Positions 1-64,000 of a DNA stretch of 64,000 nucleotides are shown here, piece by piece. The DNA is taken from the NCBI RefSeq assembly GCF_011386835.1, contig NC_088802.1:1550001-1614000 (forward strand), in the 5' to 3' direction. The stretch comes from Chrysemys picta bellii (lineage: Eukaryota). How positions within the stretch are numbered: position 1 is the first letter of the stretch; each line of letters starts with the position of its first letter. The notes beneath the pieces were generated by a model. The model did not search any database and was not told where the DNA came from. It was given only the letters and a program-made list of their open reading frames with translations. A program made the translations under genes and the position numbers.

Positions 1-3215
<3,215 letters not shown>

Positions 3216-3249
3216 CTTCCCCCGGCCCCGCCCCCTCCGGCTGCCATGA

Positions 3250-3700
3250 CAACCGCCCCACCCAATCGCAGCGCCGAGTCAGCCCGCGCCAGCCAATCAC
3301 AGCGCGCGGGAGGCGGGGCCCGAGCGAGATCAGCCAACGGGGAAGCGACTTCCGCTCCGATCTTCGGGAATGGGCGTGGCCGCGGCAGCATGGCGAGAGC
3401 GGCGCACGCGCGGAACGGGGATACTGGGGCGGCGCGCAGCACGGCGCATGCTCACAGGGCGGGAGCCTCTCCCTGCGCCTGCCTGAGTTATAGGAGCCTG
3501 AGACGCGTCTGCGTGAGTTTGGAGACAGCGACGCGCATGCGCGAAGCGGGGTGGACATGCGGCGTGTGGACAGCACTCCAAAGAGCGCATGCGTAGCTTT
3601 GAGACCCCCCCCTCCCCCAACTGCCCCCGCCAAGTCCGAGCTACGCGTGCGCAGCGGCGCACTGCCTCCTGGGACGTGTAGTTCCGGTCCCCCTTAAAGG
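3250..3700. promoter_or_regulatory. CpG-island promoter of ATF6B
   Basis: CpG-rich. CCAAT boxes at about 3261 and 3293; NRF1-type GCGCATGCGC at 3533-3542; ZNF143/SBS-type CTGGGACGTGTAGT at 3669-3682; GC boxes. Confidence 0.7.
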
Positions 3701-3919
3701 GCCAGTAGCGACTCATGCTCCAGGCCGGCTCCCAGAGGGACTCAGCCACCCCCCACCTATAGGCCAGAGCCGGTGGGTGAGGTCACATCCTTCTGTGATG
3801 TCATCAACATTCCATATGCTGACATCACCACCCTCCCTCTGTGACATCACACTATGCCAACAGCACAAGCAGTGATGTCATAAGGCTGCATGACATCATC
3901 AGTTCACCCCCTCGAGGGA

Positions 3920-4550
3920 ACATGCCCCTGCCCCATTCCCCGCCCCCCTGAGCCAGCCAATCCCTGTCCTGGGGCCGGATGGGAGCCGGCGCCCCCTAGA
4001 GGGGACAGGCCCCTGCCCCGCTGAGCCAGCCAGTCCCTGCCCTGGGGCCAGATGGGAACCGACGCCCCCTAGATGGGACAGGTCCTGTGCCCCACTCCCC
4101 GTCCCCCTGAGCCAGCCAGTCCCTGCCCTGGGGCCGAGTGGGAGCCGGCGCCCCCTAGAGGGGACAGGTCCTGTGCCCCATTCCCCGCCCCCCTGAGCCA
4201 GCCAGTCCCTGCCCTGGGGCCAGATGGGAACCAACACCCCCTAGATGGGACAGGCCCCTGCCCCATTCCCCATTCCCCATCCCCCTGAGCCAGCCAGTCC
4301 CTGCCCTGGGGCCAGATGGGAACCGACACCCCCTAGATGGGACAGGCCCCCGCCCCGCTGAGCCAGCCAGTCCCTGCCCTGGGGCCAGATGGGAACCGAC
4401 GCCCCCTAGATGGGACAGGCCCCTGCCCCATTCCCCATCCCCCTGAGCCAGCCAGTCCCTGCCCTGGGGCCGGGTGGGAACCGATGCCCCCTAGAGGGGA
4501 CAGGTCCCATGCCCCATTTCCCACCCCCCTGAGCCAGCCAGTCCCCCAGC
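3920..4550. repeat. About 86-bp tandem repeat family C (cgccccctagaggggacagg)
   Basis: About 7 copies; same family as 11590-11890. Confidence 0.88.
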
Positions 4551-4740
4551 AGCTCCAATCCAACAAGAACCCCTCACTTGGCGCTTTTGCACAGTGGCCT
4601 CTGAAACCTATTTATTCTGAATTCCTTTTTGGGTTACAGTGGGGTCGGGGGGGTCGGTGTCTCGGGTCCGTCCGCTGCCCACGACTCTGGGAGTTGCCAG
4701 ATGAACCGTCATTCGCCCCTCGCCAACCCCACTGTGAGCC

Positions 4741-6461
4741 TCAGGAGGGCCGTCCCGGTGCCCCCCGTTCTGCTGGGACCTGGGGAGTGCACCCCAGGGG
4801 GACAGAGTCCAACGGAGCCACCACTGGCCGAGGGGTTACATCTTTCTTGTCACCTATGGGGGGAAGAAAGAGGGGTACCTAGAGAGTTACTTGGGGTGTT
4901 AACAGGCACCCCCAAAATCCACTGTACTCCCAACATTGTCCCTGACAGTCTCCCAGTGGGATGTGCTCTCCCAATATATTGGGGGGGGCCAGAAATCACT
5001 GATATATTGTGGGGTGTGCTAGGAGGTAGCACCTTGAAGCAGTGAAAGTTTTGGGGTGCACACAAAGAGCAGAACAGAGGAGTTTCAGGATGGTAGAACG
5101 GAGGTGATTTCCAGATATGGCAGGATATGAGGGACCTAGAGGGATTGCATTTTGCAAAGATGTGGAGTGATTTTGGGGTGCAGAATTGGGAACCCCAGAG
5201 ATTAGGAGGCATTTTGTGGTGCAGGGAGACCAAAAATCAGGGTACACAAGAGTGGGAAACCCTAACAAAGATCTGGATGGTGTAGGTCAGTTTGAGGGTT
5301 TGGAACAAGAGACTCCCCCAAATGATGGAAAGATTTGGGGATACCGAATAGATGCAGAACAGGTCAGTGGGCCCCAGAAAGATGTTAAAGGATTCTGGGG
5401 TACAGCTTCAGTTTTGAGGTGTAGAAGAGGGAGAATCTCTACAAAGAGATCTGAAATTTGGGGGGAGGGGGGTAGAATCAGGAAGACACTTTATGAATAT
5501 AGAGAATTTTGGAGGTTCGGAAAAGGGGGAATCTCTGCCCATAGATAGGAGACTTTGGGGGTGGACAAAGGGGCCCTCACAAAATCAGGGAGGGATTGGG
5601 AACAAAATGGGTGAAAACTGGGGTGCAGGACAAGGTGAAGGCCAAATTAGGGGTACAGAACAGCTACATATTGGAAGTGTAGATCAGGGAGTTTTGGGGG
5701 TGAGCTGTAGGGAGGTGGGGGAGATTGGGGGGGGACTCAGGGTCCAGCCAGTGGGGTGCACTCTCTTGTTTAGGTAGGGGTGCTACATAAACGGGTGCCC
5801 TGTGAGTGTATTATGGGTGAACTGGGGTGCTGGAAAAGGGGGTTCAGCATTAGAATGGGGGAGTTTGGGGTGCTGATAATGGTGTGATCCAGTGAGGGAA
5901 TTCAGGACCATTTGGGGGCATGAACTGGGGACCCCAAGAGTTGGGGTGTACCGACAAGAGGGCATAGGAGTTAGGGGGTACAGGCATAGAGGGGCAGCTT
6001 CCTGGGGACGGAGGAGGGGATTTTAGGGTGCAGAACTGGGGATCCTTCGAGGGCAGACTGGGAAGCTTTGGGGTGCAGTTCACAGGGGTGGGGCACCCCA
6101 CAGGGACTCAGATTGCTTCCAAGGGGGCTGCGTGGGGACAGGGGCCCACCAGCAAAGAAAGGGGGTGCACTTACCTAGGTCCTTGCGCCGGCTGGGGGGC
6201 AGGGGCGCCCCAGGGTCGTCCCGACGCAGAGCCGAGGCGATTTGCCGCCCCACATAGCGGCAAGCTGCTGGGAGAGAGACGGGGGCTCATTGAGGGGTGA
6301 TCTGGGGGCGCAGTGCACCCCCTTTTCCATCCCCCCGGATCCCTACTCGCCAGCACCCCCCAGACCCTGCCTAGTGCCCCCCGGGCCCCCCTTCCCACCA
6401 CCCCGCAGCTTTCCCGGGGCCCCCGGGCCCCCCACTCACCCCCAATGACCAGTCAGACCAT
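4741..6461 (-). CDS. Putative small three-exon gene (75 codons, in-frame TGA at codon 3); coding status uncertain
   Basis: Exons 6461-6440 (donor gtgagt), 6267-6175 (acceptor ctctctcccag, donor gtaagt) and 4853-4741 (acceptor ttccccccatag) join in one frame: MV*LVIGAACRYVGRQIASALRRDDPGAPLPPSRRKDLGDKKDVTPRPVVAPLDSVPLGCTPQVPAERGAPGRPS-stop. AATAAA on the minus strand at 4616-4611. Confidence 0.45.
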
Positions 6462-6469
6462 GCCGGACC

Positions 6470-6560
6470 CAGCTGGGCGCTGACGTAAGCGGCATGGAAA
6501 TAAAGCGGGAGGGGGAGGGGGAGGGAGAGCAGGGGATTCTGGGAAATGTAGTCTTCAATG
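6470..6560. promoter_or_regulatory. Promoter-like motif cluster upstream of the small minus-strand gene
   Basis: CRE-like TGACGTAA at 6481-6488 and ZNF143/SBS CTGGGAAATGTAGT at 6539-6552. Confidence 0.5.
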
Positions 6561-7079
6561 CTGCCCCCTCTGCTAGCCCCCCCCCGACACCTGGGTTCAT
6601 AACCCCCCCTCCCCCTCGCGAGTGTGGATCAAGGGGTGAACTAATGAATACTTAACCCTGTCTCTCCTGGATGCCTGGGTTCGCACCCCTCCCTCGCCCT
6701 GAATTAGGGGGTACAGAGCCCCCTAAAAAACTCCATCTTCCCTGGACACCTGGGTTCACACTCCTGAATTAGGGGTACGGTCTCCCCTCCCTTTACCCCA
6801 TCTTTCCCTGGCCCCCGGGGGGGGTTCTCACTCCTGCTTCCCCTCCCCCTGGTCCCGCACAGGTGGGGTACGATCTACCCCCCAATCCCAGCACCCCAGG
6901 ACCCACCCTCCCTATCCCCCCATTCCTGCCCTCCCCCACCCCTGAATCCCCCCCTCTTCCCCATCCCTCCCAACAGCCCCTTCTTCCCCATCCACATCTG
7001 CACCCCCTTTGCCCCCCTCAATCTTGGGGTGCGTCCCCGATCTCCCCAGCTGCAACCTAGCCCCCCCCACGCAGGGTCA

Positions 7080-7411
7080 GCCACCGGCAGCCATCTTGTT
7101 TGGCCAACCCCAGTGCCCAGGGGCAGAGGGATTTGGGGGGGAGACCCCCCCCCCAGCGCCCCCAATCGTTTGCTGCTTCTTAACACACTGATGGAGCCCG
7201 GGGTCCCAGCCCCCTTTCCCTTGTGGGGGGCAGGGAGGGTCTGGGCCTGGCCCCTCCCCACACGGCTCAGCCTGGCTAATCGAGGCAGGCTGCGGCCTAG
7301 CGGGGCCGCCCCCAGGAAGTGATGCAAAGACAAGGGGGGGCGGCGGGGGGAAGCCGGAGGAGCGGGGCCAGAGCGCAGCTGGATCCCCCCAGTCTGCGCC
7401 CCCCGCCTGGG
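7080..7411 (+). promoter_or_regulatory. Probable FKBPL promoter and non-coding first exon
   Basis: YY1-type GCCATCTT at about 7090, GC box, ETS CAGGAAGT at about 7314, splice donor gtgagg at 7412. Downstream acceptor ttcacag ends at 8180, ahead of the ATG at 8275. Confidence 0.5.
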
Positions 7412-7479
7412 GTGAGGGGGGGGCCAAGGGGGCACAGCTGGGCAGGGAGGAGCGAGGGAGCAGGGCAGAGACAGACAGC

Positions 7480-8150
7480 ACAGCCCGAGCGGGGGAGGGA
7501 GCCAGGACTCCTGGGTTCTCTGTGTGGGGGCTGGGAGCCAGGACGCCTGGGTTCTCTTGAGGGGGGAGGGCTTGGAGCCAGGACTTCTGGGTTTTCTCGA
7601 GGGGAGGGGCTAGGAGCCCAGATGCCTGGATTCTTGGGGCGGGGGGTGGTCTAGCAGATTAGGGGAGGGGGCTGGGAGCCAGAACACCTGGGTTCTCCGG
7701 CTGGGGGTCTAGTGGTTTACTGGGCGGGGCTGGGAACCAGGACTCCTGGGTTCTCTTGAGGGGGGAGGGCTTGGAGCCAGGACTCCTGGGTTCTTTTAGG
7801 GGGGATCTACTGGGTTAGAGGGGGGGCTGGGAGCCCGGATGCCTGGGTTGTCGTGGGGGATGGGGGGGTGTCTAGCAGATTAGGGGAGGGGGCTGGGAGC
7901 CAGGATGCCTGAGTTTTCTTGGGCGGGGAGATGGGAGCCGGTCTCCTAGGTTCTTTGGGGGGAGTGGTCTAGTGGATTAGTGAGGGGACTGGGAGACAGG
8001 ACGCCCAGGTTCTCTTGAGGGGGGAGGGCTGGGAGCCAGGACTCCTGGGTTCTCTTGGGGGCGGCTGGGAGCCAGAACACCTGGGTTCTTGGGGTGGGGG
8101 TCTAGTGGTTTACTGGGGGGGCTGGGAGCCAGGACTCCTGGGTTCTTTCT
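7480..8150. repeat. Minisatellite family B (gggctgggagccaggactcctgggttctct) in the FKBPL intron
   Basis: Degenerate tandem copies. The same family recurs at about 35140-35480, 42160-42470, 43380-44110, 53090-53540, 55950-56200, 56580-57540 and 60060-60330. Confidence 0.88.
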
Positions 8151-8274
8151 GATCCGTTTCCCCTGCCCTCTGGTTCACAGGAGCTGCCCGTCCCTGAACC
8201 CCCCAACCCTGCCTGGCTTCACCTCTTGGGGGTGCCAAGCCAGACCCCCGCACTCCCTGCTTGGCCAAGGGCAG

Positions 8275-9195
8275 ATGGAGGCACCGGCAGTAGCCAATGG
8301 GAAGGCAGAGGGCAGCGGAGCAGCCAATGGGATGAGTGGTGCCAGCAGAGGCGCTGAGCCCCAGGGCGCGGGGCCAGAAGAGGACCAGAGAGAGAACCTG
8401 CAGGCGCCCAGTCAGCCAGCGGACGCCTGGGTGGCACCGGACGGCGCCTTCGCCAAGCAGATCCTGCAGCCGGGCGCGGGACTGGACAAGCCGACGCTGG
8501 GCGCCCTGTGCCAGGTCTTCCTGGAGGCGCCGCCGGGGGCACCCCTGGGGTACCCAGCCAACCGCTGGGCCCAGCTGGAGCTGGGGGAGGGGGACGGCGC
8601 CTGGGACGGCCTGGTGGACGCTTGCCTGGAGACCATGGGGCCGGGGGAGCGGGCCGAGCTGCGGGGCCCGGACGGGGCCGTCCTGGGGCTGCACCTGGCC
8701 TCCTTCACCCCGGCCCCGGAGCCCTGGCAGCTGGACCCAGCGGAGAAGTGGGCACTGGCCCTGCGGCACAAGGAGCGCGGCTCGGAGCGCTACCGGGCTG
8801 GCGAGGTGGGGGCGGCCGCCCGGCGCTATGCCCGGGCCCTGCAGCTGGCCATCGCCGCCGGCCCGGTGCCCCTGGACCCAGAGCACGCCCGCCTTCGGGC
8901 CGACCTGCACGCCAACCTGGCCGCCTGCCAGCTGCGGCTCACCCAGCCAGCCCACGCCGCCCGCAACTGCACCAAGGCGCTGGCGCTGTGGCCCCAACAC
9001 GCCAAGGCCCGGTACCGCCGCGGCCTGGCCCGCGCCGCCATGAACGACCTGGAGGGGGCGGCCGAGGATTTCCGGGGGGTGCTGGTGGCTGAGCCGGGGA
9101 ACACGGCCGCCCGCAGGGAGCTGGACAGGGTGGGGCAGCGGGCGCGGGAGCGGGACGCCCGCCTGGCTCGGGCCATGAGCAAGCTCTTCTCCTGA
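8275..9195 (+). CDS. FKBPL: FK506-binding protein-like (degenerate FKBP domain plus TPR repeats), single coding exon, 306 aa
   Basis: MEAPAVANGK...LVDACLETMGPGERAEL...KERGSERYRAGEVGAAARRYARAL...LHANLAACQL...KARYRRGLARAAMNDLEGAAEDFRGVLVAEPGNTAARREL...SKLFS. TPR motifs, adjacency to ATF6B, AATAAA at 9350-9355. Confidence 0.93.
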   Translation: MEAPAVANGKAEGSGAANGMSGASRGAEPQGAGPEEDQRENLQAPSQPADAWVAPDGAFAKQILQPGAGLDKPTLGALCQVFLEAPPGAPLGYPANRWAQLELGEGDGAWDGLVDACLETMGPGERAELRGPDGAVLGLHLASFTPAPEPWQLDPAEKWALALRHKERGSERYRAGEVGAAARRYARALQLAIAAGPVPLDPEHARLRADLHANLAACQLRLTQPAHAARNCTKALALWPQHAKARYRRGLARAAMNDLEGAAEDFRGVLVAEPGNTAARRELDRVGQRARERDARLARAMSKLFS

Positions 9196-10029
9196 GCGCG
9201 GCAGGGACAGAGCCTGGACCCTGCATGTGGGGTGGGGCAGGGGGCCCTTCCCCTCTATGGGGCGCCGGCTCCCATCCGGCCCCAGGGCGGGGACTGGCTG
9301 GCTTGGGGGGGGAATGGGGCCCGGGCCCACAATAATTGTCAGTTTCGATAATAAAATTAATTTCTTAAAATACAAAGAAATCTTGTTGTTGAAACAAGAA
9401 AATCACGAAGTTGGGAGCAGGTCAAAGGTTGTGGTCCGGCCGTTCCGATTGGCTGCCGGTTGGACAGCGGGATGTGCCGGGGTCAGGGGGCAGCGCCCTG
9501 GGGTCAGAGGTCACTGGGAGTTGAGGCCTTTTCCTGCTTGCTCGCACCCAGGTCGAAGGCCTGAGGCCTCAGGTGCCATTTTGGGTCAAAGGTCATCAGT
9601 CCGGGCTAGTTGGCCAATCCCTGGTGGGGTTGGGTCAAAGGTCAAGTGTGGACGGAACCAAAGAAAAGTGGCACGTGTAGGGTCAAAGGTCACAGGAAGT
9701 GGCCAGGTCCATTGGTTGTGCTCTGGGTGGCCTGGGTCCAAGGGCAGGTGCTGAGGAGGGAGCCAATCAGGCTGTCAGGTCAGAGGTCATGGACACTGGC
9801 TGACACTCCAACTTCAGCTCCGTGGGAAGGTCACAGGCACCGTTACCGTGGCCGGGTCAGAGGGCAGAGGTCACGGAGGGATGCTGGCAGGCAGCAGGGC
9901 TCCATCTGCAGCCCCCAGCCGCTGCGCCGGTTAATGGGGCCTGTCCCAGGGCATGGGGGGCCCCGCGTGGGCCAGGCGGCGGGAGGTGCAGCAGGCCCCA
10001 AATCCACCTCGGAGCCCTTCACCCACGCC

Positions 10030-11110
10030 TGGGAGAGCGCCCCTCACTCCCGACCCGCAGCCCCGGCCAGCCTAGCCCTGCCGGTGCCCCTCACTCCCGA
10101 CCCGCAGCCCCGGTCAGCCCAGCCCTGCCGGTGCCCCTCACTCCCGACCCGCAGCCCCGGTCAGCCCTGCCGGTGCCCCTCACTCCCCACCCGCAGCCCC
10201 GGTCAGCCCTGCCGGTGCCCCTCACTCCCGACCCGCAGCCCCTGCCAGCCCAGCCCTGGGCCCCCCCCAGCCCTGCCGATGCCCCTCACTCCCGACCCGC
10301 AGCCCCGGTCAGCCCTGCCCCCCCCAGCCCTGCCGGTGCCCCTCACTCCCGACCCGCAGCCCCGGTCAGCCCAGCCCTGCCGGTGCCCCTCACTCCCGAC
10401 CCGCAGCCCCGGCCAGCCCAGCCCTGCCGGTGCCCCTCACTCCCGACCCGCAGCCCCGGTCAGCCCTGCCGGTGCCCCTCACTCCCGACCCGCAGCCCCT
10501 GCCAGCCCAGCCCTGGGCCCCCCCCAGCCCTGCCGATGCCCCTCACTCCCGACCCGCAGCCCCGGTCAGCCCTGCCCCCCCCAGCCCTGCCGGTGCCCCT
10601 CACTCCCGACCCGCAGCCCCTGCCAGCCCAGCCCTGGGCCCCCCCCCAGCCCTGCCGATGCCCCTCACTCCCGACCCGCAGCCCCGGTCAGCCCTGCCCC
10701 CCCCAGCCCTGCCGGTGCCCCTCACTCCCGACCCGCAGCCCCGGCCAGCCCAGCCCTGCCGGTGCCCCTCACTCCCGACCCGCAGCCCCGGTCAGCCCTG
10801 CCCCCCCCAGCCCTGCCGATGCCCCTCACTCCCGACCCGCAGCCCCTGCCAGCCCAGCCCTGCCCCCCAGCTCTGCCGGTGCCCCTCACTCCTGACCCAC
10901 AGCCCCCGCCAGCCCGGCCCTGCCCCCCCCCAGCTCTGCCGGTGCCCCTCACTCCCGACCCGCAGCCCCAGCCCAGCCCTGCCCCCCACAGCTCTGCCGG
11001 TGCCCCTCACTCCCGACCCGCAGCCCCTGCTAGCCCAGCCCTGCCCCCCCCCAGCTCTGCCGGTGCCCCTCACTCCCGACCTGCAGCCCTTGCCAGACCA
11101 GCCCTGCCCC
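10030..11110. repeat. Minisatellite family A array
   Basis: Many tandem copies of ccctgccggtgcccctcactcccgacccgcagcccc. Confidence 0.92.
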
Positions 11111-11589
11111 CCCCAACTCTGCTTGTCTGTGACAAGTCCCCACCCCCCAGCTGCCTCCCCCTCCCTGGCCCTACATGCCGGGAGCCATCACATGGTCCCT
11201 CCATCCTGCCGCAGCCAGGCAACCGTCACCATGGATACATCAAAGCTCCAGGATGCTGGGGGTGGATGGGGGCCCTACAGGGACACAGAGAAGGGAACTG
11301 AGGGAGGGGGAGGGGGACTCGGGATGGGGGGCTGGGGGAGGTATCCGGGAGCCAGGGAGGGAAAGCGGGGGTGGGGGACATGGGGGCAGACGGAGCTGCT
11401 CAGGGACTGGGGGAGCAGCGAGGTGGGTCAATGGGGCTGGGGGAGGGATATCGGGGCCGGAGGGGGGCGACGGGGTGGGGAACAGGGGGGCAGCACTACG
11501 GGCTTCAATATTTCCTTCTGTCACCTGTGTAACACCCCCCACCCACTGCCCCACTCCCCCAGCCAGCCCCCTTCCACCAGGCCGGGGGG

Positions 11590-11890
11590 CAGCCAGCGCC
11601 CCCTAGAGGGGACAGGCCCCTGCCCCATTCCCTGCCCCCCTGAGCCAGCCAGTCCCTGCCCTGGGGCCGGGTGGGAGCCGGCGCCCCCTAGAGGGGACAG
11701 GACCCGGCCCCATTCCCTGCCCCCCTGAGCCAGCCAGTCCCTGCCCTGGGGCCGGGTGGGAGCCGGCGCCCCCTAGAGGGGACAGGACCCGGCCCCATTC
11801 CCCACCCCCCTGAGCCAGCCAGTCCCTGCCCTGGGGCCGGGTGGGAGCCGACGCCCCCTAGAGGGGACAGGCCCCTGCCCCATTCCCCGC
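11590..11890. repeat. Tandem repeat family C (4 copies)
   Basis: cgccccctagaggggacagg at about 11597, 11682, 11767 and 11852. Confidence 0.88.
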
Positions 11891-13782
11891 CCCACGCCCT
11901 GCCCCCCCGATTCCCGTGCAGCCGGTCAGGGCCAGGGACGAGGCTGGAGTCGTTATCAATAGAGATTTATTAACCCAGGTGACTTGCAAACAGGCCGACA
12001 GGAGAGGAATCGGGGGCCGGATCGCACAGGGACCAGGGCCATGTAGGGGGGCTACGATGGACCATACAAAACTGCACCCCCCCCCCGCAGCTCTGCCGGC
12101 GCCCCTCACTCCCGACCCGCAGCCCCCCACTAGCCCAGCACACCTGTCCCGTTCTGGGGTCTCTGCAAGGGATGCCCAGATGTCTAGGCTTTGGGGCAGC
12201 GTGCTGGGTGGGGGTGACTTGGGGGGACCCCAATAATGAACAGTGTCTCCCCCACCTCAGTGATTCTGCCCCCAGACTTCAAACACCCTGAACCCCAGAA
12301 ATGCAGCATTGGACCCTCAAACTTCTCCCCTCCCTGCCCCCCACCGTCCCCCTGAACCAGGAATCCCCCCATAGGGGGGCAGAGGTGGCGTCCCAGAGGG
12401 GCGGCATCACTCACTGGGGGGGGCATGAGAAAAGAGGGGTCTCATTGTGGGGGGGGCAGTGTCTTAAAGGGCCAGTGTCACAGATTTGGGGGGCTCGTGC
12501 TGGGGGTCACAGCTTAGCAAGGGGGTTATTTCATTGGTATGTACAGCTGGGGGCTCTGTGATATATTGGGGTTTGCGCTCCCCCTCCAATCTGGAGCAAA
12601 ATGTTTATGGGGGAGGAGCTAAAAGGGGAAGGGGCTGTTGGGAAGAAAGGGGGCGGAGTCTGTGCTGAAGAAGGCGGAACCAATTGGGGAGAAGCTAATT
12701 GGGGCTTTGGGGGAGCAATCAAGGCATGAAGATATTGGGGGAGGTGAGGGGGTGGAGCCTGATATGAAGGGGCGTGGTCTGATGGGGAAGCTCAGGAATA
12801 TATTTAGGGCAAGCCAGGGGGTGTGGCCTGAGCCAATGGGGCGTGGCCTAATCATGTGGGAGTGGAGTCAGACCCAGGGTTGGGGGCAGAATACGGTGCC
12901 TGCAAAGCATTGTGGGTAGTATTCCATTGGAGGGTGTGAGGCCAGAGGGCGGAGCTTGTTCCTAGGGGCCAGAGCCAGAGGTGCTGACGGGAAAATGACA
13001 GTTGCAAAGGACTATGGGAATTGCTCAGTTGGGGGGGGGGGCTGTGGGGCTGCTGAGGGGCGGAGCCAAAGATGCCAGTGGGGAGCGATGGGGGGCAATA
13101 GTTACAAAGGATCATGGGAAAGGTCCTGCTGGGCAAGGGAGATGTTGTCATGGATACAGGGGTGACTGAGGGACAGGGGCGGAGCCAGGAGAGGGTGGGG
13201 CTGCAAAGGCTCCTGGGTATCCAGCAGGGGTGGTGGCTGCAGGGGATTGTGGGTGTTGCTGGCTAGAGCAGGGCTTGCAAAGCCTCATGGGTATCCTGAG
13301 GGACAATACCTGCAGGGACTGTGGGTCTGGTGGGCGAGGTCTGCAAGGGATTGTGGGTAATGTTGGCACTGGCTGCAGGGGATTGTGGGTAATGGCATCT
13401 GCAGGGGATTATCAGACTGGTTGAGGGGTGGGGCCGGCAGTGGACATGGCCTGGTCGCTAGGTGGGGCCCCGGCTGGCAGGCAGGACAGGTGGTGGGCGG
13501 GGCAGTCGGTGGGCGGGGCCGAGGCTAGGGGTCCCAGGCCTTGTCGTGGTGCTGGGCGGGGCCCCGGTTAGCAGGCAGGGCAGGCGGTGGGTGGGGTCTG
13601 GTCGCTGGGCGGGGCCCGGTTGGCAGGCAGGGCAGGCGGTGGGCGGGGCCTGGTCACTGGGCGGGGCCCGGTTGGCAGGCAGGGCGGGGCTAGGGGTCCC
13701 AGTTGTTGTCGTGGTGCTGGGCGGGGCCCAGTTGGCAGGCAGGGCAATCGGTGGGTGGGGCCGCCAGGGGGCGGGCCCATGG

Positions 13783-21451
<7,669 letters not shown>

Positions 21452-21649
21452 CTTGCGGGGGTTGGCTCCGCTCGTCTCTTCTCCTGCGAAGCAGCCGGGC
21501 TGGGGGGGGGGGGACTAGCGGCAGCGGCTCCAGCGTCACCGCCCCCCCCCCAAACGAGCTGGTACCCGGATCCCCCCCCCCCCCAGCGCCTGAGCTGCCG
21601 AGACAGGGACCCGCCAGCCAGAGAGACGGGGCAGGAACAATCGCCCCAC

Positions 21650-22900
21650 AGCCCCCCCGCTCCGCTCCACCGGTGCCCCTCACTCCCGACCCGCAGCCCC
21701 CCCGCTCCGCCGGTGCCCCTCACTCCCGACCCGCAGCCCCCCGCTCCACCGGCACCCCTCACTCCCGACCCGCAGCCCCCTCCTCCGCCGGCGCCCCTCA
21801 CTCCCGACCCGCAGCCCCCCCCTCCGCCCGTGCCCCTCACTCCCGACCCGCAGCCCCCCGCTCCACCGGCACCCCTCACTCCCGACCCGCAGCCCCCTCC
21901 TCCGCCGGTGCCCCTCACTCCCGACCCGCAGCCCCGCCGCTCCGCTGGAGCCCCTCACTCCCGACCCGCAGCCCCCCCGCTCCGCCGGCGCCCCTCACTC
22001 CCGACCCGCAGCCCCCCGCTCCACCGGCACCCCTCACTCCCGACCCGCAGCCCCCTCCTCCGCCGGCGCCCCTCACTCCCGACCCGCAGCCCCCCCGCTC
22101 CGCCGGCGCCCCTCACTCCCGACCCGCAGCCCCCCTGCTCCGCCGGCGCCCCTCACTCCCGACCCGCAGCCCCCCTGCTCCGCCGGCGCCCCTCACTCCC
22201 GACCCGCAGCCCCCTCCTCTGCCGGCGCCCCTCACTCCAGACCCGCAGCCCCCCCGCTCCGCTCCGCCGGTGCCCCTCGCTCCCGACCTGCAGCCCCCTC
22301 CTCCGCCGGCGCCCCTCACTCCCGACCCGCAGCCCCCCCGCTCCGCCGGCGCCCCTCACTCCCGACCCGCAGCCCCCCTGCTCCGCCGGCGCCCCTCACT
22401 CCCGACCCGCAGCCCCCTCCTCTGCCGGCGCCCCTCACTCCAGACCCGCAGCCCCCCCGCTCCGCTCCGCCGGTGCCCCTCGCTCCCGACCTGCAGCCCC
22501 CTCCTCCGCCGGCGCCCCTCACTCCCGACCCGCAGCCCCCCCGCTCTGCCGGTGCCCCTCACTCCCGACCCGCAGCCCCCTCCTCTGCCGGCGCCACTCA
22601 CTCCCGACCTGCAGCCCCCCCGCTCCGCCGGTGCCCCTCACTCCCGACCCGCAGCCCCCTCCTCTGCCGGCGCCCCTCACTCCCGACCCGCAGCCCCCAG
22701 CCCGGCCGGTGCCCCTCACTCCCGACCCGCAGCCCCCTCCTCCGCCGGTGCCCCTCACTCCCGACCCGCAGCCCCCAGCCCAGCCGGTGCCCCTCACTCC
22801 CGACCCGCAGCCCCCCCCGCTCCGCCGGTGCCCCTCACTCCCGACCCACAGCCCCCAGCCCGGCTGGTGCCCCTCACTCCCGCCCCGCAGCCCCCTCCTC
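21650..22900. repeat. Minisatellite family A array upstream of PRRT1 exon 1
   Basis: About 40-bp unit ctccgccggcgcccctcactcccgacccgcagccccc, roughly 30 copies. Confidence 0.92.
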
Positions 22901-23892
22901 CTGTCGCCGGAGTGAGGGGAGGCCTCGTACAACGAGGAGGCGGGGCCACAGAGGGGGAGGAGCCTGCACTGGAGGGGTGGGGCGGGGCGATTGGGGCAGG
23001 AAGGGATCCCAGGGGAGGGGGGCTCTGCCCTCCGTCCGTTCATTCCCCCCATGGGCCGTGACGCCGCCCAGCCCCCCATTGCCCCATAGCGGCACTATGG
23101 GCTCAGGGCTGCAGGGAGCCGGGGGCAGTAGGGTCATGGGGGTCACTAGGAGGCACCGCACCCCCAGGATGGGGGAGATCAGGGGGGTCCCTGGGGGCAC
23201 AGCACCCCTGGGAAGAGGGGGCTCAGGGGGTCACTAGGAGGCACCACACCCCCAGGAAGGGGAGGATTAGTAGGCACCGTGCTGCCAGGACGGGGGGGTC
23301 CAGGGGCTGCCACACCCCTGAGAAGGGGGAAATCAGGGGGAGTCACTGGTAGGCACTGTGCCCGCAAAAAAGGGGGTCATTGGGGGTCCCAAATGACCAC
23401 AAAGTGGGGGGCACCACAACCCCAGGAAGGGGAGGCTGGGGCGGGTTACTGAGGCACCACCCCCGGGAAGTGGGTGGGTTGGGGGTCACTAGGGGCATCG
23501 CACCTCAGGGACGGGGGCCTTCAGGGGGGTCCCACACTCAGAGCCGACACCACATAGCTACAAATCGCACCAGGATTTTTATTAATTTTCCGTCCATCAG
23601 AAAATAAGTTAGATTTGTCTCCCAATTACCTGTGTGAATGGGGGGGGGGCTGCCCCCGTGCAGAGGGGATTGTGGGTAAGGAGGGGAGGGGGCACAGAAG
23701 GGGATTGTGGGTAGGATGGCAGGGGACGCATAGAGGCTTCTGGGTAGGGAGCGAGGGGGCGCAGAAGGGGATGTTGGGTAATGGGGGGGTGTCAGAGGGG
23801 TTCTGGGCAGGGGGATTGTGGGTAAGGGGGCAAGGGGTGCTGCAGAGGGGCATTGTGGGTAGATGGAGTGTGTGGTGGCAGGCGGGGGGCCG

Positions 23893-26800
23893 TCAGGGCT
23901 GCCCCTCCACGTCCCCGCCCCCCTCCCCGTCAGTGCTCCCCGGGTTCTCTCCCAGCAGGCGGGCGAGCTGGTCCAGGACCTGCTGCAGGGTGCGGGCCAG
24001 GCGCTGGGCGTGGGTCTCACGGCAGCAGTTGAAGGCTGTGATGGCAAAGTTGACGTGGGCGTCCAGCGGGTTGTAGCAGACCCCGTAGCCGTCCGGCACC
24101 TGCGGCCCGTAGATCATCAGGCAGTCGGAGCGCGAAGCCACCTGGCAGGGTGTGGGGAGAGCGGGGTGAGGGGGGCGGACAAGTCCCCTCCCCCTGCCTG
24201 CACACCAGCGTCCACCCAACCTGAACCCCCCACCGCTGATGACCTCCACTGAGGAGGCAGGATAAGAACCCACTATGGCTGCCTGCGAAGAGAGCTCCCC
24301 CCAACACCCCTGGGCAGGGAGAGGGGAGGGAGCAGGAACAGGTGTTAGTTGGGGGGCAGAGGCCCATATCTGCCTAGTGAGCAGCCATCAGTGGATGGCA
24401 ACGCTACAGGGGGTATCTGGTGCGGGGGAGGGTGTAGCTGGGGGGCCATACCTGCTTGGTAAGCAGCAGGTAGCACGTGGTGATGGTGTAGGGGCGCCGT
24501 GGGGCGGGTGAGGGTTAGTTGGGGGGCGCCGTGGGGCAGTACCTGGCCGGTCAGCAGCCGGCAGTGCGTGGCGATGGCGTAGGGGCGCCGTGGGGCGGGT
24601 GAGGGTTAGTTGGGGGGCACCGTGGGGCAGTACCTGGCCGGTCAGCAGCCGGCAGTGCGAGGCGATGGTGTAGGGGCGCCGTGGGGCGGGTGAGGGTTAG
24701 TTGGGGGGCTCCGTGGGGCGGGTGAGGGTTAGTTGGGGGGCGCCGTGGGGCGCCATGGGGCAGTACCTGGCCGGTCAGCAGCCGGCAGTGCGTGGCGATG
24801 GCGTAGGGGCGCCGTGGGGCGGGTGAGGGTTAGTTGGGGGGCGCCGTGGGGCAGTACCTGGCCGGTCAGCAGCCGGCAGTGCGTGGCGATGGCGTAGGGG
24901 CGCCGTGGGGCGGGTGAGGGTTAGTTGGGGGGCGCCGTGGGGCAGTACCTGGCCTGTCAGCAGCCGGCAGTGCGTGGCGATGGTGTAGGGGCGCCGTGGG
25001 GCGGGTGAGGGTTAGTTGGGGGGCTCCGTGGGGCGGGTGAGGGTTAGTTGGGGGGCGCCGTGGGGCGCCGTGGGGCAGTACCTGGCCGGTCAGCAGCCGG
25101 CAGTGCGTGGCGATGGCGTAGGGACGCCGTGGGGCGGGTGAGGGTTAGTTGGGGGGCGCCGTGGGGCAGTACCTGGCCGGTCAGCAGCCGGCAGTGCGTG
25201 GCGATGGCGTAGGGGCGCCGTGGGGCGGGTGAGGGTTAGTTGGGGGGCGCCGGGGGGCAGTACCTGGCCGGTCAGCAGCCGGCAGTGCGTGGCGATGGCG
25301 TAGGGGCGCCGTGGGGCGGGTGAGGGTTAGTTGGGGGGCGCCGTGGGGCAGTACCTGGCCGGTCAGCAGCCGGCAGTGCGTGGCGATGGCGTAGGGGCGC
25401 CGTGGGGCGGGTGAGGGTTAGTTGGGGGGCACCGTGGGGCAGTACCTGGCCGGTCAGCAGCCGGCAGTGCGAGGCGATGGTGTAGGGGCGCCGTGGGGCG
25501 GGTGAGGGTTAGTTGGGGGGCTCCGTGGGGCGGGTGAGGGTTAGTTGGGGGGCGCCGTGGGGCGCCATGGGGCAGTACCTGGCCGGTCAGCAGCCGGCAG
25601 TGCGTGGCGATGGCGTAGGGGCGCCGTGGGGCGGGTGAGGGTTAGTTGGGGGGCGCCGTGGGGCAGTACCTGGCCGGTCAGCAGCCGGCAGTGCGTGGCG
25701 ATGGCGTAGGGGCGCCGTGGGGCGGGTGAGGGTTAGTTGGGGGGCGCCGTGGGGCAGTACCTGGCCTGTCAGCAGCCGGCAGTGCGTGGCGATGGTGTAG
25801 GGGCGCCGTGGGGCGGGTGAGGGTTAGTTGGGGGGCTCCGTGGGGCGGGTGAGGGTTAGTTGGGGGGCGCCGTGGGGCGCCGTGGGGCAGTACCTGGCCG
25901 GTCAGCAGCCGGCAGTGCGTGGCGATGGCGTAGGGGCGCCGTGGGGCGGGTGAGGGTTAGTTGGGGGGCGCCGTGGGGCAGTACCTGGCCTGTCAGCAGC
26001 CGGCAGTGCGTGGCGATGGCGTAGGGGCGCCGTGGGGCGGGTGAGGGTTAGTTGGGGGGCGCCGTGGGGCGCCGTGGGGCAGTACCTGGCCGGTCAGCAG
26101 CCGGCAGTGCGTGGCGATGGTGTAGGGGCGCCGTGGGGCGGGTGAGGGTTAGTTGGGGGGGCGCCGTGGGGCACCGTGGGGCAGTACCTGGCCGGTCAGC
26201 AGCCGGCAGTGCGTGGCGATGGTGTAGGGGCGCCGTGGGGCGGGTGAGGGTTAGTTGGGGGGCGCCGTGGGGCAGTACCTGGCCGGTCAGCAGCCGGCAG
26301 TGCGTGGCGATGGCGTAGGGGCGCCGTGGGGCGGGTGAGGGTTAGTTGGGGGGCGCCGTGGGGCAGTACCTGGCCGGTCAGCAGCCGGCAGTGCGTGGCG
26401 ATGGCGTAGGGGCGCCGTGGGGCGGGTGAGGGTTAGTTGGGGGGCGCCGTGGGGCAGTACCTGGCCGGTCAGCAGCCGGCAGTGCGTGGCGATGGCGTAG
26501 GGGCGCCGTGGGGCGGGTGAGGGTTAGTTGGGGGGCGCCGTGGGGCAGTACCTGGCCGGTCAGCAGTCGGCAGTGCGTGGCGATGGCGTAGGGGCGCCGT
26601 GGGGCGGGTGAGGGTTAGTTGGGGGGCGCCGTGGGACAGTACCTGGCCGGTCAGCAGCCGGCAGTGCGTGGCGATGGCGTAGGGGCGCCGTGGGGCGGGT
26701 GAGGGTTAGTTGGGGGGCGCCGTGGGGCAGTACCTGGCCGGTCAGCAGCCGGCAGTGCGTGGCGATGGTGTAGGGGCGCCGTGGGGCGGGTGAGGGTTAG

Positions 26801-29800
26801 TTGGCGGGCGCCGTGGGGCAGGTGAGGGTTAGTTGGGGGGCGCCGTGGGGCGCCGTGGGCAGTACCTGGCCGGTCAGCAGCCGGCAGTGCGTGGCGATGG
26901 CGTAGGGGCGCCGTGGGGCGGGTGAGGGTTAGTTGGGGGCGCCGTGGGCAGTACCTGGCTGGTCAGCAGCCGGCAGTGCGTGGCGATGGCGTAGGGGCGC
27001 CGTGGGGCGGGTGAGGGTTAGTTGGGGGGCGCCGTGGGGCGCCGTGGGGCAGTACCTGGCCGGTCAACAGCCGGCAGTGCGTGGCGATGGCGTAGGGGCG
27101 CCGTGGGGCGGGTGAGGGTTAGTTGGGGGGCGCCGTGGGGCAGTACCTGGCTGGTCAGCAGCCGGCAGTGCGTGGCGATGGCGTAGGGGCGCCGTGGGGC
27201 GGGTGAGGGTTAGTTGGGGGGCGCCGTGGGGCGCCGTGGGGCAGTACCTGGCCGGTCAACAGCCGGCAGTGCGTGGCGATGGCGTAGGGGCGCCGTGGGG
27301 CGGGTGAGGGGTTAGTTGGGGGGCGCCGTGGGGCAGTACCTGGCCGGTCAGCAGCCGGCAGTGCGTGGGCGATGGCGTAGGCCGTGTCCATGAAGATCCC
27401 GGGCAGCCGCTGCCCGTCCCGATGGCCGCCAGCTTCAGTCCCAGCAGGTGCCGGTCGATGCCCTGCCCGGCCAGCACCTGCGGGGAGAGGGTCAGAGCCC
27501 GGACGCCTGGGTCCCGGCCCTGCACACCGTCCCAGCCCGGACGCCTGGGTCCCAGCCCTGCCCCACCCCCACCCATGTGGAGAGAAGTTCAAAGCCCGGA
27601 TGCCTGGGTCCCAGCCCCGCCCCACCCCTGCCCATGTAGGGAGAAGGTCCCAGCCCGGACGCCTGGGTCCCAGCCCCGCCCCACCCCCTACCCACGTGGG
27701 GAGACGGTCCCAGCCCGGACGCCTGGGTCCCAGCCCAACCCCACCCCTGGCCATGTGGGGAGAGGGTCCCAGCCCGGCGGGGGAGGGGGGGTTGGCTCAC
27801 CTGTTCGGTCCTGGCGCTCTGAGATTCCACCGCCGCCTGCAGCAGGGACAGCGTCTCCGCGTCCTGGGGGCCGGGGGAGCCGGGTCAGAATGGGGGGTGC
27901 TGGGGGGCAGGGGGACGGGGTAAGGGCAGGGCGTGGGGGGGGGTTACCTGGCCGTGGGGCGTGTCCTGGGGGCCGGGGGAGCCGGGTCAGAATGGGGGGT
28001 GCTGGGGGGCAGGGGGACGGGGTAAGGGCAGGGCGTGGGGGGGGGGTTACCTGGCCGTGGGGCGTGTCCTGGGGGCCGGGGGAGCCGGGTCAGAATGGGG
28101 GGTGCTGGGGGGCAGGGGGACGGGGTAAGGGCAGGGCGTGGGGGGGGGGTTACCTGGCCGTGGGGCGTGTCCTGGGGGCCAGGGGAGCCGGGTCAGAATG
28201 GGAGGTGCCGGGGGGCAGGGGGACGGGGTAAGGGCAGGGCGTGTGGGGGGGGTTACCTGGCCGTGGGGCGTGTCCTGGGGGCCGGGGGAGCTGGGTCAGA
28301 ATGGGGGGGTGCCGGGGGGCAGGGGGACGGGGTAAGGGCAGGGCGTGTGGGGGGGGTTACCTGGCCGTGGGGCGTGTCCTGGGGGCCGGGGAGCCGGGTC
28401 AGAATGGGGGGTGCCGGGGGGCAGGGGGACGGGGTAAGGGCAGGGCGTGGGGGGGGGTTACCTGGCCGTGGGGCGCGGGGGGGGTTACCTGGCCGTGGGG
28501 CGTGTCCTGGGGGCCGGGGGAGCCGGGTCAGAATGGGGGGTGCTGGGGGGCAGGGGGACGGGGTAAGGGCAGGGCGTGTGGGGGGGGTTACCTGGCCGTG
28601 GGGCGTGTCCTGGGGGCCGGGGGAGCCGGGTCAGAATGGGGGGGTGCCGGGGGGCAGGGGGACGGGGTAAGGGCAGGGCGTGGGGGGGGGGTTACCTGGC
28701 CGTGGGGCGTGTCCTGGGGGCCGGGGGAGCCGGGTCAGAATGGGGGGTGCCGGGGGGCAGGGGGACGGGGTAAGGGCAGGGCGTGTGGGGGGGGTTACCT
28801 GGCCGTGGGGCGTATCCATGGCCCGGGCCAGGCGCAGCACCGGGGGGGGCCGCGGGGCGCACGGCGTCCGTCCGGCCCAGGTGGAAGCGGCGAAGTGACA
28901 CCACCTCGCTGGTGGCGCAGAGCGAGCCGTGGGTCCTGGGGGGAGACGGGGGTCAGCCCCACACCAAACCCCCCAGTGCCTCACCTCCACCCGCCCCACA
29001 CAGACCCCCCCCACTGCCCCACCCCCAGCCTGGTCCCCCAGGGCTGCCCCCGCCCATACCCGCCAGGGCCCCCCACCTGTAGTAGGCCAGCTGCAGCGCC
29101 ACCTGGAAGAGGGAGTCGGGGCGCAGCCCCCAGCGCTTGGGGAGCCCCTGCCCGAACCCCCGGTAGGTGAAACAGCTGATGTCCAGGTCTGTGATCAGGC
29201 TGGGGGGAGAGAGGTGTTAGATGGGGGGCTGGGCCCTCCGCCCCCCAATAGCGCCCCCTCTTCCCCTCTCCCCACCCCTCCATCCCATCCCAACCTCCTG
29301 CTCCCCAATAGCCCCCCCAACCCTCTGCCCTCCCAACAGCCCCCCCCCTCTCCCCACCCCTCCACTCCATCCTAACCTCCTGCTCCCCAATAGCCCCCCC
29401 AACCCTCTGCCCCCCCAACAGCCACCCTCTTCTCCTCTCCCCACCCCTCCACCCCATCCCAACCTCCTGCTCCCCAATAGCCCCCCCAACCCTCTGCCCT
29501 CCCAACAGCCCCCCTCCTCTCCTCTCCCCACCCCTCCACCCCAATCTCCTGCTCCCCAATAGCCCCCCACCCCTCCCCAACTTTCCCCTCCCCCTTCACC
29601 CTCCCTCCCATGCCCCCTGCTGCCCCCCCGGCTCTCACATGTCCAGGTTCTGTTTGGCTCGCTCGATGTCCCACTGGATCTCGGGGGTGATGTAGAAGTA
29701 CAGCTTTGGGGGCAGGGGCAGGGGCGTCATGGGGGCGCGTGCCGTGTCGGGGTCCTTGCTGCCGGAGACCCCCGGGTCAGATGGGAGGATCCCCCCCAAA

Positions 29801-32800
29801 TCACCATGCTGGGGGCACATCACTGCACCCCAAAAACAGCCTCCCCAGGTAGCATATTCTGCCCTTTCCCCCGCCACAACCTCCCTCCCCTTCCCAAGGC
29901 AGAAGGTTCCACCCCTTTCCCTACCCCCCAGGCAGGAAGTCCCGCCCCTTTTCCCATTCCCAAAACAGGAAGTTCTGCCCCTCTCCCCCACCAGCCTGCT
30001 CCAGACCCACAGAGGTGGTACAGGGGATCCCTCACCCCAATTCCACTCCCCCACACATGCTTCCCATTTTGGGGTCCCTCCACTACAGGACAAAAACAGG
30101 GGATCTGGGGCTGCTGCTCCCTGAGAATGGACCTCCAATTACCCTCCCACCAGTTCAGGGGCACCTCAACACAGGTGTAATGTGGGGTACAGGGAATGCC
30201 ATGCCATAGGGAAGGGTGAACCCCACACCCCATCTTGGGGAGCCCCAACATTGGCACATTTGGGGTACTGCCTTGTGGGGAGATAAAACCCCCAAATCTC
30301 CCCCTTCTCTCCATTATAAGGGGGTCCCTAATTCAGAAGAATATTGGGGGGCTGCGTTATAGGGAGATGTGACCCCCAAATCCTCTGTTTCCATTGGGTC
30401 CCCCCAGGCTGGCTCTGTGGGATTGATCAGGTGGTCAAAGGTCTGGGGGCACCCTGAATGTCCTAGTTTAGGGCTTACCAGTAATCGAGGACATGGTCGA
30501 TGATGGTTGCTATGGGGGCCCCGTCGGCCACGGCCTGTTCATACAGCACCCCACAAACGCCGTCCTCCCCCAAGATGAACTGGGGGCAGGGAACGAGAGA
30601 GCAGGTACACAAGACAGGAAATCCCGCCTATCCCTTCCACCCTAATCCCAAAACAGGAAGTCCCGCCCCTTTTCTTGCCACAAAACAGGAAGTCCTGCCT
30701 CCCTACACACAGTCCCACCCCTGCAGTCCAAACTAGGAAATCCTACCTCCCTATCTACATTTTCTTCACCGCCGGAAAATTAGGAAGTCCCGCCCCCACC
30801 CAACACTCCAAGACAGGAAGTCCCGCCCCCTAGCTCCCAAAGCAGGAAGTCCCGCCCCCACCTCACCTGCAGGGTCTTGTCGAACCAGCGGTTGCCGCTG
30901 TTGGAGTAGCTGCCGCCCCCGTGCAGCATCTGGGCGGCGACGCGGCTGGGGTAGCGCTCGTCCGACACCTTCAGCACCGGGGCGTCGAGGCAGACGGTGA
31001 AGAGGCTGTGCTGGATGCACCGGGCCGACTCCCGGTTTAGCCGGTCTGGAGGCGGGGTCACCGGACGGGTCAGCACCACCCCCTCACACCAAGCAGGATT
31101 CGAACCCAGAACTTCCCTGCTTTGGGGTCCCACCCTTGTTACACCCCATTCACTGCTGTCCTCCAGGCATCGGGGTCCCCCTTTAGCCCCTTCCAAAGCA
31201 GAAGTCCCGCCTCCTTTCCCCCTCCCCCATTACATCTTGAGATTACCTGGACCCCCAGCCAGGTCCCCCAGGCCAGGGGGCCCCCCCGTACCTCTCACAA
31301 CGGTGCTGCAGACCTGGCCCAGCTTTTGGGGTCCCTGGGCCCCCCCGTACCTCTCATGAGGGTGCTGTAGGCCTGGCCCCAGGTGTGCCGGTGATCCCCC
31401 GTCAGCACCCCCAGCGGCTCCTTGTCCGTCTTCCACGACAGCCCCCGGACGCGCTGCAGCTGCAGGTGCAACTGGTCCACGGTGAGGGGGGTCCCGTCGC
31501 TGTTGTACACCTCCACCTGGAAAAACTGGGGGGGCGGGAGTCAGGGTCAGCCTCCGCAGGGCCCCCGGAATCTGCCCAGTGACCCCCCCAGCCGCCAGGG
31601 ACCTCCCGGAGCTCCCGAGGACCCCCCCGTCCCCACACAGACACCCCGAAACACCCCATTTCCCCCCACATACAGCCCAGAACCCCTCAGGAGTCAGCCA
31701 GCCCCACTCCCTACATGAACACCCCCCAGGTCCCCCCACCCCGGGAATCCCAGACACGGGGCTGTTCTGGGGGAGTCAGAGGGGGAGGTGCAGAGGGGCC
31801 CATGCCTGGGGGTGACCTGGACAAAGGGGGGCTTGGGGGTATCACATGAGGGGGTTCTGGGGGGCACATTTCCCACGGGGTCCCAGGGCAGGGCCGGGTC
31901 TGGAGTCCCGGGGGGGAGGGGGTCCCGCGGCACGGCCGGGTCTGGGGGTTCTGGAGACCCCAGGGCAGGGATAGCTCTGGGGGGCTGGGGTCCCAGGGGG
32001 GAGGGGGTCCCGCGGCACGGCCGGGTCTGGGGTCCCGGGGGGGTAGTCCCACGGCACGGCCGGGTCTGGGGTCCCGGGGGGGGGGAGGGGGTCCCGCAGC
32101 ACGGCCGGGTCTGGGGGTTCTGGAGACCCCAGGGCAGGGACAGCTCTGGGGGGCCGGGGCCCCGGGGGTACCTGGAAGTTGCGGACGACGGTGATGAAGG
32201 TGGGGGCCCGGCGCCCCGGGACAGGCAGCAGGAGCCCGTCATGCTTGGGGCCGGGCAGGCGGCAGGAGGCGAAGAGGCTGCTGTACTGGGCCATGCACTG
32301 GGGGTGCCCCCCCCGGTACTCCACCAGCAGCGCCTGCCTGGGGGGGGGGGGGGGAGTGAGAGACATGGGGCAGAGCGACCCCCCCCAGTCCCGTCCCACC
32401 ACTCCCCCACCCCCAGGGGCCCCCCCAGCATCATCCCTCCCCACCCCTCCGGGTCCTGTATAGCCCCTCCCCTGCCCCTTCCCCAACCCCCGATATCTAG
32501 TCCCCCCAATATAACCCTCCTTCCCCCATCCCTCCCCCAATACTGGGGGGGGGTGTCAGGCACTTACTGATCAATCTTAGCCTTGAAATCCAGCACCCCC
32601 GCGATGAGCTTCGCCGCAAACCTGGGGGTGGGGACGGGGGACGTCACAGATCCGCCGGTGCCCCTCACTCCCGACCCACAGCCCCCACTAGCCCAGCCCA
32701 GCCCAGCCCCCCCCAGCTCTGCCGGTGCCCCTCACTCCCGACCCGCAGCCCCCGCTAGCCCAGCCCAGCCCCCCCCAGCTCTGCTGGTGCCCCACACTCC

Positions 32801-34935
32801 TGACCCGCAGGCCCCGCTGGCCCAGCCCAGCCCCGCCCCAGCTCTGCCGGTGCCCCTCACTCCCGACCCGCAGCCCCCGCTAGCCCAGCCCTGCCCCCCC
32901 CAGCTCTGCCGGTGCCCCTCACTCCCGACCCGCAGCCCCCGCTAGCCCAGCCCTGCCCCCCCCAGCTCTGCCAGTGCCCCTCACTCCCCAACCCGCAGCC
33001 CCTGCCAGCCCAGCCCTGCCCCCCCAGCTCTGCCGGTGCCCCTCACTCCCGACCCGCAGCCCCTGCTAGCCCAGCCCTGCCAGTGCCCCCCACTCCTGAC
33101 CTGCAGCACCCCGCCAGCCCCCCCATCCCCCCAGCTCTGCCGGTGCCCCTCACTCCCGACCCACAGCCCCTGCTAGCCCAGCCCTGGGCTCCCGCCATCC
33201 CCCCCGCCAATACCCACCGGAGCTGCCCCCTCCAGTCGCTGTAGTCCTGTTTGGGGAGCACGACGGCCGGGCTGGAGTGGACGGCGAGGGGTAAGCGGCT
33301 CTCCAGATACGCGCTCTGCACCCACCAATCCGAGAGCTGGGGTGGGGGGGCGGGGAGGACAGACCAGGGTTAGAATCGGGGGGCGGGGGTCATGGGGCCT
33401 TTGACCCGAGCTCTCCCCTGCAGCTTCCCCCCCCCGCACCCCAGGCTGAGACCTGGCACAACTTCATTGCACTGATGGGCATGAGCAGAGTCCCCAGCAG
33501 GGGGTGCTGTCCCGGGGCAGCCATCCCACTCCCATCTCCTGTCCCGGATGCCAGGGTCCCCACCATCGCCCCCGTGTTCCCCCCCAAAAGCTCCAGGGAC
33601 CCTCACAGGACTCCTGGGGTCCCCCACCTTTCACCCCTCCCCCAAACTCCTGGGTTCTGCCTGCTCCCAGCCCTGCCCAGGACACCTGGGTCCCCCCCCC
33701 CCCCCCCCCGCAGCTCCCTAACCCCCGGACACCTGGGTCCCCCAAGCTCTACCCAGTTCTCCATGCGGGCGGCTCTGCGCTCCAGCTGGGCCTGCAGCCG
33801 TTCCCCCTCTCCGCCGGGCGCCCCGAACTCCTGCACCAGTTCCCGGGTTTCCTCCAGCTCCTCGGGCGTGACCAGCACCTCCAGCGAGCGCAGGTACCGC
33901 TCCAGCGTCTGGGCCAGCGGGGGCACGGGCTGCCGGGGCAGCGGGAAGGACGAGGCCAGACATCGCGACGGGGGCCCCTGCAGGGACGGGAACGGCTCGA
34001 CTGCACCAAGGGCCACGGGCCCACCTGCCGCCCTGGGCACAGGTGGCTGCCCCCAAAGCGGGAACTGCAACGGGAAAGTCACCAATGCACCACCCAGAGC
34101 CTGGCATCACGCAGCGTCCGGCGCCGGCCTACACAACGCCCCAGGAGCAGCCGGCGTTGAAATGCACCAAGAGCAACCTCGGTTCTCGGCGTCCGGCGCT
34201 GGAAATGCAACGGCCTGCATGCAACGTGGCACCTGCAACCCGCAGACCCAGGGGGGCCCGTCTCCGGCCACGTGCTGGCCAAGCGGCGGGCGCTGCCACC
34301 CTCCACCTTAACCGCGGGTGGCAAAAGCAGACATGCACCAACGGCCCCCCTTGCAAGGTGCAGCCAGAGCGGTCACCGCAATTGCGAACTTGCAATTGTA
34401 ACCGTCACAAATGGGTGTGTGTGTGTGTGGGGGGGGGGGTGTCCCACTTCTAAAGCGGCCAATGCAACAGCCCCCCCCCCGGACCCAAGTTGCAGGCGTC
34501 AAAGGTGCCCCAGGTGGCGGCTTTGCCGATGCAACCGTCAGGGCCCCTCGCTGCAGTTTGCGGAGGTGCCAAAGGGCCGCACGCGCCTCCTGCCGCAAAT
34601 GCACCATCCTGCGCGCTTGCAAAACCGCCCCTGCGCGTCCCCCCCCCCGGAGCGAGGCACGTGCAGCCGGATTCCCCCCGCCCCCGCTTGCAAAGGGGGA
34701 AACGCGCCCCCCCCCCCGGGCTGCAAGTTGCAAAGTTGTAACCCGGCCGGGTGGGTCTGCCCCCCCCCGGGGGGCTTTGCACGGCCGCGCGGCCCCTTGG
34801 CAAGGCCCCCCCCGCACTTCTGCGGCCCAGCAGCTGTTTGCAACGGGGCCCCCCCCGCCCCCCACTCACCGGGGCGCGTGACCCCGGCGCTCGCCTGCAG
34901 CCCCAGGGGGGCAGGAGGAACCTCCAGCGCCCCAT
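23893..34935 (-). CDS. Carnitine O-acetyltransferase-like protein (CRAT paralog) with substituted catalytic His; 14 coding exons
   Basis: Exons 34935-34870, 33977-33753, 33336-33218, 32621-32568, 32337-32172, 31525-31351, 31045-30867, 30579-30479, 29758-29639, 29199-29077, 28935-28799, 27863-27801, 27477-27340 and 24141-23893. Motifs LPRQPVPPL, LSDWW, GNRWFDKTLQ, ALQLAYY, FHLGRTD, DRHLLGLK, PDGYGVCYNP. AATAAA (minus) at 23583-23578. Homopolymer indels in exons 11 and 13. Confidence 0.9.
24440..27340 (-). repeat. 91-bp tandem array (about 30 copies) duplicating the CRAT-like exon 13 3' end and splice donor
   Basis: Sense unit gtactgccccacggcgccccccaactaaccctcacccgccccacggcgcccctacgccatcgccacgcactgccggctgctgaccggccag; variants of about 101 and 133 bp. 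Confidence 0.95.
27864..28798 (-). repeat. About 103-bp tandem array: 9 intron copies separated by 8 18-nt exon-like segments in CRAT-like intron 11
   Basis: Each unit reads gtaacc...ctgac...ggcccccag|GACACGCCCCACGGCCAG|. Segments start (plus coordinates) at 27948, 28051, 28154, 28257, 28361, 28489, 28592 and 28696. Confidence 0.92.
32650..33185. repeat. Minisatellite family A in CRAT-like intron 3
   Basis: Same core repeated. Confidence 0.88.
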
Positions 34936-35139
34936 GCCTGGGGGGGGGGGGGGTTGCAAAGGGCCCCGCGGCTCGGCCGGGCGGGTGGGGCCTGACCCGG
35001 CTGCGATCCCCGCACAGGAAGCAGATGCGGCGGCGGCGGGGCCCTTTGCAGGGAGCTGCCGGCAGAGCCCGACCCGGGCCGGCAGGAGGCGCTGCCGCAA
35101 AGACCCTCCCCGAGCGCCCCTCCCCCAACACAGCCCTGA

Positions 35140-35480
35140 ACATGGGGGGGCTGGGCGCCAGGACTCCTGGGTTCTCTCCCGGCTCTGGGAGGGGAGTGGG
35201 GGCTGGTGGGTTAGAGCAGGGGGGGCTGGGCGCCAGGACTCCTGGGTTCTCTCCCCAGCTCTGGGAGGGGAGTGGGGGCTGGTGGGTTAGAGCAGGGGGG
35301 GCTGGGAGCCAGGACTCCTGGGTTCTCTCCCCAGCTCTGGGAGGGGAGTGGGGGCTGGTGGGTTAGAGCAGGGTGGGCTGGGAGCCAGGACTCCTGGGTT
35401 CTCTCCCCAGCTCTGGGAGTGGAGTGGGGGCTGGTGGGTTAGAGCAGGGGGGGCTGGGAACCAGGACTCCTGGGTTCTCT
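35140..35480. repeat. Minisatellite family B array upstream of the CRAT-like start
   Basis: About 65-bp unit, 5 copies. Confidence 0.85.
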
Positions 35481-35629
35481 CTCCAGCTCAGCCGCAGACC
35501 GTCTTTGGGACTTTGGGCCAATCACGGAATTGCTCCCTGCCCCAAGTGGAGATAATGATCCTTCCTGTGTCTAGTGAGACTGTGAGCTCCTAGGCTCCGG
35601 GGACCGGCTCTCAGAGAGTCACACCCCGT

Positions 35630-35960
35630 CGTGATGGGGCCCGATCTTGGCTGGGGTCTGGGCGGCGCCCGGCGGGCCTCGGCCCCGATCTTGGTTGGAG
35701 TCTGGGCGGTGCCCGGCGCGACAGGGCCCTTATCTCGGTTGGGGTCTGGCCGGCGCCCGGCCCAACGGGGTCCCGATCTTGGCTGGGGTCTGGGCGGAGC
35801 CCGGCACGACGGGGCCCCGATCTCGGCTGGGGTCTGGGCAGAGCCCGGCACGACGGGGCCCCTGATCTCGCCTGGGGTCTGGGCGGAGCCCGGCACGACG
35901 GGGCCCTGATCTCGGCTGGGGTCTGGGCGGAGCTCGGCACGACAGGACCCCGATCTTGGC
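35630..35960. repeat. About 44-bp CpG-rich tandem repeat
   Basis: ccgatctcggctggggtctgggcggagcccggcacgacggggccc, about 8 copies. Confidence 0.85.
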
Positions 35961-36362
35961 CACTGCCCCCATAATGACCCTAGAACTGAGGCAGTGGAAT
36001 TGCTGTTCCCTTTTCTCGGGCGTTGGAGGGGAACCAGACTCATGTTTTTGTTCCGTGACACCCTGGAAAGGTCGACGCGGCTCCTGGAAAGTCCCGGCCA
36101 GGCCCCGACCCTTCCCTTTCCCGAGCTCTCACCGGTCATTGGCGTGTCCGGAGCCGGTCATGCTTTCCAGGGGCGGGTTTGTGTCATGGGGTGAGTGTCA
36201 GGAAACCCCAAACCCCTGCCAGTGCCGGGGAGAGAACCCAGGAGTCCTGGTGCCCAGCCCCCCCCCACCCGGCTGTAACCACCAGCCCCCACTTCCCTCT
36301 CAGGGCACTTAACACATCTGAGTCCCGGTCTGAGGAAGTTTCTTATGTGGTGTGGACCCCGG

Positions 36363-39300
36363 TGTAGATCAATCTCTGATAATTTTCATATGACTTTACA
36401 TTGTGCCTCTTCATATAACCTTGTGGTGGGTCTACCCACGTGTGACCTCTGTTTTCATGGAACTTTGTATCAAGGCCTCATTTAGAAACTTTGCATTGCC
36501 CTTGGTATAATATTATAGCCCCTAAGGATAGAATAAGATAGAAGAAACATTTCTTTTTGCTAGCAGTAGAACAAGAGCTTCCCCCCCCCCCCCCACTCTT
36601 AATCAATTGCCCTGTTGAATGAATGAGGTGTGGATGAGCAAGGCATGGAAGGCAGCACCTCCAGACAGCCTCAATTGTTGGAGAGGGGCTGGGAGCCAGA
36701 CCCAAGTACAATAAAACGTGTCAAGTGGGCTCATTAAAGACAAGCAGACATACTGACGGCCTCGGGGGTTAGAAGCAAGCACCTTCTTTTGGAAACACCC
36801 TCTTTGCAGCATTGGGACAACACTCAAAAGAAAGCAGCACAAAGGACCAATGGACACAGACACAGAGTTTGAATCTGGTATAGATTTGCATAAGAGGAAA
36901 GCTGCTATAAAAGTGAGGTGACTTGCAGAGGACCCCGGGTCTCGTCTTGTCAACATGGGAGCATCGATCCGGATCGGCAGAAGCCCGGCTCCACCCCCTC
37001 CCCCATCTAACTCACCTGGCCAGTGAAGTTAAGGGGAGCAACTAATTGGTAACAACAAGACGGAATGGGTTTGTGTGTGTGTGTGAGTGTAAGTGTAATA
37101 TATTATATGCATATAATACAGTGTTAATGAATACATGTATTACTAATAAATGTGGCGTTTTGCTTATTCCCCCTGAAAAGATCCTGTGCAGTACTTTAAG
37201 TACAACATTTTGGTGGAGAATGCGAAAGGGGGAGCAAGCATAGAACCCACAGTTATTATAAAACTGGTGTGCACACCGCCAGCTTTAGCAAGCCTGGCAC
37301 TATAGGAAAAAGAGCGTAAACTTTCAGTTAATTAACCAAACTCTGAAGGATATAGAGTTTTAGGTTTAAATTGTGTTTCTCACTGTGATCCGGGGAAGGA
37401 TCTAACCAAACTCTGAAGGATATAGGAGTTTAGGTTTCAATTGTGTTGTAGAGGTACATACACCCTCAGCCATAGGAAGGCTGAGCTAAAGAGGAGAACT
37501 TAGTGTTTCTCACTCTGATCCGGGAAGGATCTAATCCGGGGAAGGATTTGTATAATTGGTGTATGAACCCTCGGTGGTAGCAGACCGAGTAATACAGAGG
37601 GAAGCTTAGCGTCTCTCCCTCTGGCCCAGAGTGGGTTAAAAACATAAGATACAGATCTTGTTCTGTTAAGGCAAACTCTGAAGGATATAGGAGTTTGGGC
37701 AGTGTAGTGTGGTTTATGTTTGTTTGTTTTTTTTGTTTTGTTTTGTTTTTGTAAGTAATATTGTGGTAATTTCACAATTTTGAAGAAAATGTTTAAGGAA
37801 CGGGACCAGGAAGGGTGGGGCTAGTTGGAAAGTCCACCCTCCTTGCTAAATTGGTAGTGGAACAAGGCTTGTGCCCATGGAAAGGAACTGTTTATTGGAA
37901 AAAGCAGGATCGGGCCCAGGCAAGCAACAGATAAAAAAACTGAAAAACAGGTTGGTACAGAGAGTTAAAACAGCACTCTCAAATCTTACAGCAGCAGTAA
38001 CATCAGGAGAAGAAACATTTGAGACCCCAGAAGGGGGCAGACCTTTGGGACCCCTCTGGAGATTGGGAAGGGGGATATTTGGGTAAATTCCTCCTCCCAG
38101 GGCCAAAATGCCATTGAAACAGTTAACAACAGTGCCTGCTTCTGCCTCAGATCTCCAGGCCATGGCAAAATGGCTGGAAATTTTAAAACAGAATTTTTTT
38201 TTCCTAGATGGAGTGTTAACGCCCTTTTACTGAGAGAAAGGGAGAATTTACACTCACAAGAAATGCACCACTTAATTAGCATTTGTGCAGCCCCAAGTAC
38301 CAAACACACTGTGGCAGAGACTAAGCAGGTTCTGCCATGGTGGGAGCAGTGTGCTAATTTGTTTCCAAGCTTCTATCTTTCAGGCTCTGAACCAGAACAT
38401 CAGGAGAGCTGGTACCAGCTGAAGAGTTATAAAATACCATGGTTATAGTGTCATGACAAAGTCTGTGTTCAGTGTTCTGTGTTGCATGTTCTGTGTCTGT
38501 CTCTAGTGGTGTCCTGTGCTAGCACTGGGTCCAGAAAAAGAGGAAATACTACACTAGACAGGGTAAATGTCTTTTCCTCTCTCTACTTCCCCCATGTCCA
38601 TCCAATTTATCAATCACCACTTGTGTCCAAAAAACTTTGGTTCCCAGTGCATCAGGTTTATTTTTTGTTAGGTTCTCTAATAGTCATTTTGTTGTTAATT
38701 TTTTGTTCTTAATACATTTGTATTGTTAGTTACATTTGCTTGTATTGTTAATTCCACACTTTCCTCTATGCACTCTGGTTTTATTTCCCCAAGCCCTGAA
38801 GGGTAGTTCTTGGGCCCCCATAACCTGTAAGACCTTGCCCATAATTGTATGGCCCCATCTTTCATGTCCCTAGAAACCTCTGAGAACAACTCTTAAAAAT
38901 AGGGAATTCTAAAACATTTTAGCAACTGAATGTTAGTTTAAGTCCAAATCAGCTTAACCTTGCATAACAACTGTGGTACTCCTACAAAATCTTATTTGTT
39001 GTGTGTGCTTAAGAATGTCCTGACCTCAGTGACGTTTATTGTTTGATGGCTATTGCAGCATCAAACTTGGGCCTCATTTTGTTTGTCAATGTACCCAATT
39101 TTTGTAATGGTAATGGTTCGTTGTATTTCCAATTATTATAATTATAATTGTTTGCATTTGTGTTTATGTTATATCTGGTGTTTAGTCAACTGTAATGGTT
39201 TTAGTATATTCACCTGGTTATAATTGTTTGGTTTGTTTGCAACAAATACAAAAGATTTATATGGTGACCACTCAAGAATTGTTCTTGAGAGGTCAAAAGG

Positions 39301-40136
39301 GGGACAATGTAGATCAATCTCTGATAATTTTCATATGACTTTACATTGTGCCTCTTCATATAACCTTGTGGTGGGTCTACCCACGTGTGACCTCTGTTTT
39401 CATGGAACTTTGTATCAAGGCCTCATTTAGAAACTTTGCATTGCCCTTGGTATAATATTATAGCCCCTAAGGATAGAATAAGATAGAAGAAACATTTCTT
39501 TTTGCTAGCAGTAGAACAAGAGCTCCCCCCCCCCCCCCCACTCTTAATCAATTGCCCTGTTGAATGAATGAGGTGTGGATGAGCAAGGCGTGGAAGGCAG
39601 ACAGCCTCAATTGTTGGAGAGGGGCTGGGAGCCAGACCCAAGTACAATAAAACGTGTCAAGTGGGCTCATTAAAGACAAGCAGACATACTGACGGCCTCG
39701 GGGGTTAGAAGCAAGCACCTTCTTTTGGAAACACCCTCTTTGCAGCATTGGGACAACACTCAAAAGAAAGCAGCACAAAGGACCAATGGACACAGACACA
39801 GAGTTTGAATCTGGTATAGATTTGCATAAGAGGAAAGCTGCTATAGTGAGGAGACTTGCAGAGGACCCCGGGTCTCGTCTTGTCAACATGGGAGCATCGA
39901 TCGCGATCGGCAGAAGCCCGGCTCCACCCCCTCCCCATCTAACTCACCTGGCCAGTGAAGTTAAGGGGAGCAACTAATTGGTAACAACAAGACGGAGTGT
40001 GTTTGTGTGTGTGAGTGTAAGTGTAATATATTATATGCATATAATACAGTGTTAATGAATACATGTATTACTAATAAATGTGGCGTTTTGCCTTATTCCC
40101 CCTGAAAAGATCCTGTGCAGTACTTTAAGTACAACA
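36363..40136 (+). mobile_element. Non-autonomous LTR retroelement (two LTRs of about 830-845 bp; 2.1-kb internal region without pol)
   Basis: LTRs at 36363-37207 and 39308-40136 (TGTAGATC...TACAACA); PBS TGGTGGAGAATGCG at 37211-37224, complementary to the tRNA-Ala 3' end; PPT before 39308; TATAAAA at about 36905 and AATAAA at 37145 in the 5' LTR. No clean TSD (ccgg vs ttgg). Confidence 0.85.
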
Positions 40137-40729
40137 TTGGTTCCCCTTTGTGATCCCGGTTCCCCTTTGCGATCCTGGTTCCCCTTTGCGACCCCGGTTC
40201 CCCTTTGCGACCCCGGTCCCAGTCGGAGCAGCGAAGCCCAGCTGGTTGTGAAGATCCGGCTGTAAAAGCTGCAGCGGTGCTGGTCAGACCAGAGCCCCCA
40301 GCCCCCAGCCCCCGGAGCCCTGCCCGGAGAGGTAAGGACCGACCTCAGCCCGGCCCGGCCCGATGGGTGTGCTAAGGGTCATCATATCTGTTCACTGCTC
40401 GCTATTAACGAACCGCGTTCGCAGGATTCTTGGGCCAAGGTCGGCGCAGTCCTAAGAATTAATACGACTTTCTTTGAGCAAACGATCTCTTGTTCCTGCT
40501 AATCAACCGCGCTGTATTTCGGACTATTCATTACTGCCCAAATAATACAGCGGTGGATGTGTTAGGTCATTGGACACGCCCGGTAATTAATATATCGATT
40601 CTCTCAAACTCCCTTTGATCGTGAGTAGAGATTCTTAGATCTGTCGTTGTTTTAATAGGTACAGTCCGTAGCTCTGAGCTGGTTGTGCACAAAGACTCGT
40701 TAGCAAGTCTGTTTTATTATCATCCTATT

Positions 40730-40897
40730 AAAAGAAGAACAGGAGGACTTGTGGCACCTTAGAGACTAACACATTTATTAGAGCATAAGCTTTCTGGGCT
40801 ACAGCCCACTTCTTCGGACGTTAGTCTCTAAGGTGCCACAAGTCCTCCTGTTCTTTTTGCGGATACAGACTAACACGACTGCTACTCTGAAAACCTG
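40730..40897. mobile_element. Short Penelope-like element remnant with inverted repeat
   Basis: Perfect 36-bp inverted repeat at 40735-40770 / 40820-40855; 10-bp direct repeat TCATCCTATT at 40720-40729 and 40898-40907. Resembles the abundant turtle element containing ...cttgtggcaccttagagactaac. Confidence 0.7.
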
Positions 40898-41528
40898 TCA
40901 TCCTATTGTGCATAAAGACGTTTTTTTCGTCAGACTCGTTTGCGTTAATAAATACACCTGGAGATGTCTTTGTTCTGCGTAGAGTCGGCGAATGCTTTCC
41001 GTTCTGTTCTGACCCGTTCGGAACGGACGGCTAGTCGGTTATTGGGTAGACATAGGAATCATTTTCCATCAGTCTCACTGCGGCTCAAATCGATACATCG
41101 GTTTATTTCTTAGACTCGTGCACCGAAATAGTCATTAATGAGCCTTTTTCATCAGGCTTTTCAGTGTGTTAAATGCGTCCGTATATTGATTGTTGGACAG
41201 AAACAGTAGCGAATACATCTTGATTTCATCGCTAGTAGCTCTGGTTTATTATCCATGCGTTAATATGAGTTAGTGGCGCTGTGTATTGCCTGTCGGATTC
41301 GATTATTATGCGATTTTGCCGGCGTTTGTGTTAATATCTGTGTTGAGGCCGTTGCTGGTGTATTAACCCCTGTGTTGTGATTGTGTGACTCTTACTGGCG
41401 CTGGGTAGCGATTCGATTATGGGCAGTTCTCTGGCATGAATGCATCTTTCAGACTAATACTGCCTGACTCCGACGTCGTGCTAATTAACATCCCTGTATC
41501 TGCAGCCGGCTGGTGTTCGATTCTTGCA

Positions 41529-41648
41529 CAGGGTGACCAGACAGCAAGTGTGAAAAAGCAGGAGGGGGTGGGGGGGTAATAGGAGCCGATATAAGAAAAA
41601 GCCCCAAATCTGGACTGTCCCTATAAACCGGGACCCCTGGTCACCCTA
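41529..41648. mobile_element. 120-bp hAT-type MITE
   Basis: Terminal inverted repeats (C)AGGGTGACCAG...CTGGTCACCCT(A) and 8-bp TSD TTCTTGCA at 41521-41528 and 41649-41656. Confidence 0.85.
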
Positions 41649-42499
41649 TTCTTGCAGGACCCGTAACACTCATGGCTTTGACAGGGTCCTGCCCGTCACC
41701 GTGACCAGCCGCATCGCTCGGGCGATGGCACGAAATGAACGTGTGACCCGGGGCGGGAGGGCGCTGGGCGAGCAATTCGGCGGCCTGGCTCGTGTCACGG
41801 GAGATCCCGGTGTGGGAGGGGGTGTGTGATCCCCCCAGTCCTGGGCCCTTCGTAGCCCTGGGGCTGGCCCAGCAATTCCTTGGCCTGCAGGGCAGAGGGG
41901 CTGGAATGAGGGGGACGCCACCCCCATCCCGCCTGGGGGTCCGGCTTGGTTCAGTGGCTGTCAGCCCCCAGCGGTGCCCACCCAGCCCAGCCCCCTGCCC
42001 CAGGCCGGCGCCGCAGGACTCGGCCCGGGGCCAGTTCCGGCTTTTCCCCGGGTTTCCCCGTCTCCTTCCCAGCCTCTCCAGCCGCCTCTTGACAAGCCTT
42101 CCCAGCGCCCAGTGTTTGCCCTGCAAACGGGCTCGTGTGCCAGCCGGCTCCTGGAGAGCGGGCCGGGTGCCAGGACGCCTGGGTTCTCTCTCCTCAGCTG
42201 GGGGGGTGGGGGAGGGAGATGTGAGCCTGGACTCCTGGGTTCTCTCCCAGGCTCCGGGAGGGGAGGGGATGTGGGAGCCCGGACTCCTGGGTTCTCTGCC
42301 CAGCCCCAGGACGGCGGGGGAGGGGGAATCTGGGAGGCCGGACTCCTGGGTTCTCTCCCCGGCTCCGGGAGGGGGAGCTGGGAGCCCGGACTCCTGGGTT
42401 CTCTGCCCAGCCCCGGGACGGGAGGGAAGGGGGAGCTGGGAGCCCGGGACTCCTGGGTTCTCGGCCCGGCCCCGTGGGGGGGGGGCGGGGATGGAATGC

Positions 42500-42633
42500 T
42501 CATACATCCGTTGCTAGGGAAGCTGCGCGGTTGCCGGGGCCGGGTTCCGGAACTGACGCGGGGGCGGGGGGGCCGCTCGCCCGGGACGGAAGTAAACAAG
42601 GCACCGGCCGGATCGCGGGGGGGCCCCGCTCAG
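42500..42633 (+). promoter_or_regulatory. PPT2 CpG promoter and non-coding first exon
   Basis: CpG-rich, ETS CGGAAGT at about 42586, forkhead GTAAACAA at about 42591, donor CAG|gtgaga at 42633/42634. Acceptor before the coding exon ends at 43172. Confidence 0.55.
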
Positions 42634-43204
42634 GTGAGACCCGCCCCCCCGGCAGTGGGGGAGGGGCAGCCGCGCTGCATTCCGGGGGAGCGGACCCAGG
42701 AGTCCTGGCCCCTGAAGGGGGGGGACTTAAACCCCCCCCCCGGGGTGCGAGGGAGTTTGGGGGTCCTCCCCGGAGCCCCCCGGGTGCATTACGGGGGGGA
42801 CGGACCCGGCTGGCTGCAGGGGACAGAGGCGGGGGGGGGGCTAGAAACTTTGCAGTGGGGGGTGACCCTCAAAGGGGCCCCTTCCCCAGAGCGCGGGGGG
42901 GGGGCGGAGAAAGGGGGTGAAGTGATCTGCCCTGCACCCCCATTGGGGACCCGGACTCCTGGGTCCCACCCCAGCGCTGGGGGTAGGGGGGAGCTGGGAG
43001 CCCGGACTCCTGGGTTCCACCCCGGCGCTGGGAGGGGGGTGGGGGCTGGTGGGTTAGAGCAGGGGGGGACTGGGAGGCCGGACCCCTGGGTTCTCTCCTC
43101 CCTGCTTGCAAAACGGGGGTGCGGTGGAGGGATCTGGGGGTGAACCTCAACATGTGTCTCTCTCCTGCCCAGACCCCCCTGCGCCGCGGTTCGATTCCAG
43201 GACG

Positions 43205-46200
43205 ATGGGCCGACCCCAGAGGAACTGGGGGGTGCTGGCCCCCCTCTGCCTCCTCCTCCTCTTCCTCCTCACCCTCGGTGCCTCCTACAAGCCGGTCGTG
43301 GTCGTTCACGGCCTTTTCGACAGCCCTTCGGTCTTCAGCCACCTACTGCACTTCATCAACCAGGTCAGCCCGGATGCCTGGGTCCCCCCCCCCCCCCCCC
43401 AGGACTCCTGGGTTCTCTCCCGGCTCTGGGAGCAGAGTGGGGGTTGATGGTCAGAGTGGGGGGGCTGAGAGCCTGGACTCCTGGGTTCTCTCCCCAGTTC
43501 TGGGAGGGAAGTGGGGGCTGGGGGGTTAGAGCGGGGGGGGGCTGAGAGCCCGGACTCCTGGGTTCTCTCCTCGGCTCTGGGAGAGGAGTGGGGGCTGGTG
43601 GGTTAGAGGCGGGGGGCTGGGAGCCAGGACTCCTGGGTTCTCTCCCCAGCTCTGGGAGGGAAGTGGGGGCTGGTGGGTTAGAGCAGGGGGGGCTGGGAGC
43701 CTGGACTCCTGGTTCTATCCCAGCTCCGGGAGGGAAGTGGGGGCTGGTGGTTAGAGCGGGGGGGCTGGGAGCCCGGACTCCTGGGTTCTCTCCCAGCTGT
43801 GGGCGGGAGGGAGGCAGATGTTGTACTAACTGGAGCAGAGGGTGGATTTCACTGGCCCCAGCCCAGCTGACTCAGGGCCCTGGAGCTAAAACAGCAGGTA
43901 GCAAAACAACCCGGAGACACCCATGGGGTGACAGGGAACGTGGGCAGTGCGGTGTAGTAGTTAGACCAGATAGTCAGGACTCCTGGGTTCTCTCCTCTGG
44001 GAGGGGAGTGGGGGCTGGTGGGTTAGAGCAGGGGTGCTGGGAGCCAGGACTCCTGGGTTTTCTCCCAGCTCCACTCTGGTGGCTTAGAGCGGGGTGGGGC
44101 TGGGACGCCTGGGTTCCATTCTCCACGCACTGTGTGTTGTACTTAAAGGAGGAACCAGCCATCACCGCAGCCCCCGGCCTCAGGGTAACCCAGCCCCAGC
44201 GCTGAGCGAAGTTATTGTGTACCGCACAGGATCTCTTCAGGGGGAATAAGGCAAACGCCACATTTATTAGTAATACACGTATTCATTAACACTGTATTAT
44301 ATGCATATAATATATTACACACACACACACACACAAACACACTCCGTCTTGTTGTTACCAATTAGTTGCTCCCCTTAACTTCACTGGCCAGGTGAGTTAG
44401 ATGGGGGAGGGGGTGGAGCCGGGCTTCTGCCGATCTGGATCGATGCTCCCATGTTGACAAGACGAGACCCGGGGTCCTCTGCAAGACACCTCACTTTTAT
44501 AGCCGCTTCTCTCTCCTGCAGATCTGTACCAGCTCCAAACTCTGTGTCTGTGTGGTTGAGGCTTGACACAAAGTTTCTACATGAGGCTTTGATACAAAGT
44601 CCCATGAAAACAGAGGTCACACGTGGGTAGACCCACTACAAGGTTATAGGAAGAGGCACAATGTAAAGTCATATGAAAATTATCAGAGATTGATCTACGT
44701 GTGTGACCTCATGCACGTCCCTCATCGCTCCCTGCCTCAGTTTCCTTCCTGTCACACAGACCAGGCCTGGCAGGCGGTTTGAATGTGTCTGAATGCAAAG
44801 TTTGTTTTAAACTCTGAAGATAAGAAATGCCAAGTGAAATCAGTTCTCTCCAATCCCCACCCACGCAGGAATCAACAGAGCTGGGGAAGCCCAGGGCTGG
44901 GCTGGCAGGGGCTGCGAGTCGGGAGTGAGGGGCACCGGCCGGGCTGGGGGCTGCGGGTCGGGAGTGAGGGGCACCGGCCGGGCTGGGGGCTGCGGGTCGG
45001 GAATGAGGGGCACCGGCCGGGCTGGGGGTTGTGGGTCGGGAGTGAGGGGCACCAGCGGAGCAGGGGGGAGCTGGGCTCTCACCCGTCTCTCCCTGGCACA
45101 GACCCACCCTGGCACCAACGTGACGGTCGTGGATCTCTTCGACCACAGCCAGAGCCTGAAGCCACTGTGGGTGCAGGTGGAGGGTTTCCGACAGGCCATT
45201 TCGCCCATCATGCAGAACGCGGCCGACGGGGTGCATCTCATCTGCTATTCGCAGGGTACGGCCGGCCCCAGGGGCCCTGGTACCACCCGGGCTGGGAGAG
45301 CAGGGCTGCGGGTCGGGAGTGAGGGGCACCGGGGGGCTGGGGGGACCCAGGGGGCTGCGGGTCGGGAGTGAGGGGCACCGGGCTCGAGGGGTACGGGGGG
45401 GAGCGGTTTTGGTGCCTCCCCCTGCTGCTCGCTGTGGGAATTGCACTCGGCCCCCTGAGGCGACCTGGACCCAGGCGATCGGGGGAGGTTTTGTTTGTCT
45501 CCTCGCAGTGGTGGTCGGGGGATGTGCCAGGTGTTGCGGATTGTGGGGGAGTTAGGGCCCTGCACCCCTCTTCCCGAGATTCACTGCGACTCTCAGCCAG
45601 CCAGTAAAGCAGAAGGTTTATTCAAGGACAGGAACACAGTCTCAAGCAGAGCGTGTAGGTACGACCAGACCCCCCTCAATTAGGTCCCTCTGGGAGGTTC
45701 AGGGAGCTTAGACCCCAGCTTGGGGTTCCCTGCGTTGCACCACCCAGCCCCAACCGAAACTAAACTCCCAGCCCCTCCCGCTGCTCCTCTCCTTTGTTCA
45801 GTCTCCCGGGCAGAAGGTGTTAATTCTCCCCACCCCCGTTCCTGGCTCAGGTTACAGCTCAGGTAGCTCCCTTCAAGGGAAGTCCCACATCCCCACTGCA
45901 ACCCCCCTGCAACATTCCCAGGTCAAATCTGCCCTGCTCCCTGCTCCGTCACATCTCTCCCCCCTTCGAGACTGAACTGAGCGGGGTCACTCTGACCAGT
46001 GACCTGGGGAAGTTCAGGGCTCCCTCTCCGGGACAACGCGTCCGCTATCAGGTTGTCACGTCCCTTCACATGGACCACGTCCATGTCATAATCCTGCAGG
46101 AGCAGGCTCCATCTCAGGAGCTTGGCGTTGGCTCCTTTCATCTGGTGCAGCCAGGTCAGGGGAGAGTGGTCGGTGTGCACGGTGAAGTGACGCCCAAAGA

Positions 46201-49200
46201 GATATGGCTCTAGTTTCTTGAGGGCCCACACCATGGCCAGGCATTCCTTCTCGATGGCCGCGTAGTTCTGCTCCCGGGGTAGTAACTTCTTGCTCAGGTA
46301 CACGATGGGGTGTCTCTCCCCCTTTTCATCCTCCTGCATTAACACCGCCCCCAGTCCTGTGTCTGAGGCGTCGGTGAACACCATAAAGGGCTTGTCAAAG
46401 TCTGGGTTTGCCAGAACTGGGCCACTGACCAGAGCCTCCTTCAGCGCCCGGAGAGCCTCCTGGCACTCCTCGGTCCAGACCACTTTGTCTGGCTTCCCCT
46501 TCTTGCACAGCTCAGTGATGGGGGCGGCTATGGCGCTAAAGTGGGGCACGAACCTCCGATAGTACCCTGCCATCCCAATAAAGGCTTGGACCTGCTTTTT
46601 GGTTTGAGGAGCGGGCCAGTCTCTGATCACCTCCACTTTGGCTGGTTCCGGCTTTAGGCAGCCGCTTCCCACCCGGTGGCCTAGGTAGGATACCTCAGCC
46701 ATCCCCACCTTGCACTTCTCCGGTTTTACGGTCAGCCCAGCCTTCTGGAGTCGGTCCAGCACTTGTCTAACCTGGGATATGTGGTCCTCCCAGGTCTGGC
46801 TAAAGACACAGATGTCATCGATATACGCCACGGCAAAACTCTCCATCCCCCTCAGTAGCTGATCCACCAGGCGCTGGAAGGTGGCCGGCGCTCCCTTGAG
46901 GCCGAAGGGCAGGGTCAGGAACTCATAGAGCCCCAGAGGGGTGACAAAGGCCGATTTCAGCCTGGCATCTGCATCCAGCGGCACTTGCCAATAGCCCTTT
47001 GTAAGATCCATGGTGGTAAGGTACCGAGCACCTCCCAGCTTGTCTAGGAGCTCGTCCGGCCTGGGCATGGGGTAGGCATCGGCTACAGTGATGGCATTGA
47101 GCTTCCGATAGTCCACACAGAACCGGATCGACCCGTCCTTTTTGGGGACCAGCACCACCGGCGAGGCCCAAGGGCTGGAAGACGGCTGGATCACCCCCAA
47201 AGCCAGCATGTCATTGACCTCTCTTTCCAGGTCCTGAGCAGTTTTCCCTGTGGCTCGGAAGGGGGAGCATTTTATAGGTGGGTGCGATCCTGTCTGCACC
47301 CGGTGGACAGTCAGATTAGTGCGTCCAGGCTGGTTGGAAAACAGCTGCTGGTACAGATGCAGCACCCCTCCGATCTCAGCTCGCTGGGCAGGGGTTAGCC
47401 GATCAGAGAGGGGAATTGCTTCCAGGGGGAAGCCAACTCTTGTCCCAGGGAATAGATCTACTAAAGGGTCATCTCCCTGCCCCTCCCACTGTCCACACAC
47501 GGCCAACACCATATTCCCCCTGTCATAATATGGCTTCATCATATTCACATGGTACACCCGGTGGTGGTGTGCCCGGTTCGACAGCTCCACCACATAGTTT
47601 ACCTCGTTTAGTTGCTTGACAACCTTGAAGGGCCCTTCCCAGGCGGCCTGGAGTTTGTTTTTCCTCACGGGGATGAGGACCATCACCTGATCCCCAGTGG
47701 CGAAGGCGCGGGCCCGTGCTGTGCGGTCATACCAGACCTTCTGCTTCCTCTGGGCTCTGGCCAGATTCTCCCTGGCCAGGCCCATGAGCTCGGCAAGTCG
47801 TTCCCGGAAGGTCAGGACATACTCCACCACCGACTCTCCGTCAGGAGTGGCCTTCCCCTCCCATTCGTCTCTCATCAGGTCGAGGGGCCCCCTTACCCGC
47901 CTTCCATATAGCAGTTCGAAAGGCGAAAACCCGGTAGACTCCTGGGGTACCTCCCTGTACGCAAACAGCAGGTGAGGTAAGTACTTGTCCCAGTCCTGCG
48001 GGTGCTGATTCATAAATGTTTTCAGCATCATTTTTAGCGTCCCATTGAACCTCTCCACCAGCCCGTTGGATTGGGGGTGATATGCTGAGGCCCAGTTGTG
48101 CCGGACCCCACATCTCTCCCACAAGCACCGGAGTAGGGCCGACATGAAGTTGGACCCTTGGTCCGTCAAGACTTCCTTGGGGAACCCCACTCGGCTGAAA
48201 ATGGTCAGCAGCGCATCCGCCACAGTGTCTGCTTCAATGGACGATAAGGGCACTGCCTCGGGGTAGCGGGTGGCGAAATCTACCACCACCAGGATGTATT
48301 TCTTCCCAGACCGGGTCGTCTTGCTGAGAGGTCCCACTATGTCCATGGCCACCTTCTGGAAAGGCTCCTCTATGATGGGCAAAGGTCTCAATGCTGCCTT
48401 CCCCTTGTCCCGGGCCTTCCCCACCCTCTGGCAGGGGTCACAGGATCGGCAGTACTGCCGGACGTTGGTGAAGACCCCGGGCCAGTAAAAGTTCTGTAGC
48501 AGCCTCTGCCTGGTGCGCCGGATCCCCTGGTGCCCTGCGAGAGGGATGTCATGGGCCAGGTACAGTAGCTTGTGGCGAAACTTCTGGGGAACCACCAGCT
48601 GCCTCCTGATCCCCCACGACTCCACTTCCCCCGGGGGAGCCCACTCTCGGTAGAGGAACCCCTTCTCCCACAGGAACCTCTCCTTGCATCCTCTCCTCAT
48701 GGTCTGTCCCACACTGAGGTCAGCCAGGCCCCTTAGCTTCCGCAGGGAGGGGTCCTTCTGCAACTCGGCCTGGAACTCGGCGGCTGAGGAAGGGATGGGG
48801 ACCTGCTCCCTCTCGTCGGCTGGGTCGGAAGCCCCAGCCACCCCGCGGCCTGTCCTTGGGTGTTCCCTCCCCACCCGGGAAGGGTTCGGTGCCTCCGGTG
48901 GGACATCCTTCCCAAGGTCAGGGCGTAGTGCCCCTCGCCGGCTCTGGCTACGGGTCACGACTAAGGCGGTCTGGGGGCTGCTTGGCCAGTCCTCTAGGTC
49001 CCCCCCCATCAACACCTCAGTGGGCAAATGGTGGTGCACTCCCACGTCCTTGGGGCCCTCCTTGGCCCCCCATTTCAGGTGTACCCTCGCTACGGGAACC
49101 TTGAATGTGGTCCCGCCCACCCCGGTCAGGGTCAGGAAGGTGTTGGGCACCACCCGATCTGGGGCCACCACCTCGGGCCGGGCCAGTGTCACCTCTGCGC

Positions 49201-52200
49201 CCGTGTCCCAGTATCCATAAACTTTCTTCCCATCCACCTCCAGGGGAACAAGGCACTCGCTCCGCAGGGACAGCCCCGCGCCAACCCTGTAAACGGAGAA
49301 CTTTGAATCCGGAGCATCTGGCCCCCCAGAGAAGCTGGCCGGGGGCCCTTCTCTCTCTTGAGCAGTTGATAAGCTGCCAGCCCCTCTTGCGTGGGAAGCC
49401 TGCCCCTCGTCCGTCTGGGCCTCTACCAAGTTAACCCGGTGCGGGTTCGGTCTGCTCAGTCTGTCCTTGAGCTTGGGGCACTGGGCCCGAACGTGGCCTC
49501 TTCGGCCGCAGTAATAGCAGCTCAGGTCCCGTGGGTCCCCTCGAGCCGGTCGGTTGTCCCTGATGCTGGGCCTTCCCCGTGGGAGGGGATTCCCCATATT
49601 CCCCCTTTGGGAGGTCCCAGGGTGACTCTCTCTCTGCATCGCGGCGGGCCTGTTCCTTTGGGGCTCCTCCCTGCCACCCCCTGACCGGCTCTTTACAAAC
49701 TCATCAGCCAGCTGCCCGGCGTGTCGCGGGTTCTCTGGCTTTCTGTCCACCAACCACAGCCTCAGGTCGGATGGGCACCGCTCATACAGTTGCTCCAGTA
49801 CCAGCAGTTTAATCAGGTCCTCCTTCGTCTGGGCCCCACCAGCCCACTTGCTGGCGTATCTTTCCATGCGGACGGCTAGTTGCAAATATGAGATCTCAGG
49901 GGTTTTATCTTGACCCCGGAACCTTTCCCGGTACATCTCAGGAGTCAGCCCAAACTCTCGTAGCAGGGCCCTTTTGAATAGTTCGTAGTCCCCTTTCTCT
50001 GCCTCTCCCAGTTGGCGGTACAATGCCACGGATTTGGGGTCCAGTAAGGGGGTAAGGACCCGGAGTCTGTCCGCGGGATCCACCCGGTGCAGCTCGCAGG
50101 CCGTCTCAAAGGCCTCCAGGAAGTCATCCATGTCCTCCCCCTCCTTGTATGGGGCCATGATGCACTTATCAAAGCTCCGTGCAGTCCTGGGTCCCCCATC
50201 ACTCACCGCAGCCGGGGGTTCGCTGCCCCTCAGTCTCGCCAGTTCCAGTTCGCGCTGATGCTGTCTCTCATTCTCCTGTCTCTGTCTCTCATTCTCCTGT
50301 CTCTGTCTCTCATTCTCCTCCCGTTCATGCTGATGCTGTCTCTCTTTCTCCTCCCGTTCATGCTGACGCTGTCTCTCTTCATGCTGTCTCTGTTGTTCAC
50401 GATCCTCCAGCTCCCTCAGTTTTAGCTCTTTCTCCCATTCCAGCCAATTCCGCTCCCCGGATGCCGAACGTTGCCGGGAGGATCCTCTGCTGGCCGGCGG
50501 GCTTCGCCGGGGGGACCCCCTGCTGGCCGGGGGGATCACGGCGCCTTCGGTATTTGCTGGGCTCCTCCCCACCCTTCCCCTAGGCATAGGAAGGAGGGGT
50601 CTCGGGAAGCCCTCAGCAGCCGGCTGACCACTCCCAGCTGGGACAGACACTGGTGCCTGCGCTGCATTTGCCAGGCTGCTTCCCTGAGACACAGGGATCA
50701 GTTCATTCGCGCGATCTTCCGCCTCCAGCTGGGCAATGAGCTGTTCTTTGGTGAGCCTCCCAATGCGCAGCTGCCTCTGCTTGCACAGCTCCACCAGGTC
50801 GCTCTTAAGCCGCTTGGCATACATCTTCCTGCTGGCCACTCACCGGCCTGTGTGCTCACAGCTCCCCACAGTTCCCAGGGGGACCCCTAGTGTGCCAGCC
50901 CTTCTCGAGGTCACCGCCTCTCTGCCAGGGTCGAGCTGCAGACTCCTCCGCCCCTGGGACCACTCGCTGCGATCCCCCCGGGGGACCCTGTTACTGCAAA
51001 AGTCCTTCTCGCTGGTCACACACTCCCAGGGGTAATAACCGTCTCTCTCCCACTCTTCAGCAGGCCTGGTCCCCGTCAATCCCCCTTCGTTTTACTGCTC
51101 CCCAGTCACTTACTGCAGGAAGCGCCGTCCACGGGGTGCAGTAGATCCCGTCGCTGCCACCAGTTGTTGCGGATTGTGGGGGAGTTAGGGCCCTGCACCC
51201 CTCTTCCCGAGATTCACTGCGACTCTCAGCCAGCCAGTAAAGCAGAAGGTTTATTCAAGGACAGGAACACAGTCTCAAGCAGAGCGTGTAGGTACGACCA
51301 GACCCCCCTCAATTAGGTCCCTCTGGGAGGTTCAGGGAGCTTAGACCCCAGCTTGGGGTTCCCTGCGTTGCACCACCCAGCCCCAACCGAAACTAAACTC
51401 CCAGCCCCTCCCGCTGCTCCTCTCCTTTGTTCAGTCTCCCGGGCAGAAGGTGTTAATTCTCCCCACCCCCGTTCCTGGCTCAGGTTACAGCTCAGGTAGC
51501 TCCCTTCAAGGGAAGTCCCACATCCCCACTGCAACCCCCCTGCAACATTCCCAGGTCAAATCTGCCCTGCTCCCTGCTCCGTCACACCAGGTTCTCCCTC
51601 CCCCGCCCCCCACAGCATCAGAGCGACCCCCCCCTCATTTCTCCCTCTCCCTAGGGGGGCTCATCTGCCGAGCTCTGCTCTCCACCATGCCTGATCACAA
51701 CGTCGACACCTTCATCTCCCTCTCCGCCCCCCAGATGGGGCAGTACGGGGGTGAGTGCGCACCGGGGGGGGACTGCAGGGCGGGAGTGAGGGGAACTGGG
51801 GGGGCTGGGGTCTGCGGGTCGGGAGCGAGGGGCACCGGCCGGGCCGGGGGGGCTGCGGGTCGGGAGTGAGGGGCATTGGGGGGCTGTGGGTCGGGAGCGA
51901 GGGGCGCCGGCCGGGCTGGAGGGAACTGGGGGGGGGGCCGAGGCCCGTCTGACTCCCTGCCCCCCTGCAGACACCCGGTACCTGCGCTGGCTCTTCCCCA
52001 GGTACGTGAAGTCCAACCTGTACCGGTTCTGTTACACCCGGGTGGGCCAGGACGTCTCCATCTGCAACTACTGGAACGGTGAGTCCGGGGGAAAAGGGGG
52101 TGGGCCGGGGGAGGGGCACGTGGGGCCTGGTGGCTCCCCACGGACTCTGACCCCCCCCCCTCTTGCCTTCCAGACCCACATCACCGGGACCGTTATCTCA

Positions 52201-53785
52201 ACAGCAGCAACTTCCTCGCCCTGCTCAACAGTGAAAGGGTTAATCCCAACACCACAGGTAAGGGAGGTGCCCCTCACTCCCGACCCGCAGCTCCCCCCCC
52301 CACTCCGCCGGCGCCCCTCACTCCCGACCCACAGACCCCCGCTCCGCCGGTGCCCCTCACTCCCGACCCGCAGCCCCCCCGCTCCGCTGGTGCCCCTCAC
52401 TCCCAACCCGCAGCCCCCTGTTTCTCTAGGCTGGTCCTTGCAGGGTGGGGGGTTTACAGCTGGGGTCCCCCTGCCCCCCATAACTCCCGTCCCCTGTGCC
52501 CCCAGCCTGGAAGAGGAACCTCTTGCGGATCCGGAAGCTGGTTCTGGTCGGGGGTCCGGACGACGGGGTCATCACGCCCTGGCAGTCCAGGTGAATGCGC
52601 CGGCCGGAGATCGGGGCCGGGGATGATTTATGGGGGCCATAGAAAAGGGCACTGGAAGTTGGGGGTGTGAAGTTGGGGGTCTGTGGGGGCTGTCCTGGGA
52701 GGTGGGAGGGTTCAGAGCTGGGGCTGTGGTGGGAGGGGCGGGGTGCAGAGGGGGGCAGGGTCATGGGGGGTTCAGATGGGGGAGGGGCAGGGTTGTGGGG
52801 GAGGGGAGGGGTCGTGGGGATATGATGAAGTTTGGGGGCTGACGCAGGATTCAGGGGGCTGGAAGAAGCTGCAGTGAAGGGAACCCCCAGTGGGGAAGAT
52901 TTGGGGCGCCGGGGAGGGCGCCAGAAATTGGGGGCTGGCCCTGGGCTGGGTCTGCAGCTCCCTGCGATCTGGGCGCCCCCCAATGAACGACCCCCCAGTA
53001 ACCCCCCCGAACCTCCCAAACAGCCTCTTCGCTTTCTACAACCTCAACGAGACGGTGACGGACATGGAGCAGCAGCTGGTGAGCGGAGCTGGAGGGCCTG
53101 GGAGGGGAGTGGGGGCTGGTGGGTTAGAGCAGGGGGGGCCGGGAGCCAGGACTCCTGGGTTCTCTCCCCAGCTCTGGGAGGGGAGTGGGGGCTGGTGGGT
53201 TAGAGCAGGGGGGGCTGGGAGCCAGGACTCCTGGGTTCTCTCCCCGGCTCTGGGAGGGGAGTGGGGGCTGGTGGGTTAGAGCAGGGGGGGCTGGGAGCCA
53301 GGACTCCTGGGTTCTCTCCCCAGCTCTGGGAGGGGAGTGGGGGCTGGTGGGTTAGAGCAGGGGGAGCTGGGAGCCAGGACTCCTGGGTTCCCTCCCCAGC
53401 TCTGGGAGGGGAGTGGGGGCTGGTGGGTTAGAGCAGGGGGGCTGGGACCCAGGACTCCTGGGTTCCCTCCCCAGCTCTGGGAGGGGAGTGGGGGTTAGTG
53501 GTCAGAGCAGGGGGGGCTGGAAGCCAGGACTCCTGGGTTCTCCTGTCTCTGGCCCTGATGCCCAGCGGGACGGGGGGGGGGGGGGCTCTATCTGTATTAC
53601 ACTGTGTGACTCTCGCCTGGCTCTGATCCCCCCCCCCCCAGGTGTACCTGCAGGACAGCTTTGGGCTGAAGACGCTGGACGCCCGCGGTGCCATCGCCCG
53701 GTGCCTGGTGCCCGGGGTGCCACACACGGCCTGGCACTCGAACCGCACCGTCTACGAGACCTGCCTGGCCCCCTGGCTCTCCTAG
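43205..53785 (+). CDS. PPT2: Lysosomal palmitoyl-protein thioesterase 2
   Basis: Exons 43205-43363, 45102-45255, 51655-51750, 51971-52078, 52174-52257, 52506-52590, 53024-53078 and 53642-53785 join in frame. Signal peptide, [13 protein letters not shown], catalytic [29 protein letters not shown] at 55913-55918. Confidence 0.96.
44135..44699 (-). mobile_element. Solo LTR of the same family as 36363-40136, internally deleted, in PPT2 intron 1
   Basis: Reverse-complement match to both LTR ends; 4-bp TSD TGTG at 44131-44134 and 44700-44703; carries a 71-bp insert at 44149-44219. Confidence 0.85.
45532..51586 (-). mobile_element. Full-length Gmr1-type Ty3/Gypsy LTR retrotransposon in PPT2 intron 2 (antisense)
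   Basis: 422-bp LTRs at 45532-45953 and 51165-51586 with TG...CA ends; 5-bp TSD CCAGG at 45527-45531 and 51587-51591; tRNA-Leu-like PBS TGGTGGCAGCGACGGGATC at 51162-51144; PPT at 45966-45954. Confidence 0.96.
45923..50839 (-). CDS. Gag-Pol polyprotein, 1638 aa: capsid/SCAN-like, CCHC knuckle, protease, integrase, RT, RNase H
   Basis: Uninterrupted ORF with [29 protein letters not shown] integrase (GHQGIRRT...CDPC; DIVGP; TDQGSNF; NGLVER), YIDD at 46825-46814, and DASDTG/TDH. Integrase lies before RT. Confidence 0.96.
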   Translation of the reverse strand: MASRKMYAKRLKSDLVELCKQRQLRIGRLTKEQLIAQLEAEDRANELIPVSQGSSLANAAQAPVSVPAGSGQPAAEGFPRPLLPMPRGRVGRSPANTEGAVIPPASRGSPRRSPPASRGSSRQRSASGERNWLEWEKELKLRELEDREQQRQHEERQRQHEREEKERQHQHEREENERQRQENERQRQENERQHQRELELARLRGSEPPAAVSDGGPRTARSFDKCIMAPYKEGEDMDDFLEAFETACELHRVDPADRLRVLTPLLDPKSVALYRQLGEAEKGDYELFKRALLREFGLTPEMYRERFRGQDKTPEISYLQLAVRMERYASKWAGGAQTKEDLIKLLVLEQLYERCPSDLRLWLVDRKPENPRHAGQLADEFVKSRSGGGREEPQRNRPAAMQRESHPGTSQRGNMGNPLPRGRPSIRDNRPARGDPRDLSCYYCGRRGHVRAQCPKLKDRLSRPNPHRVNLVEAQTDEGQASHARGAGSLSTAQEREGPPASFSGGPDAPDSKFSVYRVGAGLSLRSECLVPLEVDGKKVYGYWDTGAEVTLARPEVVAPDRVVPNTFLTLTGVGGTTFKVPVARVHLKWGAKEGPKDVGVHHHLPTEVLMGGDLEDWPSSPQTALVVTRSQSRRGALRPDLGKDVPPEAPNPSRVGREHPRTGRGVAGASDPADEREQVPIPSSAAEFQAELQKDPSLRKLRGLADLSVGQTMRRGCKERFLWEKGFLYREWAPPGEVESWGIRRQLVVPQKFRHKLLYLAHDIPLAGHQGIRRTRQRLLQNFYWPGVFTNVRQYCRSCDPCQRVGKARDKGKAALRPLPIIEEPFQKVAMDIVGPLSKTTRSGKKYILVVVDFATRYPEAVPLSSIEADTVADALLTIFSRVGFPKEVLTDQGSNFMSALLRCLWERCGVRHNWASAYHPQSNGLVERFNGTLKMMLKTFMNQHPQDWDKYLPHLLFAYREVPQESTGFSPFELLYGRRVRGPLDLMRDEWEGKATPDGESVVEYVLTFRERLAELMGLARENLARAQRKQKVWYDRTARARAFATGDQVMVLIPVRKNKLQAAWEGPFKVVKQLNEVNYVVELSNRAHHHRVYHVNMMKPYYDRGNMVLAVCGQWEGQGDDPLVDLFPGTRVGFPLEAIPLSDRLTPAQRAEIGGVLHLYQQLFSNQPGRTNLTVHRVQTGSHPPIKCSPFRATGKTAQDLEREVNDMLALGVIQPSSSPWASPVVLVPKKDGSIRFCVDYRKLNAITVADAYPMPRPDELLDKLGGARYLTTMDLTKGYWQVPLDADARLKSAFVTPLGLYEFLTLPFGLKGAPATFQRLVDQLLRGMESFAVAYIDDICVFSQTWEDHISQVRQVLDRLQKAGLTVKPEKCKVGMAEVSYLGHRVGSGCLKPEPAKVEVIRDWPAPQTKKQVQAFIGMAGYYRRFVPHFSAIAAPITELCKKGKPDKVVWTEECQEALRALKEALVSGPVLANPDFDKPFMVFTDASDTGLGAVLMQEDEKGERHPIVYLSKKLLPREQNYAAIEKECLAMVWALKKLEPYLFGRHFTVHTDHSPLTWLHQMKGANAKLLRWSLLLQDYDMDVVHVKGRDNLIADALSRRGSPELPQVTGQSDPAQFSLEGGRDVTEQGAGQI
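53090..53540. repeat. Minisatellite family B in the last PPT2 intron
   Basis: About 65-bp unit, 6-7 copies. Confidence 0.88.
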
Positions 53786-56579
53786 CGTCGGGGGTCCGGG
53801 GGGGCTTGGGGCCCCCGCCTTTTTAATTATGACCCCCAGCCAACAGGATCCTGTTTGGTACCAACTGGGTGTTCGGAGCAGGGGGGTTTCCTAGGGGAGG
53901 ATCTGGGGGGGGCTGGAATTGGGGGGGGGCTGGGGGTGGGTCCTTGGGGGGCTGGACACGGGGGTCTGGGGTCCTTTTCCTGGTCAGAAAGTGATTGTAA
54001 AAGATTTGGGGGGTGGCGGGGTTTGAACCGGCCCGTAGTTCATGTCTTGGCTGCCTGGTTTGGGGGGGCTCAGTTTGGGGGTGCCCCAGCCCCCCCCAGC
54101 CAGGCAGTGTCCAGTATTAACCCTTTCGTGCCTGGCACGAGGAGGCCGAGCCGCGCTGCCATGTTCCGTGTGGGACTCAGGGATTTCAGGGGGTCTTCAG
54201 AGCTCCGCTGTTGTACCCCCAAAACCAGACCCAACCCCATTTTAGCTCAGGGGAGGGGGAGGGAGTGGACCACCGAAAGGGGGAATATTAGGGTACTTGA
54301 CATTTGGGGGTTAGTTTGGGGGTTCACATAACTTTTTAGGTACATTTCCAGATGTGGCAGTTTTGGGGGTTCAGTTGCAGAGGAATTTGGGGGGCCGGAT
54401 GGGTCTAAGGGGATTTGGGGAAGTCCCTGGAGAACCTGCAGGACCCCACAGTGGGGTCAAGGATCTGAGGGGTGATGAGGATTTGGGGGTTCACTATGGG
54501 GAAGATTAGATGTGGGAGCCCCAACTTTGGGGTGCCGAAGATGGGTGTGGATTCAACTGGGAAACTTAGTTGAACCCCAAGGCTTAGAAAGAGGCATCAG
54601 CTGCAATTGGGGGTTCAGTTTTAGGGCCTCAAGAGTGGTTTTGGGGTGACCGAATTTGGAGGTTGCATTTCCAGGAGACAGTTTGGGGCTGGGGGTTTTG
54701 GGGTGTCCAGGAGACCTGCTGGTTGGGGTCAGCAGGAATTGTGCGTTATATTTTGGGGTTCATGTCGCAGCACCTGGTTCTTCAGTCTGGGAAGTTTGGG
54801 GTCACTGGGACATTTGCATGAATTTTAGAGGTTCACTTATTTTAGTAGCTTATGGGCTGTTGATATTGGGGGTCACTAGAGAAATTGCTGGTAGTTTTGG
54901 GGTTCATGCCCCAGATGGGAGTTCACGTGGATTGAGTTAAGCACATTGGCGATTCACTTAGGGGGTTGAGTTTTGGGGAGCCACTTAAATTGGGGGTCAC
55001 TAGAAATTTGCATGACTTGTAGGGACTTGGGGTTATGTTTGGGGCTGCTAGTTTTGGGGGTCACTAGAGATTTTGTGTTAAGTCATAGGGTGATTCAGTT
55101 CAGGAACCTCCACTTATTTGGGGGTTTGCTGGAATTTTGGGGCTGTTTTTAGAGGTGATGGGGTGGTAATTTGGGGTGGCTGGTTTTGCATGAGTTATTG
55201 GGGTTCAGTTATTTTTATAAACAGTTGGAGACTTGGACCCTGGGTTCAGGAGTTCTAGGATAATTTGGGGGTGTCACTAGGAGGTTGTCAGTATTGGGGT
55301 ACCAGGCTGTATTGGGGGGAGGTTTCCTGCATTTTAGGATCCAGCTTCAAGTGTACAAGGTTGGGATTCTAGGGGTGTATCGGGGTAACTGCAGAGCCGA
55401 CTGCATCTGACTTGAAATGTGGGGCTGCAGCTGTCTGGGGTACTTTGAATTTTGGGGTGCTGTGCACAGTTGGAGTGACTGGGCAGTTGACTTGGGGGTG
55501 CAGGTTTGGGAGTCCAGCTGCTTTTGGGGGGCCCAGCATCACGGGGGCCCTAGTTTGAGGGGGCTCCAGGTTGATGTGGGGGTGCCAGACTGATTTTGGG
55601 GGGCTAGAGCTCCAAGGGTCAGCATGACCAGGACACAAAATTTGGGGGTGCAGGAGCACAATCTGTGCAGCCCCCCGGTTCTGAGACCCCCTGTTTCTCA
55701 CAGAGGGGGGCTGTCTGTGGCTCCCTGACTGGCATGTCAAATATTGGGGTTCCCAGCCCCAGCCCCCTGGGCGGATGTTTACATATTTATGGGGCTGTGG
55801 TGTGTGGGGGGTCAGCCTGGGAACCCCACTGTGCCCCCTGCCCCCGGGGAGATGTCAGGGGGGTCAGTGTTACACCCCCGATTCCAGCCCCCATGTTCTG
55901 TGTATTTATAACAATAAAAGCACTTTGTTCCCTAATGTGTGTGTGGGTTTCCTCTGGGGGAGAGAACCCAGGAGTCCTGGCTCCCAGCCCCCCCTGCTCT
56001 AACCCAACAGCCCCCACTCCCCTCCCCGAGCCAAGGAGAGAACCCAGGAGTCCTGGCTCCCAGCCCCCCTGCTCTAACCCCCACTCCCGTCCCAGAGCTG
56101 GGGAGAGAACCCAGGAGTCCTGGCTCCCAGCCCCCCCTGCTCTAACTACCATCCCCCACTCCCCTCCCAGAGCCAGGGAGAGAACCCAGGAGTCCTGGCT
56201 CCCAGCCTCCCCACTCCCCCCCCCCCCCCCCGCTCCAGACTGTCACATTCCATCAGGGTGACGCTGGGGCGGGAATTAAAGGGACTCCCCCCCACCCCCC
56301 CCCCCGTCGCCTTGGTGTGTGGGGGGAGTCAAGTGCGGGGGGGGGGGCTGTGGCCTCCTCCCTTCAGCACAGCCCCCCCCATGCAAGGTTGGGACCCCCC
56401 AGCACAGCGCCCCGCCCCAGCGCTCAGCCTGGACCCCCCCCCACCAGGCTAGCCAGGCGGGGGGGGGGGGGATTAGCTGGGGGGGGATTAGCGGGTTAAT
56501 CCGGTTGCACCTGCCGCCTTTAAGTGGCTTGTCTGTAAACAGGTTGGGGGGGGGGCAGCAGGACAGAGAGAGAGACAGG

Positions 56580-57540
56580 TGAGAGCCTGGGAGTGGGGTG
56601 TAGTGGTTAGAGCAGGGGGGGCTGGGAGCCCGGACTCCTGGGTTCTCTCCGAGCTCTGGGAGGGCAGTGGGGACTGGTGGTCAGAGCAGGGGGGGCTGGG
56701 AGCCAGGACTCCTGGGTTCTCTCCTGGCTCTGGGAGGGGAGTGGGGGCTGGTGGTTCGAGCAGGGGGAGCTGGGAGCCAGGACTCCTGGGTTCTCTCCCC
56801 AGCTCTGGGAGGGGAGTGGGGGCTGGTGGGTTAGAGCAGGGGGGCTGGGAGCCAGGACTCCTGGGTTCTCTCCCCAGCTCTGGGAGGGGAGGGGGCTGGT
56901 GCTTAGAGCAGGGGGGGCTGGGAGCCAGAACTCCTGGGTTCTCTCCCCAGCTCTGGGAGGGGAGTGGAGTCTGGTGGTTAGAGCGGGGGGGGGGGGCTGG
57001 GAGCCCGGACTCCTGGGTTCCCGCCCGGCTCTGGGAGGGGAGTGGGGGCTGGTGGTTAGAGCGGGAGGCGGGGGATTGGGAGCCCGGACTCCTGGGTTCC
57101 CGCCCGGCTCCGGGAGGGGCGGGCCCGGCAGGTGTGTGGCTCTGAATCCCGGATGCGGGTGGGGCCGGAGACACCTGAGCGGCCGGGACCCGTTTTCACT
57201 CAGGCCCCAGGACCCGAGAGGTGACCCGGGGGGGGTCGGGGAGGGGCTGGGGGGTTTTCCCGGTGGGGGGGGGGGGGAGACAGGCGCAGAGGAGGCTAAA
57301 GTCCAAACCCTGCGGCTCTGTCTGCTTATCCCCACCCCCAGGGAACGGGGTGGGGGAGGGGGCTGGGAGCCCGGACGCCTGGGTTCACTCCCGGATCTGG
57401 GAAGGGACTGGGGGCTAGTAGGGTGGGCGTGGGAGGGAACGAGGACTCCTGGGTTCTCTGCCTGGCTCTGGGAGGAGAGTGGGGGCTGGGAGGCCGGACG
57501 CCTGGGTTCTCTCCCGGATCTGGGCAGCGCTGGGTATTTG
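56580..57540. repeat. Minisatellite family B array
   Basis: Same unit repeated. Confidence 0.85.
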
Positions 57541-57729
57541 TGGACTCTGGAGTCAGGCCAGGACCCCGCCCCAGCTGGCTCCCCCCCCAAGTCACCCCCT
57601 CCCCTTCGGCCCCGAATCCCCACCCACTCCTCTTCCCTCTTTCAGTCTCCTGACCCCTCACTGGCCCAGCCCCACCTCCCTTCACTGACCCCCTCCCACA
57701 CACCCACAGCACGCAGTGGGAGTGAGGGG

Positions 57730-58225
57730 CCCTGGTAGAGCTGGGTGGGACAGGGCTGGGCTAGCAGGGGCTGCGGGTCGGGAGTGAGGGGTACCGGCAG
57801 AGCTGGGCTGGCGGGGGCTGCGGGTCGGGAGTGAGGGGCACCAGCAGAGCTGGGGGGGGCAGGGCTGCGGGTCGGGAGTGAGGGGCACCGGCAGAGCTGG
57901 GGGGGGCAGGGCTGGGCTGGCAGGGGCTGCGGGTCGGGAGTGAGGGGCACCGGCAGAGCTGGGGGGGGGCAGGGCTGGGCTGGCAGGGGCTGCGGGTCGG
58001 GAGTGAGGGGCATCGGCAGAGCTGGGGGGGGGCAGGGCTGGGCTGGCAGGGGGCTGCGGGTCGGGAGTGAGGGGCACCGGCAGAGCTGGGGGGGGCAGGG
58101 CTGGGCTGGCAGGGGCTGCGGGTCGGGAGTGAGGGGCATCGGCAGAGCTGGGGGGGGCAGGGCTGGGCTGGCAGGGGGCTGCGGGTCGGGAGTGAGGGGC
58201 ACCGGCAGAACTGGGGGGGGGCAGG
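57730..58225. repeat. Minisatellite family A array
   Basis: Same core, reverse orientation. Confidence 0.88.
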
Positions 58226-59142
58226 GCTGGTCTGACCTTATTTTATTGGCTCTCCTAGCCAGGTTCGTTCCGCCCCTTTCCCATCCCACGATTCGACCCC
58301 TCCGAGAAGGATCCAGATCGGTGCGGACCTGTGAGCTGGGTTCTAGACACCGCAAGGATCTAGCTTGGGGTTCTAGACTCTGGAGCAGCCACGTCCGGGA
58401 ATCTGGAGAAACAGGATGAACCATCCAGCTCTAGAGCAAGTGGGTTCCTGATCCCACCACGTTCTAGACTCCACCAGGTTCCAGAGCAGGCCCCAGGGAA
58501 TCTGCTTGACGCTAGAGGAACACAAATGCTCCAAACCCCATGTTACTGAGCAGCGAAGGATCTGGACCGTGCTGGGTTCTAGAGCCTGCAACCATCCTGT
58601 GGCCTGTTACACCGTGAGGTGGAGTCATCAGATGGGAGAACTGGGTTCTAGATTATCCCAGGTTTCTAGTGGGGGTCTAGCCTGCTTGCGGTTACTGAAT
58701 TCCACGTGTGTCTTGATCTGGGTGGTCTAGGCTGGAGAGGAGACCCAGGCACAGGCCAATCTAGAGTCACGTTCTAGTCGCTCCACGACATCTGAAGTGC
58801 CCAGACATAGAGCTCTGGATTCAGCATTGGAGGCACCTGCTCAGAGGATCCAGAACCTCCAGATGATCTAGAGCAGACACGGCTGTAGACGCCATCAGGT
58901 TCCCGAGCTGACACCTCCTGCCAAGCTGATGAGTGCGGACTCCGGAAACACCAGCAAGACCTGCTAGGTTCTGGAGCCATCGCATCCCTGGGAGCCGGTT
59001 CTAGATCCTGCCTTGCTCTAGATCGGTTGGAGCTGTGGGTTCGGTGACCTCTAGAAAGCAGCCGTAGGGCTCCAGAGTGGGCCAGCCCAACGCAGGGAGC
59101 CCCAGAACCCCTCAGAGGTTCCAGATCAGGTTCTAGACCCCC

Positions 59143-62100
59143 ATGGAGGACCAGAGTGACACCTGCCGGCTGTGCAGCTCCCCGCTGCAGGGCAGCCAGC
59201 GCCGGTGGCTCTTCCACCGAGCCCCCCAGCGCCCCGACCTGCGGGTTCTCCTGGCCCACGTGTGCCGGGAGGCGCCGTGCCGGGGCGACGGCCGGAGCGA
59301 GTTCCTCTGTGGGAAATGCGCCCAGGCGCTGGGACGGGTTTTCCGCTTCGACACGGTGATCGCCCGGGTGCAGGTGCTGTCCCTCGAACGGCTCCGGCGC
59401 CTCCTGGAGGAGAAGGAGCGTCTGGTCCGCTGCCTCCGGCACCTCCATGCCCGGCGCAGCCCCACGGCCAGCCTGCCCCCGAGCCCGGCGGGCGCCCCCC
59501 AGCTGCCGGACGTGTCATACCAGCGGCTGCTGCAGGAGGACATGGTGCTGGCCGGGTTTGAGTGCTGGGTGGAGACGGGCGCCGCCGGAAGCCCCTGCCA
59601 GAACCGCTGGTGCCCCGGCTGCCACGGGCTGCGGGTGCCTGACGCGGATTACGAGTGGGTGTGTGGGACGCCGCGGCAGCTCCGCGCTGGGTCCCCGGCA
59701 CTGCCCCTCTGCCGGGACAAGTCCCAGAGCATGCCCCTGGTGCTGCGGGCCGGCGTGGGGGGCACCCGGGGGCACAGCGGGTCCCTGCTTTCCCTGCGCT
59801 CCTGCTCCCTCCTGTCCCTGGACAGCCTGGCCGGGCACGAGCCGCTGGGGGAGGCGCTGCGGGCGCTCGGGGGCATCGGCCGGCGGGCGCTGAGGGTGCC
59901 CCGCGGCAGCAGGATCCCAGTGCTGGCAGGGAGGGCAGCCCCCTCAGCCCCCCCCACGGAGATGGAGGAGGAAGAGGAGCAGGAGGAGGAAGAAGAGGAA
60001 ATCGAGGATGAATTCGTACCACTGGGGATGAAGGTGAGAAGGGGAACGAGGAATAGAACCCAGGCGTCCTGGCTCCCAGCCCCCCCCCCCACTCTAACCC
60101 ACTAGCCCCCACTCCCCTCCCAGAGCCGGGGAGAGAACCCAGGAGTCCGGGCTCCCAGCCCCCTGCTCTGACCACCAGCCCCCACTCCCCTCCCAGAGCC
60201 GGGGAGAGAACCCAGGAGTCCTGGCTCCCAGCCCCCCCTGCTCTAACCACTAGCTCCCACTGCCCTCCCAGAGCCGGGAAGAGAACCCAGGAGTCCCGGC
60301 TCCCAGCCCCCCCTGCTCTAACCCACCAGCCCCCACCCCTAGAGTCTCTCTCTCTCGCTGGGAGATGTTGGGGTGCCTCCTTCTCCCCATTCTCCTTCCA
60401 GGCTCTGGCGGGGCGCCGGCTCCGGCGCCGGGAGCTGCCCGGAGCTGTCGAGGGGCTGGCGGGGAGGCTGGCGGCTGCGGAGGGGGAGCTGCGGAGGCTT
60501 CGGGCGAAGACGGGGGGCTGGGCCCCCGAGGTATGGAATTGGGGGGGCAGCGCCCCCAGCCCCACCCTGCCAGGGCCCCGCGCCCCCTGCTGGCCTCACC
60601 CCATCCCATGTCTCTCTCCCGCAGGACGCCGGGGTCCCCTCCGCGCCGGGGGCGGGGCCGGGCCGGGAGCGGGTCCTGGGGGTGCTGGCCCAGTGTCTGC
60701 ACAGCAAGGAGGCGACGCTGCAGGTAGGGGGAGGGCGGGGGGTGGGGGGAGCAGACCCCGGGCTCAGCCGCTAACACCCCCCTCTGCCCCCCAGGACTGC
60801 CTGGCCGCCCTGGAGAGCCTGGCCCCCCCGGGGAGCCTGGTCCCGCACCTCTGCGGGCGGCTGAAGGAGCGAGACGAGGCGCTGGAGGTAGGAGCCCCCC
60901 GGCCGCACCCCCCTCCCCCGGCTCTGCCGCGCTCCCTCCTTCATGGGCGGTGGGGCCGGGCCGGTTCTGCGTGTCCCCCCCAGCGCGGCCCGGTCCCACG
61001 TGTCTCCCCCCCAGCCCGGCCCCTGACGCGCCCCCTCTCGCCCCCCAGCGCACCCTCGCCGATCACTTCTTGGAGCTGGAGCGGGAGCGGAGCCGCCTGC
61101 AGGGGGCGCTGCGGGACAAGGACCGCGACCTGGGGCGGCTGGCGGCCGCACTGCGCACCGGGGAGCAGACGCTGCACGTAAGGGGGCTGGGGACCCCCAG
61201 AGCTGTGGGGGGAGGGGGTCACCCGGGATTTCCCACACCCCTCCCCCGGGGCAGGGCACCCCCAAGATCTTCCTCCAGCGACCCCTTTCCCAATGTCATA
61301 TACACACCCCATCCTTACCCAGGGAGGGGGTTCCCCCATGGGGTATACACCCCCCAATTCCCCTGCCCCCCTTACTCAGGAAGGGGGGCCCCATCGGGTA
61401 TACACCCCCCATCCTCCCCACCCACCTTACCCAGGGAGGGGGTCCCCCATGCGGTATATGCCCCCCAATTCCCCCGCCCACCTTACCCATGGAGGGGGGT
61501 CCTCCGTGGGGTATACACCCCCCCAATTCGCCCTGCCCACTTTGCCCATGGAGGGGGGGGGCCATGGGGTATACAACCCCCGATTTCCCCTGCCCACCTT
61601 ACCCAGGGAGGGGGGTCCCCCCTGGGGTATACACCCCCCCAACCCACCTTACCCAGGGAGGAGGGCTCTGACCCCCCACTCCCTCCCCACGCACTGTTTG
61701 GGCGCACGGGGGTCTCCAGGCGCTGCGCGAGACGCTGGAGCAGAAGGAGCTGGAGCGGACGCAGTTGGCATCGCTCTGCGCCATGGCCCAGGACGCCTGG
61801 CGCCGGCAGGACCAGACCCGGGCGCTGGCACTGAAGGAGATGCAGGAGCTGGTCGCTGCCCTGCAGGCCGCCCTGGCCAGCAGCACCAAGGACCTGGAGG
61901 TAGGGAGCCCCCTCCCCGGCCCACGTTCGCCCCGGGGCCCTGCAACCGTGGGTCCCGGCTCCCGCGATTCCTGGTGCCTGCCGGCTGGTCCCCACTCAGA
62001 AACGCCCTTGGGAATTCAGTGTTCGCCCCCCGTCTCTGCTTGGCGATGTCTAGAACACTGGTTACAACAGTGGCTGCTCCTGCCTCAGTTTCCCCATGGC

Positions 62101-62756
62101 TTTCATCCCCCCCCCCCCGGCCGCTGCCATAGAGACCTTTTGCAACAACGTTTCCCACCTTCTAGCTCTTCCCGCTGGGCCCGGTGCTGATCAGAACATC
62201 AGTTGCAACAGTGTGTCCCCATCTCAGCTCGTTGTGTCCTTGGGCAGGCGCCGTGTACCCCACCGTGGCTCTCTCCCCACAGGTGCTAGCCGAGTCTCCG
62301 GCTGCCCCGGCCCCGGCCCTGCTGCAACGGCTGCAGGAGCAGGAGGGGCTCCTGGCCGAGGCGCTGGCCGAGCGGGCCCGGCTGGCTGCGGAGATGGAAG
62401 CCCGGCTGCAGGGGGCGCTGGCAGCCGCAGAGCAGCAGCTGCAGGTGAGGGAGGACGAGGGGGGGGTCATTGCTGGTGGAGGGTGGCAGGGCTGGGGGGC
62501 AGGAGATGGGGCAGGGTTGGGGGCACTACCGTGGGCAGACAGGGGGCAGTAATTCTCATTCCGCCCCCCCCCCCAGGATCAGATGCATGGCTGCACCCAG
62601 GCGCTGGCCAAGCGGGCGCGGGAGGCGGGGGCCCTGCGGGGGCGCCTGGCCCGGCAGGAGGGGGCGCTGGCCGAGGGAGCCGACGCCCTGGTGCGGTGCC
62701 GGGCGGAGCTGGCCCGACTGCGGGGGCTGCTGGAGGAGCGGGACGACGCGCTGGCG
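59143..62756 (+). CDS. Myomegalin/PDE4DIP-like (CDK5RAP2 family) coiled-coil protein; 3' exons beyond 62756 unresolved
   Basis: Exons 59143-60033, 60402-60530, 60625-60723, 60795-60887, 61049-61177, 61720-61899, 62283-62444 and 62577-62756, all phase 0 and in frame. The N-terminus CRLC..QRRWLFH..EFLCGKC..RFDTVIAR..LERLRRLLEEKERL..GFECWVE..LRVPDADYE matches, from memory, the alternative N-terminus of myomegalin variant 8. Heptad-rich exons follow. Possible AATAAA at 63552-63557. Confidence 0.8.
61250..61670. repeat. About 58-bp tandem repeat in a myomegalin-like intron
   Basis: ccttacccagggagggggtcccccatggggtatacacccccc, about 6 copies. Confidence 0.8.
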
Positions 62757-64000
62757 GTGAGCGGGGGGCCCAGGCTGGCAGGGGGGCAGCGGTGGGATGG
62801 GAGGGACCCGACTAGCACCACCTAGTGGCTGCAGCCGCCCGCACCCAGCTGCCAATAGGGGCTGCTGGAGGAACTGCAGCCGGGGGCAGGTTTGGCGCCA
62901 CCCGCTGGCTGCCATGGGAACTACAAGGGCTGGGCTCAGCCCTGTATTGAGTTGTGGCCGGTCTCGGGCTGATCTCGTGGGTTTCCCCCCCACAGAAGGC
63001 TGCCCGGGAGGCGGAGGAGAAGGACCGGAGGCTGCAGGCGTCCTGGCTGCAGGGTGGGGCTGGAGGCATGACGCAGACGCTGTGAGCAGGAGGGTGAGTG
63101 GGGGCACTGGCAGAGGGGGAAGGGAGGGGAGAAACCATGGGGGGGGGTGAAGGGGAGGGGGCAGGGAGCAGCTGGGGGGGGCAAATCTCTCTCCCGGGCT
63201 GCAGCTCAGCTCTGCCCTTGTCTGTGTTGCAGATCTGGGGTCTGGCGTGTGGGGCCGGCTCTGCCCCCCGCCAAGCCCCCACCGGCGATGGGACTGCCAG
63301 GGGCGCTGCAGAGGATCCCAGCTCCGGCCAGGAGGGGGCGCTTCGCTTCGCTTGACGCTGACTTGGGATGCGGGGAGTATTTCCCATCCAGTAAACGTTG
63401 GCTCTGGGGGATTTCCGGTCCCGTGGGGCCGGTGGCTGCATTGATTCGTGGTTCCCAGGAGGGGCGTTCCCTGGGCCGGCTCCCGTCACTGTGGGGCTGC
63501 TGTCCTGCCCCAAACTGCTTTGGATTAATTAACGAACCAGCCCCATTAATCAATAAATCATCTTTAATAAAATCTCCTTCCTACATAATGCCCTTCGTCT
63601 CTAGCGAGACAACCGGAGAGGTCCTATATACAGCATTTCCTTGGCTAAGCCGCTGGGGGGGGAAGGGCTGGGGAGGAGTATTGGGGGGGGGGGTTGGTAT
63701 AAAGGGGAGATGCCTTTTGATTATGGTAATTCCTACAGCGTGTGGCATGGCCTGGATTGGCCATGGACAGGAAGTGACACAGGGACTGAAAGGAAGGTGG
63801 CCATTAGCAGGATCAAGGGTGGGCTGGGGGCGGACAGGACCTGACCTGGGCCGAGACAGGAAGATGAGGGGGCAGGGGTTGGAAAAGTAAAATGGCCGAC
63901 AGCAGCGTGAAATGGGGCGGATGGCGCATGACAACATGGAGGAACCAGGCTGGAGAGGCGGCAGCCTGGACTATGGCGCGGGCCGCCCCGAGTCAAAGGG

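What the first reader, a model, noticed from the sequence alone, without database searches (positions are those of the whole stretch)
4600..6470. Unlisted three-exon minus-strand gene with an in-frame UGA at codon 3 (selenoprotein or readthrough candidate)
Seen: strong splice sites (GG|gtgagt 6440, ctctctcccag|cag 6267, AG|gtaagt 6175, ttccccccatag| 4853), a symmetric phase-1 93-nt middle exon, a stop at 4743-4741, AATAAA at 4616-4611 and a CRE/SBS promoter. All three exons keep one frame from the ATG at 6461, giving 75 codons: MV(UGA)LVIGAACRYVGRQIASALRRDD.... I recognise no known protein or selenoprotein family in it. Four readings are possible: a novel selenoprotein, a nonsense allele or base error of a TGG/CGA codon, a uORF-controlled micropeptide, or a spliced lncRNA.
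Basis: partly seen in the sequence, partly recalled or inferred. Interest (0 to 1): 0.72.

Follow-up and report, generated by a model that had tools for sequence, protein, structure and literature searches.

The report
Candidate new reptile selenoprotein gene
Between the turtle genes FKBPL and ATF6B lies a small, expressed, three-exon gene whose third codon is a UGA "stop" kept for about 270 million years in turtles and lizards, together with a conserved selenocysteine-insertion hairpin after the reading frame, so it is most likely an undescribed selenium-containing protein that gene annotation misses.

Summary

- **Expression.** RNA-derived contigs from four runs join exon 2 to exon 3. One run also joins exon 1 to exon 2.
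- **The UGA is ancestral.** ATG-GTS-TGA is present in seven hard-shelled turtles, a lacertid (Podarcis) and a gecko (Eublepharis), always between FKBPL and ATF6B.
- **It is read as codons.** Codons on both sides of the UGA differ almost only at third positions: Leu CTG/CTT/CTC, Ile ATT/ATA, Gly GGG/GGT/GGA, Val GTC/GTG. The 75-codon frame, exon phases and terminal UGA are kept, and the observed indels there are multiples of three.
- **SECIS-like hairpin.** 28 nt after the stop lies a type-II fold with invariant AUGA, AA and GA, 95% pairing and three compensatory pairs between turtles and lizards.

Against this:
- Rfam's SECIS models do not hit.
- The 3' core flanks (YGAG) deviate from the published KGAW.
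- No Cys-form homologue was found.
- There is no selenium-labelling or mass-spectrometry evidence.

The gene looks degenerate in Emydura and was not found in Carettochelys or at a Rhea locus. The peptide matches no Pfam family and has no relatives in 5.8 and 1.84 billion proteins. The latest vertebrate selenoproteome survey covers known families only.

Confidence about 0.7; interest high.

The parts
6532..6552 (-). ZNF143/Staf-type site (ACTACATTTCCCAGAATCCCC) in the promoter
   Evidence: Present in all eight other turtles aligned (invariant in the durocryptodires; Carettochelys and Emydura carry a few substitutions in its 3' part), with a matching site in Podarcis and Eublepharis.
6481..6488 (-). 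CRE-like TTACGTCA
   Evidence: Kept in most turtles: variant in Pangshura (TCACGTCA), Chelonoidis (TTACGTGC) and Emydura (CAGCGCCA).
6440..6467 (-). Exon 1, with the 5' end known only to at least 6467. Holds ATG 6461-6459, GTC, TGA 6455-6453 (proposed Sec codon 3), then CTG GTC ATT GGG G
   Evidence: Junction to exon 2 seen in X2. ATG-GTS-TGA and the following four codons are conserved at amino-acid level, with third-position changes, in 7 turtles plus 2 squamates.
6268..6439 (-). Intron 1 (172 nt, GT..AG), partly retained or bypassed in some contigs
   Evidence: joint 6267->6440 in X2. X1 record 7 and X5 record 21 read on to 6346 and 6336. In the unspliced form the frame meets TGA at 6289-6287.
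6175..6267 (-). Exon 2, 93 nt, phase 1-1, with a tandem CAGCAG acceptor (alternative start 6264). Encodes (A)ACRYVGRQIASALRRDDPGAPLPPSRRKDL
   Evidence: tblastn of P0002 to the Podarcis exon gives E = 4e-5. The squamate exon is 96 nt with the same phases.
4854..6174 (-). Intron 2 (1321 nt)
   Evidence: Removed in contigs of all four runs.
4741..4853 (-). Coding part of exon 3 (GDKKDVTPRPVVAPLDSVPLGCTPQVPAERGAPGRPS) ending in stop TGA 4743-4741
   Evidence: The stop is at the same place in 6 of 7 durocryptodires. The frame is also open with a UGA stop in both squamates.
4641..4727 (-). SECIS-like type-II hairpin in the 3' UTR. Helix I 4719-4714/4656-4650; AUGA 4712-4709; helix II 4707-4698/4674-4665; unpaired AA 4695-4694; helix III 4693-4688/4681-4675; GA 4663-4662
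   Evidence: RNAalifold consensus. Nine-species alignment A7. Pair counts: 95.1% paired, 3 compensatory pairs, slid controls 30-49%. Lizard MFE has the same fold with z = -3.2. Own covariance model finds a single copy in the window.
4611..4616 (-). Polyadenylation signal AATAAA
   Evidence: Conserved in the 7 durocryptodires. RNA contigs end at 4623-4647.
8181..9195 (+). Context: FKBPL coding exon (CDS 8275-9195), head-to-head neighbour. Its alternative 5' exon 3401-3512 is spliced across the candidate gene
   Evidence: 97% to Chrysemys picta bellii FKBPL.

Best explanation
This is a previously unannotated small selenoprotein gene of sauropsids. It lies head-to-head with FKBPL and upstream of ATF6B.

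A promoter carrying ZNF143-type and CRE-like sites drives a three-exon mRNA. Translation starts at AUG 6461. The UGA at codon 3 is recoded to selenocysteine by a type-II SECIS hairpin in the 3' UTR (AUGA 4712-4709). Translation ends at the second UGA (4743-4741), which sits only 28 nt before the SECIS core and is therefore read as a stop.

The product is a 75-residue protein, or 74 with the downstream tandem acceptor. It begins M-V-U-L-V/I-I-G-x(1-2)-C-R-Y-V-x-R-x-I-A-x-x-L-R, a Sec...Cys pair on a short hydrophobic/amphipathic N-terminus, followed by a fast-evolving, probably disordered Pro/Arg-rich tail.

**Shown:** the exon structure and expression, conservation of the UGA, the codon-type conservation around it, and the conserved and covarying hairpin.

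**Inferred:** Sec insertion itself; a thiol/selenol redox role for the U-x(5-6)-C pair; and that selenium shortage would end translation after two residues and expose the mRNA to nonsense-mediated decay.
For: **1. Spliced RNA.** Intron 2 is removed in four runs and intron 1 in one.

**2. The UGA is ancestral.** ATG GTS TGA is found in Chrysemys, Platysternon, Mauremys, Pangshura, Chelonoidis, Eretmochelys, Lepidochelys, Podarcis and Eublepharis. In every case it sits in the same FKBPL/ATF6B/PRRT1 synteny.

**3. Coding signature across the UGA.** Exon-1 differences fall at codon positions [1,0,5] for turtle versus gecko and [0,0,4] for lacertid versus gecko. The next 18 codons give [4,2,10]. 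Within turtles, 24 of 41 non-CpG changes are at third positions in this frame (p = 0.0008), with 26 synonymous against 27 non-synonymous changes, compared with about 25% synonymous in the other two frames.

**4. Frame-preserving changes.** The observed length changes are a 3-nt deletion in Pangshura, a 3-nt acceptor shift in Lepidochelys, a 96-nt versus 93-nt exon 2, and a one-codon indel between the two squamates. Exon phases are identical and the ORF ends in UGA at a conserved C-terminus, E-x-G-x-x-(K/R)-P-x-(S/T)*.

**5. The hairpin.** AUGA, AA and GA are invariant across nine species. 95.1% of cells are paired. Compensatory changes are C-G<->U-A in helix II and C-G<->U-A and A-U<->G-C in helix III. 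The same fold is the MFE in the lizard, with z = -3.2.

**6. Not a conserved non-AUG start.** The codon after UGA is CTG, CTT or CTC.
Against: - Rfam 15 reports no SECIS family: not at gathering score on the window, nor at E <= 10 on 2.4 kb, on 271 nt of the turtle 3' exon, or on the lizard 3' exon. I had no known SECIS available as a positive control for that tool.
- The 3' core reads YGAG. The published consensus is KGAW (PMC3753652): K is met only in Mauremys and Podarcis, and W never.
- No Cys-containing homologue was seen. Every intact orthologue has TGA, and no relatives exist in the protein libraries.
- No known vertebrate selenoprotein has Sec this close to the start (my own knowledge: the earliest I know of is Sec13 of SELENOW).
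- Within turtles the exon substitution rate (0.23-0.30 changes per site) is no lower than that of the 3' UTR, and exon mismatch is similar to intron 2. Constraint on the C-terminal two thirds is therefore weak.
- Chelonoidis has a 1-nt deletion in exon 3, and Emydura has lost the ATG, the frame, the stop and the AA motif.
- In two of the four runs the main contigs retain part of intron 1.
Confidence: 0.7

Rival explanations
1. The frame is translated, but the UGA is passed by Sec-independent readthrough, with a near-cognate tRNA inserting Trp, Arg or Cys. The conserved 3' UTR hairpin would then serve another purpose such as stability, localisation or protein binding.
For: UGA followed by C is conserved in every species (TGACT), and from my own knowledge UGA-C is the leakiest stop context. 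Rfam finds no SECIS. The 3' core flanks are non-canonical (against PMC3753652).
Against: The known high-efficiency motif UGA-CUAG is absent: the sequences are CUG-G, CUU-A and CUC-A. Basal readthrough of a few percent would be an odd way to make a conserved protein. This reading leaves unexplained why a hairpin with invariant AUGA, AA and GA at SECIS-like spacing, and with compensatory changes, sits just after the ORF in all three lineages.
Confidence: 0.12
2. It is a conserved spliced non-coding RNA made from the FKBPL-side divergent promoter. The open frame and the ATG...TGA would then be by-products of GC-rich sequence and packed transcription-factor sites: a ZNF143-type site, a CRE, the TGACTGGTCA palindrome and a reverse CCAAT.
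For: NCBI gene calls place no protein gene between ATF6B and FKBPL in Emydura, Carettochelys, Mauremys, Pangshura, Podarcis or Eublepharis. There is no AUG-initiated ORF without a stop. Turtle exons evolve about as fast as the intron. The unit is degenerate in Emydura and absent in Carettochelys and at the Rhea locus. The ESM Atlas's stored model of the public sea-turtle protein P0002 (used as a stand-in for the peptide) has pLDDT 0.33.
Against: Third-position-only differences in the seven exon-1 codons across roughly 270 My, including Leu CTG/CTT/CTC and Gly GGG/GGT/GGA, are not what binding sites predict. The squamate sequence there (CTTATAATTGGT) also breaks the palindrome. Exon phases, ORF length, stop position and 3n indels are all conserved. 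The substitution periodicity has p = 0.0008.
Confidence: 0.1
3. AUG-GUN-UGA is a two-codon upstream ORF, and the downstream frame is started independently at a near-cognate codon or by reinitiation, giving a micropeptide without Sec.
For: A minimal uORF in good Kozak context (GGCAUGG) is conserved in the durocryptodiran turtles; both squamates have A at -3 and G at +4. In turtles CUG follows directly.
Against: The following codon is CUU in Podarcis and CUC in Eublepharis, and neither is a near-cognate start. No in-frame AUG exists in the turtle ORF; squamates have only non-conserved internal Met codons. The Val codon inside the 'uORF' itself varies only at its third position. This reading does not explain the SECIS-like hairpin.
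Confidence: 0.05
4. The TGA is a nonsense allele, an assembly error, or a recent pseudogenising change in the painted turtle.
For: None remains. The window does differ from all RNA contigs at two other bases, 4791 and 4796.
Against: TGA is at the same codon in nine species of three deep lineages.
Confidence: 0.01

Closest known systems
SELENOK / SELENOS (small, largely disordered vertebrate selenoproteins with one Sec)
   Same: Small size. One Sec close to a terminus. A Gly/Pro/Arg-rich low-complexity body predicted to be disordered (Atlas model of the public protein P0002, pLDDT 0.33). A 3' UTR SECIS.
   Different: In those proteins Sec is second or third from the C-terminus and there is a transmembrane helix (my own knowledge). 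Here Sec is residue 3 and no long hydrophobic segment exists. There is no sequence similarity: Pfam gives nothing at E <= 10 and phmmer finds nothing beyond the two sea-turtle models.
SELENOW (small selenoprotein with the most N-terminal Sec known to me, Sec13 in CxxU)
   Same: A short protein with an N-terminal Sec near a Cys.
   Different: SELENOW has a thioredoxin-like fold and a CxxU motif. Here the spacing is U-x5/6-C, there is no Rdx/thioredoxin-like Pfam match, and the locus is different.
Eukaryotic type-II SECIS element (core UGAN/KGAW, apical AA, extra helix III; PMC3753652)
   Same: AUGA on the 5' arm and GA on the 3' arm at the base of a 10-bp helix II. An unpaired AA 13 nt after AUGA. 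A short helix III with a 4-6 nt loop. Location in the 3' UTR. Covariation supports the fold.
   Different: The 3' core is YGAG rather than KGAW. Rfam's SECIS covariance models give no hit.
Programmed stop-codon readthrough genes (UGA-CUAG class)
   Same: A conserved in-frame UGA followed by C, with coding conservation downstream.
   Different: The CUAG motif is absent. The UGA is at codon 3 rather than at the end of a normal ORF. A SECIS-like element is present.

Membership tests
Eukaryotic selenoprotein gene | In-frame UGA conserved among orthologues, with protein-coding conservation on both sides | tested here: met
   TGA at codon 3 in 7 turtles, Podarcis and Eublepharis. Flanking codons differ almost only at third positions. 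Frame periodicity within turtles has p = 0.0008.
Eukaryotic selenoprotein gene | SECIS stem-loop in the 3' UTR with tandem GA/AG core (AUGA ... GA) | tested here: met
   A15-A19 (AAUGA) and G65 A66 are invariant in alignment A7. They sit opposite each other at the base of helix II.
Eukaryotic selenoprotein gene | Core flanks fit the consensus UGAN/KGAW (PMC3753652) | tested here: not met
   5' UGAC fits. The 3' side is CGAG in most species and UGAG in Mauremys and Podarcis. The final W is G in all nine.
Eukaryotic selenoprotein gene | Conserved unpaired AA (or CC) in the apical loop or bulge at a set distance from the core | tested here: met
   A33 A34 are invariant, 13 nt after AUGA, between helix II and helix III. 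Emydura has CA.
Eukaryotic selenoprotein gene | Helices supported by base-pair conservation and covariation | tested here: met
   95.1% of 144 cells are paired. Three pairs carry compensatory changes. 0 of 500 shuffles reach the covariation score. Slid controls pair at 30-49%. Caveat: only three deep lineages, and the structure was derived from these sequences.
Eukaryotic selenoprotein gene | Recognised by a curated SECIS covariance model | tested here: not met
   No Rfam SECIS hit at gathering score or at E <= 10 in turtle or lizard. SECISearch3 was not available, and no positive control was run.
Eukaryotic selenoprotein gene | [quoted passage not shown] 1996) | tested here: met
   Summing the exon pieces gives about 250 nt of mRNA from UGA 6455-6453 to AUGA 4712. 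The terminal UGA is only 28 nt before AUGA (about 30 nt in the two squamates by the letters), which fits its being a true stop.
Eukaryotic selenoprotein gene | Homologues with Cys aligned to the Sec position | tested here: inconclusive
   None seen. All intact orthologues carry TGA. Protein libraries hold no relatives except two mis-modelled sea-turtle entries. Only 12 loci could be fetched.
Eukaryotic selenoprotein gene | Selenium actually incorporated (75Se labelling, mass spectrometry) | not testable with these tools
   Needs bench work.
Any of the 19 known vertebrate selenoprotein families (PMC13134290) | Sequence homology to a known family | tested here: not met
   Pfam gives no family at E <= 10 for the exon peptides or for P0001/P0002. 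phmmer against 1.84 billion representatives finds only the two turtle models.
Long non-coding RNA | No reading frame conserved beyond chance | tested here: not met
   The frame, phases, stop and 3n indels are conserved from turtles to geckos.
UGA-CUAG programmed readthrough | CUAG immediately after UGA | tested here: not met
   The sequences are TGA CTG G, TGA CTT A and TGA CTC A.

The most novel reading that the evidence does not exclude
This is a new selenoprotein family, unrelated to the 19 known vertebrate families. It would date back at least to the common ancestor of turtles and squamates, with selenocysteine as residue 3 (residue 2 after likely removal of the initiator Met). That is the most N-terminal Sec in any vertebrate protein. 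Failed recoding would yield only a dipeptide, making expression an all-or-none read-out of selenium supply. Homology-based selenoproteome surveys would have missed it, and several lineages have lost it (pleurodire and trionychian turtles, possibly birds and mammals).
Probability: 0.65. Interest if true: 0.9.

Novelty: new variant of a known kind. Interest (0 to 1): 0.85.

Why it matters
Vertebrate selenoproteomes are regarded as essentially complete. The 2012 survey (PMC3316567) and the 2026 survey of 340 genomes (PMC13134290) both searched only for homologues of known families. The 2026 paper states that lineage-specific selenoproteins may have been overlooked.

If this gene is real, it adds a new family to tetrapods. 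It shows that Sec recoding can operate at the third codon. It also gives a natural system in which failed recoding produces no truncated protein at all.

It shows in addition how annotation pipelines handle such genes. NCBI calls nothing here, and two sea-turtle annotations invent non-canonical junctions or another start in order to avoid the UGA.

The gene lies in the MHC class III region beside ATF6B, an ER-stress factor, and FKBPL. That position gives a starting point for functional work.

Tried and rejected
1. **SECIS by Rfam.** Four searches, no hit. I kept this as evidence against, but did not treat it as decisive once covariation was found.

2. **My first working view was a promoter-associated lncRNA.** It rested on three observations: no AUG for the frame in either isoform, equal exon and intron mismatch between turtles, and the degenerate Emydura copy. 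I abandoned it after the Podarcis and Eublepharis loci showed the same ATG-GTN-TGA and the same frame.

3. **Frame B** (ATG 6255-6253, invariant in turtles) as the real ORF. Rejected: it runs only 5 codons in Podarcis, and its stop is not conserved in turtles.

4. **An ORF starting at the ATG inside the AUGA core** (MTVHLATPR...). Rejected: indels that are not multiples of three follow in several species.

5. **A resemblance to the micropeptide STMP1**, recalled from memory. No Pfam or HMMER support, so dropped.

6. **CpG hypermutability as the cause of third-position excess.** The excess persists in non-CpG changes, [11, 6, 24].

7. **The long outer stem of the 3' UTR as an independent structured RNA.** z = -2.65 but no compensatory change. 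It is best read as helix I and its extension.

8. **ESM Atlas look-alikes of P0002.** Nothing above chance.

Exons were handled one by one by reference, and the public sea-turtle protein P0002 stood in for the joined product in protein searches. A protein read through the UGA was not submitted to any tool.
Full report
**Observation**

On the minus strand the window reads ...TTACGTCAGCGCCCAGCTGGGTCCGGC ATG GTC TGA CTG GTC ATT GGG G|gtgagt.
- ATG 6461-6459 and TGA 6455-6453
- donor after 6440 and acceptor before 6267
- exon 2 at 6267-6175 (93 nt, phase 1-1), with its donor after 6175
- acceptor before 4853, stop TGA 4743-4741, AATAAA 4616-4611

Translating exon by exon gives ACRYVGRQIASALRRDDPGAPLPPSRRKDL and DKKDVTPRPVVAPLDSVPLGCTPQVPAERGAPGRPS*.

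Exons were treated one at a time by reference.

**Context**

An earlier scan note names the genome as painted turtle. FKBPL at 8275-9195 on the plus strand is 97% identical to the Chrysemys picta bellii protein.

The candidate lies head-to-head with FKBPL and upstream of an ATF6B-like gene on the same strand. One RNA contig joins a plus-strand exon at 3401-3512 to the FKBPL exon at 8181. In that isoform the candidate is nested antisense in an FKBPL 5' intron.

**Expression and splicing**

I laid contigs of four runs, with four organism labels and four studies, on 3300-9200.
- All four remove 4854-6174 exactly (CT..AC on the plus strand), so they derive from spliced RNA of the minus strand.
- One X2 contig removes 6268-6439.
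- Two X2 loose ends (CCCAATGAC after 6265) fit use of the second CAG of the CAGCAG acceptor, 3 nt on and in frame.
- In X1 and X5 the main contigs run on through the acceptor to 6346 and 6336, so a form retaining part of intron 1, or starting inside it, also exists. In that form the frame meets TGA at 6289-6287 with no AUG after it.
- Contigs end at 4623-4647, just upstream of the poly(A) signal.
- All runs read G for A at 4791 and 4796 (plus strand).

**First impression, and why it changed**

Rfam showed no SECIS. The frame has no AUG free of a stop.

A word search with the exon-3 ORF found only two 'unnamed protein products', from Lepidochelys and Eretmochelys. Their models avoid the UGA in different ways. 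One starts 'MV|ACRYVG', and the other starts at an ATG in another frame. From the letters, both need non-canonical junctions.

Their loci and six more turtle loci reached through FKBPL orthologues gave alignments. ATG GTS TGA CTG GTC ATT GGG G|GT is present in all seven durocryptodires. This rules out an allele or an assembly error.

Other points still argued for a non-coding RNA at that stage:
- Exon mismatch was about equal to intron mismatch.
- Emydura lacks the ATG, has a 21-nt insertion in exon 2 and a 2-nt deletion in exon 3, reads CGA in place of the stop, and has no AATAAA.
- Carettochelys lacks the ATG.

There were 26 synonymous against 27 non-synonymous changes, compared with about 25% synonymous in the other two frames. 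Among non-CpG changes, 24 of 41 fall at third positions, p = 0.0008.

The single frameshift, in Chelonoidis, lies in an assembly region that also carries an inverted, indel-ridden second copy of the same exon. It may therefore be an assembly error.

**The decisive comparison**

Podarcis raffonei and Eublepharis macularius have the same ATF6B(-) / FKBPL(+) / PRRT1(-) synteny. Both hold the same unit between ATF6B and FKBPL:
- a ZNF143-type site
- exon 1: ATG GTC TGA CTT ATA ATT GGT G|gtacgt in Podarcis, and ATG GTG TGA CTC ATA ATA GGA G|gtatgt in Eublepharis
- a 96-nt phase 1-1 exon 2 encoding (V/A)CRYVAR(R/K)IAASLR(N/R)EDLGEP...
- an exon 3 open in the same phase for 35-36 codons to a UGA, with a shared end E-V-G-x-x-K-P-x-(S/T)*

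Across turtle, lacertid and gecko the seven exon-1 codons read M V * L (V/I) I G. Leu is CTG/CTT/CTC, Ile is ATT/ATT/ATA, Gly is GGG/GGT/GGA and Val is GTC/GTG. Differences by codon position are [1,0,5] for turtle versus gecko and [0,0,4] for lacertid versus gecko.

This is what selection on a translated sequence produces. It spans the UGA. CTT and CTC also exclude a conserved CUG start.

**The hairpin**

The most conserved part of exon 3 lies after the stop. RNAalifold on the turtles alone had already drawn the following layout: helix I, an internal loop holding AUGA, a 10-bp helix II, unpaired GCAA, helix III and a 6-nt loop.

Nine species align over 87 columns without a gap. Invariant bases are:
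- AAUGA, window 4713-4709
- AA, window 4695-4694
- GAG, window 4663-4661

For helices II and III, 95.1% of cells pair. Three pairs change on both sides between turtles and squamates: C-G to U-A in helix II, and C-G to U-A and A-U to G-C or G-U in helix III. No shuffle of 500 reaches the covariation score, and slid partners pair at only 30-49%.

The same fold is the minimum-energy structure of the Podarcis sequence on its own, z = -3.2. It is also the minimum-energy structure for the gecko and the painted turtle.

By the description in PMC3753652 this is the architecture of a type-II SECIS: a GA/AG core, conserved apical adenines and a third helix. The 5' core UGAC fits UGAN. The 3' core YGAG departs from KGAW at its flanks. 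That departure, together with having no control for Rfam's sensitivity, is why I do not go above about 0.7.

The terminal UGA is 28 nt before AUGA in the turtle and about 30 nt before it in the squamates. By established spacing requirements (my own knowledge) that is too close for recoding. The codon-3 UGA lies about 250 nt upstream in the mRNA.

**Distribution**

A covariance model built from the nine hairpins gives these results:
- one copy in the window
- the expected copies in the lizards
- a weak hit in Emydura at 30.8 bits, where AA has become CA and 8 nt are missing
- nothing within 10 kb of FKBPL in Carettochelys
- nothing in the part of a Rhea contig that could be fetched (one search also found none of the motifs there)

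The gene therefore appears to be ancestral to turtles plus squamates and lost more than once. Mammals, crocodilians, amphibians and fish could not be examined, because the look-ups were exhausted.

**Comparison with what is known**

- The exon peptides and the two public models match no Pfam family at E <= 10.
- Word search of 5.8 billion proteins and HMMER against 1.84 billion representatives return only the two sea-turtle entries, plus two long low-complexity hits.
- The Atlas model has pLDDT 0.33, which suggests disorder.
- No paper in the library links FKBPL to a selenoprotein gene (the search terms were 'selenoprotein' and 'FKBPL' only, ATF6B was not searched).
- The vertebrate selenoproteome papers list known families only (PMC3316567; PMC13134290). 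The 2026 paper says explicitly that novel lineage-specific selenoproteins may have been missed.
- The tuatara genome paper counts 26 selenoproteins without describing a new family.

**Mechanism proposed**

- *Shown:* a promoter with conserved ZNF143-type and CRE sites; a spliced and polyadenylated mRNA; a conserved AUG-GUN-UGA followed by a conserved frame; a conserved hairpin after the stop.
- *Inferred:* SBP2 and eEFSec acting through the hairpin insert Sec at codon 3.
- *Inferred:* the initiator Met is probably removed before Val, leaving Sec as the second residue.
- *Inferred:* Sec and the Cys five or six residues later form a redox pair on a short hydrophobic/amphipathic N-terminus, followed by a disordered tail under weak constraint (omega about 0.4 in turtles).
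- *Inferred:* when Sec insertion fails only Met-Val is made, and the mRNA, with two exon junctions downstream of the UGA, should be a target of nonsense-mediated decay.

**Verdict**

The nonsense-allele and base-error reading is refuted. The lncRNA and uORF readings are unlikely.

The best reading is a new small selenoprotein gene with Sec at residue 3, at about 0.7. Sec-independent readthrough is the main rival, at about 0.12.

Noticed in passing
window 3401-3512 (+) joined to 8181 (+): One RNA contig (X1) splices a plus-strand exon at 3401-3512 to the FKBPL coding exon across 4.7 kb (GT..AG). In that isoform the candidate gene sits antisense inside an FKBPL 5' intron, although the nearer promoter lies only about 1.7 kb from the FKBPL exon.
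   Followed up: partly
window 4791 and 4796: All four RNA runs read G where the window has A (plus strand). In the frame this changes Cys>Arg and Leu>Pro, and at 4796 restores the residue seen in all other turtles; at 4791 Arg is the commoner state, but Platysternon and Lepidochelys also have Cys. The reference individual carries variants here or the assembly is wrong at these two bases.
   Followed up: partly
window 6265-6270: Tandem CAGCAG (NAGNAG) acceptor of exon 2. Both sites seem to be used in X2. Lepidochelys and Emydura have lost the first AG and keep only the second. Squamates have a single acceptor.
   Followed up: partly
L001 6001-8812 and L002 6001-8573: The two public sea-turtle 'unnamed protein product' models (P0002, P0001) avoid the UGA. 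One starts 'MV|ACRYVG' and the other starts at an ATG in a different frame. From the letters, both require non-canonical splice junctions. They are examples of mis-annotation caused by a Sec codon.
   Followed up: partly
L006 6283-6363 (+) versus 1310-1396 (-): The Chelonoidis abingdonii assembly holds a second, inverted copy of the 3' exon and hairpin with many 1-nt deletions, and exon 1 lies in the opposite orientation to exons 2 and 3. This is probably an assembly artefact, and it casts doubt on the 1-nt 'frameshift' in the main copy.
   Followed up: no
window 3682 (-); L004 7661; L009 2558: A second ZNF143-type site (ACTACANNTCCCA) lies in front of the ATF6B-like gene and recurs at the matching place in Carettochelys and Podarcis. 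An earlier scan note reports a minisatellite of such sites 21 kb before the window.
   Followed up: no
window 4633-4641 with 4727-4735: Outer stem ACAGUGGGG/CCCCACUGU encloses the whole hairpin. Turtles vary on one side only (CA>UG or CG) in ways that keep G-U pairing. There are no compensatory changes, and the whole 121 nt has z = -2.65.
   Followed up: partly
window 4000-4300 and 7437-8150: tRNA-like SINE copies (GGTTAGAGCA...) give very high contig depth and many false joints in the read table. Intron 2 (4854-6174) is built largely of degenerate 'gcaccccaaa'-type units.
   Followed up: no
window 6441-6455 (-): The exon-1 coding bases in turtles also form a palindrome, TGACTGGTCA, and a reverse CCAAT box (CATTGG). 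The squamate sequences break the palindrome but keep ATTGG in Podarcis only. Overlap of coding and promoter-proximal signals is possible.
   Followed up: no

Follow-up and report, generated by a model that had tools for sequence, protein, structure and literature searches.

The human ABCA7 gene carries, in intron 18, a VNTR (variable number tandem repeat) that starts at the exon donor and repeats that donor in each unit; the first donor is normally used, and a minor isoform retains one unit by means of a downstream donor (De Roeck et al. 2018, PMC5954066). At 25 bp, that unit offers neither an acceptor nor a branch site, so that no internal exons arise, and retention of one unit shifts the frame. 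In the Rogers model and the work of Hellsten et al. (2011, PMC3265369), a tandem duplication over splice motifs yields a new donor-acceptor pair and the frame is restored; the duplicated sequence is an exonic AGGT, and the result is an intron at a new position. The LPA kringle IV-2 coding VNTR (PMC11462820) contains whole exons with their splice sites and its copy number sets protein length, which makes it the known precedent for a VNTR-encoded size ladder. The LPA unit, however, measures 5.6 kb and holds two normal-sized, always-included exons, and its ladder lies between alleles, not splice forms.

Here, we analyze an array in intron 11 of a carnitine O-acetyltransferase-like (CRAT-like) gene of the turtle Chrysemys picta bellii. 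All positions without a locus label refer to the window, i.e., the whole stretch of 64,000 nucleotides that was analyzed (GCF_011386835.1, NC_088802.1, 1,550,001 to 1,614,000). In contrast to the ABCA7 repeat, the turtle unit joins an entire intron to 18 exonic bases that keep the frame; the likeness to ABCA7 lies in an annotated turtle form that gains 27 nt from the array (the +27 form) and in the donor-only arrays of Natator, Mauremys, and Terrapene. With the Rogers and Hellsten scheme the array shares a tandem duplication spanning splice-site motifs, but here an existing intron was amplified, its position is unchanged, and the by-products are potential micro-exons. These 18-nt segments recall the N1 exon of c-src, also 18 nt long and in frame, which is said to have been found by Black in 1991 to be skipped by default for steric reasons, its splice sites being too close together. 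N1 is a single conserved enhancer-regulated exon with long flanking introns, whereas the putative turtle cassettes are eight identical, species-specific copies with flanking introns of 85 nt. Our limited literature search found no account of an array whose every unit carries a whole functional intron together with in-frame exonic bases.

The host gene

Chrysemys picta bellii sequence GCA_011386835.2 (CM062329.1; L006) matches window positions 36935-21893 exactly. RefSeq names the host gene "carnitine O-acetyltransferase-like" and annotates four isoforms of it on the same assembly (XP_065420117 to XP_065420120), with 14 coding exons running from 34935 to 23896. Precomputed Pfam annotation assigns PF00755 (carnitine/choline acyltransferase) to these products and to all of their relatives. 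The gene groups with fish "carnitine O-acetyltransferase b" and its shark, squamate, and turtle counterparts, which we refer to as cratb-type. Its catalytic motif, encoded by exon 8 (30481-30579), reads YEQ and not YEH, and the catalytic histidine is therefore absent. YEQ is also found in the cratb-type sequences examined from sharks, gar, most teleosts, squamates, and turtles, with one teleost entry keeping YEH; canonical CRATs retain the histidine.

Orthology with canonical CRAT was considered and rejected, in view of the gene's place among fish "carnitine O-acetyltransferase b" sequences and of the genes around it. Upstream of it in relatives lies a palmitoyl-thioesterase-like (Palm_thioest) or tenascin-like gene, and downstream of it a CD225-domain gene (L001 1-705 and 16544-22983; L002 1-9253 and 13381-20015). 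Such a setting resembles the MHC class III region and not that of CRAT, and it suggests that the gene is an ancient paralogue which mammals have lost.

Anatomy and reading frame of the array

Tandem Repeats Finder (TRF) revealed that minus-strand positions 27864-28798 repeat every 103 bp, in about 9.3 tandem copies with 97% matches, reported as one block at 27861-28475 (103-bp period, 6.0 copies, 97% matches, score 1144) and another at 28477-28817 (103-bp period, 3.3 copies, score 652). With head-to-tail, high-identity units in the range of 10-100+ bp, the array is a minisatellite. A motif walk along the minus strand uncovered 10 GTAACC donors (first intron base at 28798, 28695, 28591, 28488, 28461, 28360, 28256, 28153, 28050, and 27947), alternating with nine cccccag acceptors (first exon base at 28713, 28609, 28506, 28378, 28274, 28171, 28068, 27965, and 27863). 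The array thus resolves into nine complete introns (GT...AG, 83-86 nt), with eight 18-nt spacers of one and the same sequence, GACACGCCCCACGGCCAG, between them. Together they make up a composite intron 11 of 935 nt (27864-28798, minus strand), in which the spacers are hybrids of the neighbouring exons. It is bordered by exon 11 (28799-28935, minus strand; 137 nt as assembled, with acceptor and donor mapped, equivalent to residues 473-518 of RefSeq X1/X2) and by exon 12 (27801-27863, minus strand; 63 nt, DAETLSLLQAAVESQSARTEQ), the first 3 nt of which belong to the repeat unit.

Each unit spans the final 15 nt of exon 11, the intron in full, and 3 nt from the start of exon 12. Since both limits of the block fall within codons of the flanking exons and it includes 18 exonic nt, every internal copy has intact splice signals and an in-frame 18-nt pseudo-exon. 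Every copy also contains gtaacc, ctgac, and cag, so a donor and an acceptor flank each added copy; the A of the branch-like ctgac motif lies 24 nt upstream of the AG, and a C-rich tract follows it. All of the following features are on the minus strand. Intron unit 1 (28714-28798; 85 nt, gtaacc...cag) and potential micro-exon 1 (28696-28713; 18 nt) were placed by the motif walk, and seven further segments identical to the latter lie at 28592-28609, 28489-28506, 28361-28378, 28257-28274, 28154-28171, 28051-28068, and 27948-27965. Intron unit 9 (27864-27947; 84 nt) leads up to the genuine acceptor of exon 12. All eight 18-nt segments finish in an AG that directly abuts a GT (CCAG followed by GTAACC), a juxtaposition of the recursive type. 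Unit 4 is irregular, as an extra 27-bp partial duplication (28462-28488) gives it a second donor (28488 and 28461). The units otherwise differ at few sites, and a roughly 335-bp higher-order period is present.

These results confirm, from TRF, the motif walk, and the unit boundaries, what a preliminary description had proposed, namely complete-intron units with eight in-frame 18-nt cassettes, each cassette a hybrid of the exon 12 start and the exon 11 end. Its unit length of about 103 bp stands; its picture of a uniform array has to be given up in view of the additional duplication and donor in unit 4, and the AM-to-LL spacing, given there as 14 residues, is 12.

Both 18 and 27 are multiples of three, and the two kinds of segment fall within the length range of micro-exons (27 nt or less, or as much as 51 nt under looser definitions, and frame-preserving). 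Translations bore out the earlier proposal that any number of cassettes keeps the frame, with no stop codon; when every cassette is skipped, the conserved protein results. Which peptide a cassette encodes depends on a C8 run in exon 11 (28842-28849) that is C7 in Malaclemys, Terrapene, Mauremys, and Natator and that shifts the frame toward the end of the exon. A cassette reads GHAPRP in the literal frame of the assembly and DTPHGQ, the hexapeptide originally described, in the frame homologous to the other turtles, so the DTPHGQ reading requires the private C8 to be an assembly error; the 27-nt segment reads VTPPAPHGQ in the homologous frame.

Three 1-nt homopolymer indels that are private to the assembly lie within 1.6 kb of the array, namely the C8 run and two in exon 13 (27340-27477, minus strand), at G3 27418-27420 and C3 27367-27369. 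The first two compensate each other, and the four RefSeq proteins read through them, which leaves an out-of-frame stretch of about 56 residues where other turtles have the conserved ...VLRLARAMDTPHGQ DAETLS...IDRHLLGLKL. The third is bypassed in RefSeq by a 93-nt gap without canonical splice borders that continues at copy 2 of an adjacent repeat. Because each of the three occurs in a homopolymer and in this assembly alone, assembly error is the likelier reading. Searching the PDB with exon 11 translated in the assembled frame gave no match, an outcome that the frameshift in that exon explains. The Natator assembly (L001) has private homopolymer indels of its own in the same CRAT-like gene.

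Origin of the array and comparison among turtles

Malaclemys terrapin, of the same subfamily, has between the same exons a single 87-nt intron of the same sequence (L004 4367-4453, gap-free), and its RefSeq protein joins AMDTPHGQ straight to DAETLS; the repeat unit is accordingly a working intron on its own. The copy state is one in Malaclemys and nine in Chrysemys, and the ninefold amplification is young and specific to the Chrysemys lineage, given the single same-sequence intron of Malaclemys. Its youth also follows from the few differences between units and from flanking introns that are about 98% identical between the two genera. In the aligned units, units 7-9 share variants with the single Malaclemys intron. 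The intron occupies a position common to Malaclemys, Mauremys, Natator, and Terrapene, and the array is an amplification of a pre-existing intron and not an intron at a new position.

The corresponding intron measures ~375 nt in Terrapene and ~800 nt in Mauremys and Natator. In all three genera this boundary bears arrays of other kinds, degenerate and composed of the exon 11 tail plus the donor without acceptors (Terrapene, L005 5030-5330; Mauremys, L003 10640-11450). The exon 11/12 boundary is thus a minisatellite hotspot of long standing. The Ensembl Terrapene model P0214 reads the degenerate copies as coding sequence. None of the 18-nt cassettes occurs in Malaclemys, Terrapene, Mauremys, or Natator, and the cassettes are thus not conserved among these turtles. 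The cassettes show zero differences in 144 nt, against about two expected at the rate of the intron part (an estimate). Selection on the identical cassettes was considered as an explanation and rejected, as this difference is not significant.

Other repeats occur in the gene. Intron 13 (24458-27381, minus strand) contains about 30 copies of a 91-bp unit that includes the final 42 nt of exon 13 with its GT donor, but no separate acceptor, and the RefSeq models splice from the donor in copy 2 (27245-27274). Arrays of a similar kind in Natator, in Pangshura, and in a Chelonoidis model indicate that donor-bearing repeats at exon 13 are old or recurrent. Numerous other minisatellites, with periods of 39-169 bp, lie in introns and flanks at 19658-22895, 27529-27777, 29234-29575, 31877-33215, and 35144-35960, in a region of 65-75% GC.

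Splicing of the array

Two junction types are annotated. In RefSeq X2, exon 11 runs straight into exon 12 (28799 to 27863), and X1, X3, and X4 insert 27 nt (28488-28462) between them. Both types use the final acceptor, passing over all 18-nt segments downstream, and no 18-nt cassette is found in any of the four RefSeq isoforms annotated here. The ladder of isoforms in 18-nt steps that had been suggested as possible for the locus is consequently not seen among these isoforms, which show a direct join or +27 only, but the missing cassettes are weak evidence because aligners place identical cassettes, with eight map positions, poorly. On this assembly, the +27 form calls for an acceptor AG positioned 18 nt downstream of the usual one, immediately before a GT, or else for a different array in the RNA donor, such as one with the 27-bp duplication beside exon 11, and internal array sites are to that extent not inert. 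RefSeq proteins of Mauremys, Gopherus, and Carettochelys join the two exons directly, from which it follows that pairing of the first donor with the last acceptor across donor-rich arrays is the norm in this gene.

We also looked at sequencing runs. In small runs, probably of RNA, 0.22-0.30 of the words sampled from 27330-29200 are present, a value close to the exon share of ~0.18 and far under the expectation for a retained array, which argues against retention; in run X15, which is listed as RNA, the fraction is 0.13 for 23800-31600, about the exon share. Three protein searches found no close ORFs among Logan transcripts, the turtle matches being genome-annotation proteins only. Two metagenome matches to the mRNA-only junction lie in unrelated GC-rich contigs and were rejected as chance. 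The region is covered by a single Chrysemys assembly, and older Chrysemys models lack exons 10-13.

We favour, with a probability of roughly 0.6, the explanation that a young Chrysemys minisatellite is mostly removed as one composite 935-nt intron and that the 18-nt segments are mostly skipped. The array would have begun with the tandem duplication of a 103-bp segment (exon 11 tail, ~85-nt intron 11, and exon 12 start) and have grown to nine copies by amplification. Pairing of the last acceptor (27864/27863) with the donor of exon 11, or with the additional one in the irregular unit, would give the conserved protein, and a minor in-frame product would carry the 27-nt piece of the irregular unit. 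That skipping dominates, and that it does so because the 18-nt segments may be too short for simultaneous 3' and 5' splice-site complexes, is what we infer. Proximity counts against this explanation: the introns of the gene are short and GC-rich, and in such introns the closest donor and acceptor across the intron pair preferentially (PMC9225289), which would favour unit-by-unit splicing with inclusion of the cassettes.

Such unit-by-unit splicing defines the first rival explanation, which we consider unlikely yet worth keeping in view: each 85-nt unit would be removed separately at an appreciable rate, leaving one to eight 18-nt cassettes per mRNA and as many hexapeptides in a surface loop, with a maximum set by the copy number of the allele. 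The intact and identical splice signals of every unit speak for it, as do the function of the same sequence as an intron in Malaclemys, the open frame at any cassette number, and the presence in RefSeq of a 27-nt in-frame array piece. For the intact Mauremys orthologue, AlphaFold modelling (mean pLDDT 75.9, pTM 0.80) puts the insertion point, the exon 11/12 junction between Q514 and D515, within the 7-residue loop 509-515, where confidence dips, between helices 499-508 and 516-537; insertions there would probably be tolerated. The model has no bearing on whether cassettes are made. Against separate removal stand the same-assembly isoforms, with their two junction types that pass over downstream cassettes, and the general experience, exemplified by c-src N1, that 18-nt exons are normally skipped unless they have dedicated enhancers. 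The absence of the cassettes from Malaclemys and all other turtles examined leaves them without conserved function, and the lack of differences in their 144 nt is not significantly below what the intron part predicts. The stronger claim, that the array is a copy-number-dependent isoform generator in which each allele yields a ladder, in six-residue steps, of a catalytically altered CRAT paralogue, is slightly more doubtful still.

The AG-GT juxtaposition at all eight segments raises another, rather improbable, course, a traceless stepwise removal of recursive-like type. Splicing to the AG at a segment end would regenerate the exon 11 donor each time, and the +27 form would be the footprint of the second donor; indeed, on this assembly the 27-nt cassette has canonical GT-AG borders only with the distal AG at 28489/28490. 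That distal AG, however, lies 42 nt away from the branch-like motif and is preceded by a well-placed AG, and splicing normally takes the first AG that follows a branch point. Known recursive splicing takes place in very long introns, and the host intron measures only 935 nt, and the +27 form is equally explained by an allele with a 27-bp duplication in its first unit. Very improbable is the view that the array is an assembly artefact or mis-sized, with copies or the 27-bp position being long-read errors in a GC-rich region. Although the private indels, the non-canonical gap around one of them, and reliance on a single assembly of the species fit that view, consensus errors alter homopolymer lengths and do not make nine ordered copies. 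Structured unit variants with their higher-order period and the Malaclemys-type units 7-9 also contradict an artefact, and so do the arrays at the same boundary in related turtles and the irregular 27-nt piece in RefSeq coding models. Equally hard to credit is a decaying gene copy in Chrysemys with the array as neutral pseudogene debris. The indels shift the frame and the catalytic His has become Gln, but the indels are all homopolymeric and private to the assembly, with mutual compensation of the first two, and Gln is common across the cratb-type sequences examined and so is no sign of recent decay. The exons, moreover, are 97-100% identical to those of Malaclemys and free of stops, and their words are present in probable RNA runs.

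With removal of the array as one composite intron as the preferred explanation, the locus has consequences both for annotation and for the study of splicing. Homopolymer indels have placed an out-of-frame segment of ~56 residues in RefSeq proteins, which is an annotation hazard, and identical micro-exons would escape standard read mapping. Nine near-identical working minimal introns in a row, with 18-nt in-frame spacers, constitute a natural experiment on splice-site pairing, in which nearest-neighbour pairing across short introns is set against steric exclusion of very short exons. The array indicates that a minimal intron can grow elevenfold in one lineage without harm to the protein and that the same amplification can seed new coding micro-exons. 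A ladder of isoforms from this array is possible, at modest odds; if it is real, the turtle gene would be a natural case of whole-intron amplification that creates coding micro-exons in one step.

Follow-up and report, generated by a model that had tools for sequence, protein, structure and literature searches.

A stretch of 64,000 nucleotides from Chrysemys picta bellii (contig NC_088802.1, positions 1,550,001 to 1,614,000; hereafter the window) encodes a CRAT-like protein in which a glutamine stands in the place of the catalytic histidine. Is this substitution an error, a sign of gene decay, or the mark of a protein that has been maintained in a role other than canonical acyl transfer? The original prediction favored the last of these, a conserved pseudoenzyme. 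We addressed the question by examining the structure and neighborhood of the gene, its phyletic distribution, the fate of its active-site residues and the selection acting on it.

Gene structure and family affiliation

The gene lies on the minus strand between positions 34935 and 23893 in 14 exons, and all 13 of its introns have GT-AG boundaries, as expected from the canonical splice sites that had been reported for it. Exon 1 (34870..34935) supplies the start codon and an Arg-rich N-terminus devoid of acidic residues, which is a putative mitochondrial presequence. It is followed by exons 2 (33753..34064), 3 (33218..33336) and 4 (32568..32621), the last of which comprises 18 codons without a Pfam match, and by exons 5 (32172..32337), 6 (31351..31525) and 7 (30867..31045). 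Exon 8 (30479..30579) codes for the active-site loop. Between it and the terminal exon lie exons 9 (29639..29758), 10 (29077..29199), 11 (28799..28935), 12 (27801..27863) and 13 (27340..27477), and exon 14 (23893..24141) contains the stop codon. In a scan of 10 exon-bearing segments, which left out exons 9, 12 and 13, nine matched the Pfam Carn_acyltransf profile (PF00755) collinearly over profile positions 1-574; the orthologs of the gene carry the same domain.

The closest relative of solved structure is CRAT (765 bits to human CRAT), with lower scores for ChAT (431 bits) and CROT (211 bits) and with CPT2 also behind; structural comparison with Foldseek ranks these relatives in the same order. 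Canonical CRAT (PDB: 1NM8, 1NDB, 2H3P) shares with the turtle protein its Pfam family, 55-56% identity in an alignment that is gapless over 590 residues, and the two-domain fold, the AF2 model superposing on the CRAT structures with a TM-score of 0.95-0.96 and an rmsd of 1.8 Å. Unlike canonical CRAT, the gene resides at a separate locus between PPT2 and PRRT1.

Phyletic distribution, gene neighborhood and origin

Phylogenetic analysis shows that the window gene is the turtle member of a vertebrate clade (clade B) whose annotated names are cratb for fish and "carnitine O-acetyltransferase-like" for sauropsids. These models, from fish to birds, are orthologs that share the clade, the 14-exon structure and the neighboring genes. 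The gnathostome members of clade B group with a support of 100, and together with cyclostome sequences with a support of 97; the canonical CRATs, from sharks to mammals, form a distinct clade (support 95). Clade B is the sister group of the canonical vertebrate CRATs and falls within the invertebrate CRAT outgroups. The cyclostome sequences are placed on the B side, and the split precedes the gnathostome radiation. Clade B is certainly older than the split between rays and bony fish, and probably older than the lamprey and hagfish split. The stems leading to the birds and the frogs within the tree have branch lengths of 1.72 and 0.82, respectively. Both a canonical CRAT and a clade B copy coexist, for instance, in Mauremys, Gopherus, Sceloporus, Latimeria, gar and Rhinoraja. 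No mammalian member of clade B was retrieved, and the clade appears to be absent from mammals. The description of the gene as a CRAT paralog holds, but it is not a local or lineage-specific copy, being the vertebrate-wide cratb/CRAT-like gene.

Conserved gene order corroborates this picture. In Mauremys, Grus and Athene the order is PPT2, the CRAT-like gene and a gene coding for a CD225 domain (PRRT1), with a bZIP gene, perhaps ATF6B, lying beyond the CD225 gene in Grus. In the window this order is anchored by the last exon of a PPT2-like palmitoyl-protein thioesterase gene (53636..53785, plus strand), which is transcribed divergently. This exon was the exception in a tblastx comparison of a bird locus with the window that was otherwise dominated by GC-rich low-complexity matches. 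Pfam scans of the window ORFs between 15.8 and 19.7 kb did not detect the CD225 domain of PRRT1, and its placement as a neighbor follows from the collinearity of the window with the Mauremys locus. PPT2, PRRT1 and ATF6B belong to MHC class III, and human CRAT is located in the 9q34 paralogon. Taken together, the tree and the gene order indicate that the duplication giving rise to clade B probably dates to the base of the vertebrates or earlier, and the gene is a candidate ohnologue of CRAT, derived from vertebrate whole-genome duplication, in the MHC paralogon.

Replacement of the catalytic histidine

The translation of exon 8, FILGEDGVCGVLYEQAVADGAPIATIIDHVLDY, can be aligned with the mouse and human CRAT sequences without a gap, a Gln then standing opposite the catalytic His of the YEH motif, which bears out the YEH to YEQ change that had drawn attention to this locus. 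This His343 is the general base of CRAT (PMC11852590). The CAG codon concerned (30535..30537, minus strand) lies in the context CTG TAT GAA CAG GCC GTG and hence, as had been noted, outside any homopolymer. Whereas His is found at position 343 in 39 of 39 canonical CRAT and outgroup sequences, the sequences of clade B and the cyclostomes show Gln in 31 cases, Pro in five, Arg in four and His in three. In a wider tabulation about 90 of approximately 125 clade members carry Gln, including rays, bichir, gar, most teleosts, coelacanth, lungfish, amphibians, squamates, crocodilians and all turtles examined. The codon is CAG in turtles, identically so in the Mauremys ortholog, and CAA in squamates and teleosts. 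That the Gln codon might result from faulty sequencing or from a mutation private to the sequenced individual, a concern that orthologs with His would have sustained, is refuted by the Gln shared among these orthologs from rays to turtles and by the identical codon of Mauremys, as well as by its position outside a homopolymer; we regard the probability of either as negligible.

The site is not rigidly Gln within clade B. Birds possess Pro, lampreys and hagfish Arg, and two percomorphs Ala and Pro, respectively; cypriniforms and a mormyrid possess His, which was regained twice. We also considered as a substitute base a His conserved in clade B at CRAT position 357 (motif "DH"), and rejected it because it lies 14 residues further along the next helix and would be situated off the active site.

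Other active-site residues and targeting signals

Canonical CRATs share 102 invariant positions, of which 72 show the same residue in at least 90% of non-avian clade B; clade-wide replacement is limited to four, namely L38Q, H343Q, Y452C and S554G. Two of these concern further residues of the catalytic site: in CRAT, Tyr452 is the ligand of the carnitine carboxylate and Ser554 contributes to stabilization of the transition state. The loss of His343 had thus been recognized correctly, and the concomitant loss of Tyr452 and Ser554 goes beyond what was originally claimed. In the window protein position 452 (exon 11) is Ser and position 554 Gly, exon 13 coding for L-T-G in place of S552-T553-S554, while Tyr and Ser are invariant at these sites in canonical CRATs. 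Cys452 and Gly554 are the ancestral states of clade B. The commonest residue at 452 is Cys, which occurs in five of six birds and, outside the birds, in 25 of 37 clade B sequences; elsewhere the position is occupied by Thr or Ala in squamates, Ser in turtles (Tyr in Carettochelys) and Gly in the alligator. Residues that are invariant specifically in clade B include W132, R237, Y382, F412 and G554.

Among the invariant positions that persist are the CoA lysines K419 and K423 together with T465, R518 and M564, all of them mostly retained in clade B. Turtles, the alligator and birds have lost some or all of the CoA-binding lysines: in exon 10, which covers the CoA 3'-phosphate lysine positions, K419 is replaced by Gln in turtles and K423 is retained. 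R518 is retained in exon 13.

The clade B proteins also lack the peroxisomal PTS1 signal -SKL/-AKL, the turtle protein ending in -EGQP, in contrast to the canonical vertebrate CRATs, of which 31 among the 35 listed carry it and four teleost copies do not. Judged from N-terminal composition only, the Arg-rich N-terminus probably mediates mitochondrial import.

Selection and expression

Estimates of dN/dS are 0.26 for turtles (0.18 for the mature domain), 0.06 for squamates, 0.12 for teleosts and 0.15 for birds, and neutrality is rejected in all four lineages with p ranging from 1e-9 to 1e-84. In comparisons of matched species the ratio of divergence in clade B to that in canonical CRAT is mostly 0.75-1.7. 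The strength of purifying selection on clade B is comparable to that on the true CRAT.

Transcription of the orthologs is evident from intron-free contigs, which encode them at full length in a squamate and two teleosts and as a 499-residue ORF in a bird. These spliced contigs come from orthologs only, and a contig search with the Chrysemys protein model found no encoding contig on record. For the turtle itself the evidence is indirect and consists of the proportion of sampled words present in RNA or probable-RNA runs: RNA-labelled runs contain 0.10-0.24 of the sampled words of the window stretch, where words from exons only would amount to approximately 0.29 of the stretch. The values of dN/dS well below 1, the spliced mRNAs and the Gln of the orthologs together support the predicted maintained pseudoenzyme, with inactivity as an inferred component.

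Frame disruptions in the Chrysemys copy

As assembled, the spliced sequence of the window gene amounts to 2002 nucleotides, which is not divisible by three. The frame is broken by three single-base differences from the Mauremys ortholog in homopolymers: an extra C in exon 11, with C8 at 28842-28849 against C7 in Mauremys, and in exon 13 a missing G at 27418-27420 (GGG against GGGG) and an extra C at 27367-27369 (CCC against CC). No other stop or frame defect was found, in agreement with the earlier reading of the gene as free of in-frame stops apart from the homopolymer indels. In exon 1, a seeming +1/-1 pair at 34887 and 34880/81 arises from misalignment of the variable presequence and does not affect the frame.

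Taken at face value, these indels would make the Chrysemys copy a recently inactivated pseudogene, whose product would be garbled from around codon 498 and cut short in exon 14. They are indeed present in the assembled sequence, all four NCBI protein models of Chrysemys picta bellii share the out-of-frame stretch, and the terminal branch of the window gene (0.039) exceeds those of other turtles. However, all three are single-base changes in G or C runs within a region of 63-74% GC, all splice sites of the gene are intact, and the sequence downstream of the first indel still displays a dN/dS of 0.29 (p = 0.005). Furthermore, the reading frame is intact in all other turtles, the emydids Terrapene and Malaclemys among them, and the hidden frame of the window copy yields a protein identical to that of Malaclemys at 369 of 371 positions. 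On account of this near-identity the three indels are most likely assembly errors and not real decay, and recent inactivation appears very unlikely. A search with the exon-13 region for short-read ORFs of the same species returned a single fragment, from Pangshura.

Functional implications

The reading that we consider probable is that clade B represents an ancient sister copy of CRAT that has turned into a non-catalytic binder, sensor or regulator, with the indels of the window copy being assembly errors. Early in its history His343 was replaced by Gln, Tyr452 by Cys (Ser in the turtle of the window) and Ser554 by Gly, and the PTS1 was lost. The two-domain CRAT fold and the acyl pocket have been retained, as have most of the residues that are otherwise invariant, with Arg518, Thr465 and Met564 among them and, in the majority of lineages, the CoA 3'-phosphate lysines. 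The Arg-rich N-terminus probably directs the protein to mitochondria, and CoA or a short acyl-CoA, and perhaps carnitine, would still be bound in the old active-site tunnel. Given the roles of His343, Tyr452 and Ser554, we infer that acyltransferase activity has been lost; canonical His-dependent transfer would no longer be possible, and a role as non-catalytic binder, sensor or regulator would follow. As the CoA lysines are partly or wholly lost in turtles, the alligator and birds, ligand binding may fail in sauropsids.

Alternatively, the clade could still be enzymatic, the three substitutions marking a changed reaction by His-independent chemistry or on a new substrate, for instance acyl-CoA hydrolysis, auto-acylation via Cys452 or transfer with the help of another base. 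Purifying selection matching in strength that on the true enzyme would fit such a scenario, as would the tunnel residues K419, K423, T465, R518 and M564 kept in most lineages, the prevalence of Cys452 and the two regains of His343. The cyclostomes are also pertinent, in that no canonical His-bearing CRAT was retrieved from them and all their retrieved sequences have Arg343; if they truly lack a His-bearing CRAT, these Arg343 proteins may still be enzymes. Against this, we know of no member of the carnitine/choline acyltransferase superfamily that works without the catalytic His, and Cys452 is not conserved in squamates, turtles or the alligator. Ser554 is lost as well, and with it stabilization of the transition-state oxyanion, and in birds dN/dS is low even though the CoA lysines are gone. 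We therefore deem an altered enzyme unlikely. A more specific proposal of this kind, in which the former active site of the clade took on a new function that does not depend on His, either as an acyl-CoA-reactive protein using Cys452 or as a transferase or hydrolase with another acceptor, and in which the cyclostome Arg343 form may be the sole protein of CRAT type, is quite unlikely; if true, it would mean that the fold of the carnitine acyltransferases can function without its "universal" catalytic histidine.

The preferred reading, a non-catalytic binder or sensor, has counterparts among known proteins. CPT1C, the brain paralog of carnitine palmitoyltransferase 1, is an ER membrane protein of the same family; it retains the catalytic His and to our knowledge is found in mammals only, unlike clade B, which has lost the His and appears to be missing from mammals. 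The literature describes CPT1C as a pseudoenzyme that serves to sense malonyl-CoA (PMC5934389, PMC6927751, PMC7659714). A near-inactive member of the family can hence serve as a metabolite sensor, and the role proposed for clade B would parallel it. The E3-binding protein (PDHX) of the pyruvate dehydrogenase complex, of the wider His-dependent acyltransferase fold, has lost its catalytic His and persists as a structural subunit; it belongs to a different family without detectable sequence relationship and provides an analogy for retention only.

Databases and transcriptome papers treat cratb as an ordinary CRAT. A study on tilapia places it in the peroxisome pathway (PMC11463132), and a zebrafish peroxisome inventory mentions of Cratb only that it lacks a PTS1 (PMC8919083). 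Our literature search on cratb, CRAT-like proteins, pseudoenzymes and the phylogeny of the family turned up no paper that mentions the absence of the histidine or of the other catalytic residues. The cypriniforms examined carry His343 and the zebrafish belongs to the same order, so that the main fish model probably hides this feature.

Conclusions

These findings bear on annotation: in the genomes of fish, amphibians, reptiles and birds the gene carries the name of CRAT and is assigned to pathways accordingly, and in fish transcriptomics it serves as a lipid or peroxisome marker. For experimental work the clade is attractive in having no retrieved mammalian member and an MHC class III setting, and the cypriniform His permits a comparison of zebrafish with medaka. 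The catalytic His has been held to be universal in the carnitine/choline acyltransferases, and here an entire clade of paralogs has replaced it together with two other residues of the catalytic site. Clade B thus offers a natural and testable case of the conversion of an acyl-CoA-handling enzyme to another role.

Phyletic distribution and origin of the CRAT-like gene

Exon 8 of the CRAT-like gene (30479-30579, minus strand) translates as FILGEDGVCGVLYEQAVADGAPIATIIDHVLDY, and in a phmmer search against the PDB all 33 residues align without gaps on mouse and human carnitine acetyltransferase. In both the exon and the full-length alignment its Gln stands opposite the His of the YEH motif, His343 in human CRAT, which bears out the original prediction that this residue is replaced by Gln (CAG, 30537-30535, minus strand). 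The context, CTG TAT GAA CAG GCC GTG, also upholds the claim that the codon lies outside any homopolymer.

Queried with exon 7, a set of 1.84 billion representative proteins yielded relatives that likewise lack His at 343, named 'carnitine O-acetyltransferase b' (Salmo, hagfish) or 'carnitine O-acetyltransferase-like' (birds). Whether orthologues share the Gln was among the checks originally proposed; among the 120 proteins listed from a full-length search they do so from rays to turtles, with Gln343 in turtles, the alligator, squamates, a caecilian, frogs, coelacanth, lungfish, bichir, paddlefish, gar, bowfin, most teleosts and three rays. Birds have Pro, hagfish Arg, four cypriniforms and a mormyrid His, and one percomorph each Ala and Pro. 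Turtles encode Gln343 by CAG, squamates and teleosts by CAA; in birds the codon is CCG or CCA. The His-bearing proteins of the cypriniforms (P0228, P0233, P0244, P0253) and the mormyrid (P0216) represent two independent regains of His343 within Gln-bearing teleosts. As zebrafish is a cypriniform, its Cratb probably masks the defining feature of the clade.

A second search added canonical CRATs (sharks to mammals, turtles included) and lamprey sequences. A maximum likelihood tree of 82 sequences, rooted with invertebrate CRATs, resolves canonical CRAT as a clade (support 95) and the CRAT-like sequences of gnathostomes as another (clade B, support 100), with the lamprey and hagfish sequences attached to the latter (support 97). 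Both copies occur together in, among others, Mauremys, Gopherus, Dermochelys, Sceloporus, Pogona, Rhinatrema, Latimeria, gar, bowfin, Rhinoraja and Accipiter; no mammalian member of the CRAT-like clade was found, though mammalian CRATs were among the sequences retrieved. All four cyclostome CRAT-type proteins retrieved (P0151, P0334, P0332 and P0333, from hagfish and lamprey) carry Arg343 and group with the CRAT-like clade, and no His-bearing cyclostome CRAT is present among the 120 best matches.

In Mauremys, Grus and Athene the CRAT-like gene lies between a PPT2-type palmitoyl-protein thioesterase gene, divergently transcribed from it, and a PRRT1-type CD225-domain gene, with a bZIP gene beyond these neighbours in Grus. 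Collinearity of the window with Mauremys, together with a weak Pfam match of the last exon (53636-53785), places a PPT2-like palmitoyl-protein thioesterase gene at 42300-53800 (plus strand), divergent from the CRAT-like gene. We take human PPT2, PRRT1 and ATF6B to be adjacent MHC class III genes, and human CRAT to lie in 9q34, a region presumably paralogous to MHC class III. Taken with the tree, these positions would fit a proposed origin of the CRAT-like copy in the early vertebrate genome duplications and its later loss in mammals.

Gene structure and integrity

The gene model was built by threading the Mauremys mutica orthologue (P0194) on its own locus, yielding 14 exons, each of which was then aligned to the window. 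The window gene runs from 34935 to 23893 on the minus strand in 14 exons, with the same internal exon lengths as Mauremys and GT-AG at all 13 introns, in agreement with the canonical splice sites originally reported. Pfam PF00755 is matched by 9 of 10 stop-free exon-bearing segments, collinearly over profile positions 1-574. As assembled, the spliced sequence is 2002 nt long and, aligned to Mauremys, shows three single-base differences: an extra C in exon 11 (28842-28849, C8 versus C7), a missing G in exon 13 (27418-27420, GGG versus GGGG) and an extra C in exon 13 (27367-27369, CCC versus CC). The raw reading therefore loses the frame beyond about codon 498, regains it for 17 codons, loses it again and meets an early stop in exon 14.

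The window is 99-100% identical per exon to the Chrysemys picta bellii models, and all four of these read the same out-of-frame stretch. These public models (P0209, P0312-P0314) read through the homopolymer indels; in them about 60-70 out-of-frame Pro/Gly/Ala-rich residues replace the conserved exon 11-13 peptide. The frame is intact in all other turtles compared, namely Malaclemys, Terrapene, Mauremys, Gopherus, Dermochelys, Lepidochelys, Eretmochelys, Emydura, Pelusios and Carettochelys; the Caretta model has a short deviating stretch in exon 11 and then returns to the common frame. Once the three indels are set aside, with X standing for the missing G, 369 of 371 residues of the window protein are identical to Malaclemys. 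The GC content of the indel region is 63-74%, and homopolymer error there is the most likely cause of the indels, judging from sequence comparison.

Two introns contain tandem arrays that repeat exon ends. In intron 13 (24458-27381) a 91-bp unit is repeated about 30 times, starting inside exon 13, and each unit contains the last 14 codons of that exon (YAIATHCRLLTGQV) with the GT donor; the corresponding array of Mauremys (L001:19220-23599) has about 50 units, and the array is thus common to different turtle families. In intron 11 (27861-28817) about nine 103-bp units, 97% identical, carry the 3'-terminal part of exon 11 (..DTPHGQ) along with the donor; one extra copy is seen in Mauremys.

Selection and expression

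Clade B is a conserved sister copy of CRAT under selection. The original prediction had proposed looking for a dN/dS below 1, and Nei-Gojobori estimates (p against neutrality) are 0.06-0.26 across turtles, squamates, teleosts and birds, taking the all-codon turtle figure: window versus Mauremys, 0.26 over all codons (p 1e-9), 0.18 in the mature domain (p 9e-11) and 0.29 past the first indel (p 0.005); a squamate mRNA versus Anolis, 0.06 (p 1e-84); two teleost mRNAs, 0.12 (p 2.5e-45); Grus versus Athene, 0.15 (p 9e-30). Between the window and Mauremys, non-coding DNA shows about 80-87% identity, the exons being more conserved. In matched species pairs clade B diverged 0.75-1.7 times as fast as canonical CRAT; the ratio rises to 4.9 times on the branches to birds, and to 2.8 times both on those to frogs and for turtles versus squamates. 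The bird orthologues (P0158, P0166, P0181, P0190; loci L006, L007) have a very long stem branch (1.72), Pro343 and neither CoA-phosphate lysine, with crown-bird dN/dS still 0.15.

The clade is transcribed as spliced mRNA in lineages other than this turtle: among intron-free contigs of sequencing runs, L002 (a squamate), L003 and L004 (two teleosts) encode the whole protein, and L008 (a bird) a 499-residue ORF of it. In Chrysemys the evidence is indirect: RNA-labelled runs contain 0.10-0.24 of the words sampled from a 1301-bp stretch, about 0.29 of whose words are exon-only, and 91-100% of the exon 14 words are present in fourteen small runs that may be RNA. In fish, cratb is reported to be a regulated transcript (PMC11463132).

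Active site and predicted function

Residue numbers were carried over from human CRAT through the gapless full-length alignment. All canonical vertebrate CRATs listed have L38, Y107, H343, E347, K423, Y452, S454, T465, R518, T553, S554, M564 and F566; K419 and S552 are present in all except one Carassius copy, and 31 of 35 end in -SKL or -AKL. This peroxisomal signal is lost in the CRAT-like clade. Twelve canonical CRATs, from tunicate to fish, share 102 invariant positions; non-avian clade B keeps 72 of these in at least 90% of sequences, and only L38Q, H343Q, Y452C and S554G are replaced throughout, the window turtle having Ser at 452. The clade is without CRAT's general base and without two more residues used in catalysis or carnitine binding. 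K419, K423, T465, R518 and M564 are mostly kept, with further sauropsid erosion in turtles (K419Q, E347D) and the alligator (R518G); in birds both lysines are gone, and CoA binding is unlikely to be the selected trait there. Cyclostome sequences combine R343 with Ser or Thr at 452 and Asn, Lys or Ser at 554, and C452 and G554 persist in the His-bearing proteins of the cypriniforms and the mormyrid. The clade's own invariant residues include W132, R237, Y382, F412, C362 and C594. The CRAT fold and most tunnel residues are retained: the Mauremys protein as modelled by AF2 (pLDDT 81.5, disordered over residues 1-54) superimposes on CRAT crystal structures with a TM-score of 0.95-0.96 and an rmsd of 1.8 A. 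An independent paralogue in Drosophila grimshawi (P0306, 'carnitine O-acetyltransferase') has lost the same residue set in parallel (Leu343, Gln452, Ala554).

With these residues replaced, His-dependent acyl transfer would be beyond the protein's ability. It would bind CoA or acyl-CoA, and perhaps carnitine, without turnover, and act thereby as a sensor, buffer or regulator. It is probably mitochondrial, given an Arg-rich N-terminus whose first acidic residue comes only at about position 45. The main rival explanation is that the clade has acquired a changed chemistry, for which speak the strong constraint on clade B, its widespread Cys452, the double regain of His343 and the fact that the matches include no canonical CRAT from a cyclostome. 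The gene itself is already annotated; in searches of the open-access literature it was met as an ordinary CRAT or as a protein without PTS1, never as one lacking catalytic residues, though an earlier report may exist elsewhere. CPT1C provides a precedent for such a role inside the carnitine acyltransferase family (PMC5934389, PMC6927751, PMC7659714), and we class the clade as a probable pseudoenzyme branch of this family.
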